Shown here: piece after piece, positions 1 to 64,000 of the stretch
Position numbering within the stretch: the first letter of the stretch is position 1
Layout of the letters: every line of letters begins with the position of its first letter
Assembly: GCA_039621445.1 (NCBI GenBank)
Contig: CP154954.1
Coordinates: forward strand, 33,581,455 to 33,645,454
Reading direction: 5' to 3'
Length of the DNA stretch: 64,000 bases
DNA from: Euglena gracilis
Taxonomy: Eukaryota
Notes under the pieces: generated by a model
What the model saw: the letters and a program-made list of their open reading frames with translations, nothing else
Databases searched by the model: none
What the model was told of the DNA's origin: nothing
Position numbers and translations under genes: made by a program

Positions 1-538
1 CTACCGTCTATGAGCTCACCGAATGTTGGGAAGTTTTGAGAGGAGTTCTGTTTGTGCTCATAGGGCTATGGCCACATCGACCACCACGTCACGACTCCCC
101 ATCGAGTGTGCATGCCATTATGCGGTTGCTGACTTGTTTATGGTCCGAAGTATGCAACATCGGCGAGGCCTTTCATTTCTACCTGCCCCCCAATCACCTA
201 ATGACACTACCCAACGTTCTCCGGCCGAGAGCACTTTCCCCAGAGTACCTCCAACGGAGCCCTCCTCGTCCGACCTCTCCCCATTGAATGTACACACCGT
301 TGATATCCTGGACATCATGGCCTTGTTACGTCCGACAAGATCAGCAGTTTTTTTGTTGACCGTCACGTCCGGAGGGCACGACGGACAGCACAAAGACAAC
401 CAAACTGCCAACGCGGTGACCAACAAGGTGACATAAGCCCTAACCACGCTGTCAAAACCGAGAGGCCCACACACCAAGATGTCACACTTTGTGGTGACGT
501 TCAGCTTGAGCCAGGACCTATTCACCGGATAACCCCAC

Positions 539-3100
539 GTGAAGGACCCCTATCCCTGCGACCTAGCACCCGGCCCCATTGCGGACGACCAACTTGCACT
601 ATGGCCTCAGGGCCTTCTAAGTTGTCAAATGTGGCCCCAGGGCACGCCAACCACGTACGGCAACCGATTAACCAGGAAAACGCGGTATGGGTACAGTCCC
701 CCCTGGTGTGGCAGGGGCAAAAGCCTTGCCAGTTGTGGCGACATTGAAAGCAACCCAGGTCCCACAGAAACCCGCCCTCCCCAGCAGGAGGACGTTGAAA
801 TGGCCTCAGCCGCACAGACCTCTGCTGTGGCTGACGGAGCTACCGCTCCTTGGATCTTGGTTTCCAATGCACTCGACGCCGCTGTTCTCGCCTACTTTGT
901 CCCAAGCTATAATGCCGTTTCCCAGTTTGAACGGGGGCCCCGGGGCACCCGCAGCTGAACAAATCATGGTCATTGACGAACTAGAGTCCCGGGTGCGCTC
1001 AGCGATTTCCGAAATTCACGGGTGTGCGCCGCAGGGCCAGGGGATGATTGAGAATTTTGTGCCGTCCTCACCACAAGGGCAAGAGCAACAGTGCCAAAAT
1101 GGTCGAAGGCCGCAGCACCCCGTGGCTGTAGCACCAGCGCAATCCTCGACGAACGCTGATACGCTGCAAGTCACTCCCTTCTCGCAACCTTGCCCACCAC
1201 TGCAGCCATCTTGGGAAGAAATTTCCCAAGACACGCGGGGCACGTTGGTCCATATCCCACGGGGAGCGTTGCGAAACGTTGGGCTCGCCTTTTGCAGCAC
1301 CCTCAGTCGCTTTGTATCAAAACCAGGATGGGAAACCCTACACACACTTTGGTGCTTCCCAAAAGCTGTGCTTGCTCCACTGAAGCGGAGCGGGAAAAGC
1401 CATTGGGCTGCAGTTGGACAGAAAATTACTGAGAGAGCCAATGCCTACCTCAACCGGTTCACAGAAGATTCGTGGGATGAGACTCGCCAAATTCGCGATG
1501 CACAAAACCCAAAGAAGAGAACACGAAGTCAGACAAAAAATTTCGATGCAGAAAGCCAAGAAAGATTGTGCAACCGTGTTCAAAGCCTTGTCAGCCATGG
1601 GGCGGTCAGTAAAGCCTGCCGCATGCCAACTTCTGATGGAATCCAAGATGCAGATGACCCGCTAATCTTGGAACGGTTGGCTGCCTTGCACCCTCCTGAA
1701 CCCCAACCTGGAAGGCAAAATCTGCCTCCGGACTTCCCTCGCCTCGAATTCGATCTCAGTGAAGATGCAACCAGGGAGCGCCTAATTGAAATACGGAAAG
1801 CAGTCATGTCTTTCCCGAAGGAGTCCTCACCAGGACCGTCTGGACTTCGTCCAGATCATCTTAAAGACGTACTCTCTGATCCCCTGGGGACACAATCAGA
1901 ACAACTCCTCACAATTTTGGACCAATTCGTCCGAACATGTTTGACAAACGGAATTCACAACTCTGCGGCATGGGTTTTCGCTGGTGCCCGTTTGACTCCT
2001 CTTCGAAAACCCTGCAATCCAAGCGAAAACCTTGATGAGCTTGGCAATACCAACCCCATTTCTGACCCAAAGAAGGATGGCACGCGACCAATTGCAGCTG
2101 GGGAATGCCTGCGCCGATTGGTGGACAAATATTTGATGAGGCACCCCAAAATCAGGGACCTCCTTAAAGAACTGCAGCCACTACAATGCGGTGTAGGGGT
2201 CCAGGGGGCATGTGAACTCATTGCTATGGGACTGCAGCAAGACGTGAATCACCTGCACATGCAACAGGACAACACCTGGGCTTTGTTACAGGTAGATTTC
2301 AGCAATGCTTTTAATTGCGTGAAAAGAAAGACAGTCGTTGCTGAAGTGGCTAAACGCTGCCCGGAGGCGTACGTTTGGTTCGAGAGTTGCTACGTCGAAC
2401 ACAGCCCGCTCTTTTGTGGGTCATCACACCTTCGGAGTGCCTCTGGCGTACAACAAGGGGACCCTTGTGGCCCAGCCGGATTCGCCTTGGCGTTGCAATC
2501 TCTCGTCGAGTCCTTGCAAGACGTGGTGCCACTCCAATTGTGGTATTTGGATGATGGACACATCCTGGGAACCCTCCCACAATTACATGCAGCAATTACA
2601 GAAATTCAACGACAGGGGACGCTACTAGGCATACACCTCAACGCAAAAAAATGCCGCCTGTGGGGCCCTGCAGCAACAGAAGCCAATCGTGCTGAAATGC
2701 CGCAAAACAGCCCACTTCGTGCAGTCCCAATCGTGAACTACTCCCCTAATTCTGGTATACGGGCCCTGGGAATCCCGGTATGCCATCCACAAAGCGGAGG
2801 CTTTGCGGGGGAAGTGTGGGCTGAACGTGCAACAGGTGTGCAGAAAGCTTGCCGGGCCCTTTTGAACCTGCCTCAAGCCCATATTCAGTTCTGCCTCTTA
2901 CGAACCTGCCTAGATGCTTGCAAAGTTAATGACCTCCTGCGTGCAACAGAACTGGGGCAGGCAAATGACGCATGTGCTCTGTTGACCAAAGAAATCAGGA
3001 ACACAATGAGCAACATTGTTGGATCCCCAATCGATGACAACCAATGGGCTCAGGCCACCCTACCCGTGCGTCATGGCGGACTCGGAAATCGGGACCCATC
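539..3100 (+). pseudogene. Leader-2A-RT polyprotein of element A; frameshift at ~900-960; endonuclease lost
   Basis: The 2A lies in ORF 539-958 and the RT in ORF 687-3455, a different frame. RT-like sequence ends at GGLGNRDP (~3100). Confidence 0.8.
710..763 (+). other. 2A-like StopGo peptide GRGKSLASCGDIESNPG|P
   Basis: Exact D(V/I)ExNPGP consensus with T2A-like upstream context. Confidence 0.85.
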
Positions 3101-3219
3101 ACCATTCGGGACCCATTCAGAGTCAGTGAAGCCACCTCTGCGTACCATGTTGGGGGTCGGGGAGGACCCCGCTCGCCCGGGGGGGCTGCCGGGGCCGCAA
3201 CCACTTTTTTCTGGCCCTG

Positions 3220-3552
3220 TGTTTACGTTGGTCGTCACCACCCGCCGTTGGACGGCCACCGGGCAGCTCATACTGCTTGCCGTGGCACGCCCTCAGGCGG
3301 GGAACTACACCCAAGGTCCGGCCAACCAGTGTCTCGTCCTTGGGCGCAGTTACACGCGCCGGTCGATCCCCGCGGTATGCCCTCTGCCCGTACGGGATCG
3401 ACCAGGACTCACACGGCGGGACCTGGGTCTCGAACCCACGACCTCCCGCGTGTGAGCCCAGCACCTTACCGAATAAGCTACTCGAGCGATACTCGGCTTG
3501 GTACTACGCGCCGGCTACCAACCTCTGTAGGATCTCCCGTCTGCCGCACACA
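3220..3552 (-). repeat. TRIM 3' LTR
   Basis: Apparently identical to 3910-4242 (offset 690); TG...CA termini. Confidence 0.95.
3415..3487 (-). ncRNA. tRNA-Val(CAC)-like sequence / internal Pol III promoter in the TRIM LTR
   Basis: Minus strand reads GCTCGAG-TAGCTTATTCGGTAAG (A box)-...-CTCACAC-GCGGGAGGTC-GTGGGTTCGAGACCCAG (B box/T arm). Acceptor and anticodon stems are degenerate. Confidence 0.75.
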
Positions 3553-3562
3553 CTCCCCTCCC
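3553..3562 (-). other. Polypurine tract of the TRIM (GGGAGGGGAG)
   Basis: Purine run directly abutting the 3' LTR on the minus strand. Confidence 0.8.
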
Positions 3563-3900
3563 AAGAGCCTTACTACACTAGCCCACTGCGTCACTATGGC
3601 CGTGGCCCCTGCAGCTCGGGTTATGCCTCACACGGCCCTAGTTGGCTGAGTGCTTCTCACGAGTACTGCGTCACCAGGCTGCCGACCCCTGCAGCTCGGG
3701 TTTGCTATTGCCGGCAGTTTACGTGTTGTCGACTTCCACGGGCTCTGCCGCCTTGGAGCGTCCCCCTTTGCATCGGCTTGAGACTTTGGAACGGTGTAGG
3801 AGTTTCAGTCGCCCTAGACTCGGCGCGTCCGCCTCCGCCTTCCGGGCGCCGTGGGGTCAGGCTCTGATTTCCCGGTTCGTGTGGCATTAGACGGGTTCCC

Positions 3901-3909
3901 CTGCTACCA
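3901..3909 (-). other. Primer-binding site TGGTAGCAG (initiator tRNA-Met type)
   Basis: Immediately follows the CA end of the 5' LTR on the minus strand; complementary to ...CUGCUACCA. Confidence 0.85.
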
Positions 3910-4242
3910 TGTTTACGTTGGTCGTCACCACCCGCCGTTGGACGGCCACCGGGCAGCTCATACTGCTTGCCGTGGCACGCCCTCAGGCGGGGAACTACAC
4001 CCAAGGTCCGGCCAACCAGTGTCTCGTCCTTGGGCGCAGTTACACGCGCCGGTCGATCCCCGCGGTATGCCCTCTGCCCGTACGGGATCGACCAGGACTC
4101 ACACGGCGGGACCTGGGTCTCGAACCCACGACCTCCCGCGTGTGAGCCCAGCACCTTACCGAATAAGCTACTCGAGCGATACTCGGCTTGGTACTACGCG
4201 CCGGCTACCAACCTCTGTAGGATCTCCCGTCTGCCGCACACA
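3910..4242 (-). repeat. TRIM 5' LTR
   Basis: Copy of 3220-3552, followed on the minus strand by the PBS. Confidence 0.95.
4105..4177 (-). ncRNA. tRNA-Val(CAC)-like sequence, second LTR copy
   Basis: Same sequence as 3415-3487. Confidence 0.75.
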
Positions 4243-7200
4243 CCCTGGAGGGCTCAGGCCAGGGCCTTTCTGAAATTGGGCCCCGTTTTCGAACATGCCA
4301 ACCGGCGGTAAAGGGGGTGAGGTGTGCCCCCCCGACCCGGGGTCCCCGGTTGCCCCGCGTAGGATCTTTTTTTCCCTCCACTGTTGGTTTTTTCCCATTT
4401 CTCAACTTGAACTTTCAGGATGAATCCACAAAGACAAAAACCAACCCACCTACTTAGGTGAGCAAATCTGCAGCACAAGACAAACCTGACTTGGAGGGTT
4501 GGGAGTACCTGGGTTCAGGAAACCTGCTGCTTGGGGTAGAAGATCAGTTGGAAAGCAATGCCTTGGTTTCTTGGAATAATTGAATTGTCCTTTTTGATCT
4601 TTCAATTCTCAATTGACTTTTCTGCACTTGTGATTCTCAAATCGAATTCTCAAATTCTTGCTGGAATTTGCTGGGGTTCCAATTCCACTCGCGTGGCTGT
4701 TGACTTGCTCTGGTGGTTCCTACTGGGGGTTTTTGGGAATTTTCTGGGAAATTTTTGGCTGCCGACGCCAGCGGCAGCCGACACCCCCTCCCTTGCGACG
4801 TTAGTCGGACCCGTTTTTCTCCCCCCCCCCCCGAGCAAAAACGGGGAGAAGGAGTTTTTTTTTTGTGGGGGGCGAAAATTCCGTTTGGGTTTTTTTTAAA
4901 AAAACGGGTCCTGTCGCTTTTTTTTTGAAAATCAGCGTTACGCGTGTGACCCCCCCCCCCAGCCATAATATCGGGCACCTTGGGGGATTCTGAAAAATCA
5001 GGTCTACGGGGGAAGCCCCCCAAACCCTTTCCTCCGACAAGCATGGGGAACGGGTCTTTGAACACAAAATCTGAAAATTCTGAGTGAAACCAACTCTGGG
5101 CACTCCACCCCAAGGCCTAAGTCCCACGCTACCCCCTTGGTGAAAATCCTTTTGGCAGCTTTCATTGTGTGAAACTTCATTTGTCGATTTTTTTTAAAAA
5201 AAAATCAGGGACTTTGGCCAACAGTGCCTCAAAAAATGACTTGTGTGGGGAAGGAAAAGAGAAACCTAGGCATTCCTTTCCAATTCGGGACAGAAGGGTG
5301 AGGAAAAGGTTGAAGGTGAATGGGTGCAATGGTGAGAGGGTAAGACGGTTATATACGGCGGGAATAGTGTACAGATGTGTGCGGGTTTGTGTGCGTGTCC
5401 GGTTGTGTGTTTTGTGTGTATGCACGCTCACTTCCTTGTCATGCATTCCAACCGAAAATGACTGGGCCGATCGATTTTTTTTTGAATGCAAAGAGAACAG
5501 GGCTTCACATTGGCCCTCAGCCACTATATCACAGGGCTTTAGTGCCCACGTGGCTGTTTTTTTTCCTTTTCATTGGCCCACAACAGGGCCTATGGACGGA
5601 GGAGGGGTCATCTCCGGTCCAGGGTCCCCCCCCCCCCGAGTTCGGATGCCTCCAAGCTGTGTTCCATGAAAAAAATGCCTTTGACGAATATCCAATAGTC
5701 CAAACCGAATCAAAAAACTGAGTTTGAAAATCCCAACTCGTTTTCCATCCTCCAGAAAAATCATCGAAATCCCAGGTTTTTTCCAACTCTTTGTGTAAAA
5801 ATCCTCCAGAAACAAAAATCCTCAAAAAATCAAAAATCAGGGTCCAACCCACAAGTCCAGGGCCTACAAGAGCCCTCAACATCGAGAATTCCAAACTGCC
5901 ACCACATCCAGCAAACAAAGTCCAACCCACAGAAGCAACATCGAACAGCATACCGTTGCATAGGGGCCAGGCCATTCCAGCCCAACCCTGGGCACAACCA
6001 ATTCACAGCCGAAACCAACCAATTCGGCTTGCCAATTAAAATTCACTGCCCCCCCCCCCCAGTCATACGGGGCAATGGGGGTCAAATGACATGGCAAACT
6101 CAAAAACACTGAAAATTTATATCCAATTTTCTCAGCCAAAGCGATTTTTCACTGCCCCCCCCCCCCATTCACATGGGGCCATGGGGGTCAATCTGGCTTC
6201 AGCCTCCAAACAAAAAAATCACAAACCTGGGCCGTAATATCCAAACCGGCTGAAATCTCACACATGTCAAAGGACGGGCCTTCACAATGCCGCCCCCCCC
6301 CCCACCGTCAACCAGTGCGGGGAGGGCCATGGGTTAAAAATTCCTGGCTGCAAAATCAGAATCCCCATTCGACAAATAAAATGGGGAAAATGGAAATATC
6401 ATCAAACCCCGTCACATCTGGGGTATGACCAAAACAATCACGGTCACAATATGATGCATTCCTGTCCCCACCCAAACGTCTCACAGGGGTATCCAATTCT
6501 GAGTCAAAAATTCCAACCGTAAAGCCAAAACTGATTTTGATCCACCACACCAACACAGCTCATGTGGCTCAACACCCCCCCCCCCCCAGCAACACAGGAA
6601 GAGGGAGAGCGAACCCAGTCCAACCACTCGGAAACAAGAAAACTGCAACTCAGCCCCTGGCACCATGGGAGCTGCCCACCAGTTTGAATCTCGGCTTGCC
6701 CCTTGTTTGGGCAATTGTGTCAAAGGCTCGGTGGAGGTCAGCCATTAGACTTCTCCCCCAGCCAGGTGACTGAAGTCCAAAAAACTCAAACTCCTTGGCC
6801 AGAACATGAAATTCACCAATCAATCCATATCCCAGCTTTGAGCTTCTCTCCCCAGCACAGAATTGTAATCATGACAATCAGAATCATGTGATTCAATTGT
6901 TTGGGTCCCATTGATTTCATTAAGTCTGTTCTCCAACTCGACTTGAAATGTTCATAATCCCAGTCTTTGAAGTCCTTTCTTTGCAAACTGTTGCAATTTT
7001 TGAATTCAATAAATTCAATCAAATTCCTTGATGACTTGTCTGCTTTGTTGTTCAATGTCAATGTAATCATCATTGTCCTGGTCAACAAACTTGAACTTGT
7101 TGAATAAGTCATCAAACTCGAAATTCTCAAAATCTCTTGTGTTGATTCTTTTTTGGTGCTTGATTTCTTGCTTGCTTGCAAAACCTGCAAGACAAAGGAA

Positions 7201-8389
7201 CACACACGCACAAAATTCACCACTGGCAACACACAAGGCAGATTTCTGAATTTTCTCATTGAACCGAACCTGCAAATGCCAATGAACTCTGAACCAAAAC
7301 GGCACTTAAAAATCTGATCATGATCCATCAAATGGGTCACACGAAAACTGTGTATGCAAGCCCCAAACTGTAAAAATTGCCTCAGGAGTTTTGCATTGTG
7401 AGGCTCATGTGATTCTCCCTTAAGCAGACTCCTACAGCTGAAAAAAATGCAACAGAAAGTGCTACCCACAGATCAACAGATTTTTCACTGAAAACCTGAA
7501 CTGAATGATGATGCTGCCACCGATGGGCCCAAAAATGAATTTTCCTCAGGGGTGTCTTTTCCTCCTGGGTTAATCCACCTTGGTTCCCACTTGGACTGAA
7601 AATTGAAAACTGTTTCCAACTGTTTTCCTGAGCCCTTAGATGGGTGGCCACAGGGGTGTTTATTCCTGGCCTGGGTCTAGCCCCACCCTTGGAACCCCTC
7701 TTTGCGCGCTTTCTCAAAAACTTTTTGGTTGCGAGTGGTCTCTCCCCTACCTCAGGATTTGGCAAAAACCCAGATAAAACCTCCACAGGCCTGCTGGGCT
7801 GCCGCACTCGAAAACCAGAATGAAACTGGACTGAAAAAATCCCAAAAAACTGTGCCGATTCTCCAACATTTGTCCTTGTCCGGGGTAGAGTTTCTCTCTG
7901 GAAAAACTGTCCCGTGACAAAAGGGACCAGAAAAAACACAAATCAAAATTCCACCTGAGATGCCTGATTTGTCGCCGTCTGGGATGGTGACACATGTCAA
8001 TGCCGTGCCCCACCCCAAATGACATTTGGGACAACCGAAAACTGAAAACTCTGAAACTGAATATCATTGATCTGGCTGCCTGAACACTAGGAGAAAAATC
8101 CCAAGCATCGTGGCTGGGCGTCTCCATTTAAGTGGAAAGCAACTGGGGAAAAACATGCACCCCAGAAACCAGATTCAAAATGTTTGTCTTGGCTGTTTTT
8201 CCATAAGCCAAACTCTGTGAACTGAAAATCCAGATTTAAATTCTGGCTGATTGCGCATCTGCCTCCAACACCAAATCACCATGAAAAACGTATCACAAAA
8301 CAATCACAAAACAACCCACAGAAACATACTCGACACTGTGAAGTGCTGTGCTGTGTCAGTCAGTGGTTAGACCTGCTGAAAAAAAATCA

Positions 8390-9796
8390 CTACCACCACT
8401 GGTACGGTGGAAACCACCCCCAGCTGTTCCAGGGATTTAAATGCCAGTCCCAACCCCACCAATCCTGAAACCAACTTGGTCTCAAAAATTGAAAGTCATT
8501 CCAACTGTTTTTGGCAGGTCTCCAGATTTTCTTCGTTTGTCTGAATTTTCTTCGCTGAGTGGCAAAATCTGAGGAAGATTTTTCAGAAGACACTGATGAC
8601 GGCTGCAGATTTGTGACATGTCCAGAATTCAGGTTCACGGACACAAAATTTTCTGGACTTGGTGATTTTATTTCACTGGGCTGTAACTTTTCAGCGATTC
8701 GTAGTTCAAACATTTTCAGCCGTTCCTCCAGAATCTTTTCTTCACTCTCCAGCCGTTTTGACAGAGCCTCGCCCTTCTCACACAGGGACTGGATGCTTTC
8801 AGAAAAACGGTGTTCAATTTCACTGCAAGTTCGTGTCAAAAGGTCATGAAAACCATCTGCCAAATTTCTCAGACGGGTTTCAATTTCAGCCATCCGTCCC
8901 TCCAAGTGGCTGGACTCACTTTGGCTGGGCACTTCCTCCAGTTTCGTCAGCCTCTCGTTCAGAGAAAAAGTGTTTGAAAACAATTCTGTGATACCTGCCT
9001 CAACTTTTTGCCACAACTCATCCCAAGGGTCATAAAAAGTTTCAGGTTTTGTGACCTCTGAAGTTTCCACACTGTCTGATTTGACACTCAGCTGTCCGGA
9101 TTCAGATTCACACCGCACAACTCTCATTTGCAAAACATTTGGACAAGGGTCAAAACTTTCTTGTTTAACTTCAGGTTCTCCTGGCAGTGAGCTTGTTGGG
9201 CTTACCCCTGACGGTTTACAAGATTGACATGGAGAAGATGAGTCAGGGCCATGAGAATGTCCAATGGCCGCTTCACATCTGAGTTTCCAAAACTCCCTCT
9301 GAGACGCCAGAAGTTCAGCCTCCCTTTTTCTTTGTTCCTCTGTTTGGGTATCACTGAATTCAATTCCCTACAATTTGAATTGGTCACTGTATTCCTTGAA
9401 TTCTTTGTCATCAACAGAATCTAAAAATTCTTCACTGACAGAGTCAGTGAATCCACCTCTGCGTACCATGTTGGGGGTCTTGGGGGAGCCTGCTCGCCCG
9501 GGGGGGCTGCTGCTTTCGCTGGGGCCACAATTTCTCTTTTCTGGCCCTGGTGGGCTCAGGCCAGGGCCTTTGGCAAGTTGGGCCCCGTTTTCAAATAAAT
9601 CTACAGGCGATAATGGGGGTGAGGTGTGCCCCCCCGACCCAGGTCCCCCTGTCTCCCCGCGTAGGATCGTTTTTAGCCTCCACTGTTTTGCCTTTTCAAA
9701 CATTTGGATCAAAAGGTGAGCAAGGACAAAACCAACCCACCTACTTAGGATCAAACAGCAGAGCACAACAAACCTGGGGCTTGAGAGGGTGGGCAA
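8390..9796 (-). pseudogene. Coiled-coil ORF of the tandem unit, split by an in-frame stop
   Basis: ORFs 9368-9796 and 8390-9133 match parts of the 466-aa ORF at 13541-14941. Confidence 0.6.
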
Positions 9797-12700
9797 GTAC
9801 CTTTGAATTCAGGTGTTGAGTGGGAGAAAGAATGTGGAAATGAATGCCTTGATTTCCTTGGATAATTGAATTGTCCTTTTTGATCTTTCAATTTTCAATT
9901 GACTTTTGTGCTTTTGTGATTCTCAATTCGAATTCTCAAATTCTTGCTGGAATTTGCTGGTGTTCCAATTCCACTCGCGTGGCGGTTGACTTGCTTTGGA
10001 TATTCCTACTGGGGTTTTTGGGAATTTTCTGGGAAATTTTTGGCTGCCGACGCCAGCGGCAGCCGACACCCCCTCCCTTGCGACGTTAGTCGGACCCGTT
10101 TTTCTGCCCCCCCCCCCCGAACAAAAACGGGGAGAGTGAAAATGATTTTTTTTGTGGGGGGCGAAAATTCTGTTTTTTTTTTGAAACGGGTCCTGTCGCT
10201 TTTTTTTTGAAAATGTGTGTTACGAGTCGGACCCCCCCCCCAGCCATAATATCGGGCACCTTGGGGGACTCTGAAAAATCAGGTCTGCGAGGGAAGCCCC
10301 CCACCCCTTTCCTCCGACAAGCATGGGGAAACGGGTCTTTGAACACAAATCTGAAAAACGATTCCAAACGAAACAAACTCTGGGCACTCCACCCCAAGGC
10401 CTAAGTCCCACGCTGCCCCCCTTGGTGAAAATCCTTTTTGGCAGCTTTCATTGTGTGAGACTTCATTTGTCGATTTTTTTAAAAAAAAAATCAGGGACTT
10501 TGGCCAACAGCGCCTCAGAAAATGACTTGTGTGGGGAAAAGAAAAAGAGAAACCTAGGCATTCCTTTCCAATTCGGGACAGTTGGGTAAGAAAAAGGCAA
10601 ATGGTAAGCAAAAGTGAAAAGTGAGAGGGTAAGCGGTCATATGGAATAGTGTACAATGGGTGTGCGGGTTCGTGTGCGTGTGCGGTTGTGTGTTTTGTGT
10701 GTATGCACGCTCACTTCCTTGTCATGCATTCCAACCGAAAATGACTGGGCTGACTTTTTTGAACGCAAAGATAACAGGGCTTCACATTGGCCCACAGCCA
10801 CTATATCACAGGGCTTTAGTGCCCACGTGGCTGGTTTTTTTTTTCATTGGCCCACAACAGGGCCTATGGACGGAGGAGGGGTCATCTCCGGTCCAGGGTC
10901 CCCCCCCCCCGAGTTCGGATGCCTCCAAGCTGTGTTCCATGTAAAATGCCTTTGACCAATATCCATTATCCAAACCGAATCAAAAAAACTGAGTTCTAAA
11001 GCTCCAACTCGTCTTGTCGTCCACCAGAAAAATTATTAAAATCCCAGGCTTTTTCCAACTCTTTGTGTAAAAATCCTCCAGCAACAAAAATCATCAAAAA
11101 AATCAAAAATCTGGGTCCAACACAGGGCCTACAAAAGCCCTCAACAAAATCCAATACAGAATTCCAACCTCTGACATCCAGCTGAGAACAACCAACCCAA
11201 ACAAAAGCATCCAGCAGCATACCGTTGTTGAGGGGCCAGGCCATCCGGCCCAGCTGTGGGTCCAACCGATTCACTGGAGCCGTAAAACCAACAAATCCGG
11301 CTTGCCAATTTAAATTCACTGCCCCCCCCCCCCCAATCACACGGGGCAATGGGGGTCAAATGACATGGCAAACTCAAAAATACTGAAAATTCAAATCCAA
11401 TTTTCTCAGCCAAAGCGATTTTTAGCTGCCCCCCCCCCCAGTCACATGGGGCCATGGGGGTCAATCTGGCTTCAGCCTCCAAACAAAAAATCACAAACCT
11501 GGGCCGTAATATCCAAACCGACTGAAATCTCACACATGTCAAAGGACGGGCCTTCACAATGTCGCCCCCCCCCCCCCACCGTCAACCAATGTGGGGAGGG
11601 CCATGGGTTAAAAATTCCTGGCTGCAAAATCAGAATCCCCATTCGACAAATAAAATGGGAAAAATGGAAATTTCATCAAACCCCGTCACATCTGGGGTGT
11701 GACCAAAACAATCACGGTCACAATATGATGCATTCCTGTCCCCACCCAAACGTCTCACAGGGGTATCCAATTCTGAGTCAAAAAATTCCAACCGTAAAGC
11801 CAAAACTGATTTTGATCCACCACACCAACAAAAAACAGGGCTCAACACAGCCCCCCCCCCAGCTGCACGAGGAGGGAGAAAAAATGGCTCCAAACCACAT
11901 GCAAAATCCTGAGACCCAAAAACATGAAAAATCTGATTCAGCGCTGTGGGAGCAGCCAACCTGGCCTGGACCTGGGCTTTGGCCGTGCATCGGGCCACTG
12001 CCCACTGCAGGCTCTTGAGGTCGTTAAGCTTCTCTCCCCAGCACTTCAGTAAAATAAATGTACCCACCATTCTGGGATTCCATAAACGATCCACAATTGT
12101 AATCATGCCAATCGTAATCATGTGATTCAATTGCTTGGGTCCCATTGATGTCATTGAAATCGGTTCTCATCTCATCGAAATGTTCATCCCAGTCTTTGAA
12201 GTCAATTCTTTGCAAACTGTTGAAGTCTTTGAATTCAATAAATTCAGTCAAAATCCTTGATAACTTAACTGCTTTGCTCCTTCATTTCGTGATTGCTGCT
12301 TGAACCTGCATGACAAGGCACACACACACGCACAAAATTCACCACTGGCAACACAGAAGGCAGATTTCTGAATTTTCTCACTGAACCGAACCTGAAAATG
12401 CCACTGAACTCTGAACCAAAACGGCACTTAAAATCTGTATCTTGATCCATCAAATGGGTCACACGAAAACTGTATAAGCAAGTCTCAAACTGCAAAAATT
12501 ACCATTGGGAGTTTTGCATTGTGAGGCGTCCCCCACTTCTGAGTTTTTCTCCCTCAAGCAAACTCCACAGCCGAAAAAATGCCGCAGAAAGTGTTACCCA
12601 CAGATCAACAGATTTTTCACTGAAAAACTGAACTGAATGCCACTGATGATGCCACTGCTGGGCCCAAAAATGAATTTTCCTCAGGGGTGTCTTTTCCTCC

Positions 12701-13540
12701 TGGGGTTAATCCACCTTGGTTCCCAAGACTGAAAAACTGAAAACTGTTTCCTGAGCCCTTAGATGGATGGCCACAGGGGTGTTTATTCCTGGCCTGGGTC
12801 TAGCCCCACCCTCGGAACCCCTCTTTGCGCGCTTTCCAAAAAACTTTTTGGTTCGAGTGGTCCATTAGAGGTCTCCCCTGCCTCAGGATTTGGCAAAAAC
12901 CCAGATAAAACCTGCCACAGGACTGCTGGGCTGCCACACTCGAAAACCACAATAAAAGTGGACTGAAAAATACCAAAAAACTGTGCGGATTCTCCAACAT
13001 ATGTCCCTGTCCGGGGGTAAGTTTCTCTCTGGAAAAACTGTCCCGTGACAAAAGGGACCAGCAAAAACACAAACCAAAATTCCAACCTGAAATGTCTGAT
13101 TTGTCCCCGTCGGGGATGGTGACACATTTCAATGCCGTGCCCCACCCCAAATGACATTTGGGACAAGAACCGAAAACTGAAAACTCTGAAACTGAAACTG
13201 AAAGATCATTGATCTGGCTGCCTGGACACTAGGAGAAATTCCCAAGCATCGTGGCTGGGCGTCTCCATTTAAGTGGAAAGCAACTGGGGAAAAACATGCA
13301 CCCCAGAAACCAGATTCAAAATGTTTGTCTTGGCTGTTTTTCCATAAGCCAAACTCTGTAAACTGAAAATCCAGATTTAAACTTCTGGCTGATTACGCAT
13401 CTGCCTCCAACACCAGGTCACCATGAAAAACGTATCACAAAACAATCACAAAGCCACAAGCAAACCACAAAAACATACTGATCTGTAAACTGCTGTGCGG
13501 TGCCAGTCAGTGGTTAGACCTGTGAAAAGACCTCAAAAAA

Positions 13541-14941
13541 TCACCACCACCATTGATGCGGTGGAAACCACCCCCAGCTGTTCCAGGGATTTAAATGCCA
13601 GTCCCAACCCCACCAATCTTGAAACCAACTTGGTCTCAAAAACTGAAAGTCGGTCCAAATGCTTTTGGCAGGCCTCCAGAATTTTTTTGTCTGTCTGAAT
13701 TTTCTTGGCTGTGCGGCAAAATCTGAGGAAGATTTCTCAGAAGACACTGATGACGGCTGCAAATTTATGACATGTCCAGAAGTCAGGTTCACAGGCACAA
13801 AGTTTTCTGGACTTGGAAATTTTTCACTGGGCTGTAACCTTTCAGTGATTTCAAACATTTTCAGCCGTTCCTCCAGAATCTTTTCTTCACTCTCCAGCCG
13901 TTTTGACAGAGCCTCGCCCTTCTCACACAGGGACTGGATGCTTTCAGAAAAACGGTGTTCAATTTCACTGCAAGTTCGTGTCAAAAGGTCATGAAAACCA
14001 TCTGCCAAATTTCTCAGACGGGTTTCAATTTCAGCCATCCGTCCTTCCAAGTGGCTGGACTCACTTTGGCTGGGCACTTCCTCCAGTTTCGTCAGCCTCT
14101 CGTTCAGAGAAAAAGTGTTTGAAAACAATTCTGTGATACCTGCCTCAACTTTTTGCCACCACTCATCCCAAGGGTCATAAAAAGTTTCAGGTTTTGTGAC
14201 CTCTGAAGTTTCCACACTGTCTGATTTGACACTCAGCTGTCCGGATTCAGATTCACACCGCACAACTCTCATTTGCAAAACATTTGGACAAGGGTCAAAA
14301 CTTTCTTGTTTAACTTCAGGTTCTCCTGGCAGTGAGCTTGTTGGGCTTACCCCTGACGGTTTACAAGATTGACATGGAGAAGATGAGTCAGGGCCATGAG
14401 AATGTCCAATGGCTGCTTCACATCTGAGTTTCCAAAACTCCCTCTGAGACGCCAGAAGTTCAGCCTCCCTTTTTCTTTGTTCCTCTGTTTGGGTATCACT
14501 CAATTCAATTCCCAACAATTTGAATTGGTCACTGTATTCCTTGAATTCTTTGTCATCAACAGAATCTAAAAATTCTTCACTGACAGAGTCAGTGAAGCCA
14601 CCTCTGCGTACCATGTTGGGGGTCTTGGGGGACCCTGCTCGCCCGGGGGGGCTGCTGCTTTCGCTGGGGCCACAATTTCCCTTTTCTGGCCCTGGTGGGC
14701 TCAGGCCAGGGCCTTTGGCAAGTTGGGCCCCGTTTTCAAATAAATCCACAGGCGGTAATGGGGGTGAGGTGTGCCCCCCCGACCCAGGTCCCCCTGTCTC
14801 CCCGCGTAGGATCGTTTTTAGCCTCCACTGTTTTGCCTTTTCAAACATTTGGATCAAAAGGTGAGCAAGGACAAAACCAACCCACCTACTTAGGATCAAA
14901 CAGCAGAGCACAACAAACCTGGGGCTTGAGAGGGTGGGCAA
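13541..14941 (-). CDS. Hypothetical coiled-coil protein with Trp-rich C-terminus, encoded by the tandem unit (start uncertain)
   Basis: 466-codon open frame with heptad-like segments (LNERLTKLEE, MAEIETRLRNLA, LSKRLESEEKILEERLK). Counterpart present in all four units. Confidence 0.55.
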   Translation of the reverse strand: MPTLSSPRFVVLCCLILSRWVGFVLAHLLIQMFEKAKQWRLKTILRGETGGPGSGGHTSPPLPPVDLFENGAQLAKGPGLSPPGPEKGNCGPSESSSPPGRAGSPKTPNMVRRGGFTDSVSEEFLDSVDDKEFKEYSDQFKLLGIELSDTQTEEQRKREAELLASQREFWKLRCEAAIGHSHGPDSSSPCQSCKPSGVSPTSSLPGEPEVKQESFDPCPNVLQMRVVRCESESGQLSVKSDSVETSEVTKPETFYDPWDEWWQKVEAGITELFSNTFSLNERLTKLEEVPSQSESSHLEGRMAEIETRLRNLADGFHDLLTRTCSEIEHRFSESIQSLCEKGEALSKRLESEEKILEERLKMFEITERLQPSEKFPSPENFVPVNLTSGHVINLQPSSVSSEKSSSDFAAQPRKFRQTKKFWRPAKSIWTDFQFLRPSWFQDWWGWDWHLNPWNSWGWFPPHQWWW

Positions 14942-15280
14942 GTACCTTTGAATTCAGGTGTTGAGTGGGAGAAAGAATGTGGAAATGAATGCCTTGATTT
15001 CCTTGGATAATTGAATTGTCCTTTTTGATCTTTCAATTTTCAATTGACTTTTGTGCTTTTGTGATTCTCAATTCGAATTCTCAAATTCTTGCTGGAATTT
15101 GCTGGTGTTCCAATTCCACTCGCGTGGCGGTTGACTTGCTTTGGATATTCCTACTGGGGTTTTTGGGAATTTTCTGGGAAATTTTTGGCTGCCGACGCCA
15201 GCGGCAGCCGACAACTCTCACCCGCACAGGACTTCGGCCTAACCCAGCACACCAGAGTAATCCAAAAAAAAAAATAAGGC

Positions 15281-16260
15281 GGCAAGGCGCAAGGGCGCAA
15301 ACCAGAAGGGCCCGGCGAGGAGGTCCGAGGGAAACGGAGTATTGCGTCCCTGAGGAGCTCCTTCCACCGCACCTGTTTACCATCCGGGGATGCAACTCCT
15401 GCAGTTTGACCCAGACAGCCGGATCGGAAGAGCGGTGGGTTCCTTCGAACAAGAGAACTTGCAGGGCCTTCGCAGGGGCCCCTTCCCCCACCAACGTGCG
15501 GGCACGGCGGAGAACAGCGGCCGGTATGGCGGCGGGCTCGGTGCGTGCTCTTTTGGCTGCCCGCGTCTCGATGGACGCTGGTGGGAGACGGGTGGCGTTT
15601 CTCAGCTCTGTCATCAGCGTTCCATTGTCCCCTTGCCGGAACAGTTGGACGCGCCGCCTGATCGCGGTGGAGATGTCCTCATCGGCCTCACGCCCCGCAC
15701 TTTGGACTGTCCGAAGCAGTTTGGGGAAGGCGAGGGTGGCGAACAGGCTGTCCATGGTTGGCCTGCTGACGTATTCCTCTATGACATTGGAGAGGGTCTC
15801 GGACACGTCACGTTGGTTGGCCGCAGGCACATGAAGGATCGTGTTTGCGCGGCAGAGGAAGACCTCCTGGAGGTTGGCCGGCTGGGGCGGGATGGTGATT
15901 CCGGGCGGGCCACCGTGACGGAGGTCAGAGTTCTTTCCGCTTTGGTCGACCACCACAGCCGCGGGTGTGTCGTCAGCTGGGTGTGCTAAATCGTTTTGTG
16001 CTGTCACGAGGCGCCTCCGCGGACACGACAACCGACGTGGCTGACCTCTTTCTGCCTCCCGGCGGACCTGGGTTGCTTTCAATGTCCCCGCAGTACAAGA
16101 GGCTCCCTCGGCCCGTCTTGGCGGGCGCTCGGCAATAGGGGAGTTGTCCATTAGGTTGATCATAATGTGGTCCACGGTGCACCGGGGAGTCACGGCAGGT
16201 AAGCGCGATTCCCCTTCGGCGATTGGTTGGGAAAGCCCTCCTACACACCGGCGCCGCCAA
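15281..16260 (-). mobile_element. Inverted 5' part of CRE element B (2A, N-terminal region, up to SSPGPSGLRP)
   Basis: Minus-strand frames give GRGSLLYCGDIESNPGP, LAFPKLLR, RARTLVGEGAPAKALQVL and FPRTSSPGPSGLRP. Confidence 0.85.
16063..16113 (-). other. 2A-like peptide GRGSLLYCGDIESNPG|P
   Basis: 14/17 identical to Thosea asigna T2A GRGSLLTCGDVEENPGP. Confidence 0.9.
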
Positions 16261-16267
16261 GGACTAA

Positions 16268-18190
16268 GTGGGCCGGCTGAGTCCCCTGCAGGTAGGGGTT
16301 GGGGTCCCCAATGCGTCCGAATCCGTCGCCATGGCAACCCAAAGTCTGGTCCGGAAACTGGATCCGCAGGGGAACTGGGCCATTCTTCAGGTGGACCTGA
16401 AGAACGCCTTCAACACACCGGACAGAAATGTCCTTCTACAAGAAGCGCAAACGCGCACTCCAGCGCTTTTCAACTACCTGCGCTTCGCCTACGGCCAGCC
16501 GGCACCGTTGTTCAGCGGAGGACGCGTGCTCCACTCCACGAGAGGCACACACCAGGGTTGCCCCCTGGGACCCCCTGGCTTTGCAGTGGGCCTCCACACC
16601 ATCAGCGAGACCATCAGCCAGCAAGCAGAGTTGCTCTGGTCCTCATGGTACCTGGATGATGGGGTGCTTGTCGGTGAGCCCTGGGCTTTGCAGAAGTGCC
16701 TCGAGTTCCTGCGGACCGAAGGCGCACGCAACGGGGTCCAATTGAACCCGGCGAAATGCGTCGTATGGGGTCCGGCTGCTGGCGCACTCCCTGACCGCGA
16801 GAAGGTTCAAGTTGTACCCTGGGTCGAGGGCTCTGGGATCACTGTCCTGGGCTGCCCCGTCGACTTCCCAACCACGGCAGGGCACACAGTGGCAGCATGG
16901 ACGGAGGCAACAACCAAGCTGGAACAGGCTGCGGACCTAGTCACCTCGGTCACTGACCCCCAGCTGGCGCACCACATCCTGAGGTCTTGACTGGACGGCT
17001 GCAGAGTTAACCACCTCCTGCGCGCCTCTGATCCCTACCAGGCGCAGGGTGAAGTGATTCGGTGCAGTGAGACGATCTTCGGTGCCTTTAAGGACATCAT
17101 CGGCCAAGCCCTCAGCACAGACCACCGCCTGCAGGCCTCGCTACCGCTGTCACAAGGTGGGTGTGGCCTTCGTATTCCCGCCTCCCACCAAGCAGCAGCC
17201 CGTACCGCCGCCCTGTGCCAGTTCTACACACATGGACATAAGCGGGTCGCATGTCCAAGCTACGCGGCCGCCCCGGACGACCGGCTCTGCCAGCAAGCCG
17301 CCAGTGACCTTGGCTCCGTCCTCGGCACCCGTCACCCTGAGAGCAACCGGCTGACAGCATCAGCAGCCTTCGCCTCTGCATCGGCAAATGACACCTCGCA
17401 GAAATGGTGGCAGACCCAACTATCCAAGGCCCATGTGGACGCCCTCATCGCCACGTGGTCTGCAAGGGACCAGACACGTCTTATGGAACAGCTCAACGGT
17501 ATCGGCCACGGCTGGATGGCAGCAGCCCCCAATGAGGCTCTGCACACGGTGATTGAGCCCACCGACTACTGCCTTGGCCTAAAGTGGTGGCTTGGGCTGC
17601 CCCTGGCTGACACGCCAACCACGTGCGCGGGGTGCCATTCTGTGGCAGACATCCACGGGGATCACGACATGTGCTGCATTCGGAACAACTTTGCAAGCCG
17701 ACACAACGCCGTTCAGGAAGCCTTATTCAACCTCCTTTCCGCGAACGGCCAGAGTGTCCAACGCGAGGTGCCAGTACCAAACCAGCCAGACGCCTCCCTG
17801 CGACCAGCGGACCTGTTGCTGGCAACATGGCAAGACGGGAAACCGACCGCGGTAGACATCGCGGTTGCACACGGCTGGCAGTCTGCTGAGAGGACAGCGT
17901 CCAGGGAACGATGGAGAACCTTCCTCAAACGGAAGGAGACCGCAAAGCACGCCAAGTACTACATATTGTGCCGAAACGGGGGCTGGTCCTTTGCCACGCT
18001 GGCATTTGGGACATGGGGAGGCCTGGGCCCGGAGAGCGCCAAGCTGCTGACAAGACTGATCGAACGATCGACCTCCTGGGATCAAGGCGACGTGCGTTTG
18101 ACGCGGCAGGCTGAGAGCTACCAGAGCTTGGCATTGGCCCTGTTCAAGCAGATCACTCAGTTGCTACGACCGAAGCATGTGCTTCGCTGA
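16268..18190 (+). pseudogene. RT plus restriction-like endonuclease of CRE element B; in-frame TGA at 16988
   Basis: QVDLKNAFN, GTHQGCPLGP, WYLDDG, CAGC..HDMCC, RHNAVQ, RPADLL, AVDIAV, KHAKY. ORFs 16268 and 17054 share one frame. Confidence 0.9.
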
Positions 18191-18717
18191 TTCACTGTCT
18201 AACATCTGACAGCGATACCAGCAACACGGACCTCGACCCGGCTGACCCCGGCTGGCCACTACACGTCTCCACCGGCGGCTCATCTACCTCCGACAAAAGA
18301 TCAGGACAAGGCACGACGCAGATGGCCGCCCAAAGGGCGAGGCCATCGGCGCAAACGATACACAAAGGCATTCATCCGCTACCGGCATTCCCGGCACAGA
18401 GGGCGCACCAAGACAGCCTACGAAGCAGCCACTGCTCCCAGAACACGGACAATACGGTTCAACGCTACAGGCACAAGCCTCTACTGCCGCTGCCCGCGGG
18501 CACCTTAACCTCCCTGCCATTCAACCACCTCCTCACCCACTTTCTCCCACGCCCCGCGAACCTCCTCACCCTGTCATCCCCTTGCGCTTTATACTTTATA
18601 ATGAAGATGGGCTTTGCCCGTTTTCCACCCGCTGAGCCCTGCGACAGTCGATACCTCTGCCTATCCATGGGGTTCCCCCTTCTGTCCATAGCCCCTGTCT
18701 CCCCGGAACACTCAAAT

Positions 18718-18761
18718 CCAGTAGGCTGTGCCACTGGTCGGTGGATTCGGTTCGCCCCACC
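18718..18761 (+). other. Conserved 3'-terminal double hairpin (element B)
   Basis: CCAGT-A-GGC-TGT-GCC-ACTGG-TC-GGTGG-ATTC-GG-TTCG-CC-CCACC; recurs at nine places in the window. Confidence 0.8.
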
Positions 18762-21700
18762 ACAGTATTTTTGTCTCATGTGGAAAAAAAACGACGACTT
18801 GCAGCCTTCTTCTCACTGGAGAAGGACACGGTGGTGGGGCGAGCCGAGTCCACCGACTAGTGGCACAGCCTACTGGATTTGAGTGCTCAGGGGGAGGGCT
18901 ATATACAGAAGCGGAAGCAGCAGTCTGTCAGAGGTAGAGGTACAGGAGAAGGCGTGTAAAGCCGAGCGGTCTTGGTAGCAGCGGAGACGGAGGGACGAGG
19001 GGAAACTTGGCGGATGAGGTGCGTTGGGGGTGAGAGGCGGAGGGCGTGGTGGCTGGTGTGTGTGTGTGTGTGTGTGTTTTGTGTGTGCTTGCGGTTTTTT
19101 TTTTGGAGGGATGGGATGTGAGATTGGTAGGTCATCTTTGCTCAATCCATTGCATATGGGCTATGGGTGGTGGGATCCACCTCTCCAGATGGCTCCGCCA
19201 CCGCACCCCATGCCAGCTGGCGGGCCACTTCTCTTGCCAATGTGAGACTCAGGGTTTGCCAGACGGAGGCTTTAGATGAGCGTCGTTGAAAAAACATCTG
19301 TTTGAGCCAATACAGTGCGGAGGCATTTGGTGATGAAGGTTGCAGCCTGCTCCCCCACGCCCCCAAAGCAGTCCAGCACGAATGGGATGAACGAACGAAC
19401 GAACAAATGAATGAATGAACGTCCACCCAAGGCGTTCACAGGTGGCTGCGTATTTGCGGCATTTTTTGGCTTCCTGTAATTCGTGCCACCGTGCTACGGC
19501 TTCTTTTGTGGAGACCGGATTGGCTGGCTGGAGCGGGTGACGCACCGTGACATCCACTGCTGCGGGTCCGTCAGCATCGTCCCTGGTAATGAAGACATCG
19601 CCGAGCCTTGTCTGGTTGTCTGCCACCTCTTCTCTTCGGGCCATGAATCCCGCTTTCCTTGCAAGCTCCACGACAAACGTTTGAAGGGCACCATGTCGCC
19701 GCAAAGTGTTGTTTTTTGGGCAGCAGACAAGGCGATTTCCGCCAAAGTCCATTTGCTGGTGGCAACGAGGGCATTCTGGCAAGGAACCATCTGGCATTGT
19801 CGGGCAAATTGCACACCCTAGAGACCATTGCGTCAGCGCTCTGAATTCGGCTGGTGGAATGAGTGTTTTCAGTGGAGCAGAGGGATTAACCGCAGCCCAG
19901 GCCATGGCGTGTGGCTTCCGCTGGCAGGTAAAACGGACTGCGTCGTTTCCTGCAAAGCTGCCCAAAAGTAGGTCAGCCCGTACTTTTACGACCTCATATG
20001 TCCAAAACTTCTGTCTCGTCATTGTGGGGGACAAGGAGCTCACTTTGCTTGGGTCCGCAAGGATGTCAGTGAGAGGTGCCAACCCTTTGTTGAGACTCGA
20101 AATTAGCAAGCCCGTCTCGCCATGGTCACGTGGAAGCTGAGGGCAGCCTTCCGGTTGGCCCAGAGTGCTGTGGGAGAGGAAACCCAGGATAGCTGCCCAT
20201 CTGGCCGGTGTTCTGGCTGCTTCTGGGTCTCGGATCCCCAGTCCTCCCAAGCGGACAGGAAGTGAGGCCTGTGCCCATTGTTTGTCGTCCATTGGGCGGG
20301 CGGTGATGACCGACATTGTGTCCCGTAGGATGCTGGAGGAGGAATGGCACTGTATTTTAGCACCCGAGAGGCGCGTGGTTCGCAGCAAATCATTCACTTT
20401 GCAGGCATCAAGGCATTGCCTGAGCACAGTGAATTGTAGATGCGGTGACGGCACCAATTGTAACAGGTGGCACGCCTTCTGGACACCGGTGAGGCGCTCC
20501 TCCCAAAGGAGGGAGGCAAATTCAGGCGTTCCACCCGGGTGGCAAACAGGCGCGCCGAGTGCGCGAATGCCGGTGCCGGCTGTGAAAGGCTCGACCGGGA
20601 TGCCCTGAAGGATGCCTTCTCCGTGCTCCACAAAGGCTGGACCACACAGTCTGCATTTCGCCAAGTTGAGACCTACACCAATCCGTGGTCCCTCAGATAC
20701 AATCAACCAAACTGCCCTCTCAAGCTGCTCCGGTGTGCCCATGACGTGGGCATCATCCAGGTACCAGGCTTGCCAGCCCACGATGCCTTGCAGTTTGTCC
20801 AGCAATGGCTGTATCCCGAGGGCAAATGCGGCCGGCCCGCACGGGTCCCCTTGCTGCACACCAGACTTGCTTCGGAGGGATGTCTTTCCCAGATACAACC
20901 GAGAATGGCGTGCGTAGCAGCTCTCCAACCACGGCAGCAGGGAGGGGACATCTATCGGCGACCTCGGCCAGTAAGTTCTCTCTTGATATGCAATTGAATG
21001 CATTTGAGAAATCCAGCTGGAGTAACCCCCAGTCAACCTTCCCGATATGGGACAGGCCGTCAACTATCTGCTGAATGCCCATGCTTATCAATGCGCATGC
21101 GTCCGGTACACCTACCCCCAGCTGTTGTGGCAAGGCGGTAGCCAGGGAGCGGCGGACTTCTGTGTGGCGCATTAGCACTTTTGCCACCAGGCGTCGGAGG
21201 GTTTCCCCGGCAGCAATGGGCCGTGTGCCTTCCTCTTCAGGGGATGTTTTGTTTACGGGGTCGGTGGGTGCGCCGGTCCCTGTTTTTGTTTTGCGGAGTG
21301 GCGTGAGGCGATCCGCACATAGCACTTGCGCTGGTCCATCAGGGATTCCCTTCATTACACAACCGAAGACAAATTCTGTCAACTCGTCCAGGAGGTCTTC
21401 TGCAAAGCTGCCAGCTTCATCACTGAGGAGGGACTTCAGATGTTCAGGACGCAGTCCTGAAGGGCCTGCGGATGATTCAGGGCCGAAGCGCCGTACTGCC
21501 TGTTTCACCATGCGGCGGTCATCTGCCAAGTCCTCGCAGCGAGAGGGTGGTTTTAACCTTGTGGGAGGGCCCCTTCCTGGTTCTTTCTCTGTTGGGTGCA
21601 TTCGGCGTAATCTCTCCCGCACAACGGGATGAGCCGCATCCTGGACTCCTTCGGAGAGAAGTAACTGGCATGCCTTGCCCACGGCTCCTCTCGCCACCGG

Positions 21701-22332
21701 CGTCTCCATCCGACGGATAAACCAATCTGTTAGTTTGCGGAGGATCGGGTGGATACCGAGGAGGCTGGATTTACGGCCGGCTTTTTCGAATTCTGCCAGG
21801 AGACGGCGGCCGGCTGTGTAAGGTAGGCTCGTGCCCTCGTACTGATGGTCCTTCCCAACTGAGCCCAGTGATTCCTGCCAGCGCGTGGCAAGGGTGCCAG
21901 CACTGCCTTGGGCATGCACCAGAGTGCGTGTGAGGACTCCCATGAAGGGTGTCTGTTGTAGTCCTTCAGAAGAGAGGAGTAGAGTTGGGAGACCGCCTGT
22001 ACGGCGCCACGAGGGATGTGTGAGACCGTGCCCCTGAGGTCCTGTGCGATGCCATCCCAGGTTGGTTCGAGCGTCGGACAGCGTTGTGAGAAGGGGGTCC
22101 CAGGCGTTCTGCAGCCCGGCAGAAATGGCTGGGGTGGGCCATCTGTTTCCATGGCTGCCGTCGCTGCTGTAACCTGGACAGTCGTGGGCGCGGCAAGGGC
22201 AGGCAATGGGTCATCCAATTCAATGGCCACCAATAATTCCGGGTCCAGGTTGGTCCCACTTTCAGTCGGCCGTGAAAGAGCAGCATCCTGCCTTCGTGTT
22301 TGGCGGCCTCTCTCCGTTGGCTACCCTGTGCG

Positions 22333-22386
22333 TGGGCCAGGGTTTTCTTCAACGTCGCCACACGACAGTAGCCCGCCTCTTCCCCG
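22333..22386 (-). other. 2A-like peptide RGRGGLLSCGDVEENPG|P
   Basis: 15/18 identical to T2A EGRGSLLTCGDVEENPGP. In frame with the downstream element ORF (21730-22233) across a single TAG. Confidence 0.92.
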
Positions 22387-22429
22387 TAGGTGGAAACCCC
22401 ACGCTATTACGGCTGGAATTGTGCTGAGC

Positions 22430-22989
22430 CCTGGGGCAAAATTTGACGGCATTACGGCCTTGGGCCCTGGAGCCACATCTGTGAAACACTTTTCCGTGCC
22501 CGTTTTGGCTTGAGACGTGTTGAGCCCTGGGGCCAAATTTGACAGCATCATGGCTGAAGCCTTGGGCCCTGGGGCCACATCTGTGAAAAACTTTTCTGTG
22601 CCAGTTTTGGCTTGAAATGTGTTGGCTGAAGCCTTGGGCCCTGGGGCAACATCTCTGAAAAACTTTTCTGTGCCAGATTTAGTTGGAAAAGTGTTGAGCC
22701 CTGTGGCAAAATTTGACAGCATCATGGCAAAAGCCTTGGGCCCTGGGGCCACATCTGTGAAAAACTTTTCTGTGCCAGTTTTGGCTTGAAATGTGTTGAG
22801 CCTTGGGGCAAAATTGGACAGCATCATGGCTGAGGCCTTGGTCCCTGGGGCAAGATCTCTGAAAAATTTTTCTGTGCCAGATTTGGTTTGAAATGTGTTG
22901 AGCCCTGGGGCAGAATCTGGGAGCATCATGGCAAAAGTCTGGGGCCCTGGGACCACCTCTCTGAAATGTTTAGAAGGCCCTGGGGCCAT
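22430..22989 (-). repeat. Coding minisatellite, 102-nt/34-aa unit (DVAPGPKASAMMLSNFAPGLNTFQAKTGTEKFFT), ~5.5 copies
   Basis: ccctgg anchors at 22465, 22567, 22639, 22741, 22843 and 22945 (spacing 102/72/102/102/102). Confidence 0.9.
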
Positions 22990-23293
22990 AGTGCAAATTG
23001 GAACAGTGATCGCTATGTTACAGCACAGATGGTAGAGCAAAGTACAGTGAAACAGGGATAGTACTTCCAGCCAACCCAGGGACCACTGGACCAGGGCCTG
23101 TAATTCCCTGGGGGGCATGAGGGTTCTTGCGCTGGCTGAAGGCATCACCGATGCCCAAGCCATTGCATGGGGCTTCATTTGACATGTCAGTTTGAGCTTT
23201 TCTGCTCCAGAGAGATAATTGTGTACCCTTTGATGAAACCTTTACTCAGAACGTCGTCGTAAAAAGTCGTCGAAAAGTCGTAGGAATTCGTCG

Positions 23294-23318
23294 CTTTCTG
23301 ACTGTCTATGTTTTTTCG
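23294..23318 (+). other. Euglenid spliced-leader-like exon relic CTTTCTGACTGTCTATGTTTTTTCG
   Basis: 23/25 match to the Euglena-type SL CTTTCTGAGTGTCTATTTTTTTTCG as recalled from memory. Confidence 0.65.
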
Positions 23319-24429
23319 TTCGCATATCATGTCGGACAACTGAAAGCCGGACCATCAGGATGCCCAAGGTGCCACAATCCCCTGGATCTCGTCCGTTGTC
23401 ACCGACACAATATTGTTCGGCGACACGGGGCGGTACAATCCTACCTCTTGGGGCTTGCTCAAAAGGCTGTGTTCTTAGCGAGACGAGAGGGAGCTGCCCC
23501 TGATGGTTCACGGCCCGGGGATGTCTTTGTCATGAGGTACGATGCCAATGGTCTAGCCGCAATCGACATGACGGTACGCCACCACTTAGCACCCTCCCGA
23601 ACACGACCTGGGACAGAGGACCTTGGCAGATGGCACGAATCAAAAGAGGAGGACAAAGTCAAGAAGTATGGTGCTGGCTGCCAACGAAGGGGTGGACGTT
23701 CATTCCCTTTGTCTTGGATTGCTATGAGGGCATGGGTGATGCGGCCCTTGCCTTCGTTGGCCAATGCGTACGTCTACTCATGGGGCAGCACGAATCGTGG
23801 GAGAGACGAGCAACGGAGGCCAACTGTTGGCAGGGCCTGAGCATGGCCCTGGCCAGGGAGCTGGCGAAGCAGCTTGCTTGGGGACAGTGCCCCGAGGAGC
23901 TGGCTGACGGTGGTGAAACAAGCCTTCATCAACCTTACTCTGTCCAGTAACGGGGAGGTGCAAGCATGCCGCCTACGTCAGCCCCTTAAGCCATGCGAAC
24001 CTTATGGCCAAAGCACCACGAACAAAGGCCCGTCGTGGCCACCTTCAATTACCCGCATTTTTCTACGCAGCTCTTCGGTGAGAGACTGCCCGATGACCGC
24101 CAAAGGCTTGGGAAAAGTTCCGCTCGGTACCTCCATCTCCGCCGCGTTGTAAACAAGGCGCGAGCTCCGTAGTGACGCATGATGACCCACGTGGCAGAGG
24201 ATTTTCAACCACAACCTGAGGACCTTGTGCCCGGCAGCTACTCCGGCTGTTGATCAATGGCTGCCCCACCTCGCACCCTTCTCTAAGCTCACATCTCTTC
24301 CCCTTTTCCCTCCCCTCCCATCTCCCGTCCCCAGCACAGACTGTCGCTTCTGTACATAGCCTTACCCCCTGAACACAAATCAAATCCAGTAGGCTGTGCC
24401 AGTGGTCTGTGGACTCAGTCCGCCCCACC
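23319..24429 (+). mobile_element. 5'-truncated CRE element D (RLE domain plus 3'UTR)
   Basis: CPRCH..RRHGAVQ, RPGDVFV, AIDMTV, KVKKYG, WTFIPFVLDC. Ends in the hairpin motif at 24386-24429. Confidence 0.88.
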
Positions 24430-24463
24430 ACCGCTTTGGCCAAAAATAGGCGGTTCCGAGTGT

Positions 24464-24486
24464 CTTTCTGACTGTCTATTCTTTCG
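24464..24486 (+). other. Spliced-leader-like relic CTTTCTGACTGTCTATTCTTTCG at the 5' end of element E
   Basis: Second independent SL-like copy, with a different upstream flank. Confidence 0.65.
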
Positions 24487-27400
24487 TGTCGCACAACTAC
24501 CATGTCTTGACTGCCCCTGGTGGGGTCCAAGCTCATTGAACATCTTCCCCATCTTGCAGATAACGTCGCCTGAAGCACAAGTATCAAGGAAAGGAAAGAA
24601 GTTCAAGTCGTCAACCAGAACATGAACACAGAGGAGGAGTCAATTGGTTGCCTGCGGAACAAGAGGCATCGCAGCGACAGTTCGGGTGTAAGCCACGACC
24701 CCGGTGTAGCACTTTTGGAGTTCGTAAGGGGCCAGGACGTGGTGAACCTCCGCTCCTCAGCGAGCAGCAGCACAGCCACCACCACCCCCAAGCCAAAGGC
24801 GCCATCAAGAAGAACACCCCCAAGGGGAGGGAAGGGGGCAGAAAGCAGGGAAACGCCACGGGTTCCCGTGGCACTCGGCCGCCACGTCGAAGGAAAGCAA
24901 GGGGATGATGCGGCGGCTAAGGACGATGAGGAAGAAGCAGAAGCAGAGGGACCACGAACCCTCATGTGTCCCTTTTCATCGTGCCCAGAAGCCCTCACCA
25001 CCAAGTCCCGCAAAGCATTGGTGTCGCACCTGGCCGCGCACCATGTGTCGCACGGCCAAGTGTTGCCGTCGGCAGTCCTCCAAATGCTGAGGGTACGGGT
25101 CTGCGCAGGCCCCTTCCGCTCACTCGTGCCCCAAAGCGAGAGATGCAGGAACTGCAAGGTGGCACCGCAAAGCCTCGACACCGCAGAGGCAACACGGGGC
25201 CCCGTGCCTCTCATCCCCCCGAGGGATGCAGCCGCGCCACAAACGGGAACACCAACCACAAGCCGATGCCCACAAATGACGCCCACGTTTGATGAGGTGC
25301 TCGTCGTGCATGTGCCCACAGTGAGACACATCCCAGCAATGTGTCGCACCGCCATCACCCAGGAGCTGGCACATCTAGTGAGGGATGTGGCAGTCCCAGT
25401 GCCAACATGGGAGGCGCTCCACCGTCTCATATGTTTCCCAAAGCTGGTCTTGCGTTAATCAGGCCGGGGTGGATGCAAGCACCAGCGGCACGCAGCACAT
25501 GACATGGACGGACGGCTGCGTCTCTTTCAGCAAGGCCAGTTGGGAACCTTGTGGGCCGAGGCGAAAAAAAAAACGCCCAAGCACGGCAGACCCCATTGGA
25601 CCAACCGGCGCGCACAAGGGCACAGGCCAAGCGGGAGGAGGAAGAGGAAATGTCACCATCACAGGTGGGGAAAATCAGGGCTTTGGTGGAGGAAGGCGCA
25701 CTGCCCAAGGCCGCTAAGCTGTTGGTGTCAGATGCGCTGGTCAACTTGCAGGAACCGGGTATGGAAGCCGTACTGAGGGACCTCCATCCCCCAGCACAGC
25801 CGCACTTGGTCCCGTCAGGGGATTTGCCCACCTCGATTGCCTGCCGCCTGGGGACGAGGGCATGCACGACGAGGAGAGCGACGAGCAGTGGTCCAAGCGG
25901 GCCTGGGCAGCCGTGGTCTCCTTCCCCCCGGGGTCTAAGTCCAATCCACCTCAGTGAGTGTTGCCGAAAGCTGGGGCCCGGGGGGGGGCCTGGTCCAAGC
26001 CCTTGGCAAGCTTGCTGCGACGGCCCTGACCACATCATTGCCGGAGAGCGTGCGAGAAGTACCATGCGCCTCCACGCTCATCCTGCTCCGCAAGAAGGAT
26101 GGGGGGGTGCGACCGATTGCCGTCGGTGACACCCTCCGGCGAGTGGTGGGCAAGTGCCTTCTCCATTCTGAAGCGGTGAGGATGTTGATGGCAGCCCTAC
26201 AACCGCGGCAGTGCGGGGTGGGAGTGCGAAACGCCGCCGAGATGGTGGGCATGGGCCTGCAACGCTCGTCCAGTCAAGCCACCTCCAAGGGGATAACGAC
26301 CACGTGGTGTTGCAGGTGGATATGTGCAATGCCTTCAACTTCATCAGCAGGGATGCAATGCTCCGGGGATGCTTGGCCAAGGTACACACGGCGTACAACT
26401 GGCTGCGCTTTTGCTACAGTGGACCAAGTCCGTTGTTCTGCCAAGGGCGCTTCCTGTGTACAAGCCAGATCGGAGTGCATCAAGGCGACGCATGCGGGCC
26501 CTTGGGATTTGCACTGGACTTGGACTACGCCCTTGACCAGTGCTTTGCCCGGGACTTGGCGCTTTGGCGGCGGCCACATCGTGGGGAAACCAGCAGTGGT
26601 GTTGGCCCGCCTCCATGACATCAGCACGGTCCTAGGCCTAGGCCTAGCCCTAGGCCTCCACCTCAATTTGGCCAAGTGCAATTTTTGGGGACCTGGGATG
26701 CAGAACAGTCTATCAAGCCGGGCCACATTACCCAGACGGTTTGGCAGAAGACCACTTGGGAAGACAAGTGCCCGTGATTCCTTTTGGAGGACAGAGGGGC
26801 ATCACGACCCTGGGCGTCCAGATTGATGCCCCGCGGGAGCATCACACAGCACAAGAGGACACGCCAAGAGCACCACAATGCCAAGCCGTATGGGAAGAGA
26901 CCGTGGACAGGGCGACCTTGCTCCTGTAACGGCTCAGGGGCCACCCAGAGGGGCAAGAGCGGCACGCACTCTTGCGGTACTGCCTTGACGGATGTCGGGT
27001 GGTCCACTTCCTCCGATCAACGGAGAGAGAAAACGCACGGGACTGCCCGCTCATTCTCAGGGCATGGCTGGAGGAAGCCGTACAAGATCTCCTCGGACTG
27101 GGAATCACCGAGAGTTCACGGGATCAAGTCTCCCTGCCCATCCGCCAAGGGGGACTCGGAATCTCGGACCCCGACGTGTTGCAACCCGCGGCACGGATGG
27201 CGGCCTTGTTGAACCTGGGCAAGCAGTGGGGGTGCCAGCCTCGGTGTTGGCAACCCCATCCCCGGAAATGCAAGACAGGCTACAACGGTTGCATCAACAG
27301 CTTGGCCCCAACGTGGATCCCGTGGCCAGCTGGCCCGCAGGCACCACCCCACTCTCTCCGCAGCACCAGAACACGCCTCCCAACGGTGGTGGGCGGAGAA

Positions 27401-28314
27401 AGTGGCGGAAATGCAGAGCCAGTGAGTCGACGCGGTCGGCTTTGCCAGGGACCGGCTGAGAAGGGCTTGCCAAAAGGGACCGGTGGAAACGGGATGGCTA
27501 CGGACTTTGCCCAGAAAGGCACAGCACACAGCTTTCTCGGACATCCAATACTGGCTGCTACTGCAGTGGTGGCTTGGCCTGTCCATCCTCCCTTCAGGGG
27601 TCACGCTGCAGGGGTGCCCACTGTGTCGAGGGTCCATTGACCCCTTCGGGGATCATTCGTCTGCTGCGAGCAGAATGGAAACACCGAACGGCACAATGCA
27701 TTCCGAGATGCTTTTGCAGCGATGTGTGCCCTGTACAACATTGCGGTGGAGAAGGAGGCAGAGTGTTTGGCGAACAACAGACCGGCCGATGTTCTCCTCA
27801 TCAACTGGTCACAGGGGCAACGAGGCCTTCGGACCTCTGCCAGGCGGTGCTGTTTGAGGTCACCAAAAGGGCCACCGCAGACATGCGGGGATGGCCAAAG
27901 ACAAGGGCCATGAAAGAAAAGCAGGAAGCACTATCGGTGACACTCATGCGCCACGTTGCGCGGCAGGTATCCGCCAAGGACCGCGTGGAGCAGGCCCTCC
28001 ACCCATGGTAAGTCCCCAACCCCCACCGCAGACAGCACCAAAAGCGCGCAAGACCAAGGCCAAGACGGCCACAACCCGCAAATCGCGGAGGTTCACCACG
28101 GAACCACCCCCCCAAAAGGCGCCCCCCCCCACAAAAAAAAACGAAGCCGCCAAAAAAAACAGAGCCCACACGCCAGGCGAAAGGTATCCGCCCAACGAGG
28201 CAACAAATGGGAGTGGAGCCGGCAAAAGCAACGCACACGCAAAGGGTAGCCCGCCCGCCCCGGACTCCACAAGGTGAGAAGAGAGTGCGCGCGCGACCCA
28301 GCAAGCCGGCTATA
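24487..28314 (+). mobile_element. Heavily decayed CRE element E (N-terminal C2H2 finger, RT, RLE); cut by the assembly gap
   Basis: CPFSSC...HLAAHH, CFPKLVLR, KKDGGVRPIAVGDTLRR, QVDMCNAFN, GVHQGDACGP, LPIRQGGLGI, CPLC, RPADVLL; many frameshifts. Confidence 0.88.
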
Positions 28315-28327
28315 NNNNNNNNNNNNN
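28315..28327. other. Assembly gap (13 N)
   Basis: N run. Confidence 1.
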
Positions 28328-31300
28328 CGGACCCCCCCCCCAGCCATAATATCGGGCACCTTGGGGGACTCTGAAAAATCAGGTCTACGGGGTCCCCCCC
28401 ACCCCTTTCCTCCGACAAGCATGGGGAAACGGGTCTTTGAACACAGATCTGAAAAACGATTACAAACGAAACAAACACTGGGCACTCCACCCCAAGGCCT
28501 AAGTCCTACGCTGCCCCCCTTGGTGAAAATCCTTTTTGGCAGCTTTCATTGTGTGAGACTTCATTTGTCGATTTTTTTAAAAAAAATCAGGGACTTTGGC
28601 CAACAGCGCCTCAGAAAATGACTTGTGTGGGGAAAAGAAAAAGAGAAACCTAGGCATTCCTTTCCAATTCGGGACAGTTGGGTAAGAAAAAGGCAAATGG
28701 TAAGCAAAAGTGAAAAGTGAGAGGGTAAGCGGTCATATGGAATAGTGTACAATGGGTGTGCGGGTTCGTGTGCGTGTGCGGTTGTGTGTTTTGTGTGTAT
28801 GCACGCTCACTTCCTTGTCATGCATTCCAACCGAAAATGACTGGGCTGACTTTTTTGAACGCAAAGAGAACAGGGCTTCACATTGGCCCACAGCCACTAT
28901 ATCACAGGGCTTTAGTGCCCACGTGGCTGGTTTTTTTTTTTCATTGGCCCACAACAGGGCCTATGGACGGAGGAGGGGTCATCTCCGGTCCAGGGTCCCC
29001 CCCCCCGAGTTCGGATGCCTCCAAGCTGTGTTCCATGAAAAAATGCCTTTGACCAATATCCATTATCCAAACCGAATCAAAAAACTGAGTTCTAAAGCTC
29101 CAACTCGTTTTGTCGTCCACCAGAAAAATTATTAAAATCCCAGGCTTTTTCCAACTCTTTGTGTAAAAATCCTCCAGCAACAAAAATCATCAAAAAAATC
29201 AAAAATCTGGGTCCAACGCAGGGCCTACAAAAGCCCTCAACAAAATCCAATCCAGAATTCCAACCTCTGACATCCAGCTGAGAACAACCAACCCAAACAA
29301 AAGCATCCAGCAGCATACCGTTGTTGAGGGGCCAGGCCATCCGGCCCAGCTGTGGGTCCAACCGATTCACTGGAGCCGTAAAACCAACAAATCCGGCTTG
29401 CCAATTTAAATTCACTGCCCCCCCCCCCCAATCACACGGGGCAATGGGGGTCAAATGACATGGCAAACTCAAAAATACTGAAAATTCAAATCCAATTTTC
29501 TCAGCCAAAGCGATTTTTCGCTGCCCCCCCCCCACCAGTCACATGGGGCCATGGGGGTCAATCTGGCTTCAGCCTCCAAACAAAAAATCACAAACCTGGG
29601 CCGTAATATCCAAACCGACTGAAATCTCACACATGTCAAAGGACGGGCCTTCACAATGTCGCCCCCCCCCCCACCGTCAACCAATGTGGGGAGGGCCATG
29701 GGTTAAAAATTCCTGGCTGCAAAATCAGAATCCCCATTCGACAAATAAAATGGGGAAAATGGAAATTTCATCAAACCCCGTCACATCTGGGGTGTGACCA
29801 AAACAATCACGGTCACAATATGATGCATTCCTGTCCCCACCCAAACGTCTCACAGGGGTATCCAATTCTGAGTCAAAAAATTCCAACCGTAAAGCCAAAA
29901 CTGATTTTGATCCACCACACCAACAAAAAAAAGGGCTCAACACAGCCCCCCCCCCAGCTGCACGAGGGAGGAGAAAAAATGGCTCCAAACCACATGCAAA
30001 ATCCTGAGACCTAAAAACATGAAAAATCTGATTCAGCGCTGTGGGAGCAGCCAACCTGGGCCTGGACCTGGGCTTTGGCCGTGCATCGGGCCACTGCCCA
30101 CTGCAGGCTCTTGAGGTCGTTAAGCTTCTCTCCCCAGCACTTCAGTAAAATAAATGTACCCACCATTCTGGGATTCCATAAACGATCCACAATTGTAATC
30201 ATGCCAATCGTAATCATGTGATTCAATTGCTTGGGTCCCATTGATGTCATTGAAATCGGTTCTCATCTCATCGAAATGTTCATCCCAGTCTTTGAAGTCA
30301 ATTCTTTGCAAACTGTTGAAGTCTTTGAATTCAATAAATTCAGTCAAAATCCTTGATAACTTGACTGCTTTGCTCCTTCATTTCGTGATTGCTGCTTGAA
30401 CCTGCATGACAAGGCACACACACACGCACAAAATTCACCACTGGCAACACAGAAGGCAGATTTCTGAATTTTCTCACTGAACCGAACCTGAAAATGCCAC
30501 TGAACTCTGAACCAAAACGGCACTTAAAATCTGTATCTTGATCCATCAAATGGGTCACACGAAAACTGTATAAGCAAGTCTCAAACTGCAAAAATTACCA
30601 TTGGGAGTTTTGCATTGTGAGGCGTCCCCCACTTCTGAGTTTTTTTCCCTCAAGCAAACTCCACAGCCGAAAAAATGCCGCAGAAAGTGTTACCCACAGA
30701 TCAACAGATTTTTCACTGAAAAACTGAACTGAATGCCACTGATGATGCCACTGCTGGGCCCAAAAATGAATTTTCCTCAGGGGTGTCTTTTCCTCCTGGG
30801 GTTAATCCACCTTGGTTCCCAAGACTGAAAAACTGAAAACTGTTTCCTGAGCCCTTAGATGGGTGGCCACAGGGGTGTTTATTCCTGGCCTGGGTCTAGC
30901 CCCACCCTCGGAACCCCTCTTTGCGCGCTTTCCAAAAACCTTTTTGGTTCGAGTGGTCCATTAGAGGTCTCCCCTGCCTCAGGATTTGGCAAAAACCCAG
31001 ATAAAACCTGCCACAGGACTGCTGGGCTGCCACACTCGAAAACCACAATAAAACTGGACTGAAAAATACCAAAAAACTGTGCCGATTCTCCAACATATGT
31101 CCCTGTCCGGGGGTAAGTTTCTCTCTGGAAAAACTGTCCCGTGACAAAAGGGACCAGCAAAAACACAAACCAAAATTCCAACCTGAAATGTCTGATTTGT
31201 CCCCGTCGGGGATGGTGACACATGTCAATGCCGTGCCCCACCCCAAATGACATTTGGGACAAGAACCGAAAACTGAAAACTCTGAAACTGAAACTGAAAG

Positions 31301-31636
31301 ATCATTGATGTGGCTGCCTGAACACTAGGAGAAATTCCCAAGCATCGTGGCTGGGCGTCTCCATTTAAGTGGAAAGCAACTGGGGAAAAACATGCACCCC
31401 AGAAACCAGATTCAAAATGTTTGTCTTGGCTGTTTTTCCATAAGCCAAACTCTGTAAACTGAAAATCCAGATTTAAACTTCTGGCTGATTACGCATCTGC
31501 CTCCAACACCAGATCACCATGAAAAACGTATTACAAAACAATCACAAAGCCACAAGCAAACCACAAAAACATACTGATCTGTAAAGTGCTGTGCGGTGCC
31601 AGTCAGTGGTTAGACCTGTGAAAAGACCTCAAAAAA

Positions 31637-32983
31637 TCACCACCACCAGTGATGCGGTGGAAACCACCACCAGCTGTTCCAGGGATTTAAATGCCAGTCC
31701 CAACCCCACCAATCTTGAAACCAACTTGGTCTCAAAAACTGAAAGTCGTTCCAACTGCTTTTGGCAGGCCTCCAGAATTTTTTTGTCTGTCTGAATTTTC
31801 TTGGCTGTGCGGCAAAATCTGAGGAAGATTTCTCAGAAGACACTGATGACGGCTGCAAATTTGTGACATGTCCAGAAGTCAGGTTCACAGGCACAAAATT
31901 TTCTGGACTTGGAAATTTTTCACTGGGCTGTAACTTTTCAGTCATTTCAAACATTTTCAGCCGTTCCTCCAGAATCTTTTCTTCACTCTCCAGCCGTTTT
32001 GACAGAGCCTCGCCCTTCTCACACAGGGACTGGATGCTTTCAGAAAAACGGTGTTCAATTTCACTGCAAGTTCGTGTCAAAAGGGCATGAAAACCATCTG
32101 CCAAATTTCTCAGACGGGTTTCAATTTCAGCCATCCGTCCCTCCAAGTGGCTGGACTCACTTTGGCTGGGCACTTCCTCCAGTTTCGTCAGCCTCTCGTT
32201 CAGAGAAAAAGTGTTTGAAAACAATTCTGTGATACCTGCCTCAACTTTTTGCCACCACTCATCCGAAGGGTCATAAAAAGTTTCAGGTTTTGCGACCTCT
32301 GAAGTTTCCACACTGTCTGATTTGACACTCAGCTGTCCGGATTCAGATTCACACCGCACAACTCTCATTTGCAAAACATTTGGACAATGGTCAAACTATT
32401 TTTGTTTAACTTCAGGTTCTCCTGGCAGTGAACTTGTTGGGCTTACCCCTGACGGTTTACAAGATTGACATGGAGAAGATGAGTCAGGGCCATGAGAATG
32501 TCCAATGGCTGCTTCACATCTGAGTTTCCAAAACTCCCTCTGAGACGCCAGAAGTTCAGCCTCCCTTTTTCTTTGTTCCTCTGTTTGGGTATCACTGAAT
32601 TCAATTCCCAACAATTTGAATTGGTCACTGTCAGTGAAGCCACCTCTGCGTACCATGTTGGGGGTCTTGGGGGACCCTGCTCGCCCGGGGGGGCTGCTGC
32701 TTTCGCTGGGGCCACAATTTCCCTTTTCTGGCCCTGGTGGGCTCAGGCCAGGGCCTTTGGCAAGTTGGGCCCCGTTCTCAAATAAATCCACAGGCGGTAA
32801 TGGGGGTGAGGTGTGCCCCCCCGACCCAGGTCCCCCTGTCTCCCCGCGTAGGATCGTTTTTAGCCTCCACTGTTTTGCCTTTTCAAACATTTGGATCAAA
32901 AGGTGAGCAAGGACAAAACCAACCCACCTACTTAGGATCAAACAGCAGAGCACAACAAACCTGGGGCTTGAGAGGGTGGGCAA
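31637..32983 (-). pseudogene. Tandem-unit coiled-coil ORF, interrupted copy
   Basis: ORFs 32396-32983 and 31637-32374, with a stop and a small deletion relative to 13541-14941. Confidence 0.6.
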
Positions 32984-35900
32984 GTACCTTTGAATTCAGG
33001 TGTTGAGTGGGAGAAAGAATGTGGAAATGAATGAATTGATTTCCTTGGATAATTCAATTGTCCTTTTTGATCTTTCAATTTTCAATTGACTTTTGTGCTC
33101 TTGTGATTCTCAATTCGAATTCTCAAATTCTTGCTGGAATTTGCTGGTGTTCCAATTCCACTCGCGTGGCGGTTGACTTGCTTTGGATATTCCTACTGTG
33201 GTTTTTGGGAATTTTCTGGGAAATTTTTGGCTGCCGACGCCAGCGGCAGCCGACACCCCCTCCCTTGCGACGTTAGTCGGACCCGTTTTTCTGCCCCCCC
33301 CCCCGAACAAAACCGGGGAGAGTGAAAATGATTTTTTTTGTGGGGGGCGAAAATTCTGTTTTTTTTTGAAACGGGTCCTGTCGCTTTTTTTTTTGAAAAT
33401 CTGTGTTACGAGTCGGACCCCCGCCCCAGCCATAATATCGGGCACCTTGGGGGACTCTGAAAAATGAGGTCTACGGGGGAAGCCCCCCACCCCTTTCCTC
33501 CGACAAGCATGGGGAAACGGGTCTTTGAACACAAATCTGAAAAACGATTCCAAACGAAACAAACTCTGGGCACTCCACCCCAAGGCCTAAGTCCCACGCT
33601 GCCCCCCTTGGTGAAAATCCTTTTTGGCAGCTTTCATTGTGTGAGACTTCATTTGTCGATTTCTTTAAAAAAAATCAGGGACTTTGGCCAACAGCGCCTC
33701 AGAAAATGACTTGTGTGGGGAAAAGAAAAAGAGAAACCTAGGCATTCCTTTCCAATTCGGGACAGTTGGGTAAGAAAAAGGCAAATGGTAAGCAAAAGTG
33801 AAAAGTGAGAGGGTAAGCGGTCATATGGAATAGTGTACAATGGGTGTGCGGGTTCGTGTGCGTGTGCGGTTGTGTGTTTTGGGTTTGTACACGCTCACTT
33901 CCTTGTCATTCATTCCAACCGAAAATGACTGGGCTGACTTTTTTGAACGCAAAGAGAACAGGGCTTCACATTGGCCCACAGCCACTATATCACAGGGCTT
34001 TAGTGCCCACGTGGCTGGTTTTTTTTTTCATTGGCCCACAACAGGGCCTATGGACGGAGGAGGGGTCATCTGCGGTCCAGGGTCCCCCCCCCCGAGTTCG
34101 GATGCCTCCAAGCTGTGTTCCATGAAAAAATGCCTTTGACCAATATCCATTATCCAAACCGAATCAAAAAACTGAGTTCTAAAGCTCCAACTCGTTTTGT
34201 CGTCCACCAGAAAAATTATTAAAATCCCAGGCTTTTTCCAACTCTTTGTGTAAAAATCCTCCAGGAACAAAAATCATCAAAAAATCAAAAATCTGGGTCC
34301 AACACAGGGCCTACAAAAGCCCTCAACAAAATCCAATCCAGAATTCCAACCTCTGACATCCAGCTGAGAACAACCAACCCAAACAAAAGCATCCAGCAGC
34401 ATACCGTTGTTGAGGGGCCAGGCCATCCGGCCCAGCTGTGGGTCCAACCGATTCACTGGAGCCGTAAAACCAATAAATCCGGCTTGCCAATTTAAATTCA
34501 CTGCCCCCCCCCCCCCAATCACACGGGGCAATGGGGGTCAAATGACATGGCAAACTCAAAAATACTGAAAATTCAAATCCAATTTTCTCAGCCAAAGCGA
34601 TTTTTCGCTGCCCCCCCCCCCCAGTCACATGGGGCCATGGAGGTCAATCTGGCTTCAGCTTCCAAACAAAAAATCACAAACCTGGGCCGTAATATCCAAA
34701 CCGACTGAAATCTCACACATGTCAAAGGACGGGCCTTCACAATGTCGCCCCCCCCCCCACCGTCAACCAATGTGGGGAGGGCCATGGGTTAAAAATTCCT
34801 GGCTGCAAAATCAGAATCCCCATTCGACAAATAAAATGGGGAAAATGGAAATTTCATCAAACCCCGTCACATCTGGGGTGTGACCAAAACAATCACGGTC
34901 ACAATATGATGCATTCCTGTCCCCACCCAAACGTCTCACAGGGGTATCCAATTCTGAGTCAAAAAATTCCAACCGTAAAGCCAAAACTGATTTTGATCCA
35001 CCACACCAACAAAAACAGGGCTCAACACAGCCCCCCCCCCCCCAGCTGCACGAGGAGGGAGAAAAAATGGCTCCAAACCACATGCAAAATCCTGAGACCC
35101 AAAAACATGAAAAATCTGATTCAGCGCTGTGGGAGCAGCCAACCTGGGCCTGGACCTGGGCTTTGGCCGTGCATCGGGCCACTGCCCACTGCAGGCTCTT
35201 GAGGTCGTTAAGCTTCTCTCCCCAGCACTTCAGTAAAATAAATGTACCCACCATTCTGGGATTCCATAAACGATCCACAATTGTAATCATGCCAATCGTA
35301 ATCATGTGATTCAATTGCTTGGGTCCCATTGATGTCATTGAAATCGGTTCTCATCTCATCGAAATGTTCATCCCAGTCTTTGAAGTCAATTCTTTGCAAA
35401 CTGTTGAAGTCTTTGAATTCAATAAATTCAGTCAAAATCCTTGATAACTTGACTGCTTTGCTCCTTCATTTCGTGATTGCTGCTTGAACCTGCATGACAA
35501 GGCACACACACACGCACAAAATTCACCACTGGCAACACAGAAGGCAGATTTCTGAATTTTCTCACTGAACCGAACCTGAAAATGCCACTGAACTCTGAAC
35601 CAAAACGGCACTTAAAATCTGTATCTTGATCCATCAAATGGGTCACACGAAAACTGTATAAGCAAGTCTCAAACTGCAAAAATTACCATTGGGAGTTTTG
35701 CATTGTGAGGCGTCCCCCACTTCTGAGTTTTTCTCCCTCAAGCAAACTCCACAGCCGAAAAAATGCCGCAGAAAGTGTTACCCACAGATCAACAGATTTT
35801 TCACTGAAAAACTGAACTGAATGCCACTGATGATGCCACTGCTGGGCCCAAAAATGAATTTTCCTCAGGGGTGTCTTTTCCTCCTGGGGTTAATCCACCT

Positions 35901-36724
35901 TGGTTCCCAAGACTGAAAAACTGAAAACTGTTTCCTGAGCCCTTAGATGGGTGGCCACAGGGGTGTTTATTCCTGGCCTGGGTCTAGCCCCACCCTCGGA
36001 ACCCCTCTTTGCGCGCTTTCCAAAAACCTTTTTGGTTCGAGTGGTCCATTAGAGGTCTCCCCTGCCTCAGGATTTGGCAAAAACCCAGATAAAACCTGCC
36101 ACAGGACTGCTGGGCTGCCACACTCGAAAACCACAATAAAACTGGACTGAAAAATACCAAAAAACTGTGCCGATTCTCCAACATATGTCCCTGTCCGGGG
36201 GTAAGTTTCTCTCTGGAAAAACTGTCCCGTGACAAAAGGGACCAGCAAAAACACAAACCAAAATTCCAACCTGAAATGTCTGATTTGTCCCCGTCGGGGA
36301 TGGTGACACATGTCAATGCCGTGCCCCACCCCAAATGACATTTGGGACAAGAACCGAAAACTGAAAACTCTGAAACTGAAACTGAAAGATCATTGATCTG
36401 GCTGCCTGAACACTAGGAGAAATTCCCAAGCATCGTGGCTGGGCGTCTCCATTTAAGTGGAAAGCAACTGGGGAAAAACATGCACCCCAGAAACCAGATT
36501 CAAAATGTTTGTCTTGGCTGTTTTTCCATAAGCCAAACTCTGTAAACTGAAAATCCAGATTTAAACTTCTGGCTGATTACGCATCTGCCTCCAACACCAG
36601 ATCACCATGAAAAACGTATCACAAAACAATCACAAAGCCACAAGCAAACCACAAAAACATACTGATCTGTAAAGTGCTGTGCGGTGCCAGTCAGTGGTTA
36701 GACCTGTGAAAAGACCTCAAAAAA

Positions 36725-38029
36725 TCACCACCACCAGTGATGCGGTGGAAACCACCACCAGCTGTTCCAGGGATTTAAATGACAGTCCCAACCCCACCAA
36801 TCTTGAAACCAACTTGGTCTCAAAAACGGAAAGTCGTTCCAACTGCTTTTGGCAGGCCTCCAGAATTTTTTTGTCTGTCTTAATTTTCTTGGCTGTGCGG
36901 CAAAATCTGAGGAAGATTTCTCAGAAGACACTGATGACGGCTGCAAATTTGTGACATGTCCAGAAGTCAGGTTCGCAGGCACAAAATTTTCTGGACTTGG
37001 AAATTTTTCACTGGGCTGTAACTTTTCAGTGATTTCAAACATTTTCAGCCGTTCCTCCAGAATCTTTTCTTCACTCTCCAGCCGTTTTGACAGAGCCTCG
37101 CTCTTCTCACACAGGGACTGGATGCTTTCAGAAAAACGGTGTTCAATTTCACTGCAAGTTCGTGTCAAAAGGTCATGAAAACCATCTGCCAAATTTCTCA
37201 GACGGGTTTCAATTTCAGCCATCCGTCCCTCCAAGTGGCTGGACTCACTTTGGCTGGGCACTTCCTCCAGTTTCGTCAGCCTCTCGTTCAGGGAAAAAGT
37301 GTTTGAAAACAATTCTGTGATACCTGCCTCAACTTTTTGCCACCACTCATCCGAAGGGTCATAAAAAGTTTCAGGTTTTGTGACCTCTGAAGTTTCCACA
37401 CTGTCTGATTTGACACTCAGCTGTCCAGATTCAGATTCACACCGCACAACTCTCATTTGCAAAACATTTGGACAAGGGTCAAAACTTTCTTGTTTAACTT
37501 CAGGTTCTCCTGGCAGTGAGCTTGTTGGGCTTACCCCTGACGGTTTACAAGATTGACATGGAGAAGATGAGTCAGGGCCATGAGAATGTCCAATGGCTGC
37601 TTCACATCTGAGTTTCCAAAACTCCCTCTGAGACGCCAGAAGTTCGGCCTCCCTTTTTCTTTGTTCCTCTGTTTGGGTATCACTGAATTCAATTCCCAAC
37701 AATTTGAATTGGTCACTGTATTCCTTGAATTCTTTGTCATCAACAGAATCTAAAAATTCTTCACTGACAGAGTCAGTGAAGCCACCTCTGCGTACCATGT
37801 TGGGGGTCTTGGGGGACCCTGCTCGCCCGGGGGGGCTGCTGCTTTCGCTGGGGCCACAATTTCCCTTTTCTGGCCCTGGTGGGCTCAGGCCAGGGCCTTT
37901 GGCTAGTTGGGCACCGTTTTCAAATAAATCCACAGGCGGTAATGGGGGTGAGGTGTGCACCCCCGACCCAGGTCCCCCTGTCTCCCCGCGTAGGATCGTT
38001 TTTAGCCTCCACTGTTTTGACCTTTTCAA
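36725..38029 (-). CDS. Tandem-unit coiled-coil hypothetical protein (434 aa)
   Basis: Open frame nearly identical to 13541-14941. Confidence 0.55.
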   Translation of the reverse strand: MKRSKQWRLKTILRGETGGPGSGVHTSPPLPPVDLFENGAQLAKGPGLSPPGPEKGNCGPSESSSPPGRAGSPKTPNMVRRGGFTDSVSEEFLDSVDDKEFKEYSDQFKLLGIEFSDTQTEEQRKREAELLASQREFWKLRCEAAIGHSHGPDSSSPCQSCKPSGVSPTSSLPGEPEVKQESFDPCPNVLQMRVVRCESESGQLSVKSDSVETSEVTKPETFYDPSDEWWQKVEAGITELFSNTFSLNERLTKLEEVPSQSESSHLEGRMAEIETRLRNLADGFHDLLTRTCSEIEHRFSESIQSLCEKSEALSKRLESEEKILEERLKMFEITEKLQPSEKFPSPENFVPANLTSGHVTNLQPSSVSSEKSSSDFAAQPRKLRQTKKFWRPAKSSWNDFPFLRPSWFQDWWGWDCHLNPWNSWWWFPPHHWWW

Positions 38030-38464
38030 ACATTTGGATCAAAAGGTGAACAAGGACAAAACCAACCCACCTACTTAGGATCAAACAGCAGAGCACAACA
38101 AACCTGGGGCTTGAGAGGGTGGGCAAGTACCTTTGAATTCAGGTGTTGAGTGGGAGAAAGAATGTGGAAGTGAATGCCTTGATTTCCTTGGATAATTGAA
38201 TTGTCCTTTTTGATCTTTCAATTTTCAATTGACTTTTGTGCTCTTGTGATTCTCAATTCGAATTCTCAAATTCTTGCTGGAATTTGCTGGTGTTCCAATT
38301 CCACTCGCGTGGCGGTTGACTTGCTTTGGATATTCCTACTGGGGTTTTTGGGAATTTTCTGGGAAATTTTTGGCTGCCGACGCCAGCGGCAGCCGACAAC
38401 TCTCACCCGCACAGGACTTCGGCCGAACCCAGCACACCAGAGTAATCCAAAAAAAAAATAAGGC

Positions 38465-41400
38465 GGCAAGGCGCAAGGGCGCAAACCAGAAGGGCCCGGC
38501 GAGGAGGTCCGAGGGAAACGGAGTATTGCGTCCCTGAGGAGCTCCTTCCACCGCACCTGTTTACCATCCGGGAACGGTGGTACTTCGCCGGGCAGCGCAT
38601 TGAGGCTTACTGGGCGTCCAGCGGGATGCAACTCCTGCAGTTTGACCCAGACAGCCGGATCGGAAGAGCGGTGGGTTCCTTCGAACAAGAGAACTTGCAG
38701 GGCCTTCGCAGGGGCCCCTTCCCCCACCAACGTGCGGGCACGGCGGAGAACAGCGGCCGGTATGGCGGCGGGCTCGGTGCGTGCTCTTTTGGCTGCCCGC
38801 GTCTCGATGGACGCTGGTGGGAGGCGGGTGGCGCTTCTCAGCGCTGTCATCAGCGTTCCATTGTCCCCTTGCCGGAACAGTTGGACGCGCCGCCTGATCG
38901 CGGTGGAGATGTCCTCATCGGCCTCACGCCCCGCACTTTGGACTGTCCGAAGCACCAGTTTGGGGAAGGCGAGGGTGGCGAACAGGCTGTCCATGGTTGG
39001 CCTGCTGACGTATTCCTCTATGACATTGGAGAGGGTCTCGGACACGTCACGTTGGTTGGCCGCAGGCACATGAAGGACCGTGTTTGCGCGGCAGAGGAAG
39101 ACCTCCTGGAGGTTGGCCGGCTGGGGCGGGATGGTGATTCCGGGCGGGCCACCGTGACGGAGGTCAGAGTTCTTTCCGCTTTGGTCGACCACCACAGCCG
39201 CGGGTGTGTCGTCAGCTGGGTGTGCTAAATCGTTTTGTGCTGTCACGAGGCGCCTCCGCGGACACGACAACCGACGTGGCTGACCTCTTTCTGCCTCCCG
39301 GCGGACCTGGGTTGCTTTCAATGTCCCCGCAGGACAAGAGGCTCCATCGGCCCGTCTTGGTGGGCGCTCGGCAATAGGGGAGTTGTCCACCAGGTTGATC
39401 ATAATGTGGTCCACGGTGCACCGGGGAGTCACGGCAGGTAAGCGCGATTCCCCTTCGGCGATTGGTTGGGAAAGCCCTCCTACACACCGGCGCCGCCAAG
39501 GACTAAGTGGGCCGGCTGAGTCCCCTGCAGGTAGGGGTTGGGGTCCCCAATGCGTCCGAATCCGTCGCCATGGCAACCCAGAGTCTGGTCCGGAAACTGG
39601 ATCCGCAGGGGAACTGGGCCATTCTTCAGGTGGACCTGAAGAACGCCTTCAACACACCGGACAGAAATGTCCTTCTACAAGAAGCGCAAACGCGCACTCC
39701 AGCGCTTTTCAACTACCTGCGCTTCGCCTACGGCCAGCCGGCACCGTTGTTCAGCGGAGGACGCGTGCTCCACTCCACGAGAGGCACACACCAGCGTTGC
39801 CCCCTGGGACCCATCGGCTTTGCAGTGGGCCTCCACACCATCAGCGAGACCATCAGCCAGCAAGCAGAGTTGCTCTGGTCCTCATGGTACCTGGATGATG
39901 GGGTGCTTGTCGGTGAGCCCTGGGCTTTGCAGAAGTGCCTCGAGTTCCTGCGGACCGAAGGCGCACGCAACGGGGTCCAATTGAACCCGGCGAAATGCGT
40001 CGTATGGGGTCCGGCTGCTGGCGCACTCCCTGACCGCGAGAAGGTTCAAGTTGTACCCTGGGTCGAGGGCTCTGGGATCACTGTCCTGGGCTGCCCCGTC
40101 GACTTCCCAACCACGGCAGGGCACACAGTGGCAGCATGGACGGAGGCAACAACCAAGCTGGAACAAGCTGCGGACCTAATCACCTCGGTCACTGACCCCC
40201 AGCTGGCGCACCACATCCTGAGGTCTTGACTGGACGGCTGCAGAGTTAACCACCTCCTGCGCGCCTCTGATCCCTACCAGGCGCAGGGTGAAGTGATTCG
40301 GTGCAGTGAGACGATCTTCGGTGCCTTTGAGGACATCATCGGCCAAGCCCTCAGCACAGACCACAGCCTGCAGGCCTCGCTACCGCTGTCACAAGGTGGG
40401 TGTGGCCTTCGTATTCCCGCCTCCCACCAAGCAGCAGCCCGTACCGCCGCCCTGTGCCAGTTCTACACACATGGACATAAGCGGGTCGCATGTCCAAGCT
40501 ACGCGGCCGACCCGGACGACCGGCTGTGCCAGCAAGCCGCCAGTGACGTTGGCTCCGTCCTCGGCACCCGTCACCCTGAGAGCAACCGGCTGACAGCATC
40601 AGCAGCCTTCGCCTCTGCGTCGGCAAATGACACCTCGCAGAAATGGTGGCAGACCCAACTATCCAAGGCCCATGTGGACGCCCTCATCGCCACGTGGTCT
40701 GCAAGGGACCAGACACGTCTTATGGAACAGCTCAACGGTATCGGCCACGGCTGGATGGCAGCAGCCCCCAATGAGGCTCTGCACACGGTGATTGAGCCCG
40801 CCGACTACTGCCTTGGCCTGAAGTGGTGGCTTGGGCTGCCCCTGGCTGACACGCCAACCACGTGCGCGGGGTGCCATTCTGTGGCAGACATCCACGGGGA
40901 TCACGACATGTGCTGCATTCGGAACAACTTTGCAAGCCGACACAACGCCGTTCAGGAAGCCTTATTCAACCTCCTGTCCGCGAACGGCCAGAGTGTCCAA
41001 CGCGAGGTGCCAGTACCAAACCAGCCAGACGCCTCCCTGCGACCAGCGGACCTGTTGCTGGCAACGTGGCAAGACGGGAAACCGACCGCGGTAGACATCG
41101 CGGTTGCACACGGCTGGCAGTCTGCTGAGAGGACAGCGTCCAGGGAACGATGGAGAACCTTCCTCAGACGGAAGGAGACCGCAAAGCACGCCAAGTACTA
41201 CATATTGTGCCGAAACGGGGGCTGGTCCTTTGCCACGCTGGCATTTGGGACATGGGGAGGCCTGGGCCCGGAGAGCGCCAAGCTGCTGACAAGACTGATC
41301 GAACGATCGACCTCCTGGGATCAAGGCGACGTGCGTTTGACGCGGCAGGCTGAGAGCTACCAGAGCTTGGCATGGGCCCTGTTCAAGCAGATCACTCAGT

Positions 41401-42000
41401 TGCTACGACCGAAGTATGTGCTTCGCTGATTCACTATCTAACATCTGACAGCGATACCAGCAACACGGACCTCGACCCGGCTGACCCCGGCTGGCCACTA
41501 CACGTCTTCACCGGCGGCTCATCTACCTCCGACAAAAGATCAGGACAAGGCACGACGCAGATGGCCGCCCAAAGGGCGAGGCCATCGGCGCAAACGATAC
41601 ACAAAGGCATTCATCCGCTACCGGCATTCCCGGCACAGAGGGCGCACCAAGACAGCCTACGAAGCAGCCACTGCTCCCAGAACACGGAAAATACGGTTCA
41701 ACGCTACAGGCACAAGCCTCTACTGCCGCTGCCCGCGGGCACCTTAACCTCCCTGCCATTCAACCGCCTCCTCACCCACTTTCTCCCACGCACCGCGAAC
41801 CTCCTCACCCTGTCATCCCCCTGCGCTTTATACTTTATAATGAAGATGGGCCTTGCCCGTTTTCCACCCGCTGAGCCCTGCGACAGTCGATACCTCTGCC
41901 TATCCATGGGGTTCCCCCATCTGTCCATAGCCCCTGTCTCCTCGGAACACTCAAATCCAGTAGGCTGTGCCACTGGTCGGTGGATTCGGTTCGCCCCACC
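38465..42000 (+). mobile_element. Duplicate of CRE element B (inverted 5' part 38465-39499; RT-RLE 39507-41429)
   Basis: Near-identical translations; 3' motif at 41957-42000. Confidence 0.9.
39302..39352 (-). other. 2A-like peptide GRWSLLSCGDIESNPG|P
   Basis: Duplicate of 16063-16113 with two substitutions outside the core motif. Confidence 0.88.
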
Positions 42001-42111
42001 ACAGTACTTTTGTCTCATGTGGAAAAAAAAAGACGACTTGCAGCCTTCTTCTCACTGGAGAAGGACACGGTGGTGGGGCGAGCCGAGTCCACCGACTAGT
42101 GGCACAGCCTA

Positions 42112-42340
42112 AACCCCCCCCCAAATAACACCCCCCCCCCCCAAATAACACCCCCCCCCAAATAACACACCCCCCCCTCGGGGGCCGATTTCGAGCGCCC
42201 AAATAACACCCCCCCCCCTGTTTTCCTTTGGTTTTCCATGTAAAAATAACACCCCCCCAAATAACACCCCCCCCCCCTGGGGCCTCAGTTCGGGTGCCCA
42301 AATAACAAACCGGGGGGGTGTGTTATTTGGGGGGGGGGTT
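42112..42340. mobile_element. 229-bp MITE with TA target duplication (Tc1/mariner-type)
   Basis: TIRs AAC(n)AAATAACAC / GTGTTATTTG(n)TT with TA on both sides. Empty site cagccTActgg at 18866-18876. Confidence 0.9.
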
Positions 42341-45212
42341 TACTGGATTTGAGTGCTCAGGGGGAGGGCTATATACAGAAGCGGAAGCAGCAGTCTGTCA
42401 GAGGTAGAGGTACAGGAGAAGGCGTGTAAAGCCGAGCGGTCTTGGTAGCAGCGAAGACGGAGGGACGAGGGGAAACTTGGCGGATGAGGTGCGTTGGGGG
42501 TGAGAGGCGGAGGGCGTGGTGGCTGGTGTGTGTGTGTGTGTGTGTTTTGTGTGTGCTTGCGGTTTTTTTTTGGAGGGATGGGATGTGAGATTGGTATCTC
42601 ATCTTTGCTCAATCCATTGCATATGGGCTATGGGTGGTGGGATCCACCTCTCCAGATGGCTCCGCCACCGCACCGCATGCCAGCTGGCGGGCCACTTCTC
42701 TTGCCAATGTGAGACTCAGGGTTTGCCAGACGGAGGCTTTAGATGAGCGTCGTTGAAAAAACACCTGTTTGAGCCAATACAGTGCGGAGGCATTTGGTGA
42801 TGAAGGTTGCAGCCTGCTCCCCCACGCCCCCAAAGCAGTCCAGCACGAATGGGATGAACGAACGAACGAACAAATGAATGAATGAACGTCCACCCAAGGC
42901 GTTCACAGGTGGCTGCGTATTTGCGGCATTTTTCGGCTTCCTGTAATTCGTGCCACCGTGCTACGGCTTCTTTTGTGGAGACCGGAGTGGCTGGCTGGAG
43001 CGGGTGACGCACCGTGACATCCACTGCTGCGGGTCCGTCAGCATCGTCCCTGGTAATGAAGACATCGCCGAGCCTTGTCTGGTTGTCTGCCACCTCTTCT
43101 CTTCGGGCCATGAATCCCGCCTTCCTTGCAAGCTCCACGACAAACGTTTGAAGGGCACCATGTCGCCGCAAAGTGTTGTTTTTTGGGCAGCAGACAAGGC
43201 GATTTCCGCCAAAGTCCATTTGCTGGTGGCAACGAGGGCATTCTGGCAAGGAACCATCTGGCATTGTCGGGCAAATTGCACACCCTAGAGACCATTGCGT
43301 CAGCGCTCTAAATTCGGCTGGTGGAATGAGTGTTTTCAGTGGAGCAGAGGGATTAACCGCAGCCCAGGCCATGGCGTGTGGCTTCCGCTGGCAGGAAAAA
43401 CGGACTGCGTCGTTTCCTGCAAAGCTGCCCAAAAGTAGGTCAGCCCGTACTTTTACGACCTCATATGTCCAAAACTTCTGTCTCGTCATTGTGGGGGACA
43501 GGGAGCTCACTTTGCTTGGGTCCGCAAGGATGTCAGTGAGAGGTGCCAACCCTTTGGTGAGACTCGAAATTAGCAAGCCCGTCTCGCCATGGTCGCGTGG
43601 AAGCTGAGGGCAGCCTTCCGGTTGGCCCAGAGTGCTGTCCACTCGGGAGAGGAAACCCAGGATAGCTGCCCATCTGGCCGGTGTTCTGGCTGCTTCTGGG
43701 TCTCGGATCCCCAGTCCTCCCAAGCGGACAGGAAGTGAGGCCTGTGCCCATTGTTTGTCGTCCATTGGGCGGGCGGTGATGACCGACATTGTGTCCCGTA
43801 GGATGCTGGAGGAGGAATGGCATTTTATTTTAGCTCCCGAGAGGCGCGTGGTTCGCAGCAAATCATTCACTTTGCAGGCATCAAGGCATTGCCTGAGCAC
43901 AGTGAATTGTAGATGCGGTGACGGCACCAATTGTAACAGGTGGCACGCCTTCTGGACACCGGTGAGGCGCTCCTCCCAAAGGAGGGAGGCAAATTCAGGC
44001 GTTCCACCCGGGTGGCAAACAGGCGCGCCGAGTGCGCGAATGCCGGTGCCGGCTGTGAAAGGCTCGACCGGGACGCCCTGAAAGATGCCTTCTCCGTGCT
44101 CCACAAAGGCTGGACCACACAGTCTGCATTTCGCCAAGTTGAGACCTACACCAATCCGTGGTCCCTCAGATACAATCAACCAAACTGCCCTCTCAAGCTG
44201 CTCCGGTGTGCCCATGACGTGGGCATCATCCAGGTACCAGGCTTGCCAGCCCACGATGCCTTGCAGTTTGTCCAGCAATGGCTGTATCCCGAGGGCAAAT
44301 GCGGCCGGCCCGCACGGGTCCCCTTGCTGCACACCAGACTTGCTTCGGAGGGATGTCTTTCCCAGATACAACCGAGAATGGCGTGCGTAGCAGCTCTCCA
44401 ACCACGGCAGCAGGGAGGGGAAATCTATCGGCGACCTCGGCCAGTAAGTTCTCTCTTGATATGCAATTGAATGCATTTGAGAAATCCAGCTGGAGTAACC
44501 CCCAGTCAACCTTCCCGATATGGGACAGGCCGTCAACTATCTGCTGAATGCCCATGCTTATCAATGCGCATGCGTCCGGTACACCTACCCCCAGCTGTTG
44601 TGGCAAGGCGGTAGCCAGGGAGCGGCGGACTTCTGTGTGGCGCATTAGCACTTTTGCCACCAGGCGTCGGAGGGTTTCCCCGGCAGCAATGGGCCGTGTG
44701 CCATCCCCTGAAGAGTACTGTACTGATGGTCCTTCCCAACTGAGCCCAGTGATTCCTGCCAGCGCGTGGCAAGGGTGCCAGCACTGCCTTGGGCATGCAC
44801 CAGAGTGCGTGTGAGGACTCCCATGAAGGGTGTCTGTTGTAGTCCTTCAGAAGAGAGGTGTAGAGTTGGGAGACCGCCTGTACGGCGCCACGAGGGATGT
44901 GTGAGACCGTGCCCCTGAGGTCCTGTGCGATGCCATCCAGGTTGGTTCGAGCGTCGGACAGCGTTGTGAGAAGGGGGTCCCAGGCGTTCTGCAGCCCGGC
45001 AGAAATGGCTGGGGTGGGCCATCTGTTTCCATGGCTGCCGTCGCTGCTGTAACCGGGACAGTCGTGGGCGCGGCAAGGGCAGGCAATGGGTCATCCAATT
45101 CAATGGCCACCGATAATTCCGGGTCCAGGTTGGTCCCACTTTCAGTCGGTCGTGAAAGAGCAGCATCCTGCCTTCGTGTTTGGCGGCCTCTCTCCGTTGG
45201 CTACCCTGTGCG

Positions 45213-45266
45213 TGGGCCAGGGTTTTCTTCAACGTCGCCACACGACAGTAGCCCGCCTCTTCCCCG
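45213..45266 (-). other. 2A-like peptide RGRGGLLSCGDVEENPG|P (duplicate)
   Basis: Identical to 22333-22386. Confidence 0.9.
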
Positions 45267-46171
45267 TAGGTGGAAACCCCACGCTATTACGGCTGGAATT
45301 GTGCTGAGCCCTGGGGCAAAATTTGACGGCATTACGGCCTTGGGCCCTGGAGCCACATCTGTGAAACACTTTTCCGTGCCCGTTTTGGCTTGAGACGTGT
45401 TGAGCCCTGGGGCCAAATTTGACAGCATCATGGCTGAAGCCTTGGGCCCTGGGGCCACATCTGTGAAAAACTTTTCTGTGCCAGTTTTGGCTTGAAATGT
45501 GTTGGCTGAAGCCTTGGGCCCTGGGGCAACATCTCTGAAAAACTTTTCTGTGCCAGATTTAGTTGGAAAAGTGTTGAGCCCTGTGGCAAAATTTGACAGC
45601 ATCATGGCAAAAGCCTTGGGCCCTGGGGCCACATCTGTGAAAAACTTTTCTGTGCCAGTTTTGGCTTGAAATGTGTTGAGCCTTGGGGCAAAATTGGACA
45701 GCATCATGGCTGAGGCCTTGGTCCCTGGGGCAAGATCTCTGAAAAATTTTCTGTGCCAGATTTGGTTTGAAATGTGTTGAGCCCTGGGGCAGAATCTGGG
45801 AGCATCATGGCAAAAGTCTGGGGCCCTGGGACCACCTCTCTGAAATGTTTAGAAGGCCCTGGGGCCATAGTGCAAATTGGAACAGTGATCGCTATGTTAC
45901 AGCACAGATGGTACAGCAAAGTACAGTGAAACAGGGATAGTACTTCCAGCCAACCCAGGGACCACTGGACCAGGGCCTGTAATTCCCTGGGGGGCATGAG
46001 GGTTCTTGCGCTGGCTGAAGGCATCACCGATGCCCAAGCCATTGCATGGGGCTTCATTTGACATGTCAGTTGAGCTTTTCTGCTCCAGAGAGATAATTGT
46101 GTACCCTTTGATGAAACCTTTACTCAGAACGTCGTCGTAAAAAGTCGTCGAAAAGTCGTAGGAATTCGTCG

Positions 46172-47306
46172 CTTTCTGACTGTCTATGTTTTTTGTTCGC
46201 ATATCATGTCGGACAACTGAAAGCCGGACCATCAGGATGCCCAAGGTGCCACAATCCCCTGGATCTCGTCCGTTGTCACCGACACAATATTGTTCGGCGA
46301 CACGGGGCGGTACAATCCTACCTCTTGGGGCTTGCTCAAAAGGCTGTGTTCTTAGCGAGACGAGAGGGAGCTGCCCCTGATGGTTCACGGCCCGGGATGT
46401 CTTTGTCATGAGGTACGATGCCAATGGTCTAGCCGCAATCGACATGACGGTACGCCACCACTTAGCACCCTCCCGAACACGACCTGGGACAGAGGACCTT
46501 GGCAGATGGCACGAATCAAAAGAGGAGGACAAAGTCAAGAAGTATGGTGCTGGCTGCCAACGAAGGGGTGGACGTTCATTCCCTTTGTCTTGGATTGCTA
46601 TGAGGGCATGGGTGATGCGGCCCTTGCCTTCGTTGGCCAATGCGTACGTCTACTCATGGGGCAGCACGAATCGTGGGAGAGACGAGCAACGGAGGCCAAC
46701 TGTTGGCAGGGCCTGAGCATGGCCCTGGCCAGGGAGCTGGCGAAGCAGCTTGCTTGGGGACAGTGCCCCGAGGAGCTGGCTGACGGTGGTGAAACAAGCC
46801 TTCATCAACCTTACTCTGTCCAGTAACGGGGAGGTGCAAGCATGCCGCCTACGTCAGCCCCTTAAGCCATGCGAACCTTATGGCCAAAGCACCACGAACA
46901 AAGGCCCGTCGTGGCCACCTTCAATTACCCGCATTTTTCTACGCATCTCTTCGGTGAGAGAGACTGCCCGATGACCGCCAAAGGCTTGGGAAAGTTCCGC
47001 TCGGTACCTCCATCTCCGCCGCGTTGTAAACAAGGCGCGAGCTCCGTAGTGACGCATGATGACCCACGTGGCAGAGGATTTTCAACCACAACCTGAGGAC
47101 CTTGTGCCCGGCAGCTACTCCGGCTGTTGATCAATGGCTGCCCCACCTCGCACCCTTCTCTAAGCTCACATCTCTTCCCCTTTTCCCTCCCCTCCCATCT
47201 CCCGTCCCCAGCACAGACTGTCGCTTCTGTACATAGCCTTACCCCCTGAACACAAATCAAATCCAGTAGGCTGTGCCAGTGGTCGGTGGACTCAGTCCGC
47301 CCCACC
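46172..47306 (+). mobile_element. Duplicate of SL-headed CRE fragment D
   Basis: SL-like sequence 46172-46195, RLE motifs, hairpin motif 47263-47306. Confidence 0.85.
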
Positions 47307-47340
47307 ACCGCTTTGGCCAAAAATAGGCGGTTCCGAGTGT

Positions 47341-50300
47341 CTTTCTGACTGTCTATTCTTTCGTGGCGCACAACTACCATGTCTTGAAAGCCCCTGGTGG
47401 GGTCCAAGCTCATTGAACATCTTCCCCATCCTGCAGATAACGTCGCCTGAAGCACAAGTATCAAGGAAAGGAAAGAAGTTCAAGTCGTCAACCAGAACAT
47501 GAACACAGAGGAGGAGTCAATTGGTTGCCTGCGGAACAAGAGGCATCGCAGCGACAGTTCGGGTGTAAGCCACGACCCCGGTGTAGCACTTTTGGAGTTC
47601 GTAAGGGGCCAGGACGTGGTGAACCTCCGCACCTCAGCGAGCAGCAGCACAGCCACCACCACCCCCAAGCCAAAGGCGCCACCAAGAAGAACACCCCCAA
47701 GGGGAGGGAAGGGGGCAGAAAGCAGGGAAACGCCACGGGTTCCCGTGGCACTCGGCCGCCACGTCGAAGGAAAGCAAGGGGATGATGCGGCGGCTAAGGA
47801 CGATGAGGAAGAAGCAGAAGCAGAGGGACCACGAACCCTCATGTGTCCCTTTTCATCGTGCCCAGAAGCCCTCACCACCAAGTCCCGCAAAGCATTGGTG
47901 TCGCACCTGGCCGCGCACCATGTGTCGCACGGCCAAGTGTTGCCGTCGGCAGTCCTCCAAATGCTGAGGGTACGGGTCTGCGCAGGCCCCTTCCGCTCAC
48001 TCGTGCCCCAAAGCGAGAGATGCAGGAACTGCAAGGTGGCACCGCAAAGCCTCGACACCGCGGAGGCAACACGGGGCCCCGTGCCTCTCATCCCCCCGAG
48101 GGATGCAGCCGCGCCACAAACGGGAACACCAACCACAAGCCGATGCCCACAAATGACGCCCACGTTTGATGAGGTGCTCGTCGTGCATGTGCCCACAGTG
48201 AGACACATCCCAGCAATGTGTCGCACCGCCATCACCCAGGAGCTGGCACATCTAGTGAGGGATGTGGCAGTCCCAGTGCCAACATGGGAGGCGCTCCACC
48301 GTCTCATATGTTTCCCAAAGCTGGTCTTGCGTTAATCAGGCCGGGGTGGATGCAAGCACCAGCGGCACGCAGCACATGACATGGACGGACGGCTGCGTCT
48401 CTTTCAGCAAGGCCAGTTGGGAACCTTGTGGGCCGAGGCGGAAAAAAAAACGCCCAAGCACGGCAGACCCCATTGGACCAACCGGCGCGCACAAGGGCAC
48501 AGGCCAAGCGGGAGGAGGAAGAGGAAATGTCACCATCACAGGTGGGGAAAATCAGGGCTTTGGTGGAGGAAGGCGCACTGCCCAAGGCCGCTAAGCTGTT
48601 GGTGTCAGATGCGCTGTTCAACTTGCAGGAACCGGGTATGGAAGCCGTACTGAGGGACCTCCATCCCCCAGCACAGCCGCACTTGGTCCCGTCAGGGGAT
48701 TTGCCCACCTCGATTGCCTGCCGCCTGGGGACGAGGGCATGCACGACGAGGAGAGCGACGAGCAGTGGTCCAAGCGGGCCTGGGCAGCCGTGGTCTCCTT
48801 CCCCCCGGGGTCTAAGTCCAATCCACCTCAGTGAGTGTTGCCGAAAGCTGGGGCCCGGGGGTGGCCTGGTCCAAGCCCTCGGCAAGCTTGCTGCGACGGC
48901 CCTGACCACATCCCGGAGAGCGTGCGAGAAGTACCATGCGCCTCCACGCTCATCCTGCTCCGCAAGAAGGATGGGGGGGTGCGGCCGATTGCCGTCGGTG
49001 ACACCCTCCGGCGAGTGGTGGGCAAGTGCCTTCTCCATTCTGAAGCGGTGAGGATGTTGATGGCAGCCCTACAACCGCGGCAGTGCGGGGTGGGAGTGTG
49101 AAACGCCGCCGAGATGGTGGGCATGGGCCTGCAACGCTCGTCCAGTCAAGCCACCTCCAAGGGGATAACGACCACGTGGTGTTGCAGGTGGATATGTGCA
49201 ATGCCTTCAACTTCATCAGCAGGGATGCAATGCTCCGGGGATGCTTGGCCAAGGTACACACGGCGTACAACTGGCTGCGCTTTTGTACAGTGGACCAAGT
49301 CCGTTGTTCTGCCAAGGGCGCTTCCTGTGTACAAGCCAGATCGGAGTGCATCAAGGCGACGCATGCGGGCCCTTGGGATTTGCACTGGACTTGGACTACG
49401 CCCTTGACCAGTGCTTTGCCCGGGACTTGGCGCTTTGGCGACGGCCACATCGTGGGGAAACCAGCAGTGGTGTTGGCCCGCCTCCATGACATCAGCACGG
49501 TCCTAGGCCTAAGGCCTAGCCCTAGGCCTCCACCTCAATTTGGCCAAGTGCAATTTTTGGGGACCTGGGATGCAGAACAGTCTATCAAGCCGGGCCACAT
49601 TACCCAGACGGTTTGGCAGAAGACCACTTGGAAAGACAAGTGCCCGTGATTCCTTTTGGAGGACAGAGGGGCATCACGACCCTGGGCGTCCAGATTGATG
49701 CCCCGCGGGAGCATCACACAGCACAAGAGGACACGCCAAGAGCATCACAATGCCAAGCCGTATGGGAAGAGACCGTGGACAGGGCGACCTTGCTCCTGTA
49801 ACGGCTCAGGGGCCACCCAGAGGGGCAAGTGCAGCACGCACTCTTGCGGTACTGCCTTGACGGATGTCGGGTGGTCCACCTCCTCCGATCAACGGAGAGA
49901 GAAAACGCACGGGACTGCCCGCTCATTCTCAGGGCATGGCTGGAGGAAGCCGTACAAGATCTCCTCGGACTGGGAATCACCGAGAGTTCACGGGATCAAG
50001 TCTCCCTGCCCATCCGCCAAGGGGGACTCGGAATCTCGGACCCCGACGTGTTGCAACCCGCGGCACGGATGGCGGCCTTGTTGAACCTGGGCAAGCAGTG
50101 GGGGTGCCAGCCTCGGTGTTGGCAACCCCATCCCCGGAAATGCAAGACAGGCTACAACGGTTGCATCAACAGCTTGGCCCTAACGTGGATCCCGTGGCCA
50201 GCTGGCCCGCAGGCACCACCCCACTCTCTCCGCAGCACCAGAACACGCCTCCCAACGGTGGTGGACGGAGAAAGTGGCGGAAATGCAGAGCCAGTGAGTC

Positions 50301-51491
50301 GACGCGGTCGGCTTTGCCAGGGACCGGGTGAGAAGGGCTTGCCAAAGGGACCGGTGGAAACGGGATGGATACGGACTTTGCCCAGAAAGGCACAGCACAC
50401 AGCTTTCTCGGACATCCAATACTGGCTGCTACTGCAGCGGTGGCTTGGCCTGTCCATCCTCCCTTCAGGGGTCACGCTGCAGGGGTGCCCACTGTGTCGA
50501 GGATCCATTGACCCCTTCGGGGATCATTCGTCTGCTGCGAGCAGAATGGAAACACCGAACGGCACAATGCATTCCGAGATGCTTTTGCAGCGATGTGTGC
50601 CCTGTACAACATTGCGGTGGAGAAGGAGGCAGAGTGTTTGGCGAACAACAGACCGGCCGATGTTCTCCTCATCAACTGGTCACAGGGGCAACGAGGCCTT
50701 CGGACCTCTGCCAGGCGGTGCTGTTTGAGGTCACCAAAAGGGCCACCGCAGACATGCGGGGATGGCCAAAGACAAGGGCCATGCAAGAAAAGCAGGAAGC
50801 ACTACCGGTGACACTCATGCGCCACGTTGCGCGGCAGGTATCCGCCAGGGACCGCGTGGAGCAGGCCCTCCACCCATGGTAAGTCCCCAACCCCCACCGC
50901 AGACAGCACCAAAAGCGCGCAAGACCAAGACCAAGACAGCCACAACCCGCAAATCGCGGAGGTTCACCACGGAACCACCCCCCCAAAAGGCGCCCCCCCC
51001 CACAAAAAAAAACGAAGCCGCCAAAAAAAACAGAGCCCACACGCCAGGCGAAAGGTATCCGCCCAACGAGGCAACAAATGGGAGTGGAGCCGGCAAAAGC
51101 AACGCACACGCAAAGGGTAGCCCGCCCGCCCCGGACTCCACAAGGTGAGAAGAAAGTGCGCGCGCGACCCAGCAAGCCGGCTATAGCCCCTAAAAAAAAC
51201 GACGAAAACCAAGCAAGACACACACAGACAACCACCAACCGCCGCCCCCCACCTCGGCACGCTCCCACCTCTCCTCACCACACCGCCGACCAAACCGCAT
51301 GGGCCACCAGCCGGTGACCCTAGATCCGCCCTGCTTCTTACCCCTCCCACACACACGCTATATTGAACATGGGTCTTGCCCATTTCCCTCCCGCCTTGCC
51401 CTGTGTCAGCTGTGAAATACCATAACCTTCCGCGGACCCTCAAATCCAGTAGGCTGCGCAACTGGTGGGTGGTTCCGTTCGCCCCTCCACC
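47341..51491 (+). mobile_element. Duplicate of CRE element E, complete from SL-like head to 3' hairpin
   Basis: SL-like sequence 47341-47363; variant hairpin motif 51446-51491. Confidence 0.87.
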
Positions 51492-51499
51492 GTTTCCCT

Positions 51500-52026
51500 T
51501 CTGGGGACACAAACAAAACCAAACAAGAAATGCCGCAACAAGTGATATTCAAAACTATCGTTCAACAATTGTTACACAAAGAAAGGCGAGGACAAGGTAC
51601 AAGGACTGCCCGACCACCGGTACTCAACCCGTGGACCCTAAGATGTCCAAAAGTCCAAAATTCGAGGACATGGGACAAGGACTCTTTCTCACCCTCGCAC
51701 CACGCATGTACTTCACTGTAAAATATCTCACCCCTTTGGCAACGCGTTTTTCTTTCTGAGCAAAAACAACCAATGCTTTTTAACCAATTTTCCCACGCTC
51801 CAATGGTCAAAACCAAGCCCGAAGTCATAGAAAAGCCATAGAAAAGTTTATGGGCCTCTCGCCCATAAACAGCCTTCCCTGGAGCACCCATAACCTCCCA
51901 CGGGACCTTGGAGGAATTAACGGCATCCGGTACATGGCCACACCCCCGAACTCCGAGCTCTCCGAGTCCGAGCTCTGCTCAAACCAGTAGGCTGTGCCAC
52001 TGGTCGGTGGACTCGGTTCGCCCACC
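51500..52026 (+). mobile_element. Short non-coding retroposed fragment ending in the CRE 3' hairpin (5' boundary uncertain)
   Basis: Motif at 51984-52026; no recognisable coding sequence upstream. Confidence 0.45.
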
Positions 52027-52086
52027 AACGCAAATTTGTCAATTGTCGAAGTCTTTTAGTCACAACGAATGATTGTGCAGAACGGT

Positions 52087-52965
52087 GGTGGGGCGAACCA
52101 AATCCACCAACTAGTGGCACAGCCTACTGAATTTGAAGTGTACGGGGGGAAGGCTGTGCACAGATGGGGCGACCCCAAACATAAGGCATTGAGTATCATC
52201 CGGTTCCCAGGAAACCCAGAAGGGCGAAGAGTGGGTAGCATTGAGTGTCGTCGTGAGGCTGATGTAGGCTGAGAGGGCTGAAACAGGGCAGGAACGTGCA
52301 GTGATACAGGAAGAAGGACGGAGGCGGATGATGTGGAGAAGGAAGGGCAGGGGAATGGTGGGGGGTACTGGGGGACAGGCTATGAGACCAGGGAGATAGG
52401 AAGGCATTTAGCGTGTAAAGGGGCCTGGGGACAGCCCGTGTAGCCTGTTCAGAAGGCAGCGATGGAGCTCCTTTGTGATGAGAAGGGCACCGAGTTGTGA
52501 GGTGACTCCGGAGAGCAGTGCCAAAGAGTGGCCTTGTTGTAGTTCATCCAGGAACACGCTCCGCGCCCCACCTAAGGCCGTGGCCCCAAGGCGACGCTGG
52601 AGCTCATCCCACACGGTATGACTGTCTCCAACGAAGGACCCCAGACGCACAAGGTCAATGGGGAGAAGGATGCCCCCCGTGACTGGCAGCGGGCCCCATA
52701 CTTGGCCGTCTTCTTCTTAGCTATGCCGCGGAGGAGCTCCCATGAGGCGGGCAAGCTCCAAGCAGCACTGGGCGGTGAAGGGTGGTTTAGCCCACAAGTC
52801 AGCCCCCGACCAGTGTGGCAGGAAGATATCCGCGTCACCCTTCTGACCTGCAGCCACAGAAATCTCGAGGGCATAGGGATCCCCCGAGCCTGCACAGGGC
52901 ACCCAGAAAGTGCTGAACCCGGTGGTGGCGCTTCCACAACTTGTTCTTGTGGCAGCACAGAGCTT
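52087..52965 (-). mobile_element. 5'-truncated CRE element G (RLE remnant plus 3'UTR)
   Basis: ADIFLPHW, KKKTAKYGARCQSRGASFSPLTLCVWG; hairpin motif at 52087-52130. Confidence 0.8.
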
Positions 52966-52979
52966 ATCCCCAAACGGAT

Positions 52980-53500
52980 CCCTAACCTGCCCGCAACGTA
53001 GGGGGCAGGGTGTTCACCGCCGGTTTTCGCCGGCAGCCAAAAATTTCCCAGAAAGGTCAAAATACAAAATTGCTGGTAATAGCCAATCGGTTAGAGAAAT
53101 AAACCCAGGATAGAAATTGGAAGCAGGTCCAGTAATTGCTTCTTCAGGTTCTGTTTTTCACAAAACTTGAGCTGGTTTCCGCAATACTTGCAAAGAAGAA
53201 ATACATTGAGTTGGATTTGATCAATCATATTGCTGGTGAACTTTTAATCGGAGTTGGAAGTTACATTGTTGGTCATTGCATTGTTGGTTGTATTTATTGA
53301 AGGATTGTATTAAAGGTGCCTACAACACCACCACAACCACCTTCCCTATACCTCACGTCCTTGCCCAAGGTTTGGCCTCGCCGGTCGCGGGATCGACTGG
53401 CGGCCCACAGGGGGTGGGATTGACGAACATGGGTAGCAGAGGTCGGTTCACTGACTTCGTCAGTAAGGTTTTTTCAGATTCGGTGAACATCGTCGGAGAG
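52980..53500 (-). repeat. Diverged, inverted relative of part of the 5-kb tandem unit
   Basis: cggcagccaaaaatttcccagaaa and aacatgggtagcagaggtcggttcactgac match the reverse complement of unit sequence at ~15175-15195 and ~14560-14620. Confidence 0.65.
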
Positions 53501-56244
53501 ATCTGTTCCGTTGCGGTTCTCCGAAGAACGTGAAACTCCCGATTGACGTGAAAAGGCCGAGGAACCCGATCCCCGTGAGGAGGTCGAGCCCCTAGGGCTT
53601 CCAATAGGCTTTCACGCATCGGGATTCGGGCATTCCCGAGACATGTGACCAGATTTGTTGCACAAAAAGCACAGTTTATCCGTGCCTTGGTCCGAAGAAC
53701 GCTGATTCCGCGTGTTCGGTCCCGTGGTGGGTGATCTCGGTGACATGGGTGATTTTTGCGACGCATTAACCGCACCCGCAGGGATTCCCGCGGTGGGATG
53801 CGTTTGGAAAGCGGACTGTATTTGTCCCAAAACTTGTGTGAGCTTGAGCTGCTTTGACACATAATTCCAACGTTGGGCAAGAGTCATCTCATGCCCTGCC
53901 AACTCCTCGCGATGGATATCCTTCACGAGGGATGGTGTAAAATGCAACGAAACCGCATCGAATTGTTCGCGCACTTGCTTCTCGCTAAGTTCATCAACTT
54001 CGGAAGCAAGTGCTAACCATTTGGCATACCAAAGGTCAATGTATTTCTATTTGCGATCCGATGGCGCGGATTGCCGCCATTTCTTCTCCAGGGTAATCCT
54101 GGTGACCAGACTCGAGTTGGTTGAAGCGTATTGCTCAACCAGGTCATCGAATGATATGCCATTACGTATCACCAAATTGCGTGCGCGTTCTCGATGAATT
54201 CCATCTTGCCTACTTCGGGATTCGGGTACTGGGTGGGTCCCTTTAGTGCCCAGTAGTACTCCCAATCCCGAAAAAATTGTCTCCATGTGGTTGGATCCCC
54301 GTCTCATTGGGGCTTCACCTTATTCGCGATTGCGATGGTGCCCGTGAAGTCTCTCTGAGTAACCCGTTGACCGTCGGTGGTATTCCAGGGGTTTGGGTCC
54401 GGGTAATTCTTAACACCAAACGCGTTTCGCGGATTTTCTGCTCCATGTGTACCCCGTGCAGGATTTCCCGCACCAAGTGTAGCGGTGGCAGGATTTTCCT
54501 GCGGGAATTGCGAAAAATGTGGTGAATTTCTCCCGTTGGGGAGGGTTTCCCGCCGAAAACCCGATGGGTGATCTGGTAATCCAGGACCCGTTGGTGGTTG
54601 GTATGATCGCGAATGCGACACATGACCAATACCAGGTGAGGGGTGTTGGCTCATTCCTCGTACAAGGTTGGAATGTTGAATTTCTTGGTGGAGACTCGAA
54701 TTTTCGAGTGGTGGATCAATTTCCTCATAGGAAATGTCCTGTGAAAAGTGGGTTTGTGGTGTAGGCAAATGCAAAGATGGTACAATTTCGTTTTCGCGGG
54801 TGGTTGTACCAAATTCGCGGTGGATGTAGGGATTCCTACTCCAGAAATGGTAGTTTGAGAACGCGATTCCGGGACATTTGGAATACCAACCGCAGCGCTT
54901 ACCGCGGTGGGTGGTGTCACAACCGGTACCGGAGTGGACATTTTATCCAAACTCGCGGACAAGACAGGCACCGTTTCTTCCAAATGTTCCACCAACTGGA
55001 GTTGGCCGCAAATACGGTCAACCTCAGTCTCCAAATGCCTAATGCGTTTGCGGTAACGGGAAAAATCGTCCAAGTGTGGTAACTTGCCAGAAACCAAGTG
55101 TAAATCTTGGACAAGTTGTCCTTGGGACTCCTCCACATTCCGGAGTTGACCCGCAAGCGCTTTTACTGCATTTCAGACAATGTGCAAATGGTGGGATGAC
55201 GTGGTGGGGGCTTCCACGGTGGTGCGCGAATTTTCCGCATTGGTGGACATTGGTGGTGGACATTGGTGGTGGACATTGGTGGTCCGCAACGCATTGGTGG
55301 ACATGCAAAATCTGCTTGCTCAGCGGGTGATCCGCTGGGAGTTGAACGAGAATTCGGTAAACATCACCAGGGGTGAGGTTATCCCGCAAATCATCCCCAT
55401 AGTCCTCCACAATGGAAACGGTACCAGAGATTTCCGGTCCACCAGACGCATATCTGGATTCCAAGGCAATGCAGGGAAGACTGCAGTTTCCGCGGGTAAT
55501 CCCGGCAATGCGTGAAAGGGTGTGGGGGGTTGAAATTGAGGGGGGGTTGGAAAAAACACGGTGTTTCCACCGAGTTGCACTCAAAAAGGCCCACCGGTGC
55601 TTCCACCGAGGATCTTTTGGGTGTGAACAGAGCAAAGGGCAAATACCCCTCACTTTGTTCATGGGTAACCAGGTGTAAGGGTGCAAGGGGTTCATCCCCT
55701 CGCCGCATCAATGATGGGTGAACCGGGATGGAGGAAGGCATTTTGCCACCTACATCCCGCACAATCAATGACAATGATGATGAAGAGGGTTCATTACCCC
55801 CTTGCAACAATGAAGGCGTTTTCGCCTTGCGACAATAACAATTGGTGCAATGTGTCTTCCTGTTGCTTGGGGGGTCGTGAATTGGAACTTGTTTCATTCG
55901 AACCGTTCCAATCCCCACAATATTCATCAAGGTTGGTCAATGAACTCATCAACAAGTCATAATCAAATTTGTTGTTGGGAGGTTGTGCTCTGCATCTTTT
56001 GAGATGGGTAAAAAGGCAAAAACCCAAAAATTCACACAAATAAGCAGTGAAACAAGGACCAGAAAGGTTGTATCGGCGAATACCGAACAGAGCCTTTTGA
56101 GACCTGTATCCCTGCTTAAAGGTTGGCTAGGGGCCAGGAACAGCACTTTCACCGTGTTCCACGGCTCAGTACGATCCTCACCATCCTCACCAGAGTTTCT
56201 CTGTGTGGAACGTCTGTGTCTCGGATCTAGGATCGTTGCCTAAA

Positions 56245-56254
56245 TCTGCTACCA
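56245..56254 (-). other. Primer-binding site TGGTAGCAGA (initiator tRNA-Met type)
   Basis: Lies 2 nt after the LTR end (...TACA) on the minus strand. Confidence 0.8.
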
Positions 56255-56256
56255 AG

Positions 56257-56860
56257 TGTACGTCCAAGGCCTTCCCTTTGACCCCTTTTGTCCCGGAAAA
56301 GCCTGTTTTGCTTTCTCCTGGTGCGCACCTACTTAGGTGAGTAAAAATCCTTGGAGTAACAAAACCCCTTTTCCCAATTCCCCTGTGCTAAGGCAGAGCA
56401 CAAAGCAAGTCGCTGTGAAAGGACTTTCCTTCACAGTCGTGTCCAGTCCTTTCAGAGGTTTATCCTCTTACTTCAAAACAGTCAGAATGTGAAGAATAGA
56501 ATACCACCTGTGGGGAAAAGAGATCACGCGAGCACGTGTGGTACGTGTCGCTAATTCCCATAGGATCTGCCACGATCGTCAGGCTGTGTTCATCACAGCC
56601 GTCAGATTGTGACGGATCCAGACTCCGCAGGTTTCCTACAGAGCTGGGATCGTGCCTGGTACACAGTGTCTCCCCATTTTTCTTCCATGGAATTATTCCA
56701 TGGAGTTATTTTCTTATAGAATATATATATGGAGTTATTTTCTTATAGAATATATATTTTCTTATAGAATTATTCCATGGAATTATTCCATTCTTCCATG
56801 GAGTTATTTTCTGGGTAAGATGTTTCTGGGGGGTCTGGGTTGGGGGTGTTGGACATTGCA
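56257..56860 (-). repeat. Putative 604-bp 5' LTR with an internal AT-rich palindromic minisatellite (56683-56810)
   Basis: Termini TGTACGTCCAA...TTGGACATTGCA form an imperfect inverted repeat next to the PBS. No second copy in the window. Confidence 0.6.
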
Positions 56861-56914
56861 CCCCTAGGTCCCCTAGGGCTTGGGCCCTTGTAAAAGGAAT
56901 TTTTTTCTGGGGAT

Positions 56915-59900
56915 GTGCAGGATGTTGTTGCTCTGCTTCCAGGGGATCACCCCCTTGTGAGGCAGTTCAACCATGTGCAACAATGCGTTGCGGATTGTGC
57001 AACCGCACTGAACAAAGTGCTCCAGTTCGATGAGGACAACCAAAAACATGTCTTCACCAAGCTGGAATTCTGCTGGAATTACTTGCAGGAAGTTGGCAAA
57101 TATTGCCAGAGGAATTTCGAAAGTGCGGGTATTGACCTTGCAAACTTTCGGGAAACCTTTGACAAAATGTGCCAACAACTCCCGCAACACTTCCGGCAAA
57201 TTAGTGAATGCATGCATGAAGCGGAAACGCGGAATGACTCCAAGTTTCTGCACTTGCATGACTCACTACAACGGTTATCGGGACAAATGGAGTCCTGTTC
57301 ATCCGCGTTGTTGCATTTGCAACAACAGTTGCATGCACGAGATTCCTTGTCTGCAACATCCAGTAGTGGTGGATTTGTGTCTATGGACCATTTCACCACA
57401 TTGTCCGCAACTTTCCATGAATCGCAACACCGCATTATGCAGTTGTGCGATGAAACGGAAAAGTTTCGGCAATTCCAGTCACAAGCCAACGAGAATTTTG
57501 CTCCCCACACGTATGTGCGGCAGTTGGACGAACGACTTTCCCGTTTGGAGCAGAAAACCTGCTATTGTGACGCGAATCGGGTTGGATTATCCAATCTGAG
57601 CGCGAAAGTCGCGGAAATGGCACAACGGCAGGATTCCCTGCAGTTGCAGTTGCAATCCGACATTGGCGGGATTAACTCGGCCATTGCGGGTTTGCAACAA
57701 AGCTATTCCGCACTTTCCCACCGAGTTCCGGACATTAGCGGCATTCAGACTGCTATTGGGGAACTCCAGACCCGGTATGCATCGGTGTCTACCAAAGTAA
57801 CGGAAATGCAGTCTCTGCCTGCAGGTTCCAGTTCTCGGATGACCGAGAACCCTGAATTCAAGGCATTTTATGACGAAATGCTCACTAACAATCAGGAAAC
57901 CTTGCAAGATTTCTGCAACAGCCTATTACGGCTTGAGGAATCGGTGAATCGGAATGCCCGATACACGCAAAGTGAGATTACCAGGTTGGATGAGCAAATT
58001 TCCGCGTTGTTGGATAACCCACAACCTGGAAATTTGCCCATGGGTACCACAACCGTGTTGTCGGATAACCCTGCACCGGTTGCACCCACCACCACACCAA
58101 CCAAGGTGACATCACCTGTGCAGATTCTCTCAAATGCTGTAAAAGCATTAATGGGACAACTCCAATTATTGGATAAGTCTCACGGGAAACTTGTCCAAGA
58201 TGTTACCGGAATTTCCGAAAGGATTCCGCACTTGGATGACTTTTCCCGTTACCGTAAGCGTATTCGCGCTTTGGAGGATGAAGTTGACCGTATTTGCGGC
58301 CAACTCCAACTCGTTGAGCATTTGGAGCAAAGTGTGCATGACTTGTCTGTGGGTTTGGATAATGTGTCCAACCAACAGCGGGTTTCACACCGCAATTCGG
58401 CAGTATGCATTGCCGAAGATGCGCCAAATGTTCCAGAGTCGCGTTTTCATAACCCGGCTCTGGGTGCACATGCACCACCACCACCCGTGTCCCGAGTGTC
58501 ACAATCCGCGATTCCGCGAATTGTGCCACCATTGGCCTTGTCCACAACCCAAACCCAGTTTTCGGATGAATCTCCCATTACGGGAACCGAATTCGCGGAA
58601 AACACGGCGATTCCGCCAAGTCTCCACCAAGAAATCCATCATTCCATGCTTGTGCGTGGAATGAGCCAAACCCGTACACCGGGAGTGGGTCACATGTTGC
58701 ATGCGCGACATACCCCCACACCGGAGAGTCTCCCTATTACGGGTGACCAACAGGGTTTGCGACCGGATTTCCGGTACCAGGATTCACCTTCACCAGAAAT
58801 TTCGCGATTCCGACAAGAATCCGGAAAGGATACGCTTGGTGCTCGAGCGTACCCGGGCCCGAATCCACGGAATACCACCGAGGGCCAACGGGTTTTTCAG
58901 AAAGACTTCAAGGGTACCATCGCAATCGCGAATAAGGTGAAACCCCAGTGGAATGGTGATCCAACCACATGGAGACAGTTTTTCCGGGACTGGGAGTACT
59001 ACCTGGCATTGAAAGGGCCAACCCAGGACACAAACCCGGAGGTGATCAAGATGGAATTCATCGATTGCCTCCCTAGGGATGAGAAGGAGCGCGCGCGACA
59101 ACTCGTCATTCGCTACCGCGTTTCCTTTGATGACCTGGTGGAGCAATACGCTTCCACCAGTTCAAGTTTGGTCGCTAGGATTACCCTGGAGACCAAGTGG
59201 CGGCAATGCGCCCCACCCGATCGCAAATGGAAGTCCATTGACCTTTGGTATGCCAAATGGTTGGGACTTGCCGCTGAAGTGGATGAACTCAGTGAAAAGC
59301 AAATGCGCGAACAGTTTGACGCTGTTCTCATGCATTTCACGCCTAGCCTCATCAAGGATATCCACCGTGAGGAGTTGGCGGGTAATGCAATGACTCTTGA
59401 CCAACGCTGGAACTACGTTTCCAAGCAATTGAAGCTATCACAGCTTCTTGGTCAGATTCAATCCGCGTATACCGCACACCCAACCGCTGGATTACCGGCT
59501 GGTTCGGTAAACGCATTGCAAAAAACACCGGTTTCACCCACTTCACCCACCACGGGATCGAAAACGCGATACCCGCGTTCTTCGGACCACGCCACGGATA
59601 AAGTGTGCTTTTTGTGCAACAAATCGGGACATATGTCTCGGGAATGTCCTAATCCTGAAGCGTGTAAGCGTATTCAGAGTCCGCGAGGCTCGACCTCATC
59701 ACGAGGTTCGGGTTCCTCCGCGTTTTCACGCCAATCGGGCAATTCACGGTCATCGGGTCCCCGTTCCGGTGGTATTAGCCCCCGGATCCCGTTCCGCGAT
59801 GAGCGGAAACACGGTACCCCTCGGGGTAGGTCACCTGGTGCCCCGGCCAAGAAGCGTGATTCTCATCGCGAGACATCGCGATCGCGTTCGCGAAGCGGAT

Positions 59901-60337
59901 CATCTTCTTCGCGATCCTCATCGGGAAAACCCCGATACACCGGTCATGGTCGACGGGATACCCGGTCACCACGACGGTTTGACGGGAAATCGGGAAACCG
60001 ATCCCCCCGTTACCCAGACTCGCGACACAAATCTCGGTGTTCGCTTTGTGGATTGAGTGATCACCACTCATCCAAATGTCCGCGTTCTCGTTCTCCCCGC
60101 CCTGGCCAACGTCATCGCGGTATGAATCGCGGTGACAAGGGTCACTCCTCCAACCGCCATAAAGTCGGTTTCAAGATATCTTGTTTAGAGGATGACACCC
60201 CGGCTTCGGGCAGGGAGGGGGATGAGACCACGGATACCGATTTCGACGAGGCCCGCATGGCGGTGCGCACGTTGAAATCTGTTTATACCTCTAAAAGGCC
60301 CATAGCCGGCTATACGGCCGGTTCGGACCTGGAGTAG
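56915..60337 (+). CDS. gag: Gag-like protein: long coiled coil, capsid-like region, two CCHC knuckles, RS-rich tail; probably 5'-truncated
   Basis: 1140-aa ORF with CFLCNKSGHMSREC and CSLCGLSDHHSSKC; followed in frame by protease and RT. Confidence 0.88.
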   Translation: MQDVVALLPGDHPLVRQFNHVQQCVADCATALNKVLQFDEDNQKHVFTKLEFCWNYLQEVGKYCQRNFESAGIDLANFRETFDKMCQQLPQHFRQISECMHEAETRNDSKFLHLHDSLQRLSGQMESCSSALLHLQQQLHARDSLSATSSSGGFVSMDHFTTLSATFHESQHRIMQLCDETEKFRQFQSQANENFAPHTYVRQLDERLSRLEQKTCYCDANRVGLSNLSAKVAEMAQRQDSLQLQLQSDIGGINSAIAGLQQSYSALSHRVPDISGIQTAIGELQTRYASVSTKVTEMQSLPAGSSSRMTENPEFKAFYDEMLTNNQETLQDFCNSLLRLEESVNRNARYTQSEITRLDEQISALLDNPQPGNLPMGTTTVLSDNPAPVAPTTTPTKVTSPVQILSNAVKALMGQLQLLDKSHGKLVQDVTGISERIPHLDDFSRYRKRIRALEDEVDRICGQLQLVEHLEQSVHDLSVGLDNVSNQQRVSHRNSAVCIAEDAPNVPESRFHNPALGAHAPPPPVSRVSQSAIPRIVPPLALSTTQTQFSDESPITGTEFAENTAIPPSLHQEIHHSMLVRGMSQTRTPGVGHMLHARHTPTPESLPITGDQQGLRPDFRYQDSPSPEISRFRQESGKDTLGARAYPGPNPRNTTEGQRVFQKDFKGTIAIANKVKPQWNGDPTTWRQFFRDWEYYLALKGPTQDTNPEVIKMEFIDCLPRDEKERARQLVIRYRVSFDDLVEQYASTSSSLVARITLETKWRQCAPPDRKWKSIDLWYAKWLGLAAEVDELSEKQMREQFDAVLMHFTPSLIKDIHREELAGNAMTLDQRWNYVSKQLKLSQLLGQIQSAYTAHPTAGLPAGSVNALQKTPVSPTSPTTGSKTRYPRSSDHATDKVCFLCNKSGHMSRECPNPEACKRIQSPRGSTSSRGSGSSAFSRQSGNSRSSGPRSGGISPRIPFRDERKHGTPRGRSPGAPAKKRDSHRETSRSRSRSGSSSSRSSSGKPRYTGHGRRDTRSPRRFDGKSGNRSPRYPDSRHKSRCSLCGLSDHHSSKCPRSRSPRPGQRHRGMNRGDKGHSSNRHKVGFKISCLEDDTPASGREGDETTDTDFDEARMAVRTLKSVYTSKRPIAGYTAGSDLE

Positions 60338-60420
60338 GGGAGCCCGAGGTCCGAGGGCACGGACCTCTGGGCTGATGAACAGATGGAGGTAGGACCTGAT
60401 CAACCCTGCCCCCCCTGCCC
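60335..60420 (+). promoter_or_regulatory. Candidate gag-pol UAG readthrough signal (stem-loop, possible pseudoknot)
   Basis: TAG-GGG-AGCCC GAGGTCCG agggca CGGACCTC t GGGCT; loop GGGCA is complementary to TGCCC at 60407 and 60416. Confidence 0.55.
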
Positions 60421-63140
60421 ATCTGCCTTTCTGGTCGGTACCCGGAAAATTTTCGGGTCCCCCACCCCCCACTCCAACTTTCCGCTCGGAATGTTGTGCA
60501 AAGTAGGAAAGGGTTCATGGGAAAGCTGGCAAGAAAACGTATTTTCACCAGACCCTTCACTTTGCTTACCCCCCATGGAACTTTTGGTCCAAGCGGAAAT
60601 CAAAATCCAAAATTTTTGTACAAAAGTCAAAATTCTCATTGACACTGGTTGTCGCATTGCACTACTTTTTCGGTTCGGGTTGATACCAACCCCCCTCTTG
60701 GTGAAAGACAAGAAGCCGATCAAAATTACGACGGCTGACAACACCCCCATGTGCGGTGGTGACTTGGGATGCTTTTTGGACATTGTCCTACGCCTCGTCC
60801 CCAAGCACCACTCACACACCCCCCAACCGCAAAATTTTCCGGATACCTGGGGATATGAATCCGGAATCCATGGTTCTGACGTAATTCTGGGATACCCCTT
60901 TTGACGTCAGCACCGGCTGGTAGTGGATTGCCACTCCCACGGTTTGCGCACATCACCATTCTCCTCATTGCCCCCCAAACCCTCATCACCTGTGGCGTCA
61001 ACCGCGATAGCCACCAATTTTTCCACACCGTTTTCGAAAACTTTTACCCCGTTACCAACCACACCAACCAACGTTTTCCACACCGGGTGTACCGAGAAAG
61101 TTCACCCCCTGCCCGTTGACACACCAACTTCCGTTCCCCGTGAGGCAGGGCAAGCAAGTAGCGGTACCCCCCTCGTTCCACTGGGTTACAAGACGAAAGC
61201 CCAAAGGCCTGAAGTAATTACGGTGTCGAGTAGTCGCCCAGCTGCACTAATACCCCGTTTTCCACCAGATGTATCGCTTTCAGATACATCTGTACACCCC
61301 CCAGCAGCTACAACAGCGCATCCCAACTTTTACACACACCCCCACCAGACCAACATGCGCGACCAGGACCACTACTCCGACACTTCCTTCCAATGTGTGC
61401 ACTGTAGGAGAATTTCCGCCCAGCCAGATTTCGATTGTGGATGTTTAGTCCAAACACCAACACTAATCCCGATTTCGCGGACCCATACACTTGGTTGCGG
61501 ATCGCAATGCGCGACTGTACATCAAGTGCTCCAACAACGAGGTATTGCCTTGTTGTTTGGGACCGCGAAATCCGTGTCACACACCTCCCCCACCTCCATC
61601 TGGCATGATATGGACTGGGTATGTACCCATCCAACCCATCAACCCTTGGGAATGCCCCTTGGGAGTGTGGATGACACACCCTTGACCTATGTTTGCGGAT
61701 CCTTGAATTGCGTTACCGCTCTTCAACCCGCGAATCAGGTCGACACATACGGGATGCGTGTATGGAATGCATTTAATTTTGGTCAATACCGTATTTTGGA
61801 GCAATGGTTCTCCAAAATCGCGGTTTTGGCTGATTCCTTCGATTTGTCATTGGAAATTGATGCGTTTTCATCAAAAGCGCATGCGCGCTTGTCGCGATAT
61901 TGGTCGCGACATACCAACGCGTTTCTAAAATTTTGGGGTGATACGGTGCTATGGATGCACCCTCCCCCAAAACTTATCCCGGATGTGGTGGAGAAAATCC
62001 TCCGCGATGAAGCGCGCGGAGCTCTCCTCATACCCGTCAATCCGAATGCGGATTGGTTTCACCAACTATCCCATGTGTGTTTTCATTGGTGGGATTTACC
62101 CGCTGATGTACCACTATTTGAGGATTTTTGTGGTATATTATTACCACCTGTTAAATAAATCATTTTTCGCGTTTGTTTCTTTGACGCATTCGGAATATCC
62201 GATTTGCGTGTGCCAAGATACCTTGGTACCAATGGGGATGCCACACCCTCAACGCAGATTTCTGCGGTCATTGAGAGTGCGGACCAACACCCCAAGTCTG
62301 CTGACTATTGTTCGCGAATTACTCGCGAATTTCATGGTGTACTGGATAATCCAGTTTACGCCTGCGACATCGACCCCGCGATTCGCGGTCCGTTCGGTGT
62401 ATGCAAAATCGAGCTCAAGGATGGCGCTAAACCCATGCACCGGAAATTTTTCCGTTGTTCGGGTGAACGCGAACAGGCTCTCAACGAGATGATTGAGAAG
62501 CTCATCCAGCGGAAGTGGATTATCCCTTCCAAGAGCGAGTGGACATCACAAGCTTTTGTGGTGCCCAAACCCGCTGACCAGTCTGGTCAGAAGAAGTGGA
62601 GACTAGTGCTGGATTACCGGTACCTGAACTCCCAAACGAAGGATGACCCCTTCCCGTTACCGCTGATCGAGGATTTGATCACAAAACAATCGGATAACTG
62701 GTTGTGGTCAATCTTTGATCTGGAAGACGGTTTCCATCAGATGCATTTGCATCCTGATTCGCAACCGTACACGGCATTCGTGACATCCAAGGGTGTGTAC
62801 CAATGGACGGTACTCCCCATGGGTGTTAAGAATGGCCCAGCCATGTTTCAACGCATGATCCAGTGGGTTTTGCGCGATTTACCGTTTGCTCTGGTGTACA
62901 TCGATGATGTACTGGTGGGAACCCAACCGCCATCCGCGAAATCGGGCGAGGATATCCTCGACCCGCATTATCGCGATGTGCGCGCGGTATTATCCGCGTT
63001 CCAAAAGCATGTGCTTTTTGTGAAGGGTTCCAAAATGCACCTGTTTCGCAAGATTATTAAGTTTTGCGGACACATCCTGAGCAACGGGCAGCGTAAAGCC
63101 GCACCCAGTAAGATGGAGGCCATTAAGAAATGGACTCCTG
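60338..63140 (+). pseudogene. pol: Ty3/Gypsy pol: aspartic protease - spacer - Dam-like methyltransferase - RT; two in-frame stops; RNase H and integrase missing
   Basis: ILIDTG...VILGYPF (protease); WRLVLDYRYLN, FDLEDGFHQ, LPMGVKNGPAMFQ, YIDD (RT). ORFs 60383, 60923 and 62204 share the gag frame. Confidence 0.9.
61780..62200 (+). other. Dam/DIRS-type DNA N6-adenine methyltransferase-like domain
   Basis: IDAFSS..HAR..RYWS..TNAF..FW...LWMHPPPKLIPDVVEKI..DEARGALLIP...ADWF..L. Confidence 0.72.
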
Positions 63141-63167
63141 AGGATCATCCTCTCGGACTTTGAGCAT

Positions 63168-64000
63168 ATGCTCAGGTTCAAGGAGGAGCTGGAGGACGAA
63201 GGCTGGCGAATGCAGCATGATTACCATGTTGCAGGAAACCGCCCCGTCACTCCTCCACAAGCAGTCATCGATGTGGTATTACGCCACACCGAGAACCGAG
63301 TCAGACTATTCCATTACGGAATAGATCTGTACGCCTTCGAAGGTGAAGGTGGCAGACCCTTGCTGGATGCCCAGCCGGGTTTCTGGGAACTCTGGTTTTG
63401 GCTGGGATACCCCTGCCAGAACTGGGGTCTCTTCAGCGATTCCACTGGTCGCAGTTACCTGCACCAGTTGGGTTTTCGGGACCAGCGTTTGTTGGCCCGA
63501 AGGCTGAAGGCAGTCTTCGACTGTATTCATACAGTCGGACCCCTCGGCGTGCAGTGGGAATTCTACCCACTACACCCCGACATCGAACGCCTGATCGAGG
63601 TGTTGTGGTGCAACAACCTTCAGGTATGGCTGGTGAGCCGTTACGGCTCCACCTTCCGCGTTAGGCCTGTTTCCCTGGCTTACCCGCAGAGGTATGACCT
63701 CTGTTGTAAGTACTGCCGGCAGGAATTTCCTGTCGACTTCTGGGGATTCGGCGTGCGCGGAAGTCCTCCACCGCCTCGGGATAACCCGGGCCTGGAGATG
63801 GGACGCCGCATGCTTATGCATGTGTGCCGCGACGCCCCGGATGTCCAGGGCAAAAGTCGCCGCGTCCACAAGCAGCGTATTTTTATGCTGCAGCAGTTCT
63901 GGTGGCGAGCCTGGACCACCTATGTCATGGAGGTGTATATACATCTCCGTGACCCCCAGGACGATAGGCCTGGTATGGAAAGCCTGCCACCGGATTACGG
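63168..64000 (+). CDS. Unknown ORF running off the window end (MLRFKEELEDEGWRMQHDYH...)
   Basis: Manual translation shows no stop from 63141 to 64000; not RNase H- or integrase-like. Confidence 0.45.
   Translation, partial: MLRFKEELEDEGWRMQHDYHVAGNRPVTPPQAVIDVVLRHTENRVRLFHYGIDLYAFEGEGGRPLLDAQPGFWELWFWLGYPCQNWGLFSDSTGRSYLHQLGFRDQRLLARRLKAVFDCIHTVGPLGVQWEFYPLHPDIERLIEVLWCNNLQVWLVSRYGSTFRVRPVSLAYPQRYDLCCKYCRQEFPVDFWGFGVRGSPPPPRDNPGLEMGRRMLMHVCRDAPDVQGKSRRVHKQRIFMLQQFWWRAWTTYVMEVYIHLRDPQDDRPGMESLPPDY

What the first reader, a model, noticed from the sequence alone, without database searches (positions are those of the whole stretch)
710..763. 2A ribosome-skipping peptide at the N-terminus of CRE element A
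Seen: GRGKSLASCGDIESNPGP after a short leader and ahead of a WYLDD-type RT, separated by one frameshift. Known: DxExNPG|P causes StopGo cleavage and is described in RNA viruses and in APE-type LINEs such as trypanosome L1Tc/ingi. I know of no description in RLE-type CRE elements. Inference: the 2A releases a fixed Pro-start RT-endonuclease from a disposable leader.
Basis: partly seen in the sequence, partly recalled or inferred. Interest (0 to 1): 0.75.

Follow-up and report, generated by a model that had tools for sequence, protein, structure and literature searches.

The report
2A skipping peptide in endonuclease-type LINEs
A virus-like 2A "ribosome-skipping" peptide sits at the start of the reverse-transcriptase gene of a high-copy jumping element of the ancient restriction-endonuclease type, a class in which such peptides do not seem to have been described.

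Summary
Window 710-763 reads GRGKSLASCGDIESNPGP. The strict motif D[VI]ExNPGP occurs 5 times in the window against 0 expected. These are three independent insertions, A1, A2 and B; A2 and B are each doubled by a 23-kb segmental duplication.

The window copy A1 is dead. Its leader ATG (601), the 2A and the RT lie in three frames, and it is cut off near 3102. Contigs of other copies, laid from four public runs, carry two more bases behind 676 and two more behind 829. By frame arithmetic this puts leader, 2A and RT in one frame.

Element B carries leader, 2A, N-terminal domain, RT and endonuclease in one element. The 2A shares the frame of the conserved domain, with one TAG between them. Public proteins show the same layout unbroken, for example P0162.

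Profiles match R2 proteins through the endonuclease. No APE domain was found. So the elements are RLE-type. Membership of the CRE clade was not tested.

The peptides resemble T2A. Relatives often carry several 2As that separate Dam-like and SLBP-like parts, so "disposable leader" is only part of the story.

Verdict: a new variant of a known kind.

The parts
490..519 (+). Degenerate upstream 2A-like relic CGDVQLEPGP (context TERPTHQDVTLCGDVQLEPGPIHRITP, 457-537), in the same frame as ATG 601
   Evidence: Relaxed motif scan and tblastx. It aligns to the 2As of many relatives. E to Q and N to E changes at key positions suggest it is inactive (inference).
601..681 (+). Leader start of element A1: ATG 601, MASGPSKLSNVAPGHANHVRQPINQEN (frame 1)
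   Evidence: The stretch 589-643 is 83% identical to B's start region 23001-22944, where MAPGPSK... is in frame with B's 2A.
677..680 (+). A4 run where other copies read two more A; this breaks the leader frame from the 2A frame in the window copy
   Evidence: table 4, 'AA put in behind 676': X2 6304.5 of 9917.5 depth (3 contigs), X7 19.4 of 19.4 (1 contig), X1 only 84.8 of 7550.2 (1 contig). Loose ends at 680 read AACGCGGT (X1, 2 records).
710..763 (+). The finding: 2A peptide GRGKSLASCGDIESNPGP of A1 (frame 2); the skip would fall between G (758-760) and P (761-763)
829..832 (+). Place where other copies carry two more bases (CC) and C for T at 832; this breaks the 2A frame from the RT frame in the window copy
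   Evidence: CC behind 829: X7 21.8 of 21.8, X16 4.86 of 4.86, X1 3220.7 of 16440.9, X2 4111.5 of 15427.3. T>C at 832 in all contigs that span it (X1 1 of 1, X2 4 of 4, X7 1 of 1, X16 1 of 1). Loose ends at 829 and 833 read ...GTGCCGCC... (X1 4+4 records, X2 3).
1170..3098 (+). A1 conserved N-terminal domain and RT (WYLDD at 2541-2555), frame 0. The homology ends at 3098, the copy is cut off near 3102, and no endonuclease part is present
   Evidence: tblastn of P0003 residues 23-656, 47.5% identity. Pfam RVT_1. Loose ends at 3102 and 3118.
15283..16143 (-). Element A2: 2A TGRGSLLYCGDIESNPGP (core 16064-16086) plus the N-terminal domain. It equals residues 145-547 of P0162. The 2A and the domain are one base out of frame in this copy. 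Its duplicate lies at 38467-39382
16214..18190 (+). Part D: RT (SWYLDDG) and CCHC/RPAD endonuclease, equal to residues 608-1271 of P0162 (46.5% identity). It lies head-to-head with A2 and is probably the 3' part of the same element, whose 5' part is inverted
19148..23019 (-). Element B, full length: ATG 22989-22987, a leader with about 5 copies of a 102-base repeat (22421-22966), the 2A RGRGGLLSCGDVEENPGP (22386-22333), TAG 22323-22321, the N-terminal domain in the same frame as the 2A, then RT and CCHC/endonuclease. It has four frameshifts further on. The 2A core of its duplicate is at 45214-45236
   Evidence: P0003 residues 24-1005 matched.

Best explanation
The stretch is a genuine StopGo/2A site of the T2A type. 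It lies near the N-terminus of the single long ORF of a high-copy non-LTR retrotransposon of the restriction-like-endonuclease (RLE) kind. In intact copies translation would start at the conserved ATG (601 in this copy) and make a leader of about 54 residues ending in ...DIESNPG. The nascent 2A in the ribosome tunnel would block peptide-bond formation to the next prolyl-tRNA. The leader would be released and translation would go on from Pro, so the RT-endonuclease protein is made as a separate chain with a fixed Pro N-terminus. Some ribosomes would probably fall off at the site, so the 2A would also set the yield of RT. The window copy is a dead relic with two 2-base gaps and a truncation at about 3102. 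Shown here: the motif and its excess over chance; its position at the 5' end of three elements; that two 2-base differences seen in other copies put the three parts in one frame, and that relatives have them in one unbroken frame; the RLE type. Inferred: that skipping occurs, and what the leader is for.
For: There are 5 motif matches against 0.00 expected, which amount to three independent insertions. All three sit just upstream of the conserved N-terminal domain of an RT ORF. Family copies of A1 carry 2 more bases behind 676 and 2 more behind 829. By frame arithmetic this joins frame 1 to frame 2 to frame 0. Every contig that spans 832 carries the linked change. In B the 2A and the conserved domain 86 codons further on share a frame, with only a TAG between them. 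Relatives show the layout unbroken. 9 of 67 HMMER hits have a 2A upstream of the matched N-terminal domain in one protein. 12 of 31 word-search hits have a 2A followed by YxDD and CCHC in one protein, for example P0162 with 1273 aa. Evidence for the RLE type: profiles match R2 proteins from the RT to near the C-terminus (9nl3 E 5.5e-26), with the CCHC/RHN/DL/DVTV block aligned, and no APE domain was found in any of the 38 proteins scanned with Pfam. The peptide context fits active 2As. The consensus of 74 motifs in 32 proteins is GRG..LL[ST]CGD[VI]E.NPGP. T2A (EGRGSLLTCGDVEENPGP, activity 0.56) and Providence virus 2A1 (...GGRGSLLTCGDVESNPGP, activity 0.99) are listed as active in supplementary file 1 of PMC12338488.
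Against: No cleavage assay exists for these peptides. The window copy is out of frame twice. As called, the two extra bases are a minority of depth in the deepest runs: AA is 84.8 of 7550.2 in X1; CC is 20% in X1 and 27% in X2. Much of the remaining depth is contigs that stop at those places, so the share of intact copies is not settled. A2 is out of frame and I have no other copies of it. A1's peptide has Ala where 49 of 74 relatives have Leu at position -10. The 2A is not general in the wider RT family. Only 1 of 120 hits of a query without a 2A carries it. None of 80 metagenome loci at 38% identity or less carries it in any frame. The searches that found many 2A-bearers used queries that contain a 2A, so those proportions are biased upward.
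Confidence: 0.75

Rival explanations
1. The 2A is a separator between cistrons in a polyprotein, not a way to shed a throw-away leader. The part before it is, or was, one or more accessory proteins made in excess over RT, playing the role that ORF1 plays in APE-type LINEs. The short leaders of A1 and B would be reduced remains of that arrangement.
For: Relatives carry 2 to 5 2As in one ORF, with domains between them. Dam-like PF05869 was found in 12 of the 28 relatives scanned, above Pfam's cut-off in 7 of them (for example P0132 33.9 bits, P0190 35.8 bits). SLBP_RNA_bind scores 78.1 bits in P0167 between two 2As. A1 has a relic 2A 82 codons upstream in the leader frame. B's leader is about 220 aa.
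Against: No domain was found in window 1-720 apart from the relic motif. B's homology to A1 starts only 12 bases before the ATG, and B abuts another element about 30 bases upstream. Relatives such as P0126 and P0135 have leaders of only 40-46 aa.
Confidence: 0.3
2. The motif acts mainly as a brake on translation, lowering the abundance of the RT protein through stalling or fall-off. Release of the leader would be incidental.
For: The 2026 preprint 10.64898/2026.06.17.732966 (passages read) reports that most retrotransposon-linked 2A-like peptides it tested lowered protein abundance: 70% of ORF1p cases and 59% of ORF2p cases.
Against: The peptides here are close to T2A and Providence virus 2A1, which skip efficiently.
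Confidence: 0.2
3. The 2A and the RT are meant to be in different frames and are joined by programmed +1 frameshifting. A1 and A2 both have the RT frame at +1 to the 2A frame.
For: The offset is the same in A1 and A2.
Against: Other A1 copies carry two more bases that bring the parts into one frame by arithmetic. B and at least 12 relatives are in one frame. Two copies sharing one of two possible offsets is weak evidence.
Confidence: 0.03
4. The motif is a chance or dead remnant, for example a captured viral fragment, with no role in the element.
For: The window copies are all broken.
Against: There are 0 expected matches against 5 seen. The position is the same in three element families and in dozens of relatives, with a conserved 18-residue context.
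Confidence: 0.03

Closest known systems
2A-like sequences at the N-terminus of ORF2 in APE-type non-LTR retrotransposons (L1Tc/Ingi of trypanosomes; Rex1, L2, L2A, Crack and CR1 elements of animals; Odon et al. 2013, PMC3708506, passages read)
   Same: [quoted passage not shown]
   Different: Those elements have an N-terminal APE endonuclease. These have none and carry a C-terminal CCHC/PD-D-K endonuclease like R2. [quoted passage not shown]
T2A of Thosea asigna virus and 2A1 of Providence virus (sequences and activities as listed in supplementary file 1 of PMC12338488)
   Same: The same upstream context, GRGSLL[TS]CGD[VI]E.NPGP. B differs from the last 16 residues of T2A at 2 places.
   Different: Those are in RNA-virus polyproteins. 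Here the host is a retrotransposon ORF. A1 has K-S-L-A-S in place of S-L-L-T.
R2 retrotransposon proteins (PDB 9nl3, 9dou, 9nl2, 8gh6)
   Same: RT followed by a C-terminal CCHC and restriction-like endonuclease; profile E 5.5e-26 over RT to endonuclease.
   Different: Only distant similarity. R2Bm (8gh6) matches in the RT alone. The 5' end of R2 is known, from my own knowledge, to be processed by a ribozyme in the rRNA co-transcript and not by a 2A. No rDNA target is seen here.
2A-like peptides in ORF2p-like proteins of algae, including Dualen/RandI elements of Haematococcus and an ORF2p of Symbiodinium necroappetens (bioRxiv 10.64898/2026.06.17.732966, passages); 2A in 580 RT-bearing contigs, about 79% non-LTR-like (bioRxiv 10.64898/2026.09.24.754024, section 31)
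   Same: 2A peptides in non-LTR elements of protists and algae, sometimes with extra N-terminal domains.
   Different: The passages I read speak of APE-type or APE-bearing proteins, or do not give the endonuclease type. Dualen has APE plus RLE. The supplements of these preprints are closed, so members of the present family may already be in their lists.

Membership tests
StopGo / 2A peptide (class A) | C-terminal motif D(V/I)ExNPG|P | tested here: met
   DIESNPGP at 740-763. A2 has DIESNPGP and B has DVEENPGP.
StopGo / 2A peptide (class A) | A suitable upstream context of about 10-20 residues like that of active 2As | tested here: met
   GRG..LL[ST]CGD is shared by 57 of 74 motifs and by T2A and Providence virus 2A1, which are listed as active. 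A1 has Ala at -10 instead of Leu.
StopGo / 2A peptide (class A) | Lies inside an ORF, with translated sequence before and after it | tested here: met
   Not in the window copy, but in other copies by frame arithmetic on their two extra base pairs, and directly in relatives.
StopGo / 2A peptide (class A) | Co-translational separation shown in a eukaryotic translation system | not testable with these tools
   This needs a reporter assay.
RLE-type (R2-like, 'ancient') non-LTR retrotransposons | Non-LTR RT followed by a C-terminal CCHC motif and a PD-(D/E)xK restriction-like endonuclease | tested here: met
   Met for B and D in the window and for relatives. CCHC and RP[AG]D patterns are present. 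A profile with B as first row aligns this block to R2 9nl3 residues 988-1099 (domain i-E 0.01). Profile A2 matches 9nl3 over 414-1155 (E 5.5e-26). B's ORF alone found nothing in the PDB. A1 itself is cut off before this part.
RLE-type (R2-like, 'ancient') non-LTR retrotransposons | No APE (Exo_endo_phos) endonuclease domain | tested here: met
   No such Pfam hit in the window ORFs or in 28 relatives.
RLE-type (R2-like, 'ancient') non-LTR retrotransposons | N-terminal zinc-finger DNA-binding motifs | tested here: inconclusive
   By eye, C2H2 and C4 patterns precede the N-terminal domain in P0004, P0009, P0135 and window element C. None is seen in A1 or B.
CRE clade (CRE1/2, SLACS, CZAR) | The RT groups with CRE references in a phylogeny | not testable with these tools
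   No reference sequences of the clades could be obtained.
CRE clade (CRE1/2, SLACS, CZAR) | Site-specific insertion in spliced-leader RNA genes | tested here: inconclusive
   B abuts another element's endonuclease region, and A2/D and A1 lie among other repeats. No Rfam family was found in the window. A dinoflagellate SL motif recalled from memory has no match. The host and its SL gene are unknown.
Dualen/RandI | Both an APE and an RLE endonuclease in one ORF | tested here: not met
   No APE domain was found.

The most novel reading that the evidence does not exclude
A widespread lineage of RLE-type ('ancient') LINEs expresses itself like a picornavirus. One ORF is cut co-translationally by one to five T2A-like StopGo sites into small peptides, an SLBP-like RNA-binding protein, a Dam-like protein and the RT-endonuclease. 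The 2A would then stand in for a separate ORF1 and for 5' processing. The 2A module also moves between element families: A1 and A2 share an identical 23-base core in otherwise unrelated flanks.
Probability: 0.45. Interest if true: 0.7.

Novelty: new variant of a known kind. Interest (0 to 1): 0.55.

Why it matters
2A sites in retrotransposons have been tied to APE-type elements, and their gain has been linked to the loss of ORF1 (PMC3708506, PMC3894237). Finding the same device in elements with an R2-like endonuclease, often several times per ORF and with accessory domains between the sites, has three consequences. First, StopGo would be a general solution for LINE protein expression and not a quirk of a few clades. 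Second, it adds natural T2A-like peptides from cellular genomes to test. Third, it bears on the old question of where viral 2As of the T2A type came from, or went to. It also offers a translational counterpart to the ribozyme that frees R2 from its co-transcript.

Tried and rejected
- No whole genome is held for the window, so copies were studied through public runs instead.
- Rfam and tRNA scans of the window found nothing.
- A dinoflagellate spliced-leader motif, recalled from memory, has no match at up to 3 mismatches. The host stays unknown.
- Earlier notes of this scan gave nothing.
The few names seen among the hits (sponges, Symbiodinium natans, two plants) belong to distant hits that carry no 2A motif.
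- The ESM Atlas look-up gave only unnamed eukaryotic RT clusters.
- phmmer of B's own ORF against the PDB found nothing; only profiles reached R2.
- The metagenome scan returned only relatives of 38% identity or less, none with a 2A in any frame (0 of 80). It therefore did not help with the frame question. It does show that the 2A is not general in the wider family.
- No similarity of window 1-720 to any retrieved protein was found beyond the relic 2A. Whether A1 has an upstream cistron stays open.
- Run X16 is only guessed to be RNA, so I make no claim of transcription from it.
- Programmed frameshifting and a chance motif were considered and rejected (see the rival explanations).
The frame test rests on arithmetic from the listed differences.
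Full report
**The observation**

Window 710-763 on the + strand translates to GRGKSLASCGDIESNPGP. It lies in the stop-to-stop frame 533..958. The long frame 672..3455 holds an RT, with Pfam RVT_1 at E 1.8e-13 and LQLWYLDDG with W at 2541-2543. That frame differs from the 2A frame.

A back-translated D[VI]ExNPGP pattern has 5 matches in the 64-kb window. In 100 dinucleotide-preserving shuffles the mean was 0.00 and none reached 1. The matches are at 740 (+), 16064 (-), 39303 (-), 22334 (-) and 45214 (-).

A self-comparison shows that 9443-28314 is duplicated at 32630-51185 with 98.5-99% identity. The five matches are therefore three independent insertions, which I call A1, A2 and B.

**What surrounds the motifs**

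The window is a nest of broken retroelements of a eukaryote. No whole genome is held for it. Rfam and tRNA scans found nothing.

I mapped the elements with a full-length relative, P0003, and with P0162.

- **A1 (+).** It has the conserved N-terminal domain and the RT at 1170-3098. The homology ends at 3098 and the copy is cut off near 3102, where laid contigs run on unlike the window (loose ends at 3102 and 3118).
- **B (-).** It is full length, from about 23019 to 19148.
  - The ATG is at 22989-22987, followed by a leader with about five copies of a 102-base repeat.
  - The 2A is RGRGGLLSCGDVEENPGP, followed by a TAG three codons later.
  - The N-terminal domain is in the same frame as the 2A.
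  - The RT and a CCHC/endonuclease part follow, with four frameshifts further on.
- **A2 (-, 16143-15283) and D (+, 16214-18190).** A2 matches residues 145-547 of P0162. The neighbouring part D matches residues 608-1271.
  - The two are probably one element whose 5' part is inverted, as twin priming produces in L1. That comparison is my inference from general knowledge.

A1 and B share the start region: 589-643 against 23001-22944 at 83% identity, with MASGPSK and MAPGPSK.

A1 and A2 share only the 2A. Its 23-base core is identical, while the flanks are essentially unrelated.

In the window copy of A1 the conserved ATG (601) is in frame 1, the 2A in frame 2 and the RT in frame 0. I laid Logan contigs of four public runs on 400-3200 at 85% likeness. 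The family is very abundant there, with summed word depths of tens of thousands in X1 and X2.

Two differences matter.

- **Behind 676, other copies read two more A.**
  - X2: 6304.5 of 9917.5 depth, 3 contigs.
  - X7: 19.4 of 19.4.
  - X1: only 84.8 of 7550.2. Two loose ends at 680 read the same.
- **Behind 829, other copies read two more bases (CC).**
  - X7: 21.8 of 21.8.
  - X16: 4.86 of 4.86.
  - X1: 3220.7 of 16440.9.
  - X2: 4111.5 of 15427.3.
  - Loose ends at 829 and 833 show the same letters (X1 4+4 records, X2 3).
  - Every contig that spans 832 away from its end carries the linked T>C change (X1 1 of 1, X2 4 of 4, X7 1 of 1, X16 1 of 1).

Each gain of two bases moves the downstream frame by one step, from frame 1 to 2 and from frame 2 to 0. 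In copies that carry both, leader, 2A and RT would therefore form one ORF. The leader would be 54 codons up to the Gly.

There are two caveats.

- As called, the extra bases are a minority of depth in the two deepest runs. Much of the remaining depth is contigs that stop at those very places. The share of intact copies is therefore not settled.
- None of the 40 listed (best-supported) single-base differences falls between 458 and 831, but 168 more were not shown.

**Independent support from relatives**

*Query without a 2A.* The A1 RT ORF found 127 proteins, of which 120 were listed. Only P0009 carries 2As; it has three, in frame before zinc fingers and the RT.

*Metagenome scan.* It returned 80 loci of 38% identity or less. 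None has a 2A-like motif in any of the six frames. The 2A is therefore not a general trait of the wider RT family.

*Exhaustive HMMER search.* The query was B's 2A plus N-terminal domain, with the TAG read as X. It gave 67 hits.
- 18 of the 67 hold [NH]PGP.
- In 9 of them (P0126, P0129, P0130, P0132, P0135, P0136, P0158, P0162, P0164) the 2A lies upstream of the matched N-terminal domain in the same protein.

*Word search.* Residues 130-640 of P0162 gave 31 hits.
- 17 carry one to four 2As.
- 12 of these also have YxDD and a CCHC pattern further on.

P0162 (1273 aa) reads as follows: a Dam-like part, a 2A, about 45 residues, a second 2A, the N-terminal domain, the RT with WYLDDG, CCHC, then RPAD...AVD.

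The last two searches used queries that contain a 2A. They show that the layout exists but overstate how common it is.

**Type of element**

A profile of A1 and its relatives matches R2 proteins from the RT to near the C-terminus: 9nl3_A at E 5.5e-26 over 414-1155 of 1169, and 9dou at 9e-26.

A second profile, with B's ORF as first row, aligns the C..C...H...C, RHN, DL and DVTV block to R2 residues 988-1099 (domain i-E 0.01). B's ORF alone found nothing in the PDB.

No APE domain appears in the window ORFs or in 28 relatives.

The elements are therefore of the RLE type and are not Dualen. Whether they belong to the CRE clade could not be tested. No clade references could be brought in, and the insertions lie in other repeats and not in a recognisable spliced-leader gene.

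**The peptide**

Across all proteins held, 74 motifs in 32 proteins give the consensus GRG..LL[ST]CGD[VI]E.NPGP. GRG is present in 57 of them.

This is the context of two viral peptides listed in supplementary file 1 of PMC12338488:
- T2A, EGRGSLLTCGDVEENPGP, activity 0.56.
- Providence virus 2A1, ...GGRGSLLTCGDVESNPGP, activity 0.99.

B differs from the last 16 residues of T2A at two places. A1 has Ala for Leu at position -10.

A1 also has a degenerate 2A (CGDVQLEPGP, 490-519) upstream, in the frame of ATG 601.

**How it most likely works**

This part is inference, based on the established StopGo mechanism. Translation starts at the conserved ATG. At ...NPG|P the peptide bond is skipped and the leader is released. 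The RT-endonuclease is then made as a separate chain that starts with Pro. Some ribosomes fall off at the site, which would set the yield of RT.

In many relatives the upstream part is not a mere leader. Dam-like domains (PF05869) were found in 12 of the 28 relatives scanned, above Pfam's cut-off in 7 of them. An SLBP-type RNA-binding domain lies between 2As in P0167 (78.1 bits). In those relatives the 2As act as separators of a polyprotein. The short leaders of A1 and B may be reduced forms of that arrangement.

**What is in print**

- Odon et al. 2013 (PMC3708506, passages) and Luke et al. 2013 (PMC3894237, passages) place 2A-bearers only in APE-type clades.
- A 2025 survey (PMC12338488; section 7 and supplements searched) lists metagenomic peptides of this type without context.
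- A 2026 preprint (10.64898/2026.06.17.732966, passages) reports ORF2p-like hosts that are mostly APE-bearing, including Dualen.
- Another 2026 preprint (10.64898/2026.09.24.754024, section 31) reports 2As in 580 RT contigs, about 79% of them non-LTR-like, without giving the endonuclease type in the text I read.
- The PNAS paper PMC12846837 mentions retrotransposons only in its references.
- Searches found no paper that joins 2A with restriction-like endonuclease elements.
- The preprints' supplements are closed and may hold members of this family.

**Verdict**

It is not supported for the CRE label. It is too narrow on the 'disposable leader'. I rate this a new variant of a known kind.

Noticed in passing
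9443-28314 and 32630-51185: A segmental duplication of about 19-23 kb at 98.5-99% identity carries elements A2/D, B and C along with it. Inside it, a unit of about 5 kb is repeated in tandem (10228-14535, 28328-32631, 33414-37719).
   Followed up: partly
15283-16143 (-) and 16214-18190 (+); duplicate at 38467-39382 and 39453-41414: The 5' part (P0162 residues 145-547) and the 3' part (residues 608-1271) of one P0162-like element lie head-to-head, with about 60 residues missing between them. This looks like a twin-priming-type 5' inversion in an RLE-type element.
   Followed up: partly
740-762 and 16064-16086: The 2A cores of A1 and A2 are identical over 23 bases, synonymous positions included, while the flanks align no better than unrelated sequence. 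This suggests exchange of the 2A module between families, or constraint on the RNA.
   Followed up: partly
Proteins P0162, P0132, P0153, P0186-P0207 and P0167 (public relatives, not in the window): These are single ORFs with two to five T2A-like sites that separate a Dam-like (PF05869) part and, in P0167 (weakly also in P0207), an SLBP-type RNA-binding domain from the RT-endonuclease.
   Followed up: partly
56894-63998 (+): A different retroelement. It has a long gag-like ORF with CCHC knuckles, a Dam-like stretch at 61859-62155 that matches the one in the 2A-bearing LINE relatives, and an RT with YIDD. It resembles DIRS-type elements (recalled).
   Followed up: no
3220-3553 and 3910-4243: A perfect 334-base direct repeat lies just after the truncation of A1. 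It contains a stretch that looks tRNA-derived on the minus strand, but ARAGORN calls no tRNA. It may be a SINE-like insertion.
   Followed up: no
13541-14953 (-), also near 31637-32395 and 36725-38038: A repeated ORF of about 440-470 aa with a coiled-coil-like middle and a Trp-rich end (…WWGWDWHLNPWNSW…). It has no Pfam family (only a chance-level EzrA hit).
   Followed up: no
24574-28011 (+); duplicate at 47451-50882: A third RT/RLE element family (C) with an N-terminal C2H2 pattern. No 2A motif is seen upstream of it.
   Followed up: partly
about 28300-28350: A run of unknown bases (X in the translation of the frame 27801..28505), probably an assembly gap.
   Followed up: no

What the first reader, a model, noticed from the sequence alone, without database searches (positions are those of the whole stretch)
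3220..4242. Young TRIM with a tRNA(Val)-derived Pol III promoter in each LTR and no TTT on its sense strand
Seen: identical 333-bp LTRs, CCCTG TSD, PBS and PPT, and a sense-oriented tRNA-like block (A box, CTCACAC loop, GGTTCGAGACC B box). By eye I find no AAA on + across 1023 bp, so no U-run terminator on the transcript. A 10-bp stem (ggtcgatccc/gggatcgacc, 3361-3403) lies downstream. Known: Cassandra TRIMs carry 5S sequence in their LTRs, and as I recall Helenus TRIMs carry tRNA-like LTRs. Inference: a Pol III-transcribed LTR parasite in a probable euglenid.
Basis: partly seen in the sequence, partly recalled or inferred. Interest (0 to 1): 0.72.

Follow-up and report, generated by a model that had tools for sequence, protein, structure and literature searches.

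The report
Miniature LTR retrotransposon with tRNA-Val-like repeats
This is a freshly inserted, gene-less 1-kb LTR retrotransposon whose two end repeats each carry a worn copy of the host's own valine tRNA gene, likely serving as a built-in RNA polymerase III promoter; this type of element (Helenus) was described in 2024, so it is a well-documented new example and not a new kind.

Summary
There are two identical 333-bp LTRs, a CCCTG target duplication, a primer site, a polypurine tract, a tRNA-like block on the minus (sense) strand, a 10-bp stem, and no TTT on the sense strand.

It is a non-coding TRIM of a young, high-copy family. The 27-nt core has 1,296 exact copies in the genome, and independent copies carry different 5-bp duplications.

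- **tRNA-Val origin:** the block aligns best with the genome's own tRNA-Val(CAC) gene. It scores 15.8 bits against 61.7 for the real gene, so it is not a tRNA.
- **Primer site:** it pairs with 12 nt of the host initiator tRNA.
- **Conserved core:** across sister families, the tRNA-like block and two hairpins are the conserved part of the LTR.
- **T-run avoidance:** this is real. Forty copies carry 12 TTT against 256 AAA. All 27 sampled junctions from other LTR families using the same primer have TTTT.

The element matches Helenus/TRIMp3 (Kojima 2024). Earlier notes of this scan reached the same reading for other copies in this genome. Verdict: new member of a known kind.

The parts
3215..3219 (.). 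Target-site duplication, left copy (CCCTG)
   Evidence: Identical to 4243-4247. 5-bp duplications of differing sequence flank 11 of the 18 distinct LTR-bounded units examined, 10 of them independent insertions.
3220..3552 (-). 3' LTR in the sense orientation, 333 bp, TG...CA ends
   Evidence: 333 of 333 identical to 3910-4242.
3361..3403 (-). Hairpin 2 of the 3' LTR: 10-bp stem with a 23-nt loop, downstream of the tRNA-like block
   Evidence: Perfect complement. Present in the consensus fold of 12 LTR modules. One stem pair is G-C in this family, G-U in family B and A-U in families A2 and C (columns 92/132).
3408..3456 (-). Hairpin 1 of the 3' LTR: the anticodon-loop region pairs with the sequence after the T arm, and box B sits in the tip loop
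   Evidence: Predicted in the single-sequence fold and in the alignment fold. The pairing CTCACAC/GTGTGAG is kept in families A, B, C and E.
3415..3487 (-). tRNA-Val(CAC)-derived block in the 3' LTR. Box A-like TAGCTTATTCGG lies at 3469-3480 and box B GGTTCGAGACC at 3426-3436.
   Evidence: Rfam tRNA 15.8 bits, full-length alignment. Best match is the genome's own tRNA-Val(CAC) gene.
3553..3562 (-). Polypurine tract GGGAGGGGAG abutting the 3' LTR
   Evidence: Read from the sequence. Conserved in families A and B.
3553..3909 (-). Internal region, 357 bp, non-coding, with a 38-nt imperfect direct repeat (3585-3622 and 3665-3702)
   Evidence: repeat D2. No Pfam family in the 6 longest open frames over the element. 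No unusual RNA fold, z = +0.88. About 94% identical to the internal region of family B.
3898..3909 (-). Primer-binding site TGGTAGCAGGGG, 12 nt complementary to the 3' end (plus CCA) of the host initiator tRNA-Met, with one G.U pair
   Evidence: The tRNA-iMet(CAT) gene was found in the genome. Many sister copies carry the fully matching TGGTAGCAGAGG.
3910..4242 (-). 5' LTR in the sense orientation, 333 bp
4105..4177 (-). tRNA-Val-derived block in the 5' LTR (box A-like 4159-4170, box B 4116-4126). The predicted polymerase III start would lie near 4177.
   Evidence: The start site is inferred from tRNA gene architecture and was not measured.
4051..4146 (-). Hairpin 2 (4051-4093) and hairpin 1 (4098-4146) of the 5' LTR
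   Evidence: Same sequence as in the 3' LTR.
4243..4247 (.). Target-site duplication, right copy (CCCTG)
672..3219 (+). Host of the insertion: open frame of a retrotransposon with a reverse-transcriptase domain, most likely a non-LTR element. The TRIM interrupts it about 8 codons before its stop.
   Evidence: Pfam RVT_1, E = 1.8e-13. With the TRIM and one duplication copy removed inside a script, the frame ends at residue 857. The non-LTR assignment is my inference.

Best explanation
This is a recently inserted, non-coding terminal-repeat retrotransposon in miniature (TRIM) of the Helenus/TRIMp3 type, and the tRNA-Val(CAC)-derived block in each LTR likely acts as an internal RNA polymerase III promoter.

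**Shown**
- The element's anatomy, its youth and its copy number.
- The 5-bp target duplications.
- The origin of the block from the host tRNA-Val(CAC) gene.
- The 12-nt primer site for the host initiator tRNA-Met.
- Across sister families, the tRNA-like block plus two hairpins is the conserved core of the LTR.
- T-runs are avoided on the sense strand.

**Inferred**
- Polymerase III would start near the 5' end of the block, about position 66 of the 5' LTR (window 4177, minus strand).
- It would read through the T-run-free element and, finding no terminator in the 3' LTR, probably stop at a T-run in flanking DNA.
- The RNA would be packaged and reverse-transcribed from a tRNA-iMet primer by proteins of an autonomous LTR element. 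This partner is probably Ty3/gypsy-type, and its integrase would make the 5-bp duplication.
- The partner has not been identified.
For: **Anatomy**
- Searches show the parts listed above.

**Mobility and youth**
- The LTR search found 1,420 first-look candidates. The 41 scored matches are 98-100% identical.
- The 27-nt stretch from the anticodon loop to box B has 1,296 exact copies.
- Among the first 100 of these, 27 neighbour pairs lie 676-718 bp apart, 1 pair lies 563 bp apart, and 40 are unpaired.
- 11 of the 18 distinct LTR-bounded units examined carry 5-bp duplications. Two share one duplicated locus, so 10 are independent insertions, each with a different duplication.

**tRNA-Val origin**
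- The genuine tRNA-Val(CAC) gene scores 61.7 bits (ARAGORN).
- It aligns with the LTR block from position 1 to about 66.
- It is the top scorer of the 7 host tRNA species for modules A, B, D, E and F: 27-36 against 22-28 for the runner-up, tRNA-Val(AAC).

**Promoter-type constraint**
- Between families A and B, LTR positions 27-90 are only 60-67% identical. Positions 91-180 are 93-100% identical, and family B lacks the tail altogether.
- In 13 LTR modules aligned with the real gene, the invariant columns include tRNA positions G10, G18, A21, G53, T54, C56, A58 and C61. Variation in the box B stretch falls mainly on the two positions that the recalled consensus GGTTCGANNCC leaves free.
- Family B's box A, TAGATTATTGG, differs at 2 of 11 positions from that of the real Val gene.
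- Only about 65 nt of poorly conserved sequence lie upstream of the block. That leaves little room for a separate upstream promoter.

**T-run avoidance**
- The 40 distinct full-length copies (24 of family A, 16 of family B) carry 12 TTT and 2 TTTT on the sense strand, against 256 AAA and 19 AAAA. TTT occurs in 8 copies, 7 of them of the more diverged family B, and TTTT in 1 decayed copy.
- All 27 sampled junctions from other iMet-primed LTR families have TTTT. Their means are 20.3 TTT and 7.6 TTTT per 690 nt.
- 30 of 33 genuine tRNA genes have a run of T3 or longer within 15 nt downstream: 19 have T4 or more, 11 have T3 only.

**Primer**
- The host tRNA-iMet gene was found.

**Machinery**
- The Copia reverse-transcriptase family RVT_2 gave 0 matches in the genome.
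- The integrase family rve gave 12,378 candidates.
- Both sampled polyproteins have the Ty3/gypsy domain order, and one has a chromodomain.

**Tandem units**
- LTR-internal-LTR-internal-LTR units exist. Read-through of an LTR would produce such units. Cassandra and the zebrafish Helenus LTR-11_DR form similar arrays (PMC7215508 passages; PMC10886601 section 3.8).
Against: - There is no RNA evidence of any kind.
- The block is a poor tRNA: 15.8 bits against a threshold of 29, with the acceptor and anticodon stems mostly unpaired. ARAGORN finds nothing.
- The box A region differs between families A and B, and family A has an extra base there.
- The LTR has no T-run terminator, whereas Cassandra has one in its LTR (PMC7215508 and PMC10886601 introduction). 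A polymerase III transcript of this copy would run 131 nt past the element to the first TTT and 512 nt to the first TTTT. The median distance to TTTT over 34 copies is 186 nt.
- A length of 1 kb lies near the top of the reported Helenus range (311-1263 bp), which the Helenus paper links to weak polymerase III processivity (PMC10886601 Discussion).
- The same conserved stretch is predicted to fold into two stable hairpins instead of a cloverleaf. The sense LTR has z = -5.96 and the antisense -3.10. The conservation could therefore reflect an RNA structure and not a promoter.
- Copies share ancestry, so the counts are not independent events.
- Dinucleotide shuffles do not mark the missing TTT as unusual.
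- Polymerase III promoter rules in this host lineage are not known to me.
Confidence: 0.6

Rival explanations
1. The element is a TRIM transcribed by polymerase II or by read-through from neighbouring DNA. The tRNA-derived block is a captured relic. It is kept because it folds with the adjacent sequence into two hairpins that act in cis on the genomic RNA, for example in packaging, dimerisation or strand transfer.
For: - The cloverleaf is not maintained.
- The single-sequence and alignment folds place the anticodon-loop region in a long helix with the sequence after the T arm, followed by a 10-bp hairpin.
- The sense LTR RNA is much more stable than shuffles (z = -5.96), the antisense less so (z = -3.10), and the internal region not at all (z = +0.88).
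- One hairpin-2 pair runs G-C / G-U / A-U across families.
- The LTR has no polymerase III terminator.
Against: - Loop bases of the T arm (GGTTCGA) are conserved although pairing does not need them. Variation falls mainly on the two free positions of the box B consensus.
- Only about 65 nt of poorly conserved sequence lie upstream of the block.
- Avoiding T-runs has no obvious purpose for a polymerase II transcript, and the 27 sampled junctions from other LTR families do not avoid them.
- RNAalifold counted 0 of 38 pairs as changed on both sides, so covariation support is thin.
Confidence: 0.25
2. The tRNA-like block is an RNA-processing signal. RNase P or RNase Z would cut long read-through transcripts at the block and so define the ends of the genomic RNA, with the block itself serving as the terminal repeat (R).
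For: - The block lies at the same place in both LTRs.
- No promoter or terminator motif other than the block is evident.
- An earlier scan note reports other small LTR elements in this genome that seem to define their 5' end by processing (e1-7334932, not checked here).
Against: - The acceptor stem that these enzymes need is mostly unpaired in family A: 4 of 7 pairs in the Rfam alignment.
- Its 3' strand is absent in families D and E.
- The predicted fold is not a cloverleaf.
Confidence: 0.05
3. The LTRs spread working tRNA-Val genes, so the family enlarges the host's tRNA pool.
For: - The anticodon-position triplet CAC and the T arm are intact.
- The Helenus paper considered this for a few fungal and bivalve families (PMC10886601 section 3.5).
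Against: - The block scores 15.8 bits against 61.7 for the real gene and a threshold of 29.
- ARAGORN reports none in the window or in the sister-family loci it scanned (L107, L108, L116-L119).
- The acceptor and anticodon stems are broken.
- No terminator follows the block.
Confidence: 0.02

Closest known systems
Helenus (TRIMp3), Kojima 2024, Biology 13:119, PMC10886601 (abstract, Results, Discussion, figure legends and Tables 1-2 read; supplements not opened)
   Same: - A short non-coding element with two LTRs, a primer site, a polypurine tract and a target duplication.
- A tRNA-derived block in each LTR that keeps box A-like and box B motifs but is not a credible tRNA.
- Total length (1023 bp) within the reported 311-1263 bp.
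- Several families co-exist in one genome, with solo LTRs and tandem arrays.
- The fish families in that paper were also aligned with tRNA-Val(CAC) (legend of its Figure 2c).
   Different: - The host is not among the reported groups (fungi, six animal phyla, one lycophyte). The words Euglena, protist, Excavata and Discoba do not occur in the paper.
- The 333-bp LTR is longer than the longest reported there (323 bp).
- The 5-bp duplication and the iMet 3'-end primer resemble the fungal and plant cases. Those were linked to Copia, but here no Copia reverse transcriptase was found, and the two autonomous elements I sampled are Ty3/gypsy-type.
- I could not test sequence relatedness to any published Helenus family, because no Repbase copy was at hand.
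Cassandra, plant TRIM with 5S rRNA-derived LTR sequence (Kalendar et al. 2008 recalled; PMC7215508 passages and PMC10886601 introduction read)
   Same: - A TRIM whose LTRs carry a small-RNA gene fragment with an internal polymerase III promoter.
- It forms tandem LTR-internal arrays.
- Its LTR RNA is strongly structured.
   Different: - Cassandra's module is 5S-derived, with boxes A, IE and C.
- It has a polymerase III terminator in the LTR, giving an 18-nt terminal repeat on the RNA.
- This element is tRNA-derived and has no T-run anywhere on its sense strand.
- Cassandra's polymerase III transcription has experimental support. This element's has none.
Ajax, nemertean TRIM with a 5S promoter fragment (PMC10886601)
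   Same: A TRIMp3-type layout, a 5-bp duplication, and a tRNA 3'-end primer site.
   Different: Ajax carries a 5S-derived promoter and uses a tRNA-Leu primer.
tRNA-derived SINEs (SINE2)
   Same: A degenerate tRNA head with A and B boxes. The Helenus paper proposes a SINE inserted into an LTR as the source of such modules.
   Different: - SINEs have no LTRs, primer site or polypurine tract, and LINE machinery moves them.
- Every diverged copy of the module that I inspected lay in an LTR context. I found no free-standing SINE with this head, but this was not an exhaustive census.

Membership tests
Helenus / TRIMp3 | Short, non-coding element bounded by two direct LTRs | tested here: met
   1023 bp with identical 333-bp LTRs. 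No Pfam family in the 6 longest open frames.
Helenus / TRIMp3 | Primer-binding site next to the 5' LTR, complementary to a tRNA | tested here: met
   12 nt pair with the 3' end plus CCA of the host tRNA-iMet gene, with one G.U in this copy.
Helenus / TRIMp3 | Polypurine tract next to the 3' LTR | tested here: met
   GGGAGGGGAG at 3562->3553, conserved in family B.
Helenus / TRIMp3 | Target-site duplication (4 bp in animal families, 5 bp in fungal and plant families) | tested here: met
   5 bp here and in 11 of the 18 distinct LTR-bounded units examined, 10 of them independent insertions with differing sequences.
Helenus / TRIMp3 | tRNA-derived sequence in each LTR with box A (TRGCY...YGG) and box B (GGTTC) kept | tested here: met
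   Full-length Rfam tRNA alignment at 15.8 bits. TAGCT...CGG and GGTTCGAGACC are present. Homology to the host tRNA-Val(CAC) gene.
Helenus / TRIMp3 | Transcription from the tRNA-like polymerase III promoter | not testable with these tools
The Helenus paper also leaves this unvalidated (PMC10886601 section 4.1).
Helenus / TRIMp3 | Sequence relatedness to a published Helenus family | not tested
   No Repbase copy was available, and the paper's supplements were not opened.
Cassandra | 5S rRNA-derived sequence in the LTR | tested here: not met
   No 5S match at E up to 10 in 3100-4400.
Cassandra | Polymerase III terminator (T-run) within the LTR | tested here: not met
   No TTT on the sense strand of the whole element.
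Functional tRNA gene | Score above the Rfam tRNA gathering score, with a cloverleaf | tested here: not met
   15.8 bits against 29. The real Val gene scores 61.7. ARAGORN finds none.
tRNA-derived SINE | A single tRNA-headed unit without LTRs, moved by LINE machinery | tested here: not met
   The block lies inside LTRs of an element with a primer site and a polypurine tract.

The most novel reading that the evidence does not exclude
The whole genomic RNA of this TRIM superfamily is made by RNA polymerase III from the tRNA-Val-derived module, and the element has no terminator of its own. It has been purged of T-runs down to TTT because this host's polymerase III stops at very short T-runs: 11 of 33 real tRNA genes have only TTT within 15 nt downstream. 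The RNA therefore ends in flanking DNA, and the repeat used for strand transfer is most of the LTR. This would be the first polymerase III-driven LTR retroelement outside land plants with a defined rule for its sequence composition. It would also give a handle on polymerase III start and stop signals in a lineage where they are little known.
Probability: 0.35. Interest if true: 0.55.

Novelty: new member of a known kind. Interest (0 to 1): 0.35.

Why it matters
**Host range.** The element extends the Helenus/TRIMp3 type to a host group outside those reported (fungi, animals, a lycophyte). This holds if the genome is a euglenid, as earlier notes of this scan say.

**Origin.** Here the source of the LTR module can be shown directly, because the host's own tRNA-Val(CAC) gene is at hand for comparison.

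**A test of the polymerase III idea.** The family offers a clean natural test. It is young and abundant, it comes in sister families that share only the tRNA-like block plus two hairpins, and it avoids T-runs while other LTR families with the same primer do not.

**Annotation.** More than a thousand tRNA-like LTR copies can inflate tRNA or SINE counts in genome annotation. The Helenus paper showed this for rust fungi (PMC10886601 section 3.5).

Tried and rejected
**RNA evidence.** I tried nothing else on that question, so expression, start site and strand remain open.

**Autonomous partner: not identified.**
- A pattern for the LTR end plus the long primer-site region, excluding the TRIM's own LTR end, gave 8 places. 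All 8 were diverged TRIM copies.
- A pattern for CA plus the 12-nt iMet site not followed by A gave 1,034 places. The 30 loci fetched came from many unrelated LTR families, with no similarity to the TRIM beyond the site.
- Two pairs of module copies spaced 10-12 kb apart proved to be segmental duplications and not the LTRs of a large element.
- Family D is an LTR fragment carried inside another repeat. Family E is a solo LTR.
- Three integrase loci fetched at random showed no LTR or primer-site relation to the TRIM.

**Primer tRNA.** A tRNA gene matching the first 18 nt of the primer-site region does not exist: ARAGORN called no tRNA in any of the 9 pattern matches. Only 12 nt are tRNA-complementary.

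**Free-standing SINE with the same head.** None was seen among the diverged copies inspected. This was not an exhaustive search.

**Rfam.** No family reaches its gathering score anywhere in the window. The weak mir-662 match on the + strand (19.4 bits, E = 1.9) only reflects hairpin 1.

**Rejected readings.** Functional tRNA, Cassandra membership, SINE, and chance repeat or assembly artefact. The last is excluded by the differing target duplications in independent copies.

**Literature.** No paper in the library links Helenus or TRIMp3 with Euglena. Subscription journals and Repbase are not covered.
Full report
**1. The observation**

- The direct repeats 3220-3552 and 3910-4242 are identical over 333 bp.
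- CCCTG flanks the element on both sides.
- The sense strand is the minus strand.
- Directly after the sense 5' LTR lies TGGTAGCAGGGG (3909->3898).
- Directly before the sense 3' LTR lies the purine run GGGAGGGGAG (3562->3553).
- Rfam's tRNA model aligns over its full length to 3415-3487 and 4105-4177 on the minus strand. The score is 15.8 bits (E = 5.4), below the gathering score of 29.
- ARAGORN reports no tRNA in the window, and no Rfam family reaches its gathering score.
- The box A-like TAGCTTATTCGG, the CTCACAC loop, the box B GGTTCGAGACC and the perfect 10-bp stem 3361-3370/3394-3403 can all be read directly.
- The + strand has no AAA in 1023 bp.

**2. It is a mobile, young, abundant TRIM**

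- The genome (G000, 2.37 Gb in 46 contigs) gave 1,420 first-look candidates for the LTR. The 41 scored matches are 98-100% identical.
- The 27-nt stretch from the anticodon loop to box B occurs exactly 1,296 times.
- Among the first 100 places listed, 27 same-strand neighbour pairs lie 676-718 bp apart (this family). One pair lies 563 bp apart, three have other spacings, and 40 are unpaired: solo LTRs, or mates with a changed core.
- Of 18 distinct LTR-bounded units in the first 30 loci, 11 have perfect 5-bp duplications. Two of these share one duplicated locus, so 10 are independent insertions, each with a different duplication. One of the 11 is a solo LTR, and two are three-LTR tandem units.
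- The six longest open frames over the element match no Pfam family.
- This copy sits in the open frame of a retrotransposon with a reverse-transcriptase domain, most likely a non-LTR element, about 8 codons before its stop.

**3. Where the LTR block comes from**

- A pattern search turned up the genome's real tRNA-Val(CAC) genes. They score 61.7 bits in Rfam.
- The LTR block aligns with this gene from position 1 to about 66.
- Of the seven genuine tRNA species found in the fetched loci, Val(CAC) is the best match to the modules of five families. Its scores are 27-36, against 22-28 for the runner-up, Val(AAC).
- The title claim "tRNA(Val)-derived" therefore holds. Only seven species were compared.
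- The block is not a tRNA. Its acceptor and anticodon stems are largely unpaired. The best-scoring sister module reaches only 21.4 bits.

**4. The primer**

- The genome's initiator tRNA-Met gene was found in several copies.
- Its 3' end plus CCA is complementary to the first 12 nt after the LTR. This copy has one G.U pair, and many sister copies have the perfect TGGTAGCAGAGG.
- The next 8 nt are specific to the element. ARAGORN called no tRNA at any of the 9 places matching the 18-nt complement.

**5. Sister families show what is conserved**

- I found a 789-bp family B with 217-bp LTRs. One copy has identical LTRs, and its duplications are also 5 bp.
- I also found variants A2, A3, C, E, F and G.
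- Families A and B share the internal region at about 94% identity, and the first 26 nt of the LTR.
- LTR positions 27-90 are only 60-67% identical between them. Positions 91-180 are 93-100% identical.
- Family B lacks the 116-bp tail of family A altogether.
- The conserved core of the LTR is thus the tRNA-like block from the D arm onward, plus about 60 nt downstream of it.
- In an alignment of 13 modules with the real gene, the invariant columns include G10, G18, A21, G53, T54, C56, A58 and C61. Variation in the box B stretch falls mainly on the two positions that the textbook consensus GGTTCGANNCC (recalled) leaves free.
- Family B's box A differs from that of the real Val gene at 2 of 11 positions.

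**6. Structure**

- The conserved core is predicted to form two hairpins and not a cloverleaf.
- In hairpin 1, the anticodon-loop region pairs with the sequence after the T arm, and box B sits in the tip loop. Hairpin 2 is the 10-bp stem.
- The sense LTR RNA is far more stable than shuffled versions (z = -5.96). The antisense is less so (z = -3.10), and the internal region not at all (z = +0.88).
- One pair of hairpin 2 is G-C in this family, G-U in family B and A-U in families A2 and C.
- RNAalifold itself counted 0 of 38 pairs as changed on both sides.
- This keeps alive the rival reading that the conservation is structural.

**7. T-run avoidance**

- Dinucleotide shuffles do not mark the absence of TTT as unusual: 46% of them have none.
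- Empirical controls do. None of 2,438 overlapping 690-bp windows in the rest of the window lacks TTT. None of the 361 windows matched for T content does either.
- In 40 distinct full-length copies (24 of family A, 16 of family B), the sense strand has 12 TTT and 2 TTTT against 256 AAA and 19 AAAA. The TTT lie in 8 copies, 7 of them of the more diverged family B.
- In 27 junctions from other LTR families that use the same iMet primer, taken in the same geometry, none lacks TTT or TTTT. Their means are 20.3 and 7.6 per 690 nt. Those families are also richer in T (22% against 16%).
- Genuine tRNA genes of this genome have a run of T3 or longer within 15 nt downstream in 30 of 33 cases: T4 or more in 19, T3 only in 11.
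- This is what one expects if polymerase III must read the whole element.
- The copies share descent, so these are not independent events. Absence of TTTT alone is common in T-poor DNA.

**8. What is missing**

- The LTR contains no terminator, whereas Cassandra's LTR does (PMC7215508 passages; PMC10886601 introduction).
- A polymerase III transcript of this copy would run 131 nt into flanking DNA to the first TTT and 512 nt to the first TTTT. The median distance to TTTT over 34 copies is 186 nt.
- I obtained no RNA data.
- The autonomous partner was not found.
- The Copia reverse-transcriptase family gave no match in the genome. The search's control genomes were prokaryotes and also gave none, so this is weak evidence.
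- The integrase family gave 12,378 candidates. Two sampled polyproteins have the Ty3/gypsy domain order.
- The 12-nt iMet site after a CA end occurs at 1,034 further places, and the 30 loci fetched came from many LTR families.

**9. Comparison with what is known**

- The element meets every structural feature of Helenus/TRIMp3 (PMC10886601).
- It differs in four ways: the host group; an LTR slightly longer than the longest reported; the combination of a 5-bp duplication and an iMet primer without detectable Copia; and the lack of any terminator, in contrast to Cassandra.
- The words Euglena, protist, Excavata and Discoba do not occur in that paper.
- My literature searches found no report of such an element in Euglena.
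- Earlier notes of this scan (e1-7358923, e1-9765938, e1-9549355) reached the same reading for other copies in this genome. I re-examined those three loci myself.
- I did not establish the organism.

**10. Verdict**

This is a real, intact and very young copy of a Helenus-type TRIM, and so a new member of a known kind. The polymerase III reading is the best-supported mechanism, at about 0.6, but it rests on sequence logic alone.

Noticed in passing
window 56894-63163 (+): A long open frame with a zinc knuckle (56894-60337) is followed by a frame with a weak Dam-like adenine methyltransferase match (60905-62158, E = 7e-5). A reverse-transcriptase frame follows (62159-63163). This fits an earlier scan note on a methyltransferase-bearing retrotransposon (e1-7335496). 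It also fits the title and abstract start of bioRxiv 10.64898/2026.05.21.726589, seen only in search listings.
   Followed up: no
L165:2522-8203 (G000:C11) and L168:3144-8147 (G000:C10): Two Ty3/gypsy-type polyproteins (reverse transcriptase, RNase H, integrase) were sampled. The first also has a chromodomain and a Dam-like domain in its N-terminal part. Both carry a weaker match to cytosine methylase.
   Followed up: partly
window 14998-18882 and 38266-42112: The same set of open frames recurs about 23.2 kb apart, for example two 399-residue frames at 16991-18190 and 40230-41429. This suggests two copies of one large repeat within the window.
   Followed up: no
G000:C1:14872277-14873991 (L014) and C1:12938583-12940297 (L015): Tandem TRIM units of three LTRs and two internal regions (1715 bp), flanked by one 5-bp duplication. 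The unit is present twice with the same flanks, which indicates a later segmental duplication.
   Followed up: partly
L111-L115, L138 (G000:C2, C10): Genuine tRNA-Val(CAC) and tRNA-Asp(GTC) genes lie on opposite strands about 40-80 bp apart, and this pair recurs at several loci. tRNA-iMet genes lie near tRNA-Val(AAC), tRNA-Asn(GTT) or tRNA-Leu(TAG) genes.
   Followed up: no
L038:712-870 and 1660-1800 (G000:C30): A family B TRIM is inserted in a 51-52-bp tandem repeat rich in C-runs and A-runs. L042 shows the same repeat.
   Followed up: no
G000, genome-wide: CA followed by the 12-nt initiator-tRNA primer site, and not by the TRIM's own next base, occurs at 1,034 places. The 30 loci fetched belong to several unrelated LTR families, so iMet priming with a ...CA LTR end is widespread among LTR elements in this genome.
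   Followed up: partly
L143:5572-5760 (G000:C1): An LTR element has three tandem copies of a two-part iMet primer site: the 3' end plus a T-arm complement.
   Followed up: partly
G000:C3:54173000-54188000 and C31:34923000-34938500: Blocks of 2.6 kb and 1.6 kb containing TRIM pieces are duplicated 10.3 and 11.6 kb apart at 96-97% identity. TRIM copies are therefore also multiplied by segmental duplication, which inflates the copy counts.
   Followed up: partly

Follow-up and report, generated by a model that had tools for sequence, protein, structure and literature searches.

2A-like peptides at the N-terminus of LINE proteins have been described for L1Tc and ingi and then for Rex1, Crack, L2, L2A and CR1, all of which are APE-type elements in the accessible text of these reports (Heras 2006; Odon 2013, PMC3708506). 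Among viruses, GDIESNPGP, GDVESNPGP and GDVEENPGP are listed for 2As, with ~90–99% cleavage for the latter two, in the accessible part of one source (PMC8623073), and the accessible part of another gives a picorna-like virus 2A that ends in LLSCGDIESNPGP (PMC11512398). For dinoflagellates and for members of the TSAR group, 2A peptides are recorded in the accessible text of Rao 2025, with the gene context not named. Two 2026 preprints, as far as their accessible text goes, describe ORF2p-like 2A carriers that mostly have an APE domain and 580 RT-bearing contigs with 2As that are mostly 'non-LTR-like'. In the accessible text of this literature no statement that RLE-type elements carry 2As was found, nor any 2A report for the R2, CRE and NeSL clades; Repbase and the supplements of the preprints may list such elements. 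With 2As in non-LTR elements known since 2006 and 2013, we regard their occurrence in RLE-type elements as a modest novelty, and the multi-2A polyprotein of the relatives described below is a more novel lead than the 2A itself.

Within a 64-kb stretch of Euglena gracilis DNA (the window), three families of non-LTR element, A, B and C, carry a 2A-type motif (Table 1). In the first copy of element B (B1), the 17 codons read on the minus strand from 16113 to 16063 translate as GRGSLLYCGDIESNPGP. The C-terminal core D(V/I)ExNPGP is present as GDIESNPGP (16063–16089), and the preceding GRGSLLYCGD reads as the ~10-residue upstream context with a Leu-rich stretch. The second copy (B2), read from 39352 to 39302, encodes GRWSLLSCGDIESNPGP. 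The initial annotation had proposed a 2A-like motif with a duplicate at this site, and both are there by translation. A six-frame scan of the window with the strict pattern D[VI]E.NPGP returned five motifs (A, B1, B2, C1 and C2) against a mean of 0.0 in 200 mononucleotide shuffles. A chance match in G+C-rich sequence has nothing to recommend it except the shortness of the motif, and given these shuffles and the homologues that keep the motif at the same position, we assign it a negligible probability and consider a chance origin excluded.

The B peptide is close to known class-A 2As. It shares 13 of 17 residues with EGRGSLLTCGDVEENPG, the C-terminal remnant on PDB chains 7p2p_B and 8ut1_A, which we take to be what a laboratory T2A tag leaves after skipping. 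This likeness and the GDIESNPGP core ally it with the viral 2As of the Thosea asigna virus, iflavirus and picorna-like types, and copy B2 ends in the same 13 residues as the picorna-like virus peptide in the accessible part of its report (PMC11512398). That viral case was the only one in which a literature search found the exact 2A peptides in print. Unlike its viral counterparts, the B motif is encoded by a cellular retrotransposon and precedes an RT protein, where the viral peptides separate capsid from replicase. Over the D-I-E-S-N-P-G-P codons (737–763, plus strand; 16063–16089, minus strand; GAC…CC), families A and B have 23 consecutive nucleotides in common despite proteins that are only ~30% alike, which might be due to constraint on the codons of the motif or to a segment exchanged recently. 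The degenerate motif of family A at 475–519 (plus strand), 200 nt upstream of the family-A 2A, recalls the tandem 2As of relatives.

Table 1. Features of the 2A-bearing elements and of one related family in the window, with the basis of each assignment
Feature	Position	Strand	Basis or remark
2A/StopGo-type peptide, element B copy 1, GRGSLLYCGDIESNPGP	16063..16113	-	translation, six-frame scan
2A-type peptide, element B copy 2, GRWSLLSCGDIESNPGP	39302..39352	-	within segmental duplication
2A-type peptide, family A, GRGKSLASCGDIESNPGP	713..763	+	927-aa main frame (672-3452) one base off
Degenerate second 2A-like motif, family A (…LCGDVQLEPGP)	475..519	+	other frame
2A-type peptide, family C copy 1, GRGGLLSCGDVEENPGP	22333..22383	-	TAG in frame four codons on
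2A-type peptide, family C copy 2, identical to C1	45213..45263	-	six-frame scan
Upstream of 2A to inversion junction, B copy 1, ~100 nt	16114..16213	-	frame open, without ATG
Linker and N-terminal domain of B protein (P0011 residues 79-363)	15283..16062	-	tblastn P0011 54%; translations
RT, thumb, CCHC and restriction-like endonuclease of B	16214..18190	+	P0011 63%; RVT_1; RLE alignment
3' untranslated region of B	18191..18793	+	tail module ~18708-18770; A8 run 18786-18793
N-terminal region, B copy 2	38467..39301	-	tblastn P0011
RT-RLE part, B copy 2, same two premature stops	39453..41429	+	
Related family, C2H2 finger N-terminus, without 2A	24991..27799	+	probably the 'family E' of the initial annotation

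The protein encoded next to the motif places element B outside the APE-type LINEs. Pfam RVT_1 matches 16268–16987 (E 2.6e-12), and a C-terminal CCHC is followed by PD-(D/E)xK-type blocks (CAGC…H…C, RH, E, RPAD, AVDIAV, K…KY) that align with 13 relatives; by comparison with what is known of R2, the RH, E, RPxD, D-x-T and K blocks are presumably those of a restriction-like endonuclease. Pfam detected an APE (Exo_endo_phos) domain in none of 22 relatives and in none of the 42 long window frames scanned. The family profile matched R2 proteins best among solved structures (8e-15, with L1 ORF2p at 1e-3). The RT-RLE frame of family C, compared with the PDB as a single sequence, gave no match, and look-alikes in the ESM Atlas were generic RVT_1 clusters only, with uninformative taxa. 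By its predicted domains element B, labelled CRE in the initial annotation, is shown as far as an RLE-type, R2-like non-LTR retrotransposon without an APE domain. It is like the R2, CRE and NeSL elements in having a single RT protein with a C-terminal CCHC and PD-(D/E)xK-like blocks, and unlike them, as far as the accessible literature on those clades shows, in having a 2A. With the APE-type 2A LINEs it shares a canonical D(V/I)ExNPGP in frame near the N-terminus of the RT polyprotein and, as in the elements of trypanosomes and marine invertebrates, a position that is the same across families together with a scattered distribution over clades, to judge from the accessible text on those elements (PMC3708506). 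It differs from them in the C-terminal CCHC and restriction-like domain, in the missing APE domain and in relatives whose accessory modules are separated by as many as three 2As.

Neither a spliced-leader nor an rRNA target was seen in the window, Rfam returned no family at gathering score over its full length, and the dinoflagellate spliced-leader motif, searched with up to 3 mismatches, had no match in it. A spliced-leader resemblance in the 102-bp repeat of family C was dropped, being antisense to element C and having failed this motif search. A dinoflagellate genome has been annotated with the LINE classes 'CRE-Ambal' and 'R2-NeSL' in the accessible part of its report (PMC11572971); a literature search on SLACS and CZAR in dinoflagellates found nothing relevant.

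The copies of element B in the window are decayed. The initial annotation placed the motif upstream of the family-B N-terminal region, and tblastn with the relative P0011 agrees: residues 57–100, 2A included, align to 16128–16009 and residues 109–363 to 15992–15283 (54% identity), both on the minus strand, while residues 424–822 align to 16214–17407 on the plus strand (63% identity). From these alignments the 2A-bearing N-terminal piece and the adjoining RT piece are one element whose 5' kilobase has been inverted. The 5'-most point lies centrally, at the inversion junction, where ~60 residues are missing and the copy is truncated ~90–100 nt upstream of the 2A. Such geometry is the outcome of twin priming in L1, and it suggests the same origin for the B inversion; no target-site duplication was identified. 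Premature stops at 16265–16267 (TAA) and 16988–16990 (TGA) are common to both copies. In both, a one-base shift between 16009 and 15992, 18–23 codons downstream of the 2A, puts the motif out of frame with the conserved N-terminal region (DLAHP…), and copy 1 has a second frame change at 15384–15387. In family A the 2A stands one base off the main 927-aa frame, with the same direction of shift as in B, and in family C a TAG follows NPGP after four codons in the 2A frame. The 2A and the downstream coding sequence thus share one ORF in none of the window copies, whereas they do in seven relatives. We read the break between 2A and RT in A, B and C as decay, given the intact frame of the relatives and the further lesions in the copies; programmed frameshifting, considered for the +1 shift in A and B, was rejected as the main reading given the in-frame relatives and the other stops in these copies. 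All A, B and C copies in the window are pseudogenes. The stretch upstream of the B 2A has no similarity to the sequence upstream of the 2A in relatives, and a search of the window for Dam-like or SLBP modules adjoining A, B or C found none.

Self-comparison of the window revealed a ~23-kb segmental duplication (7152–28314 against 30369–51185, 96–99% identity) overlying ~5-kb tandem repeats (e.g. 10228–15213, 28328–33255, 33414–38398), and element B sits within a 5-kb tandem repeat. Both B1/B2 and C1/C2 are halves of this duplication and are therefore not separate transpositions. The second copy of the motif claimed initially does exist, but as a product of segmental duplication in which both halves are decaying: the B1 and B2 motifs differ by two nonsynonymous and no synonymous changes. 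The B copies were already dead at the duplication, were copied passively with the surrounding DNA and have drifted since. For annotation of this Euglena gracilis window it follows that all five motifs lie in dead copies, two pairs of which are segmental duplicates. A run of N at 28314–28327 marks an assembly gap at one boundary of the duplication, and a 470-aa coiled-coil-like frame in the tandem-repeat region (13541–14953, minus strand) has no Pfam match.

The intact state of the architecture is seen here in relatives only, which are machine-predicted proteins from contigs. P0011, a JGI protein of 822 aa that matched the N-terminal region of B, has the 2A, the N-terminal domain and the RT in one unbroken frame. 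Seven of the seven family-B relatives that span the site (P0011, P0162, P0092, P0101, P0028, P0022 and P0025), 41–63% identical to B, carry a canonical in-frame 2A, 17–33 residues before the DLAHP-type motif by manual count. The initial claim that A, B and C hold the motif at the same position is borne out by translations, in which each 2A closely precedes the RT protein's N-terminal domain, ~83–159 residues before the first conserved block. These relatives also bear on the possibility that the motif is a piece of an RNA virus, picorna-like or other, integrated by chance beside the retrotransposon. The identical 13-residue end of a picorna-like virus 2A would fit such an origin, but in all seven family-B relatives the 2A continues in frame and without interruption into the N-terminal domain of the retrotransposon, and Pfam found no viral capsid, helicase or RdRp domain in the 42 long window frames; we hold a viral fragment to be very improbable.

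Upstream of the 2A, several relatives carry further modules in the same frame. A Dam-like domain with NPPF is found there in four of the seven family-B relatives (P0162, P0028, P0022 and P0092), and P0092 and P0022 each show a tandem pair of 2As. In P0162 (41% identical) a Dam-like domain, a Cys-rich stretch, the 2A and the N-terminal domain follow one another in one frame. P0001 (a single 1736-aa frame on a 5794-nt contig) and P0002 (a single 1849-aa frame), which are 47–50% identical to A and C, each have three 2As, and these set apart SLBP_RNA_bind (2e-13 in P0002), Dam-like and RT-RLE parts. In all, the Dam-like module stands upstream and in frame in 7 of the 16 2A-bearing relatives examined (P0001, P0002, P0018, P0022, P0028, P0092 and P0162), and P0025, P0003 and P0118 have only a short leader before the 2A. 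We know of no description of Dam-like or SLBP-type accessory modules in LINEs. The named relatives come from Diplonema and a dinoflagellate, and the Diplonema papillatum proteins have degenerate versions of the 2A such as GDIHPNPGP. In an AlphaFold model of P0162 (mean pLDDT 50) the 2A falls in a low-confidence stretch, 220–342, between better-predicted blocks, and the Dam-like part itself scores below 52; the model is weakly suggestive of the 2A as a separator in an unstructured linker.

That the motif is selected, as initially proposed, is well supported by its conservation. In an alignment of ten relatives (A1), mean pairwise identity over the 18 motif columns is 80.4% (616 of 766 pairs), against 31.8% in the 40 columns upstream, 26.0% in the 40 downstream and 37.5% in the N-terminal domain. 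Eight of the invariant columns of A1 fall inside the motif, with G-R-G and L almost invariant, and the canonical D[VI]ExNPGP core is intact in all ten. Between B and C, 15 of 18 motif codons differ, 10 of them synonymously and 5 nonsynonymously. Given the motif identity of 80% against 26–32% in the flanks, the motif appears to be under selection as a 2A-type peptide. Such conservation in RLE-type elements widens the range of 2A use beyond the APE-type LINEs, extending a known trick to an older LINE branch, and it bears on whether LINEs acquired 2As early or repeatedly, possibly from RNA viruses.

How far the architecture extends was examined in an exhaustive search with the family-A frame, which returned 8571 representative proteins at E<=1e-3. 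A 2A-like motif is present in 9 of the best 150 of these 8571. Thirty-eight relatives were informative in that they retain the start of the N-terminal domain together with 100 or more residues upstream of it, five of them coming from other searches; the motif stands upstream in 12 of these 38, strictly in 10, and in 7 of the 33 informative rows among the best 150 of 8571 by a manual table count. In quick RT trees built on a query-anchored alignment (FastTree, 136 rows; IQ-TREE quick, 53 rows), B joins P0011 at 99 support within a 7-row clade (99–100) in which all five informative rows have the 2A, and the grouping of A and C with P0001 and P0002 has a support of only 89–91. The zinc-finger family at 24991–27799 falls in a neighbouring 8-row clade. 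On the 136-row tree, of which 94 rows are uninformative for the 2A, the label changes 10 times against 15.3 when shuffled, and none of 500 shuffles is as low; on the 53-row tree it clusters more weakly, with 11 changes against 13.1 and 49 of 500 shuffles as low. These trees suggest that the 2A architecture is conserved inside the A/B/C clade and patchy beyond it. The description of the architecture as lineage-wide therefore stands for that clade only, given the 12 of 38 in the wider family and a sister C2H2 family without the 2A. That C2H2 family is the probable match of the 'family E' which the initial annotation had found to lack the motif, and it does lack it; were the element at 56894–63998 meant instead, this is a Ty3/gypsy-like LTR element and no relative. 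A zinc-finger N-terminus is no general contrast to the 2A, however, as P0003, P0018, P0032 and P0118 carry both.

Our results support a model in which the motif at 16063–16113 is probably the relic of a working class-A 2A (StopGo) peptide from an RLE-type non-LTR family, where it released an upstream product before the RT-endonuclease. The position, the conservation and the in-frame state of the 2A are observed in the relatives; ribosome skipping and its purpose are predicted from sequence. In an active element, the 2A would lie within one long frame, in a linker of low conservation that leads straight into the N-terminal domain of the RT-endonuclease. Between the glycine and the proline of NPGP the ribosome would let go of the upstream product, which in relatives would be a short leader, a Dam-like methyltransferase-like module or, in some cases, an SLBP-type RNA-binding module. 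It would then continue with the RT-endonuclease protein, whose N-terminus would be a clean proline, so that one ORF may yield two to four separate proteins. The B copy of the window would descend from such an element by inversion of its 5' 1 kb, truncation, a frameshift and two stops, and would later have been copied passively in the 23-kb duplication.

Two other roles for the peptide have to be weighed. The 2A might mainly free the RT-endonuclease from chance upstream translation, arising from host exon sequence, by read-through or co-transcription, or from variable 5' repeats, rather than from dedicated modules. In the B copy the 2A frame contains no ATG after the last stop ahead of the motif; the 102-bp array of family C, 38 nt upstream of its 2A, is open in the 2A frame with Met codons; and the leader is merely short in P0025, P0003 and P0118, all of which would suit this role. 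So would the origin of the named relatives, as the Diplonema group and the dinoflagellates show trans-splicing and polycistronic transcription, like the trypanosomes that carry L1Tc and ingi. Against it stand the Dam-like modules in frame upstream in 7 of 16 2A-bearing relatives, and the freeing of an RT protein and the separation of modules are not exclusive roles. As the main function we find it rather unlikely. Alternatively, the 2A might chiefly put a brake on translation, so that less RT protein is made, and contribute little or nothing to separation. In the accessible part of their report, Odon and colleagues suggest that N-terminal 2As down-regulate ORF2 (PMC3894237), and a 2026 preprint states in its accessible text that most retrotransposon 2A-like peptides lower protein abundance (PMC13405545). 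The core is intact in ten of ten aligned relatives, however, whereas LINE 2As of low activity are often substituted at the glutamate according to the accessible text of Odon 2013, and tandem or multiple 2As between folded modules suit separation better; a brake as the main role is improbable. Release of an upstream product thus remains our preferred reading, and freeing the protein from accidental upstream translation or lowering its amount would both be compatible with it.

The relatives with several 2As suggest how a single-ORF LINE can still yield several proteins. The usual picture of protist RLE LINEs is one of 'ancient' elements with a single protein. Tentatively, and with a little less than even confidence, we propose that this lineage encodes multi-2A polyproteins in which StopGo replaces ORF boundaries and releases SLBP-type, Dam-like and RT-endonuclease products, and that the peptides point to exchange between viruses and LINEs. 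If so, the multi-2A polyprotein would be a functional counterpart of ORF1/ORF2, with the family-B motif of the window as one decayed witness, and the near identity of the peptides to the 2As of marine picorna-like and tetra-like viruses would speak for such exchange.

A ~55-nt module (…TCAAATCCAGTAGGCTGTGCCACTGGTCGGTGGA.TCGG.TCGCCCCACCAC) closes the 3' UTRs of several different element families, with 8 matches against 0.06 expected (18718, 18859 on the minus strand, 24386, 41957, 47263, 51446, 51984 and 52113 on the minus strand); four of these form two tail-to-tail inverted pairs, 18718/18859 and 51984/52113, 129–141 nt apart. Folding of the shared 3' tail predicts two hairpins that are not significant (z-score -1.27), and the module could act as a recognition tail common to the RTs or mark a favoured target. 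The 102-bp tandem array of family C occupies 22421–22966 and again 45301–45845; more than 150 codons are open in the 2A frame with a recurring …FFTDVAPGPKA… unit, and the array may consist of 5' monomers or derive from a duplication of the 2A region that has since decayed. Another element is represented by a 3' fragment (23062–23944) with an inverted duplication as its 5' end, with the same residues on both strands around 23210. The Ty3/gypsy-like element at 56894–63998 (plus strand), of which a partial inverted copy lies at 53521–55186, encodes a coiled-coil gag with zf-CCHC, a protease (LIDTGC) and an RT (YIDD) in one frame with three in-frame stops. Between its protease and RT stands a Dam-like domain, with HPPP for NPPF, that is homologous to the Dam-like module preceding the 2A in LINE relatives (E 4e-8, 161-protein set).

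What the first reader, a model, noticed from the sequence alone, without database searches (positions are those of the whole stretch)
18718..18761. Conserved 44-nt double hairpin terminates every CRE family in the window
Seen: CCAGT-A-GGC(TGT)GCC-ACTGG plus GGTGG-ATTC-GG(TTCG)CC-CCACC at 18718(+), 18833(-), 24386(+), 51446(+), 51984(+) and 52087(-), with duplicates at 41957, 42072 and 47263. Where an RLE ORF lies upstream it is ~300-600 nt away in sense orientation, and the rest of the 3'UTRs is largely unrelated. Bulged A and UUCG-type loop. Inference: an RNA element for RT recognition or 3'-end formation shared across divergent families, or a captured small RNA or target sequence.
Basis: partly seen in the sequence, partly recalled or inferred. 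Interest (0 to 1): 0.7.

Follow-up and report, generated by a model that had tools for sequence, protein, structure and literature searches.

The report
Shared tail of Euglena R2-like retrotransposons
A roughly 50-base sequence really does end every jumping gene of the R2-like kind whose tail is present in this Euglena-type DNA, even when their proteins are only about 28% alike. It is most likely the tag their copying enzymes use to start copying, a known kind of signal seen here in an unusually shared form.

Summary
The motif sits at all nine stated places. Six are independent and three lie in a ~23-kb duplication, one of them split by a 229-bp MITE.

The conserved unit is longer than 44 nt. 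It has a 51-53-nt core (18713-18765) and a looser ~35-nt block upstream of it. It ends abruptly at CCACCACCG, with no A-tail and unrelated flanks.

It closes the 3' UTRs of at least four protein-divergent lineages of RT plus restriction-like-endonuclease elements (24-49% aa identity). Their closest solved relatives are R2 proteins. Outside the last 44-100 nt, the UTRs are unrelated.

In two public runs of the same organism, summed contig depth over the core is several hundred to about a thousand times that of the neighbouring family-specific UTR. More than 100 contigs per run diverge exactly at the 3' edge.

RNA reads contain the core but run on into other flanks, so it is not a discrete small RNA. 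No Rfam family or tRNA matches.

The two hairpins are plausible but unproven. There are 0 compensatory changes in 15 pairs, and folding energies are no better than shuffles.

Best reading (0.6): a shared 3'-terminal tag for starting target-primed reverse transcription, comparable to the terminal 67-nt element of avian R2. This is a new variant of a known kind and of moderate interest. The scan had not noted this tail on other DNA.

The parts
18713..18765 (+). Core tail of element B. It matches the run-wide majority letter at every core position except 18764. Contains hairpin 1 (18718-18737), a 2-nt linker, hairpin 2 (18740-18761) and the 3' end at CCACCAC(A/C)G.
18679..18712 (+). Looser upstream block of the shared tail of B (pairwise identity between copies 33-83%). 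The joint between it and the core varies in length among copies.
   Evidence: loose ends at 18712/18713
16214..18190 (+). Element B: the C-terminal part of the RT plus the RLE. The ORF at 16991-18190 is intact (399 aa) and carries a Cys/His motif and a PD..D..K-type nuclease motif. Its 3' UTR runs from 18191 to 18765.
18829..18881 (-). Core tail of element C, lying tail-to-tail with B across a 63-nt spacer (18766-18828).
19249..22210 (-). Element C: RT plus RLE in two overlapping ORFs (19249-21063 and 20753-22210). Its 3' UTR runs from 19248 to 18829.
24381..24433 (+). Core tail of element E.
23294..24380 (+). Element E: a spliced-leader-like start (23294-23318), an RLE C-terminal fragment (about 23361-23705, 49% identical to C) and a 3' UTR.
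51441..51494 (+). Core tail of element F', the most diverged copy.
47341..51440 (+). Element F': a spliced-leader-like start at 47341, decayed RT and RLE frames reaching 50728, and a 3' UTR. Its twin F (24464-28314) is cut off by the N gap.
51980..52030 (+). Core tail of G, a short piece with no ORF (at most 51493-52030). An extra repetitive insert of about 24 nt sits between the upstream block and the core.
52083..52135 (-). Core tail of element H, lying tail-to-tail with G across a ~52-nt spacer (52031-52082).
52136..52760 (-). 3' UTR of H and weak RLE remnants.
   Evidence: E 0.002-0.012 against B and C
41952..42004 (+). Duplicate of the B core, inside the 23-kb duplication.
42068..42351 (-). 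Duplicate of the C core, split by a 229-bp MITE (42112-42340) after the fifth base of hairpin 1.
47258..47310 (+). Duplicate of the E core.

Best explanation
The block is the common 3'-terminal module of a group of R2-like non-LTR retrotransposons (RT followed by a restriction-like endonuclease). According to earlier notes the genome is Euglena gracilis.

Shown:
- The module is the last 51-53 nt of the element, with a looser ~35 nt before it.
- Nothing follows it: no A-tail and no microsatellite.
- Short copies keep it.
- Lineages whose proteins are only 24-49% identical and whose UTRs are otherwise unalignable carry it at 72-93% identity.

Inferred, by analogy with R2 and with 'stringent' LINEs:
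- The element's RT-RLE protein binds this terminal RNA, which would form two short helices, a 2-nt linker and a single-stranded 3' end (CCACCACCG).
- The protein places that 3' end in the RT active site.
- It starts target-primed reverse transcription exactly at the last bases, on a nick made in T-rich DNA that is often spliced-leader-like.
- 5' truncation, and RT jumps from the leader-capped 5' end of one template to the tail of another, then produce the head-to-tail and nested arrangements seen here.

Also inferred: the near-identity across lineages is kept by strong selection on copying competence, probably helped by exchange of tails between co-expressed RNAs (template switching) and by cross-mobilisation.
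For: 1. Terminal position and sharp end.
- Six of six independent copies lose similarity right after CCACCACCG.
- The 60-nt downstream flanks are unrelated in 15 of 15 pairs (p 0.098-0.89).
- In the runs, 141 contigs (X6) and 119 contigs (X2) diverge behind 18763, with consensus agreement of only 0.37.

2. It belongs to the elements.
- RLE coding sequence lies 373-718 nt upstream in sense for B, C, E and F', and weakly for H.
- Conservation rises towards the tip: the UTR body is unalignable, the upstream block is 33-83% identical and the core 72-93%.

3. It is shared across divergent lineages.
- B against C: 28% identity over 347 aa.
- B against F: 24-29%.
- C against F: 27%.
- C against E: 49% (all).
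- In 15 of 15 UTR pairs the terminal 44-100 nt is the only strong match.

4. Abundance.
- Summed contig depth in 18718-18754 is 3.46 million (X6) and 1.42 million (X2).
- The B-specific UTR bins (18200-18643) reach only 323-27,241 (X6) and 251-5,079 (X2).
- The end of the C ORF reaches about 0.3 million (X6).

5. Sequence constancy. Within 18713-18763 only one position passes the 8% variant threshold in the runs. It is 18727 T>A, which sits in the loop of hairpin 1.

6. The proteins are R2-like. A profile of C, B and their relatives hits the R2 proteins 9nl3, 9dou and 9nl2 at E 8.5e-23 to 7e-20 and R2Bm 8gh6 at 4e-8, ahead of L1 ORF2p at about 1e-7.

7. Precedent.
- R2Tg needs only the final 65-67 nt of its 3' UTR. 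That element has two helices, a linker and a single-stranded tract leading into the RT site, and is highly conserved among avian R2 (PMC12222951, passages read).
- An extension of the R2Bm RT domain binds the element's RNA and guides its 3' end into the active site (PMC10499050, abstract).
- Stringent LINEs need their 3' stem-loop (PMC4176376, abstract; PMC1636434, abstract start in the listing).

8. The size-fractionated RNA run shows 16.1 against 1.95 mean depth for first mate on - against + over the core. If the library is of the usual stranded type, that fits sense-strand RNA.
Against: - No covariation. There are 0 of 15 pairs with compensatory changes. Paired cells are 87.8% against 88.1% in shuffles. 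Every stem change in the six copies breaks a pair.
- Folding energy is not better than shuffles: z -1.13 for B, with a range of -0.12 to -2.13.
- RNA reads run through the block into other sequence, and no pile of RNA ends is seen at its edge. This rests on only 27 and 29 reads, from 5-6% of two runs.
- In the best-studied stringent LINEs each protein recognises only its own tail (PMC4176376, abstract). One near-identical tail for proteins 28% alike is therefore not the expected pattern and needs an extra assumption, either tail exchange or a common reader.
- No binding or TPRT assay exists.
- The 85% likeness threshold, and the presence of two tail copies in the laid stretch, hide part of the real variation.
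Confidence: 0.6

Rival explanations
1. The block acts as DNA. It would be the recognition or homing site, or the remnant of a target, for the elements' endonuclease. New copies would then land next to old tails, and the block would be conserved because it is a target rather than an RNA signal.
For: - Hairpin 1 is also a DNA palindrome made only of Watson-Crick pairs.
- Tails cluster. There are two independent tail-to-tail pairs with 63- and ~52-nt spacers. One tail is followed after 30 nt by the leader-like start of the next element.
- Contigs in the runs show further tail-to-tail joints and tail-tail tandems ('goes back 50' and 'goes back 108').
Against: - Similarity extends upstream into the element in a graded way. 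It does not stop at one fixed insertion point.
- Downstream flanks are unrelated.
- Every copy in the window has element UTR upstream, and none stands alone.
- The two spacers are not alike (p 0.49 and 0.61).
- If old tails were the target, most tails should be followed by another element. That holds for only one, possibly two, of six here.
Confidence: 0.12
2. The core is a separate RNA: a small 'adapter' template or a SINE-like hitch-hiker. Under this reading the RT starts on that RNA and then jumps to whatever element RNA is at hand. The tail is therefore re-acquired at each insertion and stays the same in all lineages.
For: - The core is near-identical across lineages that are 28% alike in protein.
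- The joint just before the core varies in length: 0-3 extra bases in most copies and ~24 in G. Many contigs break there, 74+50 in X6 and 75 in X2.
- R2-type RTs are known to jump between templates. The R2Tg paper mentions template jumping after TPRT (PMC12222951).
Against: - The block just upstream of the joint is also shared by B, C, E and H (57-83%). The joint therefore lies inside an inherited module.
- RNA reads give no discrete small RNA. 27 of 27 and 28 of 29 reads continue into other sequence on one or both sides, at low depth, even in the size-fractionated run.
- There is no Rfam or tRNA match and no Pol III-type head.
Confidence: 0.1
3. The block mainly serves the RNA itself. It would act as a stable 3' cap-like structure that protects a non-adenylated transcript, or as a processing signal that defines its 3' end, without being the RT's recognition site.
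For: - The elements have no A-tail.
- Two GC-rich helices sit at the very end.
Against: - RNA reads cross the 3' edge and no ends pile up there.
- No ribozyme or processing-signal family matches, even at E up to 10.
- This role would not by itself explain why DNA copies end exactly at the block.
Confidence: 0.1
4. The inverted pairs are the ends of a MITE or foldback transposon, or a hairpin RNA gene, and have nothing to do with the retrotransposons.
For: - The pair at 18700-18894 scores as a long hairpin against miRNA-precursor models (80.9 bits, far below the gathering score of 245).
Against: - Two of the six copies (E, F') are solo.
- The arms continue into the UTRs of two different RT-RLE elements.
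- The spacers are unrelated.
- The miRNA hits are generic matches to a hairpin shape.
Confidence: 0.03

Closest known systems
Terminal 3' UTR element of R2 retrotransposons (R2Tg, final 67 nt; R2Bm, 40-nt core)
   Same: - The element type is the same: a single protein with RT followed by a restriction-like endonuclease. R2 proteins are the best solved-structure hits.
- It is a compact element at the extreme 3' end, with two helices, a short linker and a single-stranded 3' tract.
- It is kept nearly unchanged among related elements; the R2Tg paper reports this for avian R2 (PMC12222951, passages read).
- Neither has an A-tail.
   Different: - There is no detectable sequence likeness to R2.
- A pseudoknot is not shown here. 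One candidate 5-bp pairing has a single compensatory change, which is no better than shuffles (219 of 500).
- These elements are not rDNA-specific; their flanks are heterogeneous.
- The sharing spans lineages only 24-29% identical in protein.
- No biochemistry has been done.
3' tails of 'stringent' LINEs and their partner SINEs (UnaL2/UnaSINE1, ZfL2-1/ZfL2-2)
   Same: - A conserved terminal stem-loop is needed for copying.
- It is kept by truncated and non-coding partners (PMC1636434, abstract start in the listing; PMC4176376, abstract). Element G here has no ORF but carries the tail.
   Different: - Those are APE-type L2-clade LINEs.
- Each of their proteins reads only its own tail (PMC4176376, abstract). 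Here one tail serves several lineages.
- As I recall, and not checked here, those tails end in short tandem repeats. This one does not.
CRE clade of trypanosomatids (SLACS, CZAR, CRE1, CRE2)
   Same: - The host group is Euglenozoa.
- The architecture is RT plus C-terminal RLE.
- There is a link to the spliced leader: E and F start with a leader-like 16-mer. Earlier notes e1-7359901 and e1-7361294 report the same.
   Different: - Insertion at one fixed position of the leader RNA gene is not seen; flanks are heterogeneous.
- There is no A-tail here.
- Clade membership was not tested by a tree.
- The nearest named protein hit is from Diplonema papillatum at 30% identity.

Membership tests
3'-terminal reverse-transcription start element of R2-like (RLE) LINEs | Lies at the extreme 3' end of the element, with a sharp boundary to the flank | tested here: met
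   6 of 6 copies end at CCACCACCG. Flanks are unrelated in 15 of 15 pairs. 141 and 119 contigs diverge behind 18763.
3'-terminal reverse-transcription start element of R2-like (RLE) LINEs | The element encodes an R2-like RT followed by a restriction-like endonuclease | tested here: met
   RVT_1 hits. Cys/His plus nuclease motifs are present in the B and C ORFs. The profile hits R2 proteins at E 8.5e-23.
3'-terminal reverse-transcription start element of R2-like (RLE) LINEs | Retained in 5'-truncated and non-coding copies | tested here: met
   E (1.1 kb), G (0.54 kb or less, no ORF) and H (decayed) all keep it. A 108-nt tandem unit is seen in a contig.
3'-terminal reverse-transcription start element of R2-like (RLE) LINEs | Conserved RNA secondary structure supported by covariation | tested here: inconclusive
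   0 of 15 pairs are compensatory, and 87.8% paired cells compares with 88.1% in shuffles. There are only six sequences and 7 of 15 pairs never vary. Energies have z -0.1 to -2.1.
3'-terminal reverse-transcription start element of R2-like (RLE) LINEs | Bound by the element's protein, and necessary and sufficient for TPRT | not testable with these tools
   Needs recombinant protein and RNA assays.
Stringent LINE/SINE shared 3' tail (L2 clade type) | Tail shared between an autonomous LINE and a multi-copy non-coding partner (SINE) | tested here: inconclusive
   G carries the tail without an ORF, but there is one copy only. No tRNA, 5S or 7SL head was found.
Stringent LINE/SINE shared 3' tail (L2 clade type) | APE-type endonuclease LINE | tested here: not met
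   The endonuclease is C-terminal and restriction-like.
Known RNA family (tRNA, snRNA, leader RNA, ribozyme and so on in Rfam 15) | Match to a covariance model | tested here: not met
   0 hits at gathering score in the whole window. At E up to 10 there were only generic hairpin hits caused by the inverted pair and one E 4.6 lncRNA hit. ARAGORN found 0.
CRE clade (SLACS/CZAR/CRE1/CRE2) | Insertion at a fixed site within spliced-leader RNA genes | tested here: not met
   No intact leader gene flanks any copy. The 3' flanks are heterogeneous, with only short leader-like words.
CRE clade (SLACS/CZAR/CRE1/CRE2) | Phylogenetic placement of the RT within the clade | not tested
   No tree was built. 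The best named hit is a Diplonema hypothetical protein.
MITE / foldback element (for the inverted pairs) | Terminal inverted repeats bounded by target-site duplications and moving as one unit | tested here: not met
   The arms continue outward into two different LINE UTRs. Solo copies exist. The spacers are unrelated.

The most novel reading that the evidence does not exclude
The tail may be a lineage-independent 'universal tag'. Under this reading it is not inherited with each element. Either it is re-acquired at each insertion because the RT starts on a dedicated tail-bearing RNA and then jumps to the element RNA, or it is held constant because a single shared reader (a host factor or one master RT) copies all lineages. 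That would make a whole superfamily of R2-like elements in a 2.4-Gb protist genome depend on one 51-nt RNA handle.
Probability: 0.12. Interest if true: 0.75.

Novelty: new variant of a known kind. Interest (0 to 1): 0.45.

Why it matters
- Repeat annotation. In the published E. gracilis assembly, 32.7% of the genome is unclassified repeat and only 1.5% is called LINE (PMC11252322, passages read). A short, nearly invariant tail gives a simple handle to find, orient and delimit this large group of R2-like elements.
- Biology. One tail serving lineages with 24-29% protein identity contrasts with the strict self-recognition shown for stringent LINEs. It raises testable questions about cross-mobilisation and tail exchange.
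- Practical use. Compact 3' elements of R2 are what current RNA-templated insertion tools rely on. A 51-nt element from a distant R2-like group would be a useful comparison if it proves sufficient for priming.

Tried and rejected
- Whole genome: none is held for this window, so no genome-wide census or R-scape-type test was possible.
- More copies from public collections: the degenerate core pattern found 0 matches in metagenome contigs and 0 in viral contigs.
- Protein-guided fetch: this returned 21 metagenome loci with distant relatives. None carries the block; the best nhmmer hit is E 0.079, off-target. Cross-species covariation could therefore not be tested.
- Closer relatives: proteins P0001-P0006 (38-46% identical to C) could not be followed to DNA.
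- Rfam: nothing real. ARAGORN: nothing.
- Single-sequence PDB searches with the C and A ORFs: 0 hits. Only the profile search worked.
- Candidate pseudoknot between GAAC in the upstream block and GUUC in the hairpin-2 loop: one compensatory change (in copy C), not above shuffles (219 of 500). I keep it as a lead only.
- Homology between the two tail-to-tail spacers, or among any of the 3' flanks: none.
- tRNA-like or CCA-end reading of hairpin 2 plus ACC: rejected, because the next base is G and ARAGORN and Rfam find nothing.
- Copy number from depth: not derivable. The runs marked 'DNA?' are small relative to a 2.4-Gb genome, and summed contig depth is not a copy number, so I use only ratios.
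- Run index: no RNA holder listed.
- Literature: no paper in the library contains the core 15-mer in either strand or as RNA. None of the 15 listed papers, out of 43 holding at least two of the terms, combines Euglena with non-LTR or RLE terms.

Full report
WHAT IS THERE

The 44-nt string of the finding is at 18718-18761(+). It occurs again exactly at 41957(+), and with 3 mismatches at 18833(-); none is expected by chance. A pattern built from the invariant columns (20 fixed bases) hits 8 places in the window against 0 in 100 shuffles. BLAST and an nhmmer profile add the ninth copy, at 42072(-).

A self-comparison shows that 7152-28314 is repeated at 30369-51185 at 96-99% identity, with an N gap at 28315-28327. 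The copies at 41957, 42072 and 47263 are therefore duplicates of 18718, 18833 and 24386, and six copies are independent.

The duplicate at 42072 is split by a 229-bp insertion (42112-42340). That insertion has C/G-rich inverted ends and a TA duplication. The duplication is therefore real DNA that has since diverged.

EXTENT

Aligning the six copies with their flanks shows a core of 51-53 nt (18713-18765 in copy B), which is 72-93% identical between copies. A looser block of about 35 nt precedes it (18679-18712; 33-83% identical). The joint between the two varies in length; G has about 24 extra repetitive bases there.

Similarity stops in all six copies right after CCACCACCG. No A-run or microsatellite follows. 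The 60-nt downstream flanks are unrelated in 15 of 15 pairs (p 0.098-0.89), and so are the two spacers of the tail-to-tail pairs (p 0.49 and 0.61).

WHAT IT BELONGS TO

Six-frame searches place RT and restriction-like-endonuclease (RLE) coding sequence upstream of the block, in sense, for these elements:
- B: ORF 16991-18190, intact for 399 aa, with Cys/His and nuclease motifs.
- C: 19249-22210(-).
- E: RLE fragment to about 23705.
- F': frames to 50728.
- H: only weakly (E 0.002-0.012).
G has no coding trace.

The distance from the ORF end to the motif is 373-718 nt.

The lineages are far apart in protein:
- B against C: 28% over 347 aa.
- B against F: 24-29%.
- C against F: 27%.
- C against E: 49%.

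In 15 of 15 pairwise comparisons of the 3' UTRs, the only strong match is the terminal 44-100 nt.

Element A (672-3455) has lost its 3' part, so nothing can be said about its tail.

A profile of these proteins and their database relatives hits solved R2 proteins best (E 8.5e-23 to 7e-20; R2Bm 4e-8), ahead of L1 ORF2p. Single sequences hit nothing. The nearest database proteins are unnamed environmental sequences (38-46% identity) and a Diplonema papillatum hypothetical protein.

Earlier notes of this scan call the genome Euglena gracilis. I did not verify the species. However, E and F begin with a 16-mer followed by a degenerate form of the conserved leader end TATTTTTTTTCG given in PMC4778363 (passages read).

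EVIDENCE FROM PUBLIC RUNS (runs chosen)

I laid 18200-19300 against two contig sets marked 'DNA?' (X6, X2) and two raw RNA runs (X21, X24) of the same organism label, at 85% likeness.

Depth. Summed contig depth is 3.46 million (X6) and 1.42 million (X2) in 18718-18754. It is 0.55 and 0.16 million in the bin before, 0.29 and 0.12 million in the bin after, and only 323-27,241 and 251-5,079 across B's own UTR. These sums are not copy numbers, so I use only the ratios, which are several hundred to about a thousand.

Boundaries. Contigs diverge in bulk behind 18763 (141 in X6, 119 in X2). The run-on begins CGTT and is then heterogeneous (agreement 0.37). Contigs also break before 18712/18713 (74+50 in X6, 75 in X2). 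There the run-off still resembles the upstream block, so that break reflects small indels at the joint.

Variation. Within the core, only 18727 T>A passes the 8% threshold (18% in X6, 11% in X2). It lies in the loop of hairpin 1. B's A at 18764 is private; about 99% of the depth has C. Part of the variation is hidden, because variant tails map to the second, inverted copy in the laid stretch and because of the likeness threshold.

Other arrangements. A few contigs show further tail-to-tail joints with other spacers, and tail-tail tandems ('goes back 50' and 'goes back 108').

RNA. 27 reads (X21) and 29 reads (X24) were laid, from 5-6% of each run. 27 of 27 and 28 of 29 lie only partly on the stretch, and a share of 1 (X21) and 0.93 (X24) run on for 20 or more letters unlike it. 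No place collects read starts or ends. The block is therefore present in RNAs from many copies, but it is not a discrete small RNA, and no cleavage at its edge is visible at this depth. In X24 the first mate lies on the - strand at 16.1 against 1.95 over the core. For the usual stranded library that means sense-strand RNA.

IS IT A KNOWN RNA?

No.
- Rfam at gathering scores finds nothing in the window.
- At E up to 10, the paired locus gives only generic miRNA-precursor hits caused by the ~190-nt inverted arrangement (best 80.9 bits against a cut-off of 245).
- A solo copy gives one E 4.6 lncRNA hit.
- ARAGORN finds no tRNA.

IS THE DOUBLE HAIRPIN REAL?

Hairpin 1 (8 bp with a bulged A) is predicted in four of the six single-sequence folds (B, F', G and H) and in the consensus fold.

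Hairpin 2 is ambiguous. RNAalifold prefers a 7-bp stem with G-U pairs, which leaves CCACCACCG single-stranded.

Energies are not better than dinucleotide shuffles: z is -1.13 for B and ranges from -0.12 to -2.13.

On the six copies, 0 of 15 pairs show a compensatory change. 87.8% of cells pair, against 88.1% in shuffles, and every change in a stem breaks a pair.

A candidate 5-bp pairing between the upstream block and the hairpin-2 loop has one compensatory change (in copy C), which is not above shuffles (219 of 500).

With six mostly dead copies and 7 of 15 pairs invariant, this test has almost no power. The structure is plausible but not shown.

HOW IT MOST LIKELY WORKS

Shown: the block is the 3' terminus of R2-like elements. 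It is kept by short copies, shared across lineages, and far more abundant than any lineage-specific part.

Inferred:
- It is the cis-acting tag that the RT-RLE protein binds in order to place the RNA 3' end in the active site and start target-primed reverse transcription at the last bases.
- The closest precedent is R2. R2Tg needs only the final 65-67 nt of its UTR. That element comprises two helices, a linker and a single-stranded tract into the RT site, and is highly conserved among avian R2 (PMC12222951, passages read).

What is unusual is that lineages 24-29% identical in protein share one tail. In the stringent LINEs ZfL2-1 and ZfL2-2, each protein reads only its own tail (PMC4176376, abstract). 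I therefore add, as inference, tail exchange by template switching and/or cross-mobilisation.

The flanks just after the tail are T-rich and often contain short leader-like words (for example TTCTG after H and TTTC after F'). One tail (E) is followed after 30 nt by the leader-like start of F. This agrees with earlier notes that these elements start with the leader and land at leader-like sites (e1-7359901, e1-7361294). In my six flanks it is suggestive only.

RIVALS

- A DNA-level homing site or target remnant is disfavoured. Conservation upstream is graded, flanks are unrelated, and no stand-alone core exists in the window.
- A separate adapter RNA or SINE is disfavoured. The shared block lies upstream of the variable joint, and no discrete RNA is seen.
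- A role in RNA stability or processing is possible in addition, but no RNA ends are seen at the block.
- A MITE or foldback reading of the inverted pairs fails. The arms continue into two different elements, and solo copies exist.

COMPARISON AND NOVELTY

This works like the terminal 3' element of R2 and like the tails of stringent LINEs. Membership in 'R2 3' element' cannot be claimed beyond position and context, because the structure and the protein binding are untested. Membership of the CRE clade was not tested by a tree, and two of its hallmarks are absent: a fixed site in leader genes, and (as I recall it) an A-tail.

I found no paper containing the core sequence. None of the 15 papers listed, out of 43 holding at least two of the terms, combines Euglena with non-LTR or RLE terms. 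The E. gracilis assembly paper leaves 32.7% of the genome as unclassified repeats.

VERDICT

The finding is real and is a new variant of a known kind. Interest is moderate, 0.45.

Noticed in passing
42112-42340: A 229-bp MITE-like insertion with C/G-rich inverted ends, internal repeats of a short CCCC..AAATAACAC unit and a TA duplication. It is present in only one of the two copies of the 23-kb duplication, where it splits the C' tail. It therefore inserted after the duplication.
   Followed up: partly
7152-28314 and 30369-51185; N gap at 28315-28327: A ~23-kb segmental duplication at 96-99% identity. Within it lie further ~5-kb tandem units (for example 7152-10068 matches 12273-15213). An assembly gap cuts element F just before its expected tail.
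   Followed up: partly
23294-23318 and 24464-24487 (duplicates at 46172 and 47341): Elements E and F start with the same leader-like 16-mer, followed by a degenerate T-run ending in CG. E joins it directly to the last part of the RLE ORF, as if the leader had been spliced onto an internal site of the element RNA before copying.
   Followed up: partly
24434-24463: Between the tail of E and the leader-like start of F lie 30 nt that contain two partial leader-like pieces, a 'stutter' of the kind that repeated insertion or template jumps would leave.
   Followed up: no
23250-23293(+/-) and 18784-18800: A short ACGACGAC(G) motif sits directly before leader-like starts: on the minus strand before the 5' end of C, and in the B-C spacer. 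It may be part of the preferred target or of the 5' junction.
   Followed up: no
22321-23241(-), repeats at 22411-22966: The ORF upstream of C's RT contains about 100-nt tandem coding repeats and ends in a 2A-type motif (..DVEENPGP). The 2A motif was already noted by others (e1-7361182).
   Followed up: no
51957-51980: Copy G has an extra ~24 nt of CCGAG/CTCT-type repeats exactly at the joint between the upstream block and the core. This is the same joint at which many contigs in the runs break.
   Followed up: partly
56894-63998(+): A different retroelement. It has a long ORF with a zinc knuckle, then an ORF with a weak Dam-like methyltransferase hit (E 7e-5, below the cut-off), then a strong RVT_1 hit (E 4.6e-28). 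This layout recalls DIRS-type elements. It does not carry the tail.
   Followed up: no
3220-3553 and 3910-4243: A 334-bp stretch at the broken 3' end of element A is repeated at 100% identity 690 bp further on.
   Followed up: no

Follow-up and report, generated by a model that had tools for sequence, protein, structure and literature searches.

A retrotransposon copy in Euglena gracilis DNA carries, at its 5′ end, a coding sequence for an almost canonical viral 2A (StopGo) peptide. The copy, termed copy B, lies on the minus strand of a stretch of 64,000 nucleotides from contig CP154954.1 (the window, to which all coordinates refer). We consider it probable that copy B is a decayed representative of an abundant R2-like element, and that the ancestral leader of this element ended in a class-A 2A peptide in frame with the reverse transcriptase (RT) and endonuclease. 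The 2A signal in the window is a fossil, as is copy B itself, and the interest lies in the family-level pattern. The evidence for a 2A in an R2-like family comes from conservation of the motif across diverged lineages and from intact open reading frames (ORFs) in relatives.

A T2A-like sequence in copy B

Positions 22386..22333 of the minus strand encode RGRGGLLSCGDVEENPGP. This translation agrees at 15 of 18 residues with T2A, for which a table of PMC9980757 gives EGRGSLLTCGDVEENPGP; the first-pass annotation of the window had likewise described a near-perfect T2A at this place. The last nine residues are those of the Thosea asigna virus motif, for which PMC8623073 quotes ∼99% cleavage. The C-terminal residues DVEENPGP (22356..22333) conform to the class-A motif D(V/I)ExNPGP, and a leucine-containing context is present about 10 residues before this motif (GRGGLLSCGD).

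Directly after the 2A come the codons R-T-G (22332..22324) and an in-frame TAG (22323..22321; together 22321..22332, minus strand). Copy B therefore fails to read on from the proline within the same ORF, since the TAG stands four codons past the 2A. Beyond it the frame runs for 196 codons without a stop (22320..21733; PTERGRQTRR...LVAIELDDP...), and both the RTG-TAG and the stop-free continuation are as first reported. Reading on in the same ORF after the 2A is found in the relatives P0014, P0027 and P0028.

Copy B is a pseudogene

Copy B extends from approximately 22966 to 19060 (minus strand) and is a decayed copy, a pseudogene. Full-length relatives match it by tblastn from 22098 down to 19287. 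Upstream of the 2A are ∼5.3 tandem monomers of 102 bp (22421..22966, minus strand; period 102, 84-85% matches), which probably constitute the 5′ UTR or leader of the element. The 2A frame passes through this array (22387-22968, minus strand) with 0 stops in 194 codons, compared with 7 and 1 in the other frames. Nine in-frame ATGs occur within the monomers, and leaders of varying length could end at the 2A. An open frame of 306 codons upstream of the 2A was considered as a leader protein and rejected, because the upstream sequence consists of the monomers and then a fragment of another element.

A conserved N-terminal domain occupies 21733..22320 (minus strand) in the 2A frame, with 51% identity to residues 24-133 of P0005 (tblastn match 22098..21769). 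According to tblastn and frame analysis, the N-terminal half of the RT lies at 20945..21721 (minus strand; tblastn match 21712..20945) and is out of the 2A frame. The C-terminal half of the RT, a linker, a CCHC motif and a restriction-like endonuclease are back in that frame at 19417..20946 (minus strand; RVT_1 and tblastn). The earlier statement that the 2A frame continues into the RT region is thus correct for the N-terminal domain and incorrect for the first half of the RT, with the frame regained from the second half through the endonuclease. The copy finishes with a frameshifted C-terminal tail bearing a GTTC-type microsatellite and with a 3′ UTR, and it terminates in an A-run and (CA)n (19060..19416, minus strand). 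Self-comparison of the window reveals no direct repeats flanking copy B and no LTRs.

Besides the TAG, copy B has at least three frameshifts, at ∼21730, 20945 and 19400, and its endonuclease motifs are degraded, with GNR in place of the GDH of relatives and RLGD in place of RPxD. Given these lesions, copy B is not the clearest case of a leader-2A-RT-endonuclease element that it had been taken for; copy A, described below, needs only a single frameshift. The proposed architecture does exist uninterrupted in P0027 and P0028, where the 2A is in frame with the N-terminal domain, although in copy B itself it is broken.

The family to which copy B belongs is very abundant. From run X1 alone, 1591 contigs align to the stretch, which is covered at high depth up to 22420 in runs from many studies. 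Relative to copy B, family contigs from public runs have 16 extra bases at 21730-21732, and part of them lack one base at 20943. These +16 and −1 sites bound the out-of-frame segment, which points to an ancestor of copy B that most likely had 2A, RT and endonuclease in one frame. Among the public runs matched, none of those recorded as RNA contains the copy B stretch. Two runs guessed to be RNA, X17 and X19, yield 43 and 7 aligning contigs, which hardly cover the 2A, and are uninformative either way.

The TAG may be a private lesion of a dead copy, or it may be a feature of the subfamily. When family contigs are compared with the stretch, no difference at 22321-22323 appears among the 40 best-supported of 303 base differences. 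A protein search with the 2A and N-terminal stretch, the TAG being entered as X, gave one match, which begins downstream of the 2A, and no shorter protein matched region 1-75 of this query. Reassignment of TAG was rejected, as neither of two long ORFs in the window, that of copy A with 927 codons and a gag-like one with 1147, contains TAG, TAA or TGA.

Three independent 2A sites in the window

A six-frame scan of the window identified six occurrences of NPGP, five of which lie within a full D[VI]ExNPGP. From residue frequencies, D[VI]ExNPGP is expected ∼1.9e-4 times per six-frame translation of the window, and none arose in 200 first-order Markov simulations; bare NPGP is expected ∼2.4 times. 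A chance origin of the 2A motifs in the window is excluded. No decayed 2A motifs beyond the five were found by a looser pattern scan of the window.

The five observed motifs correspond to three independent sites. Self-comparison reveals a segmental duplication of ∼19 kb (9443-28314 and 32630-51185), the two units of which are 98.5-99.2% identical and parted by 13 Ns at 28315-28327. Either a genuine tandem duplication or an artefact of assembly may underlie it. Internal repeats are nested within it, for example 7152-10068 with 12273-15213. The duplicate of copy B, termed B2, has its 2A at 45213..45266 (minus strand), with letters identical to those of copy B including the RTG-TAG (45201-45212), and lacks the equivalent of 21233-21839 of copy B. 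Because B and B2 are one duplicated locus, B2 is not independent evidence, and the earlier emphasis on a TAG common to both duplicates carries no weight. The 2As at 16063 (copy C) and 39302 (copy C2) form a second pair derived from the segmental duplication. With two duplicate pairs among the five motifs, the independent 2A sites are those of A, B and C.

The 2A of copy A, GRGKSLASCGDIESNPGP, lies at 710..763 (plus strand), and that of copy C, GRGSLLYCGDIESNPGP, at 16063..16116 (minus strand; C2 at 39302-39355). Copy A is the least damaged of the copies. An open frame of 927 codons (672..3455, plus strand) spans its N-terminal domain and RT, in the +1 frame relative to its 2A. The frame of the 2A (533-958) overlaps this long frame at 672-958, where the overlap crosses a run of G and C at ∼925-940, and one base would join the two frames. 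The RT frame of copy C is likewise +1-shifted relative to its 2A. Thus, the path from 2A to RT is interrupted in all three window lineages, by the TAG in B and by a frame change in A and C. In each of them the 2A stands at the 5′ end, before a homologous N-terminal domain, and the nearest in-frame ATG precedes the putatively skipped bond by 39 codons in B and by 44 codons in A.

Protein identity is 47-53% between A and B and 23-35% between A and C/D. In cross-lineage pairs, the 13-codon core of the 2A differs synonymously at 4-8 codons and non-synonymously at 1-3, and the flanks cannot be aligned. A 20-nt motif, GTCAAATKTGGCCCCAGGGC, has 13 matches in the window against 0.05 expected. These sites are at 624-643, at six places in 22428-22819 and again in the duplicate, and they occur only upstream of the 2As of A and B. 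As A and B read it in different frames, this motif, which apart from the 2A is the sole element common to their leaders, is a nucleotide-level signal, and it might serve the element as a promoter or in the 5′ UTR.

Copy D, which runs from the RT through the endonuclease, is a member of the C subfamily (16214..18187, plus strand; 47% identity to residues 184-849 of P0011). Copy C (15283-16263, minus strand) and D derive from a single copy, of which C is the 5′ part, now inverted, and D the rest; the two face each other head-to-head. A second head-to-head pair of one subfamily is the inverted fragment of another element that lies beyond the monomers of copy B (23214-23020, minus strand, with 23319-23938, plus strand). 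In both pairs the two pieces have opposite orientations, the 5′ piece being the inverted one, and their protein coordinates overlap slightly or leave a small gap. Inverted 5′ pieces are a pattern that results from twin priming in L1. A fourth RT-endonuclease lineage, at 25189-27889 (plus strand; duplicate at 48066-50808) and 27-33% identical to P0005, has its 5′ end present and shows no 2A even with looser patterns.

The family resembles R2 and has a restriction-like endonuclease

The 927-codon ORF of copy A retrieves public proteins of ∼1000 amino acids that contain RVT_1 and bear the C-terminal motifs CPxC..GDH..C..RHN..RPxD..D-x-T. A profile built from ten family proteins and compared with solved structures matches R2 proteins best (9nl3_A and 9dou_A, E 3e-17), whereas LINE-1 ORF2p attains 8e-6 with the same profile. 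The R2 alignment covers the RT as well as the motifs C..C..H..C, RHN, PD and DVTV; this second stretch taken alone is weak (E 0.19), yet it agrees motif for motif. A single-sequence search of the PDB with P0005 returned no match. The RT of the family, recognized in Pfam as RVT_1, is of the non-LTR type and nearest to R2 by profile, and a search of the ESM Atlas returned only RVT_1 clusters.

No APE domain was matched in Pfam at E ≤ 0.01 among 12 proteins and fragments, and a scan with a nine-protein alignment revealed no relatives among viral contigs. Judged by these motifs and profiles, the predicted architecture of the family is that of a restriction-like-endonuclease non-LTR element, nearest to R2. 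Founding members of the CRE clade habitually insert into spliced-leader RNA genes. Insertion into such genes, a trait that bears on the CRE label given in the first-pass annotation, was not seen here, as no Rfam family reaches its gathering score in the window, and the 2A-bearing copies sit among other retroelements.

2A sites in public relatives

In the public protein P0014, GRGEALLSCGDVESNPGP is found in frame, before the N-terminal domain and RT. A second, decayed 2A (…CGDIEANPGW) occupies residues 1-12 of this protein and precedes the intact 2A by ∼110 residues. When P0014 was used to scan 1.84 billion representatives with HMMER, 8253 of them matched at E ≤ 0.001. A strict 2A is present in 16 of the best 150 of these 8253 representatives, namely in 15 of the 50 that reach the expected N-terminal position and in P0029, which starts inside the motif. 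The remaining 35 of these 50 informative representatives are without a 2A, and the motif is not universal in the family. Several of the 2A-bearing representatives carry two or three sites.

Two relatives, P0027 (1273 amino acids) and P0028 (1294 amino acids), are uninterrupted from leader and 2A through the N-terminal domain, RT (YLDD), CCHC..RH and RPAD. The block GRG..L..GD.E.NPGP, directly before the N-terminal domain, is invariant in eight aligned relatives. P0004-P0007, the public proteins nearest to A and B, start downstream of where a 2A would lie and are silent either way. A 2A was found in any frame in none of 80 more distant metagenome loci (24-42% identity), 45 of which reach the position. 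In P0044, P0071 and P0145, the 2As have the form W.RDL..DGD[VI]E.NPGP and join an N-terminal tryptophan, a feature described for ‘class B’ 2A (PMC12338488), with the class-A GD[VI]E core.

A FastTree phylogeny of the RT segment was calculated from 141 of 172 rows, after omission of rows with fewer than 170 aligned residues (including copy D) and of the long branches P0023 and P0024. Nine of the 11 2A-bearing rows fall in one clade of 52 rows (SH-like support 99). This clade includes A and B, which group with P0004-P0007, and has one informative row without a 2A. Among the other 86 rows of the tree, 19 are informative and lack a 2A, and two have one. A minimum of three changes of 2A state is needed on this tree. 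As the tree is rooted arbitrarily and FastTree gives local supports, we take it solely to mean that the 2A is concentrated in one clade. Carried by three diverged lineages of the window and by 16 of the 150 best public relatives, the 2A is a feature of the family.

Upstream modules and the Dam-like stretch

A Dam-like module (PF05869) is carried by P0027, P0028, P0034, P0046 and P0055. Overall, six of eight relatives match the Pfam Dam family, with E values of 2e-7 to 8e-4, four of them barely above the 28.1-bit cut-off, and the matches span profile positions 30-86 alone. The motif NPPF is invariant in the module. It also resembles the Dam-like stretch of an LTR-type element in the window (tblastn E ∼1e-8 to 1e-9). 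A profile of the Dam-like leader matched no PDB sequence. The AlphaFold2 model of P0073 has a mean pLDDT of 47.9, and Foldseek matched it to no structure at E ≤ 0.001; SAM-dependent methyltransferases make up most of the weak top rows, which are not counted as evidence. The assignment of the module as a putative methyltransferase is provisional. No Dam-like module is present in copies A, B and C.

In P0027, P0028, P0034, P0037, P0046 and P0055, a Dam-like module, one to three 2As and an R2-like RT-endonuclease occupy single ORFs. In P0034, a small Cys/His module lies between two 2A sites. The 2A sites of these relatives plausibly divide a polyprotein, releasing accessory modules from the RT-endonuclease.

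The LTR-type element of the window is Ty3-like and occupies 56894-64000 (plus strand). It comprises a gag-like ORF of 1147 codons containing CCHC knuckles, together with a protease-like stretch, a Dam-like module (61853-62155, plus strand) and an RT that has the motif YIDD. Similar DAM-LTR elements were reported from Euglena gracilis and a few other lineages in bioRxiv 10.64898/2026.05.21.726589, and this resemblance is compatible with the euglenid label of the first-pass annotation without being diagnostic of it. Minus-strand ORFs at 8390-9367 (325 codons) and 13541-14953 (470 codons), which are repeated, encode a coiled-coil-like protein with a Trp-rich tail. Their product resembles the N-terminal part of the gag-like ORF (56894-60337), and these ORFs are probably derived from a retroelement.

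A model for expression and its alternatives

Under the model we favor, the ancestral element would have had one long ORF encoding the N-terminal domain, RT, CCHC motif and restriction-like endonuclease. Its leader, short and poorly conserved, would have ended in a StopGo peptide read in one frame with the RT-endonuclease. The ribosome would translate the leader and then form no Gly-Pro bond at NPG|P, such that the leader is released and continued translation yields an RT-endonuclease protein with an N-terminal proline. In the A, B and C lineages the 2A would strip a variable leader from the RT-endonuclease. In related elements the 2A site, often accompanied by one or two more, would separate upstream modules, one of them Dam-like, from that protein. 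Peptide-bond skipping at the window 2As is predicted here from the canonical motif and from the activity of other predicted class-A peptides, 14 of 17 of which were active in PMC12338488.

A broader proposal is that an entire clade of R2-like elements expresses a StopGo polyprotein, in which one to three 2As release upstream modules such as a Dam-like adenine methyltransferase and a small zinc-finger piece. The 2A would then date back to the shared ancestor of the window lineages, in which just the last site is retained behind a monomeric 5′ region. We give this proposal an even chance. The multi-2A relatives would give the site a clear job, the separation of accessory proteins from the RT-endonuclease.

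Copies A, B and C have no Dam-like leader, and the 2A in these lineages could be a relic without present function, kept by descent after an upstream module (for example, the Dam-like one) was lost. The leaders of the three copies are short and not conserved as protein, the 20-nt motif being read in different frames in A and B, and all three copies are broken shortly after the 2A. Nonetheless, the amino acids of the 2A core are kept through mostly synonymous codon changes among lineages at 23-53% protein identity, which argues for selection while the lineages were active. The elements L1Tc and Ingi likewise retain an N-terminal 2A behind a short leader (PMC3708506), and we regard a functionless relic as unlikely. 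It is more doubtful still that the TAG is genuine in the B subfamily, which would make leader-2A-RTG-stop a regulatory upstream ORF acting through termination and reinitiation, with no StopGo read-on. An ATG does lie ∼58 codons downstream in the same frame, but copy A and all 16 of the 2A-bearing public proteins read on past NPGP, and copy B has other inactivating lesions. The occurrence of the TAG in both B and B2 reflects one duplicated locus. That no difference at 22321-22323 stands among the 40 best-supported of the 303 leaves the other 263, which may include the TAG position.

A programmed +1 frameshift after the 2A, rather than mutation, might connect 2A and RT in copies A and C, where the long RT frame, offset by +1 from that of the 2A, already spans the 2A without a stop. 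We consider this highly improbable: two copies agree on +1 by chance half of the time, the overlap in A spans the G/C run at ∼925-940, where a single-base indel or an assembly error is likely, and B and the public relatives are in frame. There is next to no chance that the 2A is foreign, whether as a laboratory T2A cassette or as a viral insertion in the assembly, despite the 15 of 18 residues that match T2A. Three retrotransposon lineages each bear a version of their own, with different codons, at the 5′ end, runs of many studies cover the stretch up to 22420 at high depth, relatives share the GRG..L..GD.E.NPGP block, and no vector or viral sequence was seen flanking the motif. The preferred reading is that of an R2-like element whose leader ended in an in-frame 2A.

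Comparison with known systems

Sequences similar to 2A are known at the N-termini of APE-type non-LTR elements, including L1Tc and Ingi of trypanosomes and members of the Rex1, CR1, L2 and Crack clades (Odon et al. 2013, PMC3708506). Leader stripping has been proposed for the 2As of L1Tc and Ingi (Luke et al. 2013, PMC3894237). As in L1Tc/Ingi-type elements, a class-A D(V/I)ExNPGP in the present family lies near the N-terminus of a single long RT ORF, after a short leader and with no separate ORF1. In contrast, the endonuclease of our family is C-terminal and of the CCHC plus restriction-like type, no N-terminal APE was found after the 2A, and relatives carry up to three 2A sites together with substantial upstream modules.

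In the available text of PMC3708506, PMC3894237 and bioRxiv 2026.06.17.732966, retrotransposon 2As are placed in APE-type elements, and clades with restriction-like endonucleases serve as background only. The text of PMC3708506 treats CRE, NeSL, R2 and Hero, as well as R4, in this manner, with no 2A reported in them. This part of the literature regards the restriction-like-endonuclease clades as the 2A-free ‘ancient’ form, and a canonical 2A in an R2-like family would give the mechanism a broader reach. If the broader proposal above is true, 2A recoding is not confined to ‘young’ APE-type non-LTR elements. In a literature search of main texts, no paper brought 2A together with restriction-like-endonuclease elements or Euglena retroelements, and the available text of recent 2A surveys, including bioRxiv 2026.06.17.732966, makes no mention of ‘Euglen’. 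Section 31 of bioRxiv 10.64898/2026.09.24.754024 describes 2A in 580 RT-bearing contigs, ∼79% of them ‘non-LTR-like’, with the endonuclease type unstated in that section. The supplements of that preprint may already contain this R2-like 2A family.

Family relatives share a Dam-like module with the DAM retrotransposons, which are of the DIRS and LTR types (bioRxiv 10.64898/2026.05.21.726589). Unlike in those elements, the module of the relatives shares its ORF with an R2-like RT-endonuclease, from which a 2A sets it off, and the 2A elements of the window are without the module. The same preprint describes Euglena DAM elements with RTs that branch among LINE-like RTs and treats them as possible chimeras; the words ‘skipping’ and ‘self-cleaving’ are absent from its available text. 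If the broader proposal above is true, the methyltransferase-bearing ‘LINE-like’ elements of Euglena would be real single-ORF elements and not chimeras.

R2 proteins (9nl3, 9dou and 8gh6) are the best matches of the family among solved structures, over the RT as well as CCHC..RHN..PD..D-V-T-V, and R2 and the family are both single-ORF elements. The family differs from R2 in that the similarity is distant (profile E 3e-17, no single-sequence match) and the window copies lie outside rDNA. We know of no 2A in R2, and our literature search found no papers that combine the two.

Finally, copy B shares with T2A the whole GDVEENPGP block, and the three substitutions among its 18 residues all fall in the N-terminal half. 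T2A acts in the polyprotein of an RNA virus, whereas the predicted 2A of copy B belongs to a cellular retrotransposon. The sites of this family add natural T2A-like variants.

Follow-up and report, generated by a model that had tools for sequence, protein, structure and literature searches.

Positions 56500 to 63143 of the window (the whole 64,000-nucleotide stretch of DNA analysed here) hold a defective, 3'-truncated member of a very high-copy repeat, in which a gag-like reading frame is followed on the same strand by an aspartic protease region, a domain resembling Dam adenine methyltransferases (MT) and a reverse transcriptase (RT). Its features, and those adjoining it, are as follows.

53507-55368, minus strand: the 'paralog', a diverged piece of a related family in inverted orientation, containing gag only (tblastn, inverted repeats)
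56500-56694, plus strand: upstream part of the same high-copy repeat, possibly a leader or part of an LTR (contig depth)
56695-56906, plus strand: short tandem-repeat-rich stretch displacing the canonical gag start (repeats, contig breaks)
56907-60334, plus strand: gag-like ORF with a CCHC zinc knuckle at 59606-59647 (ORF 56894-60337; Pfam zf-CCHC)
60335-60373, plus strand: in-frame TAG (60335-60337) at the gag-pol boundary, then a strong stem-loop, 60338-60373 (sequence, RNA fold)
60338-60901, plus strand: aspartic protease region, with DTG at 60641-60649 and ILGYPF at 60884-60901 (BLASTP to relatives)
61394-61444, plus strand: conserved Cys4 motif C-x2-C-x10-C-x-C, within the spacer that links protease and MT domain
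61745-62155, plus strand: Dam-like methyltransferase-fold domain of ~137 aa (folded part, model residues 20-156; Pfam PF05869)
61856-61873, plus strand: motif-I-like IDAFSS, within the Dam-like domain
61958-61969, plus strand: motif IV position, reading HPPP, within the Dam-like domain
62156-62158, plus strand: in-frame TAA between the MT domain and RT, a defect of the window copy (sequence compared with the relative P0002)
62159-63143, plus strand: linker and RT, with RVT_1 at ~62564-63079 and YIDD at 62897-62908, cut in the thumb
63148-64000, plus strand: unrelated high-copy repeat adjoining the cut RT; either it was inserted here or the copy ends here (contig ends)

The window copy and its surroundings

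The gag-like frame matches zf-CCHC with an E value of 5.8e-5 and 23.4 bits, above the Pfam cut-off of 20.8. Three in-frame stops, which the sequence-only reading of this DNA had left unmentioned, interrupt what follows: TAG at 60335-60337, TGA at 60902-60904 and the TAA listed above. The stem-loop that comes directly after the first of these has a folding energy of -46.5 kcal/mol (z -3.59; none of 200 shuffles folds as well), and TAG and stem-loop together may possibly act as a read-through signal at the gag-pol boundary. The TGA ends the protease region inside a conserved motif, at a site where the relatives P0007 and P0016 have a sense codon. We infer that nothing functional can be made from the window copy.

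The repeat itself is extremely abundant, with 63,293 contigs of run X1 matching a 7.5 kb stretch at a summed depth near 1e6 (about 4.7e5 in the bin 56500-56750) and with 427 letter differences in the comparison of contigs with the window stretch. Ahead of gag, where local direct and inverted repeats occur at 56678-56812, X1 contigs jump from 56694 to 56830-56836, and the loose ends of X15 and X18 'before 56907' start with an ATG-led stretch that is missing from the window. At the other end, contigs from all four runs compared diverge from the window after 63143, where P0002 continues into the remaining RT, and the loose ends of X15 and X18 'before 63148' show that other copies of the adjoining repeat have different upstream sequence; the ORF at 63081-63998 matches no Pfam family. 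With the copy cut at 63143, RNase H and integrase are absent from the window, the 3' end of the element lies outside it, and within it we find neither a direct repeat flanking the copy nor an LTR pair. Rfam and tRNA scans of the window gave no matches. As a side observation, 34% of sampled sequence words occur in one leaf-litter metatranscriptome.

The inverted fragment at 53507-55368 is the only paralog within the window. It shares 51-79% protein identity (tblastn) and 70-77% nucleotide identity with the gag of the element, the inverted repeats I1-I4 showing 74-81% complementarity, and tblastn finds no protease, MT or RT match in it. The sequence-only reading had credited this paralog with an LTR and a primer binding site (PBS), a claim that we do not confirm: the fragment is gag-only, no direct repeat was found to flank it, and a PBS motif of the tRNA-iMet type occurs twice in the window where 3.4 matches are expected, that is, at chance level.

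Architecture of pol and the Ty3/Gypsy assignment

That same reading had placed the Dam-like block between a protease and an RT, and this is what we find. The putative protease is assigned from its DTG motif and from homology to the protease regions of P0007 (residues 64-186, 46% identity, E 1e-28) and P0016 (residues 88-189, 30% identity, E 1e-8; both BLASTP), the matched regions of which carry weak Peptidase_A3B and RVP matches in Pfam; in the window copy there is no Pfam protease match, even at E 10. Downstream, the YIDD-bearing RT matches RVT_1 with E 4.6e-28, and the Dam-like domain is in frame with both protease and RT, a single TAA standing between domain and RT. The Cys4 motif of the spacer is common to P0002, P0006, P0007, P0011, P0012 and P0033, six among the 33 relatives in which 120 or more residues precede the MT domain; in a second model it forms small hairpins (pLDDT about 65-70), with a disordered linker to the MT domain.

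Because the window holds no LTR, RNase H or integrase, the assignment to Ty3/Gypsy rests on relatives. The closest of these, P0002, is 71% identical over the MT region and runs from the MT domain into RT as one uninterrupted protein, with a sense codon at the site of the window's TAA; its order is Dam, RVT_1, RT_RNaseH and Integrase_H2C2, after which a DDE core begins, and no tyrosine recombinase is found in it. On the strength of the RNase H and H2C2 integrase of P0002 we assign the lineage to the Ty3/Gypsy type, as had been proposed, and not to DIRS. Among the 20 long relatives scanned, the Dam match precedes RVT_1 in seven, four of which also have Integrase_H2C2; besides P0002, the RNase H/integrase part is seen in P0019, P0035 and P0087, with rve in addition in P0035. 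The position of the domain had been called atypical, which holds relative to DIRS, but among Gypsy-type relatives it is a regular one.

DIRS elements use a tyrosine recombinase and have no protease, and their RTs are related to those of Gypsy elements. The suggested homology to the MT domain of DIRS elements is upheld: the window domain is 31-37% identical to the DIRS-type loci L001-L004, the conserved blocks D-A-F-A-S, D-A-F and W-x-N-P-P-F being common to its family and DIRS1-type MT domains, and two of these distant relatives, L002 and L004, read RT, RNase H, MT and Phage_integrase (tyrosine recombinase). One could therefore imagine that an ordinary DIRS-like element with a tyrosine recombinase has been misread as Gypsy, all the more as one of the 20 long relatives scanned, P0101, has the DIRS order of RT, RNase H and MT, as the RTs of the two groups are akin, and as the 3' part of the element is missing from the window. 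In DIRS, however, the MT domain comes after RT and RNase H, whereas here it is placed before RT, between RT and a DTG-bearing protease that DIRS elements lack; relatives of the window element carry a DDE-type integrase, which in P0002 begins after RNase H with Integrase_H2C2 and the start of the DDE core, and Phage_integrase, which would have marked a tyrosine recombinase, is matched in none of the 20 long relatives. We regard such a misreading as highly improbable.

There is a comparably slight chance that the arrangement does not belong to pol by design and is a chimera, produced when a piece of a DIRS element inserted into a Gypsy copy or when the assembly went wrong. Repeats are densely intermingled in the window, with nested and truncated elements among them, and nested insertions in one species are the subject of a caution in a recent preprint (bioRxiv 10.64898/2026.05.21.726589). 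Against a chimera stand the shared frame of domain, protease and RT, the identical junctions, free of stops, in the independent protein P0002, and the recurrence of the same order in the seven long relatives noted above, which are diverse. In addition, an independent RNA library contains a 981-nt contig that spans 61502-62482 with no gap; this contig covers the domain, and we do not count it as transcription because DNA can be present in such libraries.

The Dam-like domain and its predicted fold

The motif block quoted in the sequence-only reading is real: LEIDAFSSKAHARLSRYWSRHTNAFLKFWGDTVLWMHPPPKLIPDVVEKILRDEARGALLIPVNPNADWF is found in the plus-strand translation, in the same frame as gag, protease and RT. 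Its placement at 61780-62200 is nearly right, because the folded domain spans about 61745-62155, but it overruns the TAA at 62156-62158 by 45 nt. A Pfam search, which had been suggested as a check, matches the domain to a single family, PF05869 (Dam), the 417-aa ORF scoring 22.9 bits (E 7.3e-5) and the 156-aa piece 25.6 bits (E 1.1e-5), both under the curated cut-off of 28.1 bits; for the shorter piece the match spans profile positions 22-105 of 169. Relatives of the domain are numerous: a phmmer search of 1.84 billion representatives yields 462 proteins at E<=1e-3, 83 of them reaching E<=1e-10, and PF05869 is matched at E<=0.01 by 52 of 62 aligned family members, the best at 2e-13. Protein word-index searches returned P0002, P0153 and P0010 only. 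In the Atlas, the closest clusters bear the labels Porifera, Mucoromycota, Mollusca and Streptophyta, each based on few members, and yield no usable host taxon. A metagenome scan with P0002 as query found no relative, and one with the smaller alignment A2 found four distant DIRS-type loci on short contigs.

The AlphaFold2 model of the domain has a pLDDT of 91.0 and a pTM of 0.81. Its structure neighbours in a wide VIA search include CAPAM (Z 9.1), PH1948 (Z 8.2), T4 Dam (Z 8.0, superposing with an rmsd of 2.7 over 97 residues) and EcoDam (Z 7.3), together with the further N6-adenine enzymes METTL5 (Z 7.5), M.BseCI (6.8) and M.TaqI (6.2), and about 40 of the 50 neighbours listed are methyltransferases by title; Z values of 7-9 lie in the range that the tool labels 'middling'. 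A Foldseek search of the PDB gave no match at E<=0.001, the best relevant row being 6iry (prob 0.75, TMq 0.44), and a profile search of PDB sequences with the domain family matched no solved structure. Because Foldseek alone is not significant, support for the fold is moderate, and it is with moderate confidence that we predict a compact class-I SAM methyltransferase (Rossmann-like) fold, in keeping with the methyltransferase neighbours of the model.

Might the likeness to methyltransferases be mere chance, the block being nothing but a lineage-specific spacer? The window copy's own Pfam match does fall under the cut-off and Foldseek returns nothing significant, but the 462 homologues, the PF05869 matches across the aligned family and a confident model whose neighbours are consistently methyltransferases leave this reading next to no probability. 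The presence of a Dam-like domain in this pol frame is confirmed, and the block is, as proposed, of PF05869-like, methyltransferase-fold type; taken jointly, the identity of the domain and the architecture as described here are, we believe, very probably correct. Compared with the phage and bacterial Dam enzymes (PF05869, T4 Dam, EcoDam), some of which are among its predicted fold neighbours, the window domain differs in being much shorter, at ~137 aa, in covering about half of the Pfam profile with no target-recognition domain evident, and in having His in place of the catalytic Asn/Asp.

Motif IV and the question of activity

The (D/N)PP(Y/F/W) motif is a hallmark of amino-methyltransferases. 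In the window the residues right after model strand 87-90 read HPPP, departing from this canonical motif IV, (D/N)-P-P-(Y/F/W), and the earlier remark that HPPP replaces NPPF/Y is correct: the family form is NPP(F/Y/W), and of the 145 rows with a residue in the motif IV column 99 have N, 26 H and 12 C; P0002 has HPPL and P0010, like the window, HPPP. In the tree the window and P0002 form a pair with support 100/97, both with H, and their sister P0003 has N. In a 13-row subclade that is still well conserved, the fourth residue of the motif is non-aromatic in 10 members.

His at the motif IV column arises in at least three places on the tree, and this recurrence could mean that His is compatible with catalysis, which would count against a non-canonical reading.

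The remainder of the domain is well preserved. D58, F60, W72, F79, W83, P93, K103, P116 and W123, all invariant or near-invariant columns of alignment A3, are retained in the window. The lineage thus has His where the catalytic Asn would stand and lacks the aromatic residue after it, with all other near-invariant residues of the family kept. When the window is compared with P0002, identity rises from 50.5% in the spacer to 76.2% in the MT core, where no indel occurs, and to 85.5% in RT; the Dam-like domain is thus better conserved than the neighbouring spacer. An HPP(P/L) motif in a conserved domain suggests an altered or non-catalytic role, and that the domain is not a canonical active enzyme in this lineage is a tentative conclusion from the residues, which we would put at slightly under an even chance.

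The domain might instead still be an active adenine methyltransferase, with His in contact with the target amino group in place of Asn and with the stacking aromatic exchanged for Pro or an aliphatic residue, perhaps with another substrate such as an RNA:DNA hybrid or the single-stranded cDNA of reverse transcription, in which case new copies would be marked with 6mA. The conservation of the domain without indels relative to the spacer, the retention of all other near-invariant residues, the 26 rows with His and the non-aromatic fourth residue in most of a well-conserved subclade would all fit such an enzyme, as would the extra 6mA reported on DAM-LTR insertions, elements described below, in three species (bioRxiv 10.64898/2026.05.21.726589). 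Both key positions of the hallmark motif are changed, however, and even DAM-TE proteins with a normal motif are reported to give no increase in 6mA in E. coli (bioRxiv 10.64898/2026.05.21.726589), so that continued activity appears to us possible but on the unlikely side.

Relation to DAM-LTR elements and significance

The novelty implied by the sequence-only reading is lessened by the description of the class, under the name 'DAM-LTR', by Fernandez-Moreno et al. in May 2026 (bioRxiv 10.64898/2026.05.21.726589), and the element belongs to this already described kind. As in the DAM-LTR elements of the available preprint text, a Ty3/Gypsy-type pol is combined with a DIRS-derived, prokaryote-like, PF05869-like adenine methyltransferase domain, the family is patchy and locally very abundant, and the fold is compact, with a five-stranded sheet and flanking helices. 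According to the same text, nearly every DAM retains the Asn-Pro-Pro triplet, DAM-LTR insertions carry more 6mA than LTR elements of other kinds in the three species, and the class is argued to keep catalytic potential despite the negative E. coli assays (bioRxiv 10.64898/2026.05.21.726589). Unlike nearly all the DAMs described there, the window lineage has His-Pro-Pro; it has also lost the aromatic. The available text mentions neither a protease-proximal position nor a Cys4 motif, and the word 'protease' has no occurrence in it. Gypsy-DNMT3 and SymbioLINE-DNMT, both cited in the preprint, are likewise fusions of a retroelement pol with a DNA-modification domain, but theirs are C5-cytosine enzymes of an unrelated family at another position in pol.

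The best overall explanation, which we think probable, is a defective copy of a DAM-LTR element in which the domain has been retained and is non-canonical in this lineage. Its pol would run from protease through the Cys4 spacer and the Dam-like domain to RT, and in intact relatives on to RNase H and integrase, the domain presumably being retained for a function in the life cycle of the element. In this lineage it would most likely not be a canonical N6-adenine methyltransferase; a role in SAM or nucleic-acid binding, or as an adaptor, seems more likely, for example one that links the element to the host 6mA system as has been proposed for the class (bioRxiv 10.64898/2026.05.21.726589). A more specific proposal, and a rather doubtful one, is that the lineage is a DAM-LTR sublineage that the available text of the preprint does not describe, possibly in a terrestrial host outside its five lineages, with a conserved pseudo-enzyme or changed chemistry and a conserved Cys4 motif upstream; the leaf-litter share noted above is what suggests such a host. 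Were such a pseudo-enzyme sublineage to exist, the selected role of the domain in LTR elements need not be methyl transfer; the domain might bind SAM or nucleic acid, or recruit a host 6mA system, which would bear on why the heterologous assays reported in the preprint were negative.

Taken by itself, the copy in the window is a dead relic of an abundant repeat. Retrotransposons with a DNA-modification domain of their own show how mobile elements engage host epigenetic systems, and in the newly described DAM-LTR class the biochemical activity of the domain is still only proposed. A lineage in which the domain stays under apparent constraint after the loss of both hallmark catalytic residues offers a natural experiment: continued association with 6mA would mean that the domain is probably an adaptor and not the enzyme, and lack of such association would turn the contrast with Asn-bearing relatives into a direct test of the proposed function.

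Reading frame and state of the element copy

The element occupies one plus-strand reading frame (56894-63160) that is broken by three stops, with the methyltransferase-like (MT) domain preceding the reverse transcriptase (RT):

Segment 1, +, gag-like; its CCHC zinc knuckle matches Pfam zf-CCHC at 23.4 bits (cut-off 20.8)
60335-60337, +, in-frame stop TAG
Segment 2, +, protease region with LIDTGC (DTG at 60641-60649) and ILGYPF motifs
60902-60904, +, in-frame stop TGA
60905-62155, +, segment 3, with the MT domain (61745-62155) at its end
62156-62158, +, in-frame stop TAA
Segment 4, +, RT with YIDD at 62897-62908 (RVT_1, E 4.6e-28)

No Pfam family is recognised in the protease segment, even at E 10; it aligns with residues 64-186 of P0007 (46% identity, E 1e-28) and 88-189 of P0016 (30%, E 1e-8), two relatives from the library search that give weak aspartic-protease matches in these homologous regions. 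The TAG of gag shares the frame of pol, and directly 3' of it lies a stem-loop (60338-60373; -46.5 kcal/mol, z -3.59) that none of 200 shuffles equalled in RNA folding. Together they resemble a retroviral-type stop-codon read-through signal, and the TAG may be genuine. A Cys4 motif, C-x2-C-x10-C-x-C (61394-61444; pLDDT 65-70 in a structure model), possibly a zinc knuckle, precedes the MT domain by some 100 aa. It is conserved in P0002, P0006, P0007, P0011, P0012 and P0033, 6 of the 33 relatives whose sequence reaches far enough upstream, and seems restricted to the subclade of the window.

The copy is dead on four counts: short tandem repeats (56695-56906) have displaced the start of gag, other copies having ATG-led sequence before 56907; a TGA interrupts a conserved protease motif at a codon that is sense in P0007 and P0016; a TAA separates MT from RT at a codon that is sense in P0002; and the RT is cut at 63143. 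Contigs of all four sequencing runs compared diverge at 63143 and P0002 continues past the matching point into the remaining RT, so that RNase H and the integration enzyme lie outside the window. Another repeat (63148-64000) adjoins the truncated RT; it is itself high-copy (summed depth ∼7e5 in run X1), and the open frame there of at least 306 aa (63081-63998) matches no Pfam family. The element family is extremely abundant, with 63,293 contigs of run X1 mapping to the 7.5 kb element stretch at a summed depth near 1e6, coverage of 30/30 bins in X1, X16 and X18 and 29/30 in X15, and part of the stretch present in 20 of the 24 runs listed. A 981-nt contig from a leaf-litter metatranscriptome, a type of library that may contain DNA, spans 61502-62482 gap-free.

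The sequence-only reading had described a paralog with an LTR and a PBS. This could not be confirmed: no LTR was identified within the 64-kb window, a tRNA-iMet PBS motif matches at chance level, and what stands as the paralog is a fragment of gag alone, in inverted orientation (53507-55368; 70-77% nucleotide identity). Other features of the window are as follows:

672-3452, +, retroelement ORF with RVT_1
4243-15130 and 28395-38315, tandem units of ∼5.1 kb (spacings 5086-5302 nt)
16268-16987, +, retroelement ORF with RVT_1
19252-21063, -, retroelement ORF with RVT_1
22449-22971 and 45329-45851, repeat of 102-nt period
28315-28327, run of 13 N (assembly gap) within one 5.1-kb array
39507-40226, +, retroelement ORF with RVT_1

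The two 5.1-kb arrays, ∼23 kb apart and 98-100% identical, indicate that a tandem array was recently copied by segmental duplication, and the 102-nt-period repeat is duplicated over the same distance. The RVT_1 ORFs carry no LTR-type domains and look like LINEs; those at 16268 and 39507 have identical opening residues and both lie within the duplicated region. None of the 10 large window ORFs scanned was recognised as a host gene.

Identity of the MT domain

The sequence-only reading had taken the block for a Dam-like domain and had proposed Pfam and AlphaFold as checks, both of which were run. PF05869 (Dam) is the sole Pfam family that matches; neither the whole ORF (22.9 bits) nor a 156-aa piece (25.6 bits) reaches the curated cut-off of 28.1 bits, and taken by itself this match is only suggestive. 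Searching 1.84 billion representatives with phmmer returned 462 relatives of the domain at E<=1e-3 (83 at E<=1e-10), and 52 of 62 aligned family members match PF05869 at E<=0.01 (best 2e-13). The AlphaFold2 model built on the family alignment is confident (pLDDT 91.0, pTM 0.81). Foldseek found nothing in the PDB at E<=0.001, the best relevant row being 6iry, a cap-specific adenosine methyltransferase (prob 0.75, TMq 0.44), and a profile search of PDB sequences with the MT family gave no match. In a Foldseek-independent structure search ∼40 of the 50 matches listed are, by title, SAM-dependent methyltransferases, including CAPAM (Z 9.1), a Pyrococcus RNA methyltransferase (Z 8.2), T4 Dam (Z 8.0, rmsd 2.7 over 97 residues), METTL5 (Z 7.5) and EcoDam (Z 7.3), with M.BseCI, M.TaqI, DpnM and CamA also among the matches listed. 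Since Z values of 7-8 count as middling in this search, the predicted class-I methyltransferase fold is moderately supported, with the sequence-family evidence as the main support. The pol polyprotein includes a compact methyltransferase-fold domain before RT, homologous to the DIRS MT and to PF05869, as had been proposed.

Domain order and the relation to DIRS

P0002, the nearest relative (1208 aa; 71% identity over the MT region and 85.5% over RT), is a single uninterrupted protein with Dam, RVT_1, RT_RNaseH, Integrase_H2C2 and, at its end, the start of the DDE core.

Domain orders in a Pfam scan of 20 long relatives
Dam upstream of RVT_1: 7/20 (P0002, P0012, P0019, P0024, P0035, P0051, P0087)
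The same with Integrase_H2C2: 4 of those 7 (P0002, P0019, P0035, which also has rve, and P0087)
Weak protease match upstream of Dam, without RT: 3/20 (P0007, P0016, P0042)
rve, Dam, RVT_2 (Copia-like order): 1/20 (P0106)
RT, RNase H, MT (DIRS order): 1/20 (P0101)
Dam only: 7/20 (P0004, P0006, P0011, P0018, P0020, P0033, P0038)
No Pfam family: 1/20 (P0054)

The tyrosine recombinase that the sequence-only reading had set against a Gypsy-type element is found in none of these 20. More distant relatives on metagenome contigs (31-37% identity) include two DIRS-type loci, L004 and L002, with the classical layout of RT, RNase H, MT and Phage_integrase. The window's lineage shares the MT domain with DIRS yet departs from that layout, and from the domain orders of its relatives, which also supply the 3' enzymes, it is of the integrase-bearing Ty3/Gypsy type. 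The combination of a Gypsy-type RT with protease and MT block was read correctly; the MT position, described as atypical, is the regular one for such elements, between protease and RT. P0106 has a Ty1/Copia-like layout, its MT domain lying between the integrase core (rve) and RVT_2.

Catalytic motif, proposed role and published elements

Residues of the (D/N)PP(Y/F/W) motif contact and stack on the target adenine. Our domain alignment has 157 rows (the window and 156 domain hits from 151 proteins). Of these rows, 145 are occupied at the position of the window's His, by N in 99, H in 26, C in 12, F in 4 and Y, L, A or S in one each; NPPF is the commonest motif IV (53 rows). The window's HPPP, correctly flagged as a departure from the usual motif, recurs in P0010, and P0002 has HPPL. 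A maximum-likelihood tree of 55 near-complete domains pairs the window with P0002 (support 100/97); their sister P0003 carries N (99/96), and all three fall inside a 13-row clade (97/84) in which only 3 of 13 keep the aromatic fourth residue; His has at least three origins on this tree. Cys also replaces Asn, in a CPPF group (P0026, P0036, P0037, P0049, P0050, P0059 and others; 12/145 rows) whose six members on the tree form one group (81/84); the Asn-Pro-Pro rule is thereby recurrently broken in a second way.

The remaining invariant or near-invariant residues (D58, F60, W72, F79, W83, P93, K103, P116, W123) are all kept in the window, and identity to P0002 is 76.2% over the MT core, without indels, vs 50.5% over the spacer. 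We read this as a loss, specific to the lineage, of both canonical catalytic residues from a domain still under apparent constraint. The MT domain would travel in the particle together with RT and would act on, or bind, replication intermediates or new insertions. In the window's lineage we tentatively favour a binder or adaptor. An enzyme of changed chemistry we consider less likely, and a canonical N6-adenine methyltransferase slightly less likely again.

Ty3/Gypsy-type LTR elements with an adenine-methyltransferase domain were named DAM-LTRs in May 2026 (bioRxiv 10.64898/2026.05.21.726589), in a preprint that claims the first such domains in non-DIRS LTR elements, infers at least four transfers from DIRS to Ty3/Gypsy-like elements, finds Asn-Pro-Pro kept in almost all DAMs and no 6mA gain in E. 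coli, and suggests two possible roles for the domain, marking of RNA-DNA intermediates or recruitment of host AMT1. The words 'protease' and 'histidine' have zero occurrences in its available text. Within the texts covered by a full-text literature search this is the single work on the class; two further papers deal, in their matching passages, solely with the MT domains of DIRS or with methyltransferases of transposons that are unrelated. The structural inference of the sequence-only reading, reached independently, is correct, but elements of this kind have by now been published. Possible novelty is confined to the His-for-Asn sublineage, the conserved upstream Cys4 motif and a host that may be unsampled.
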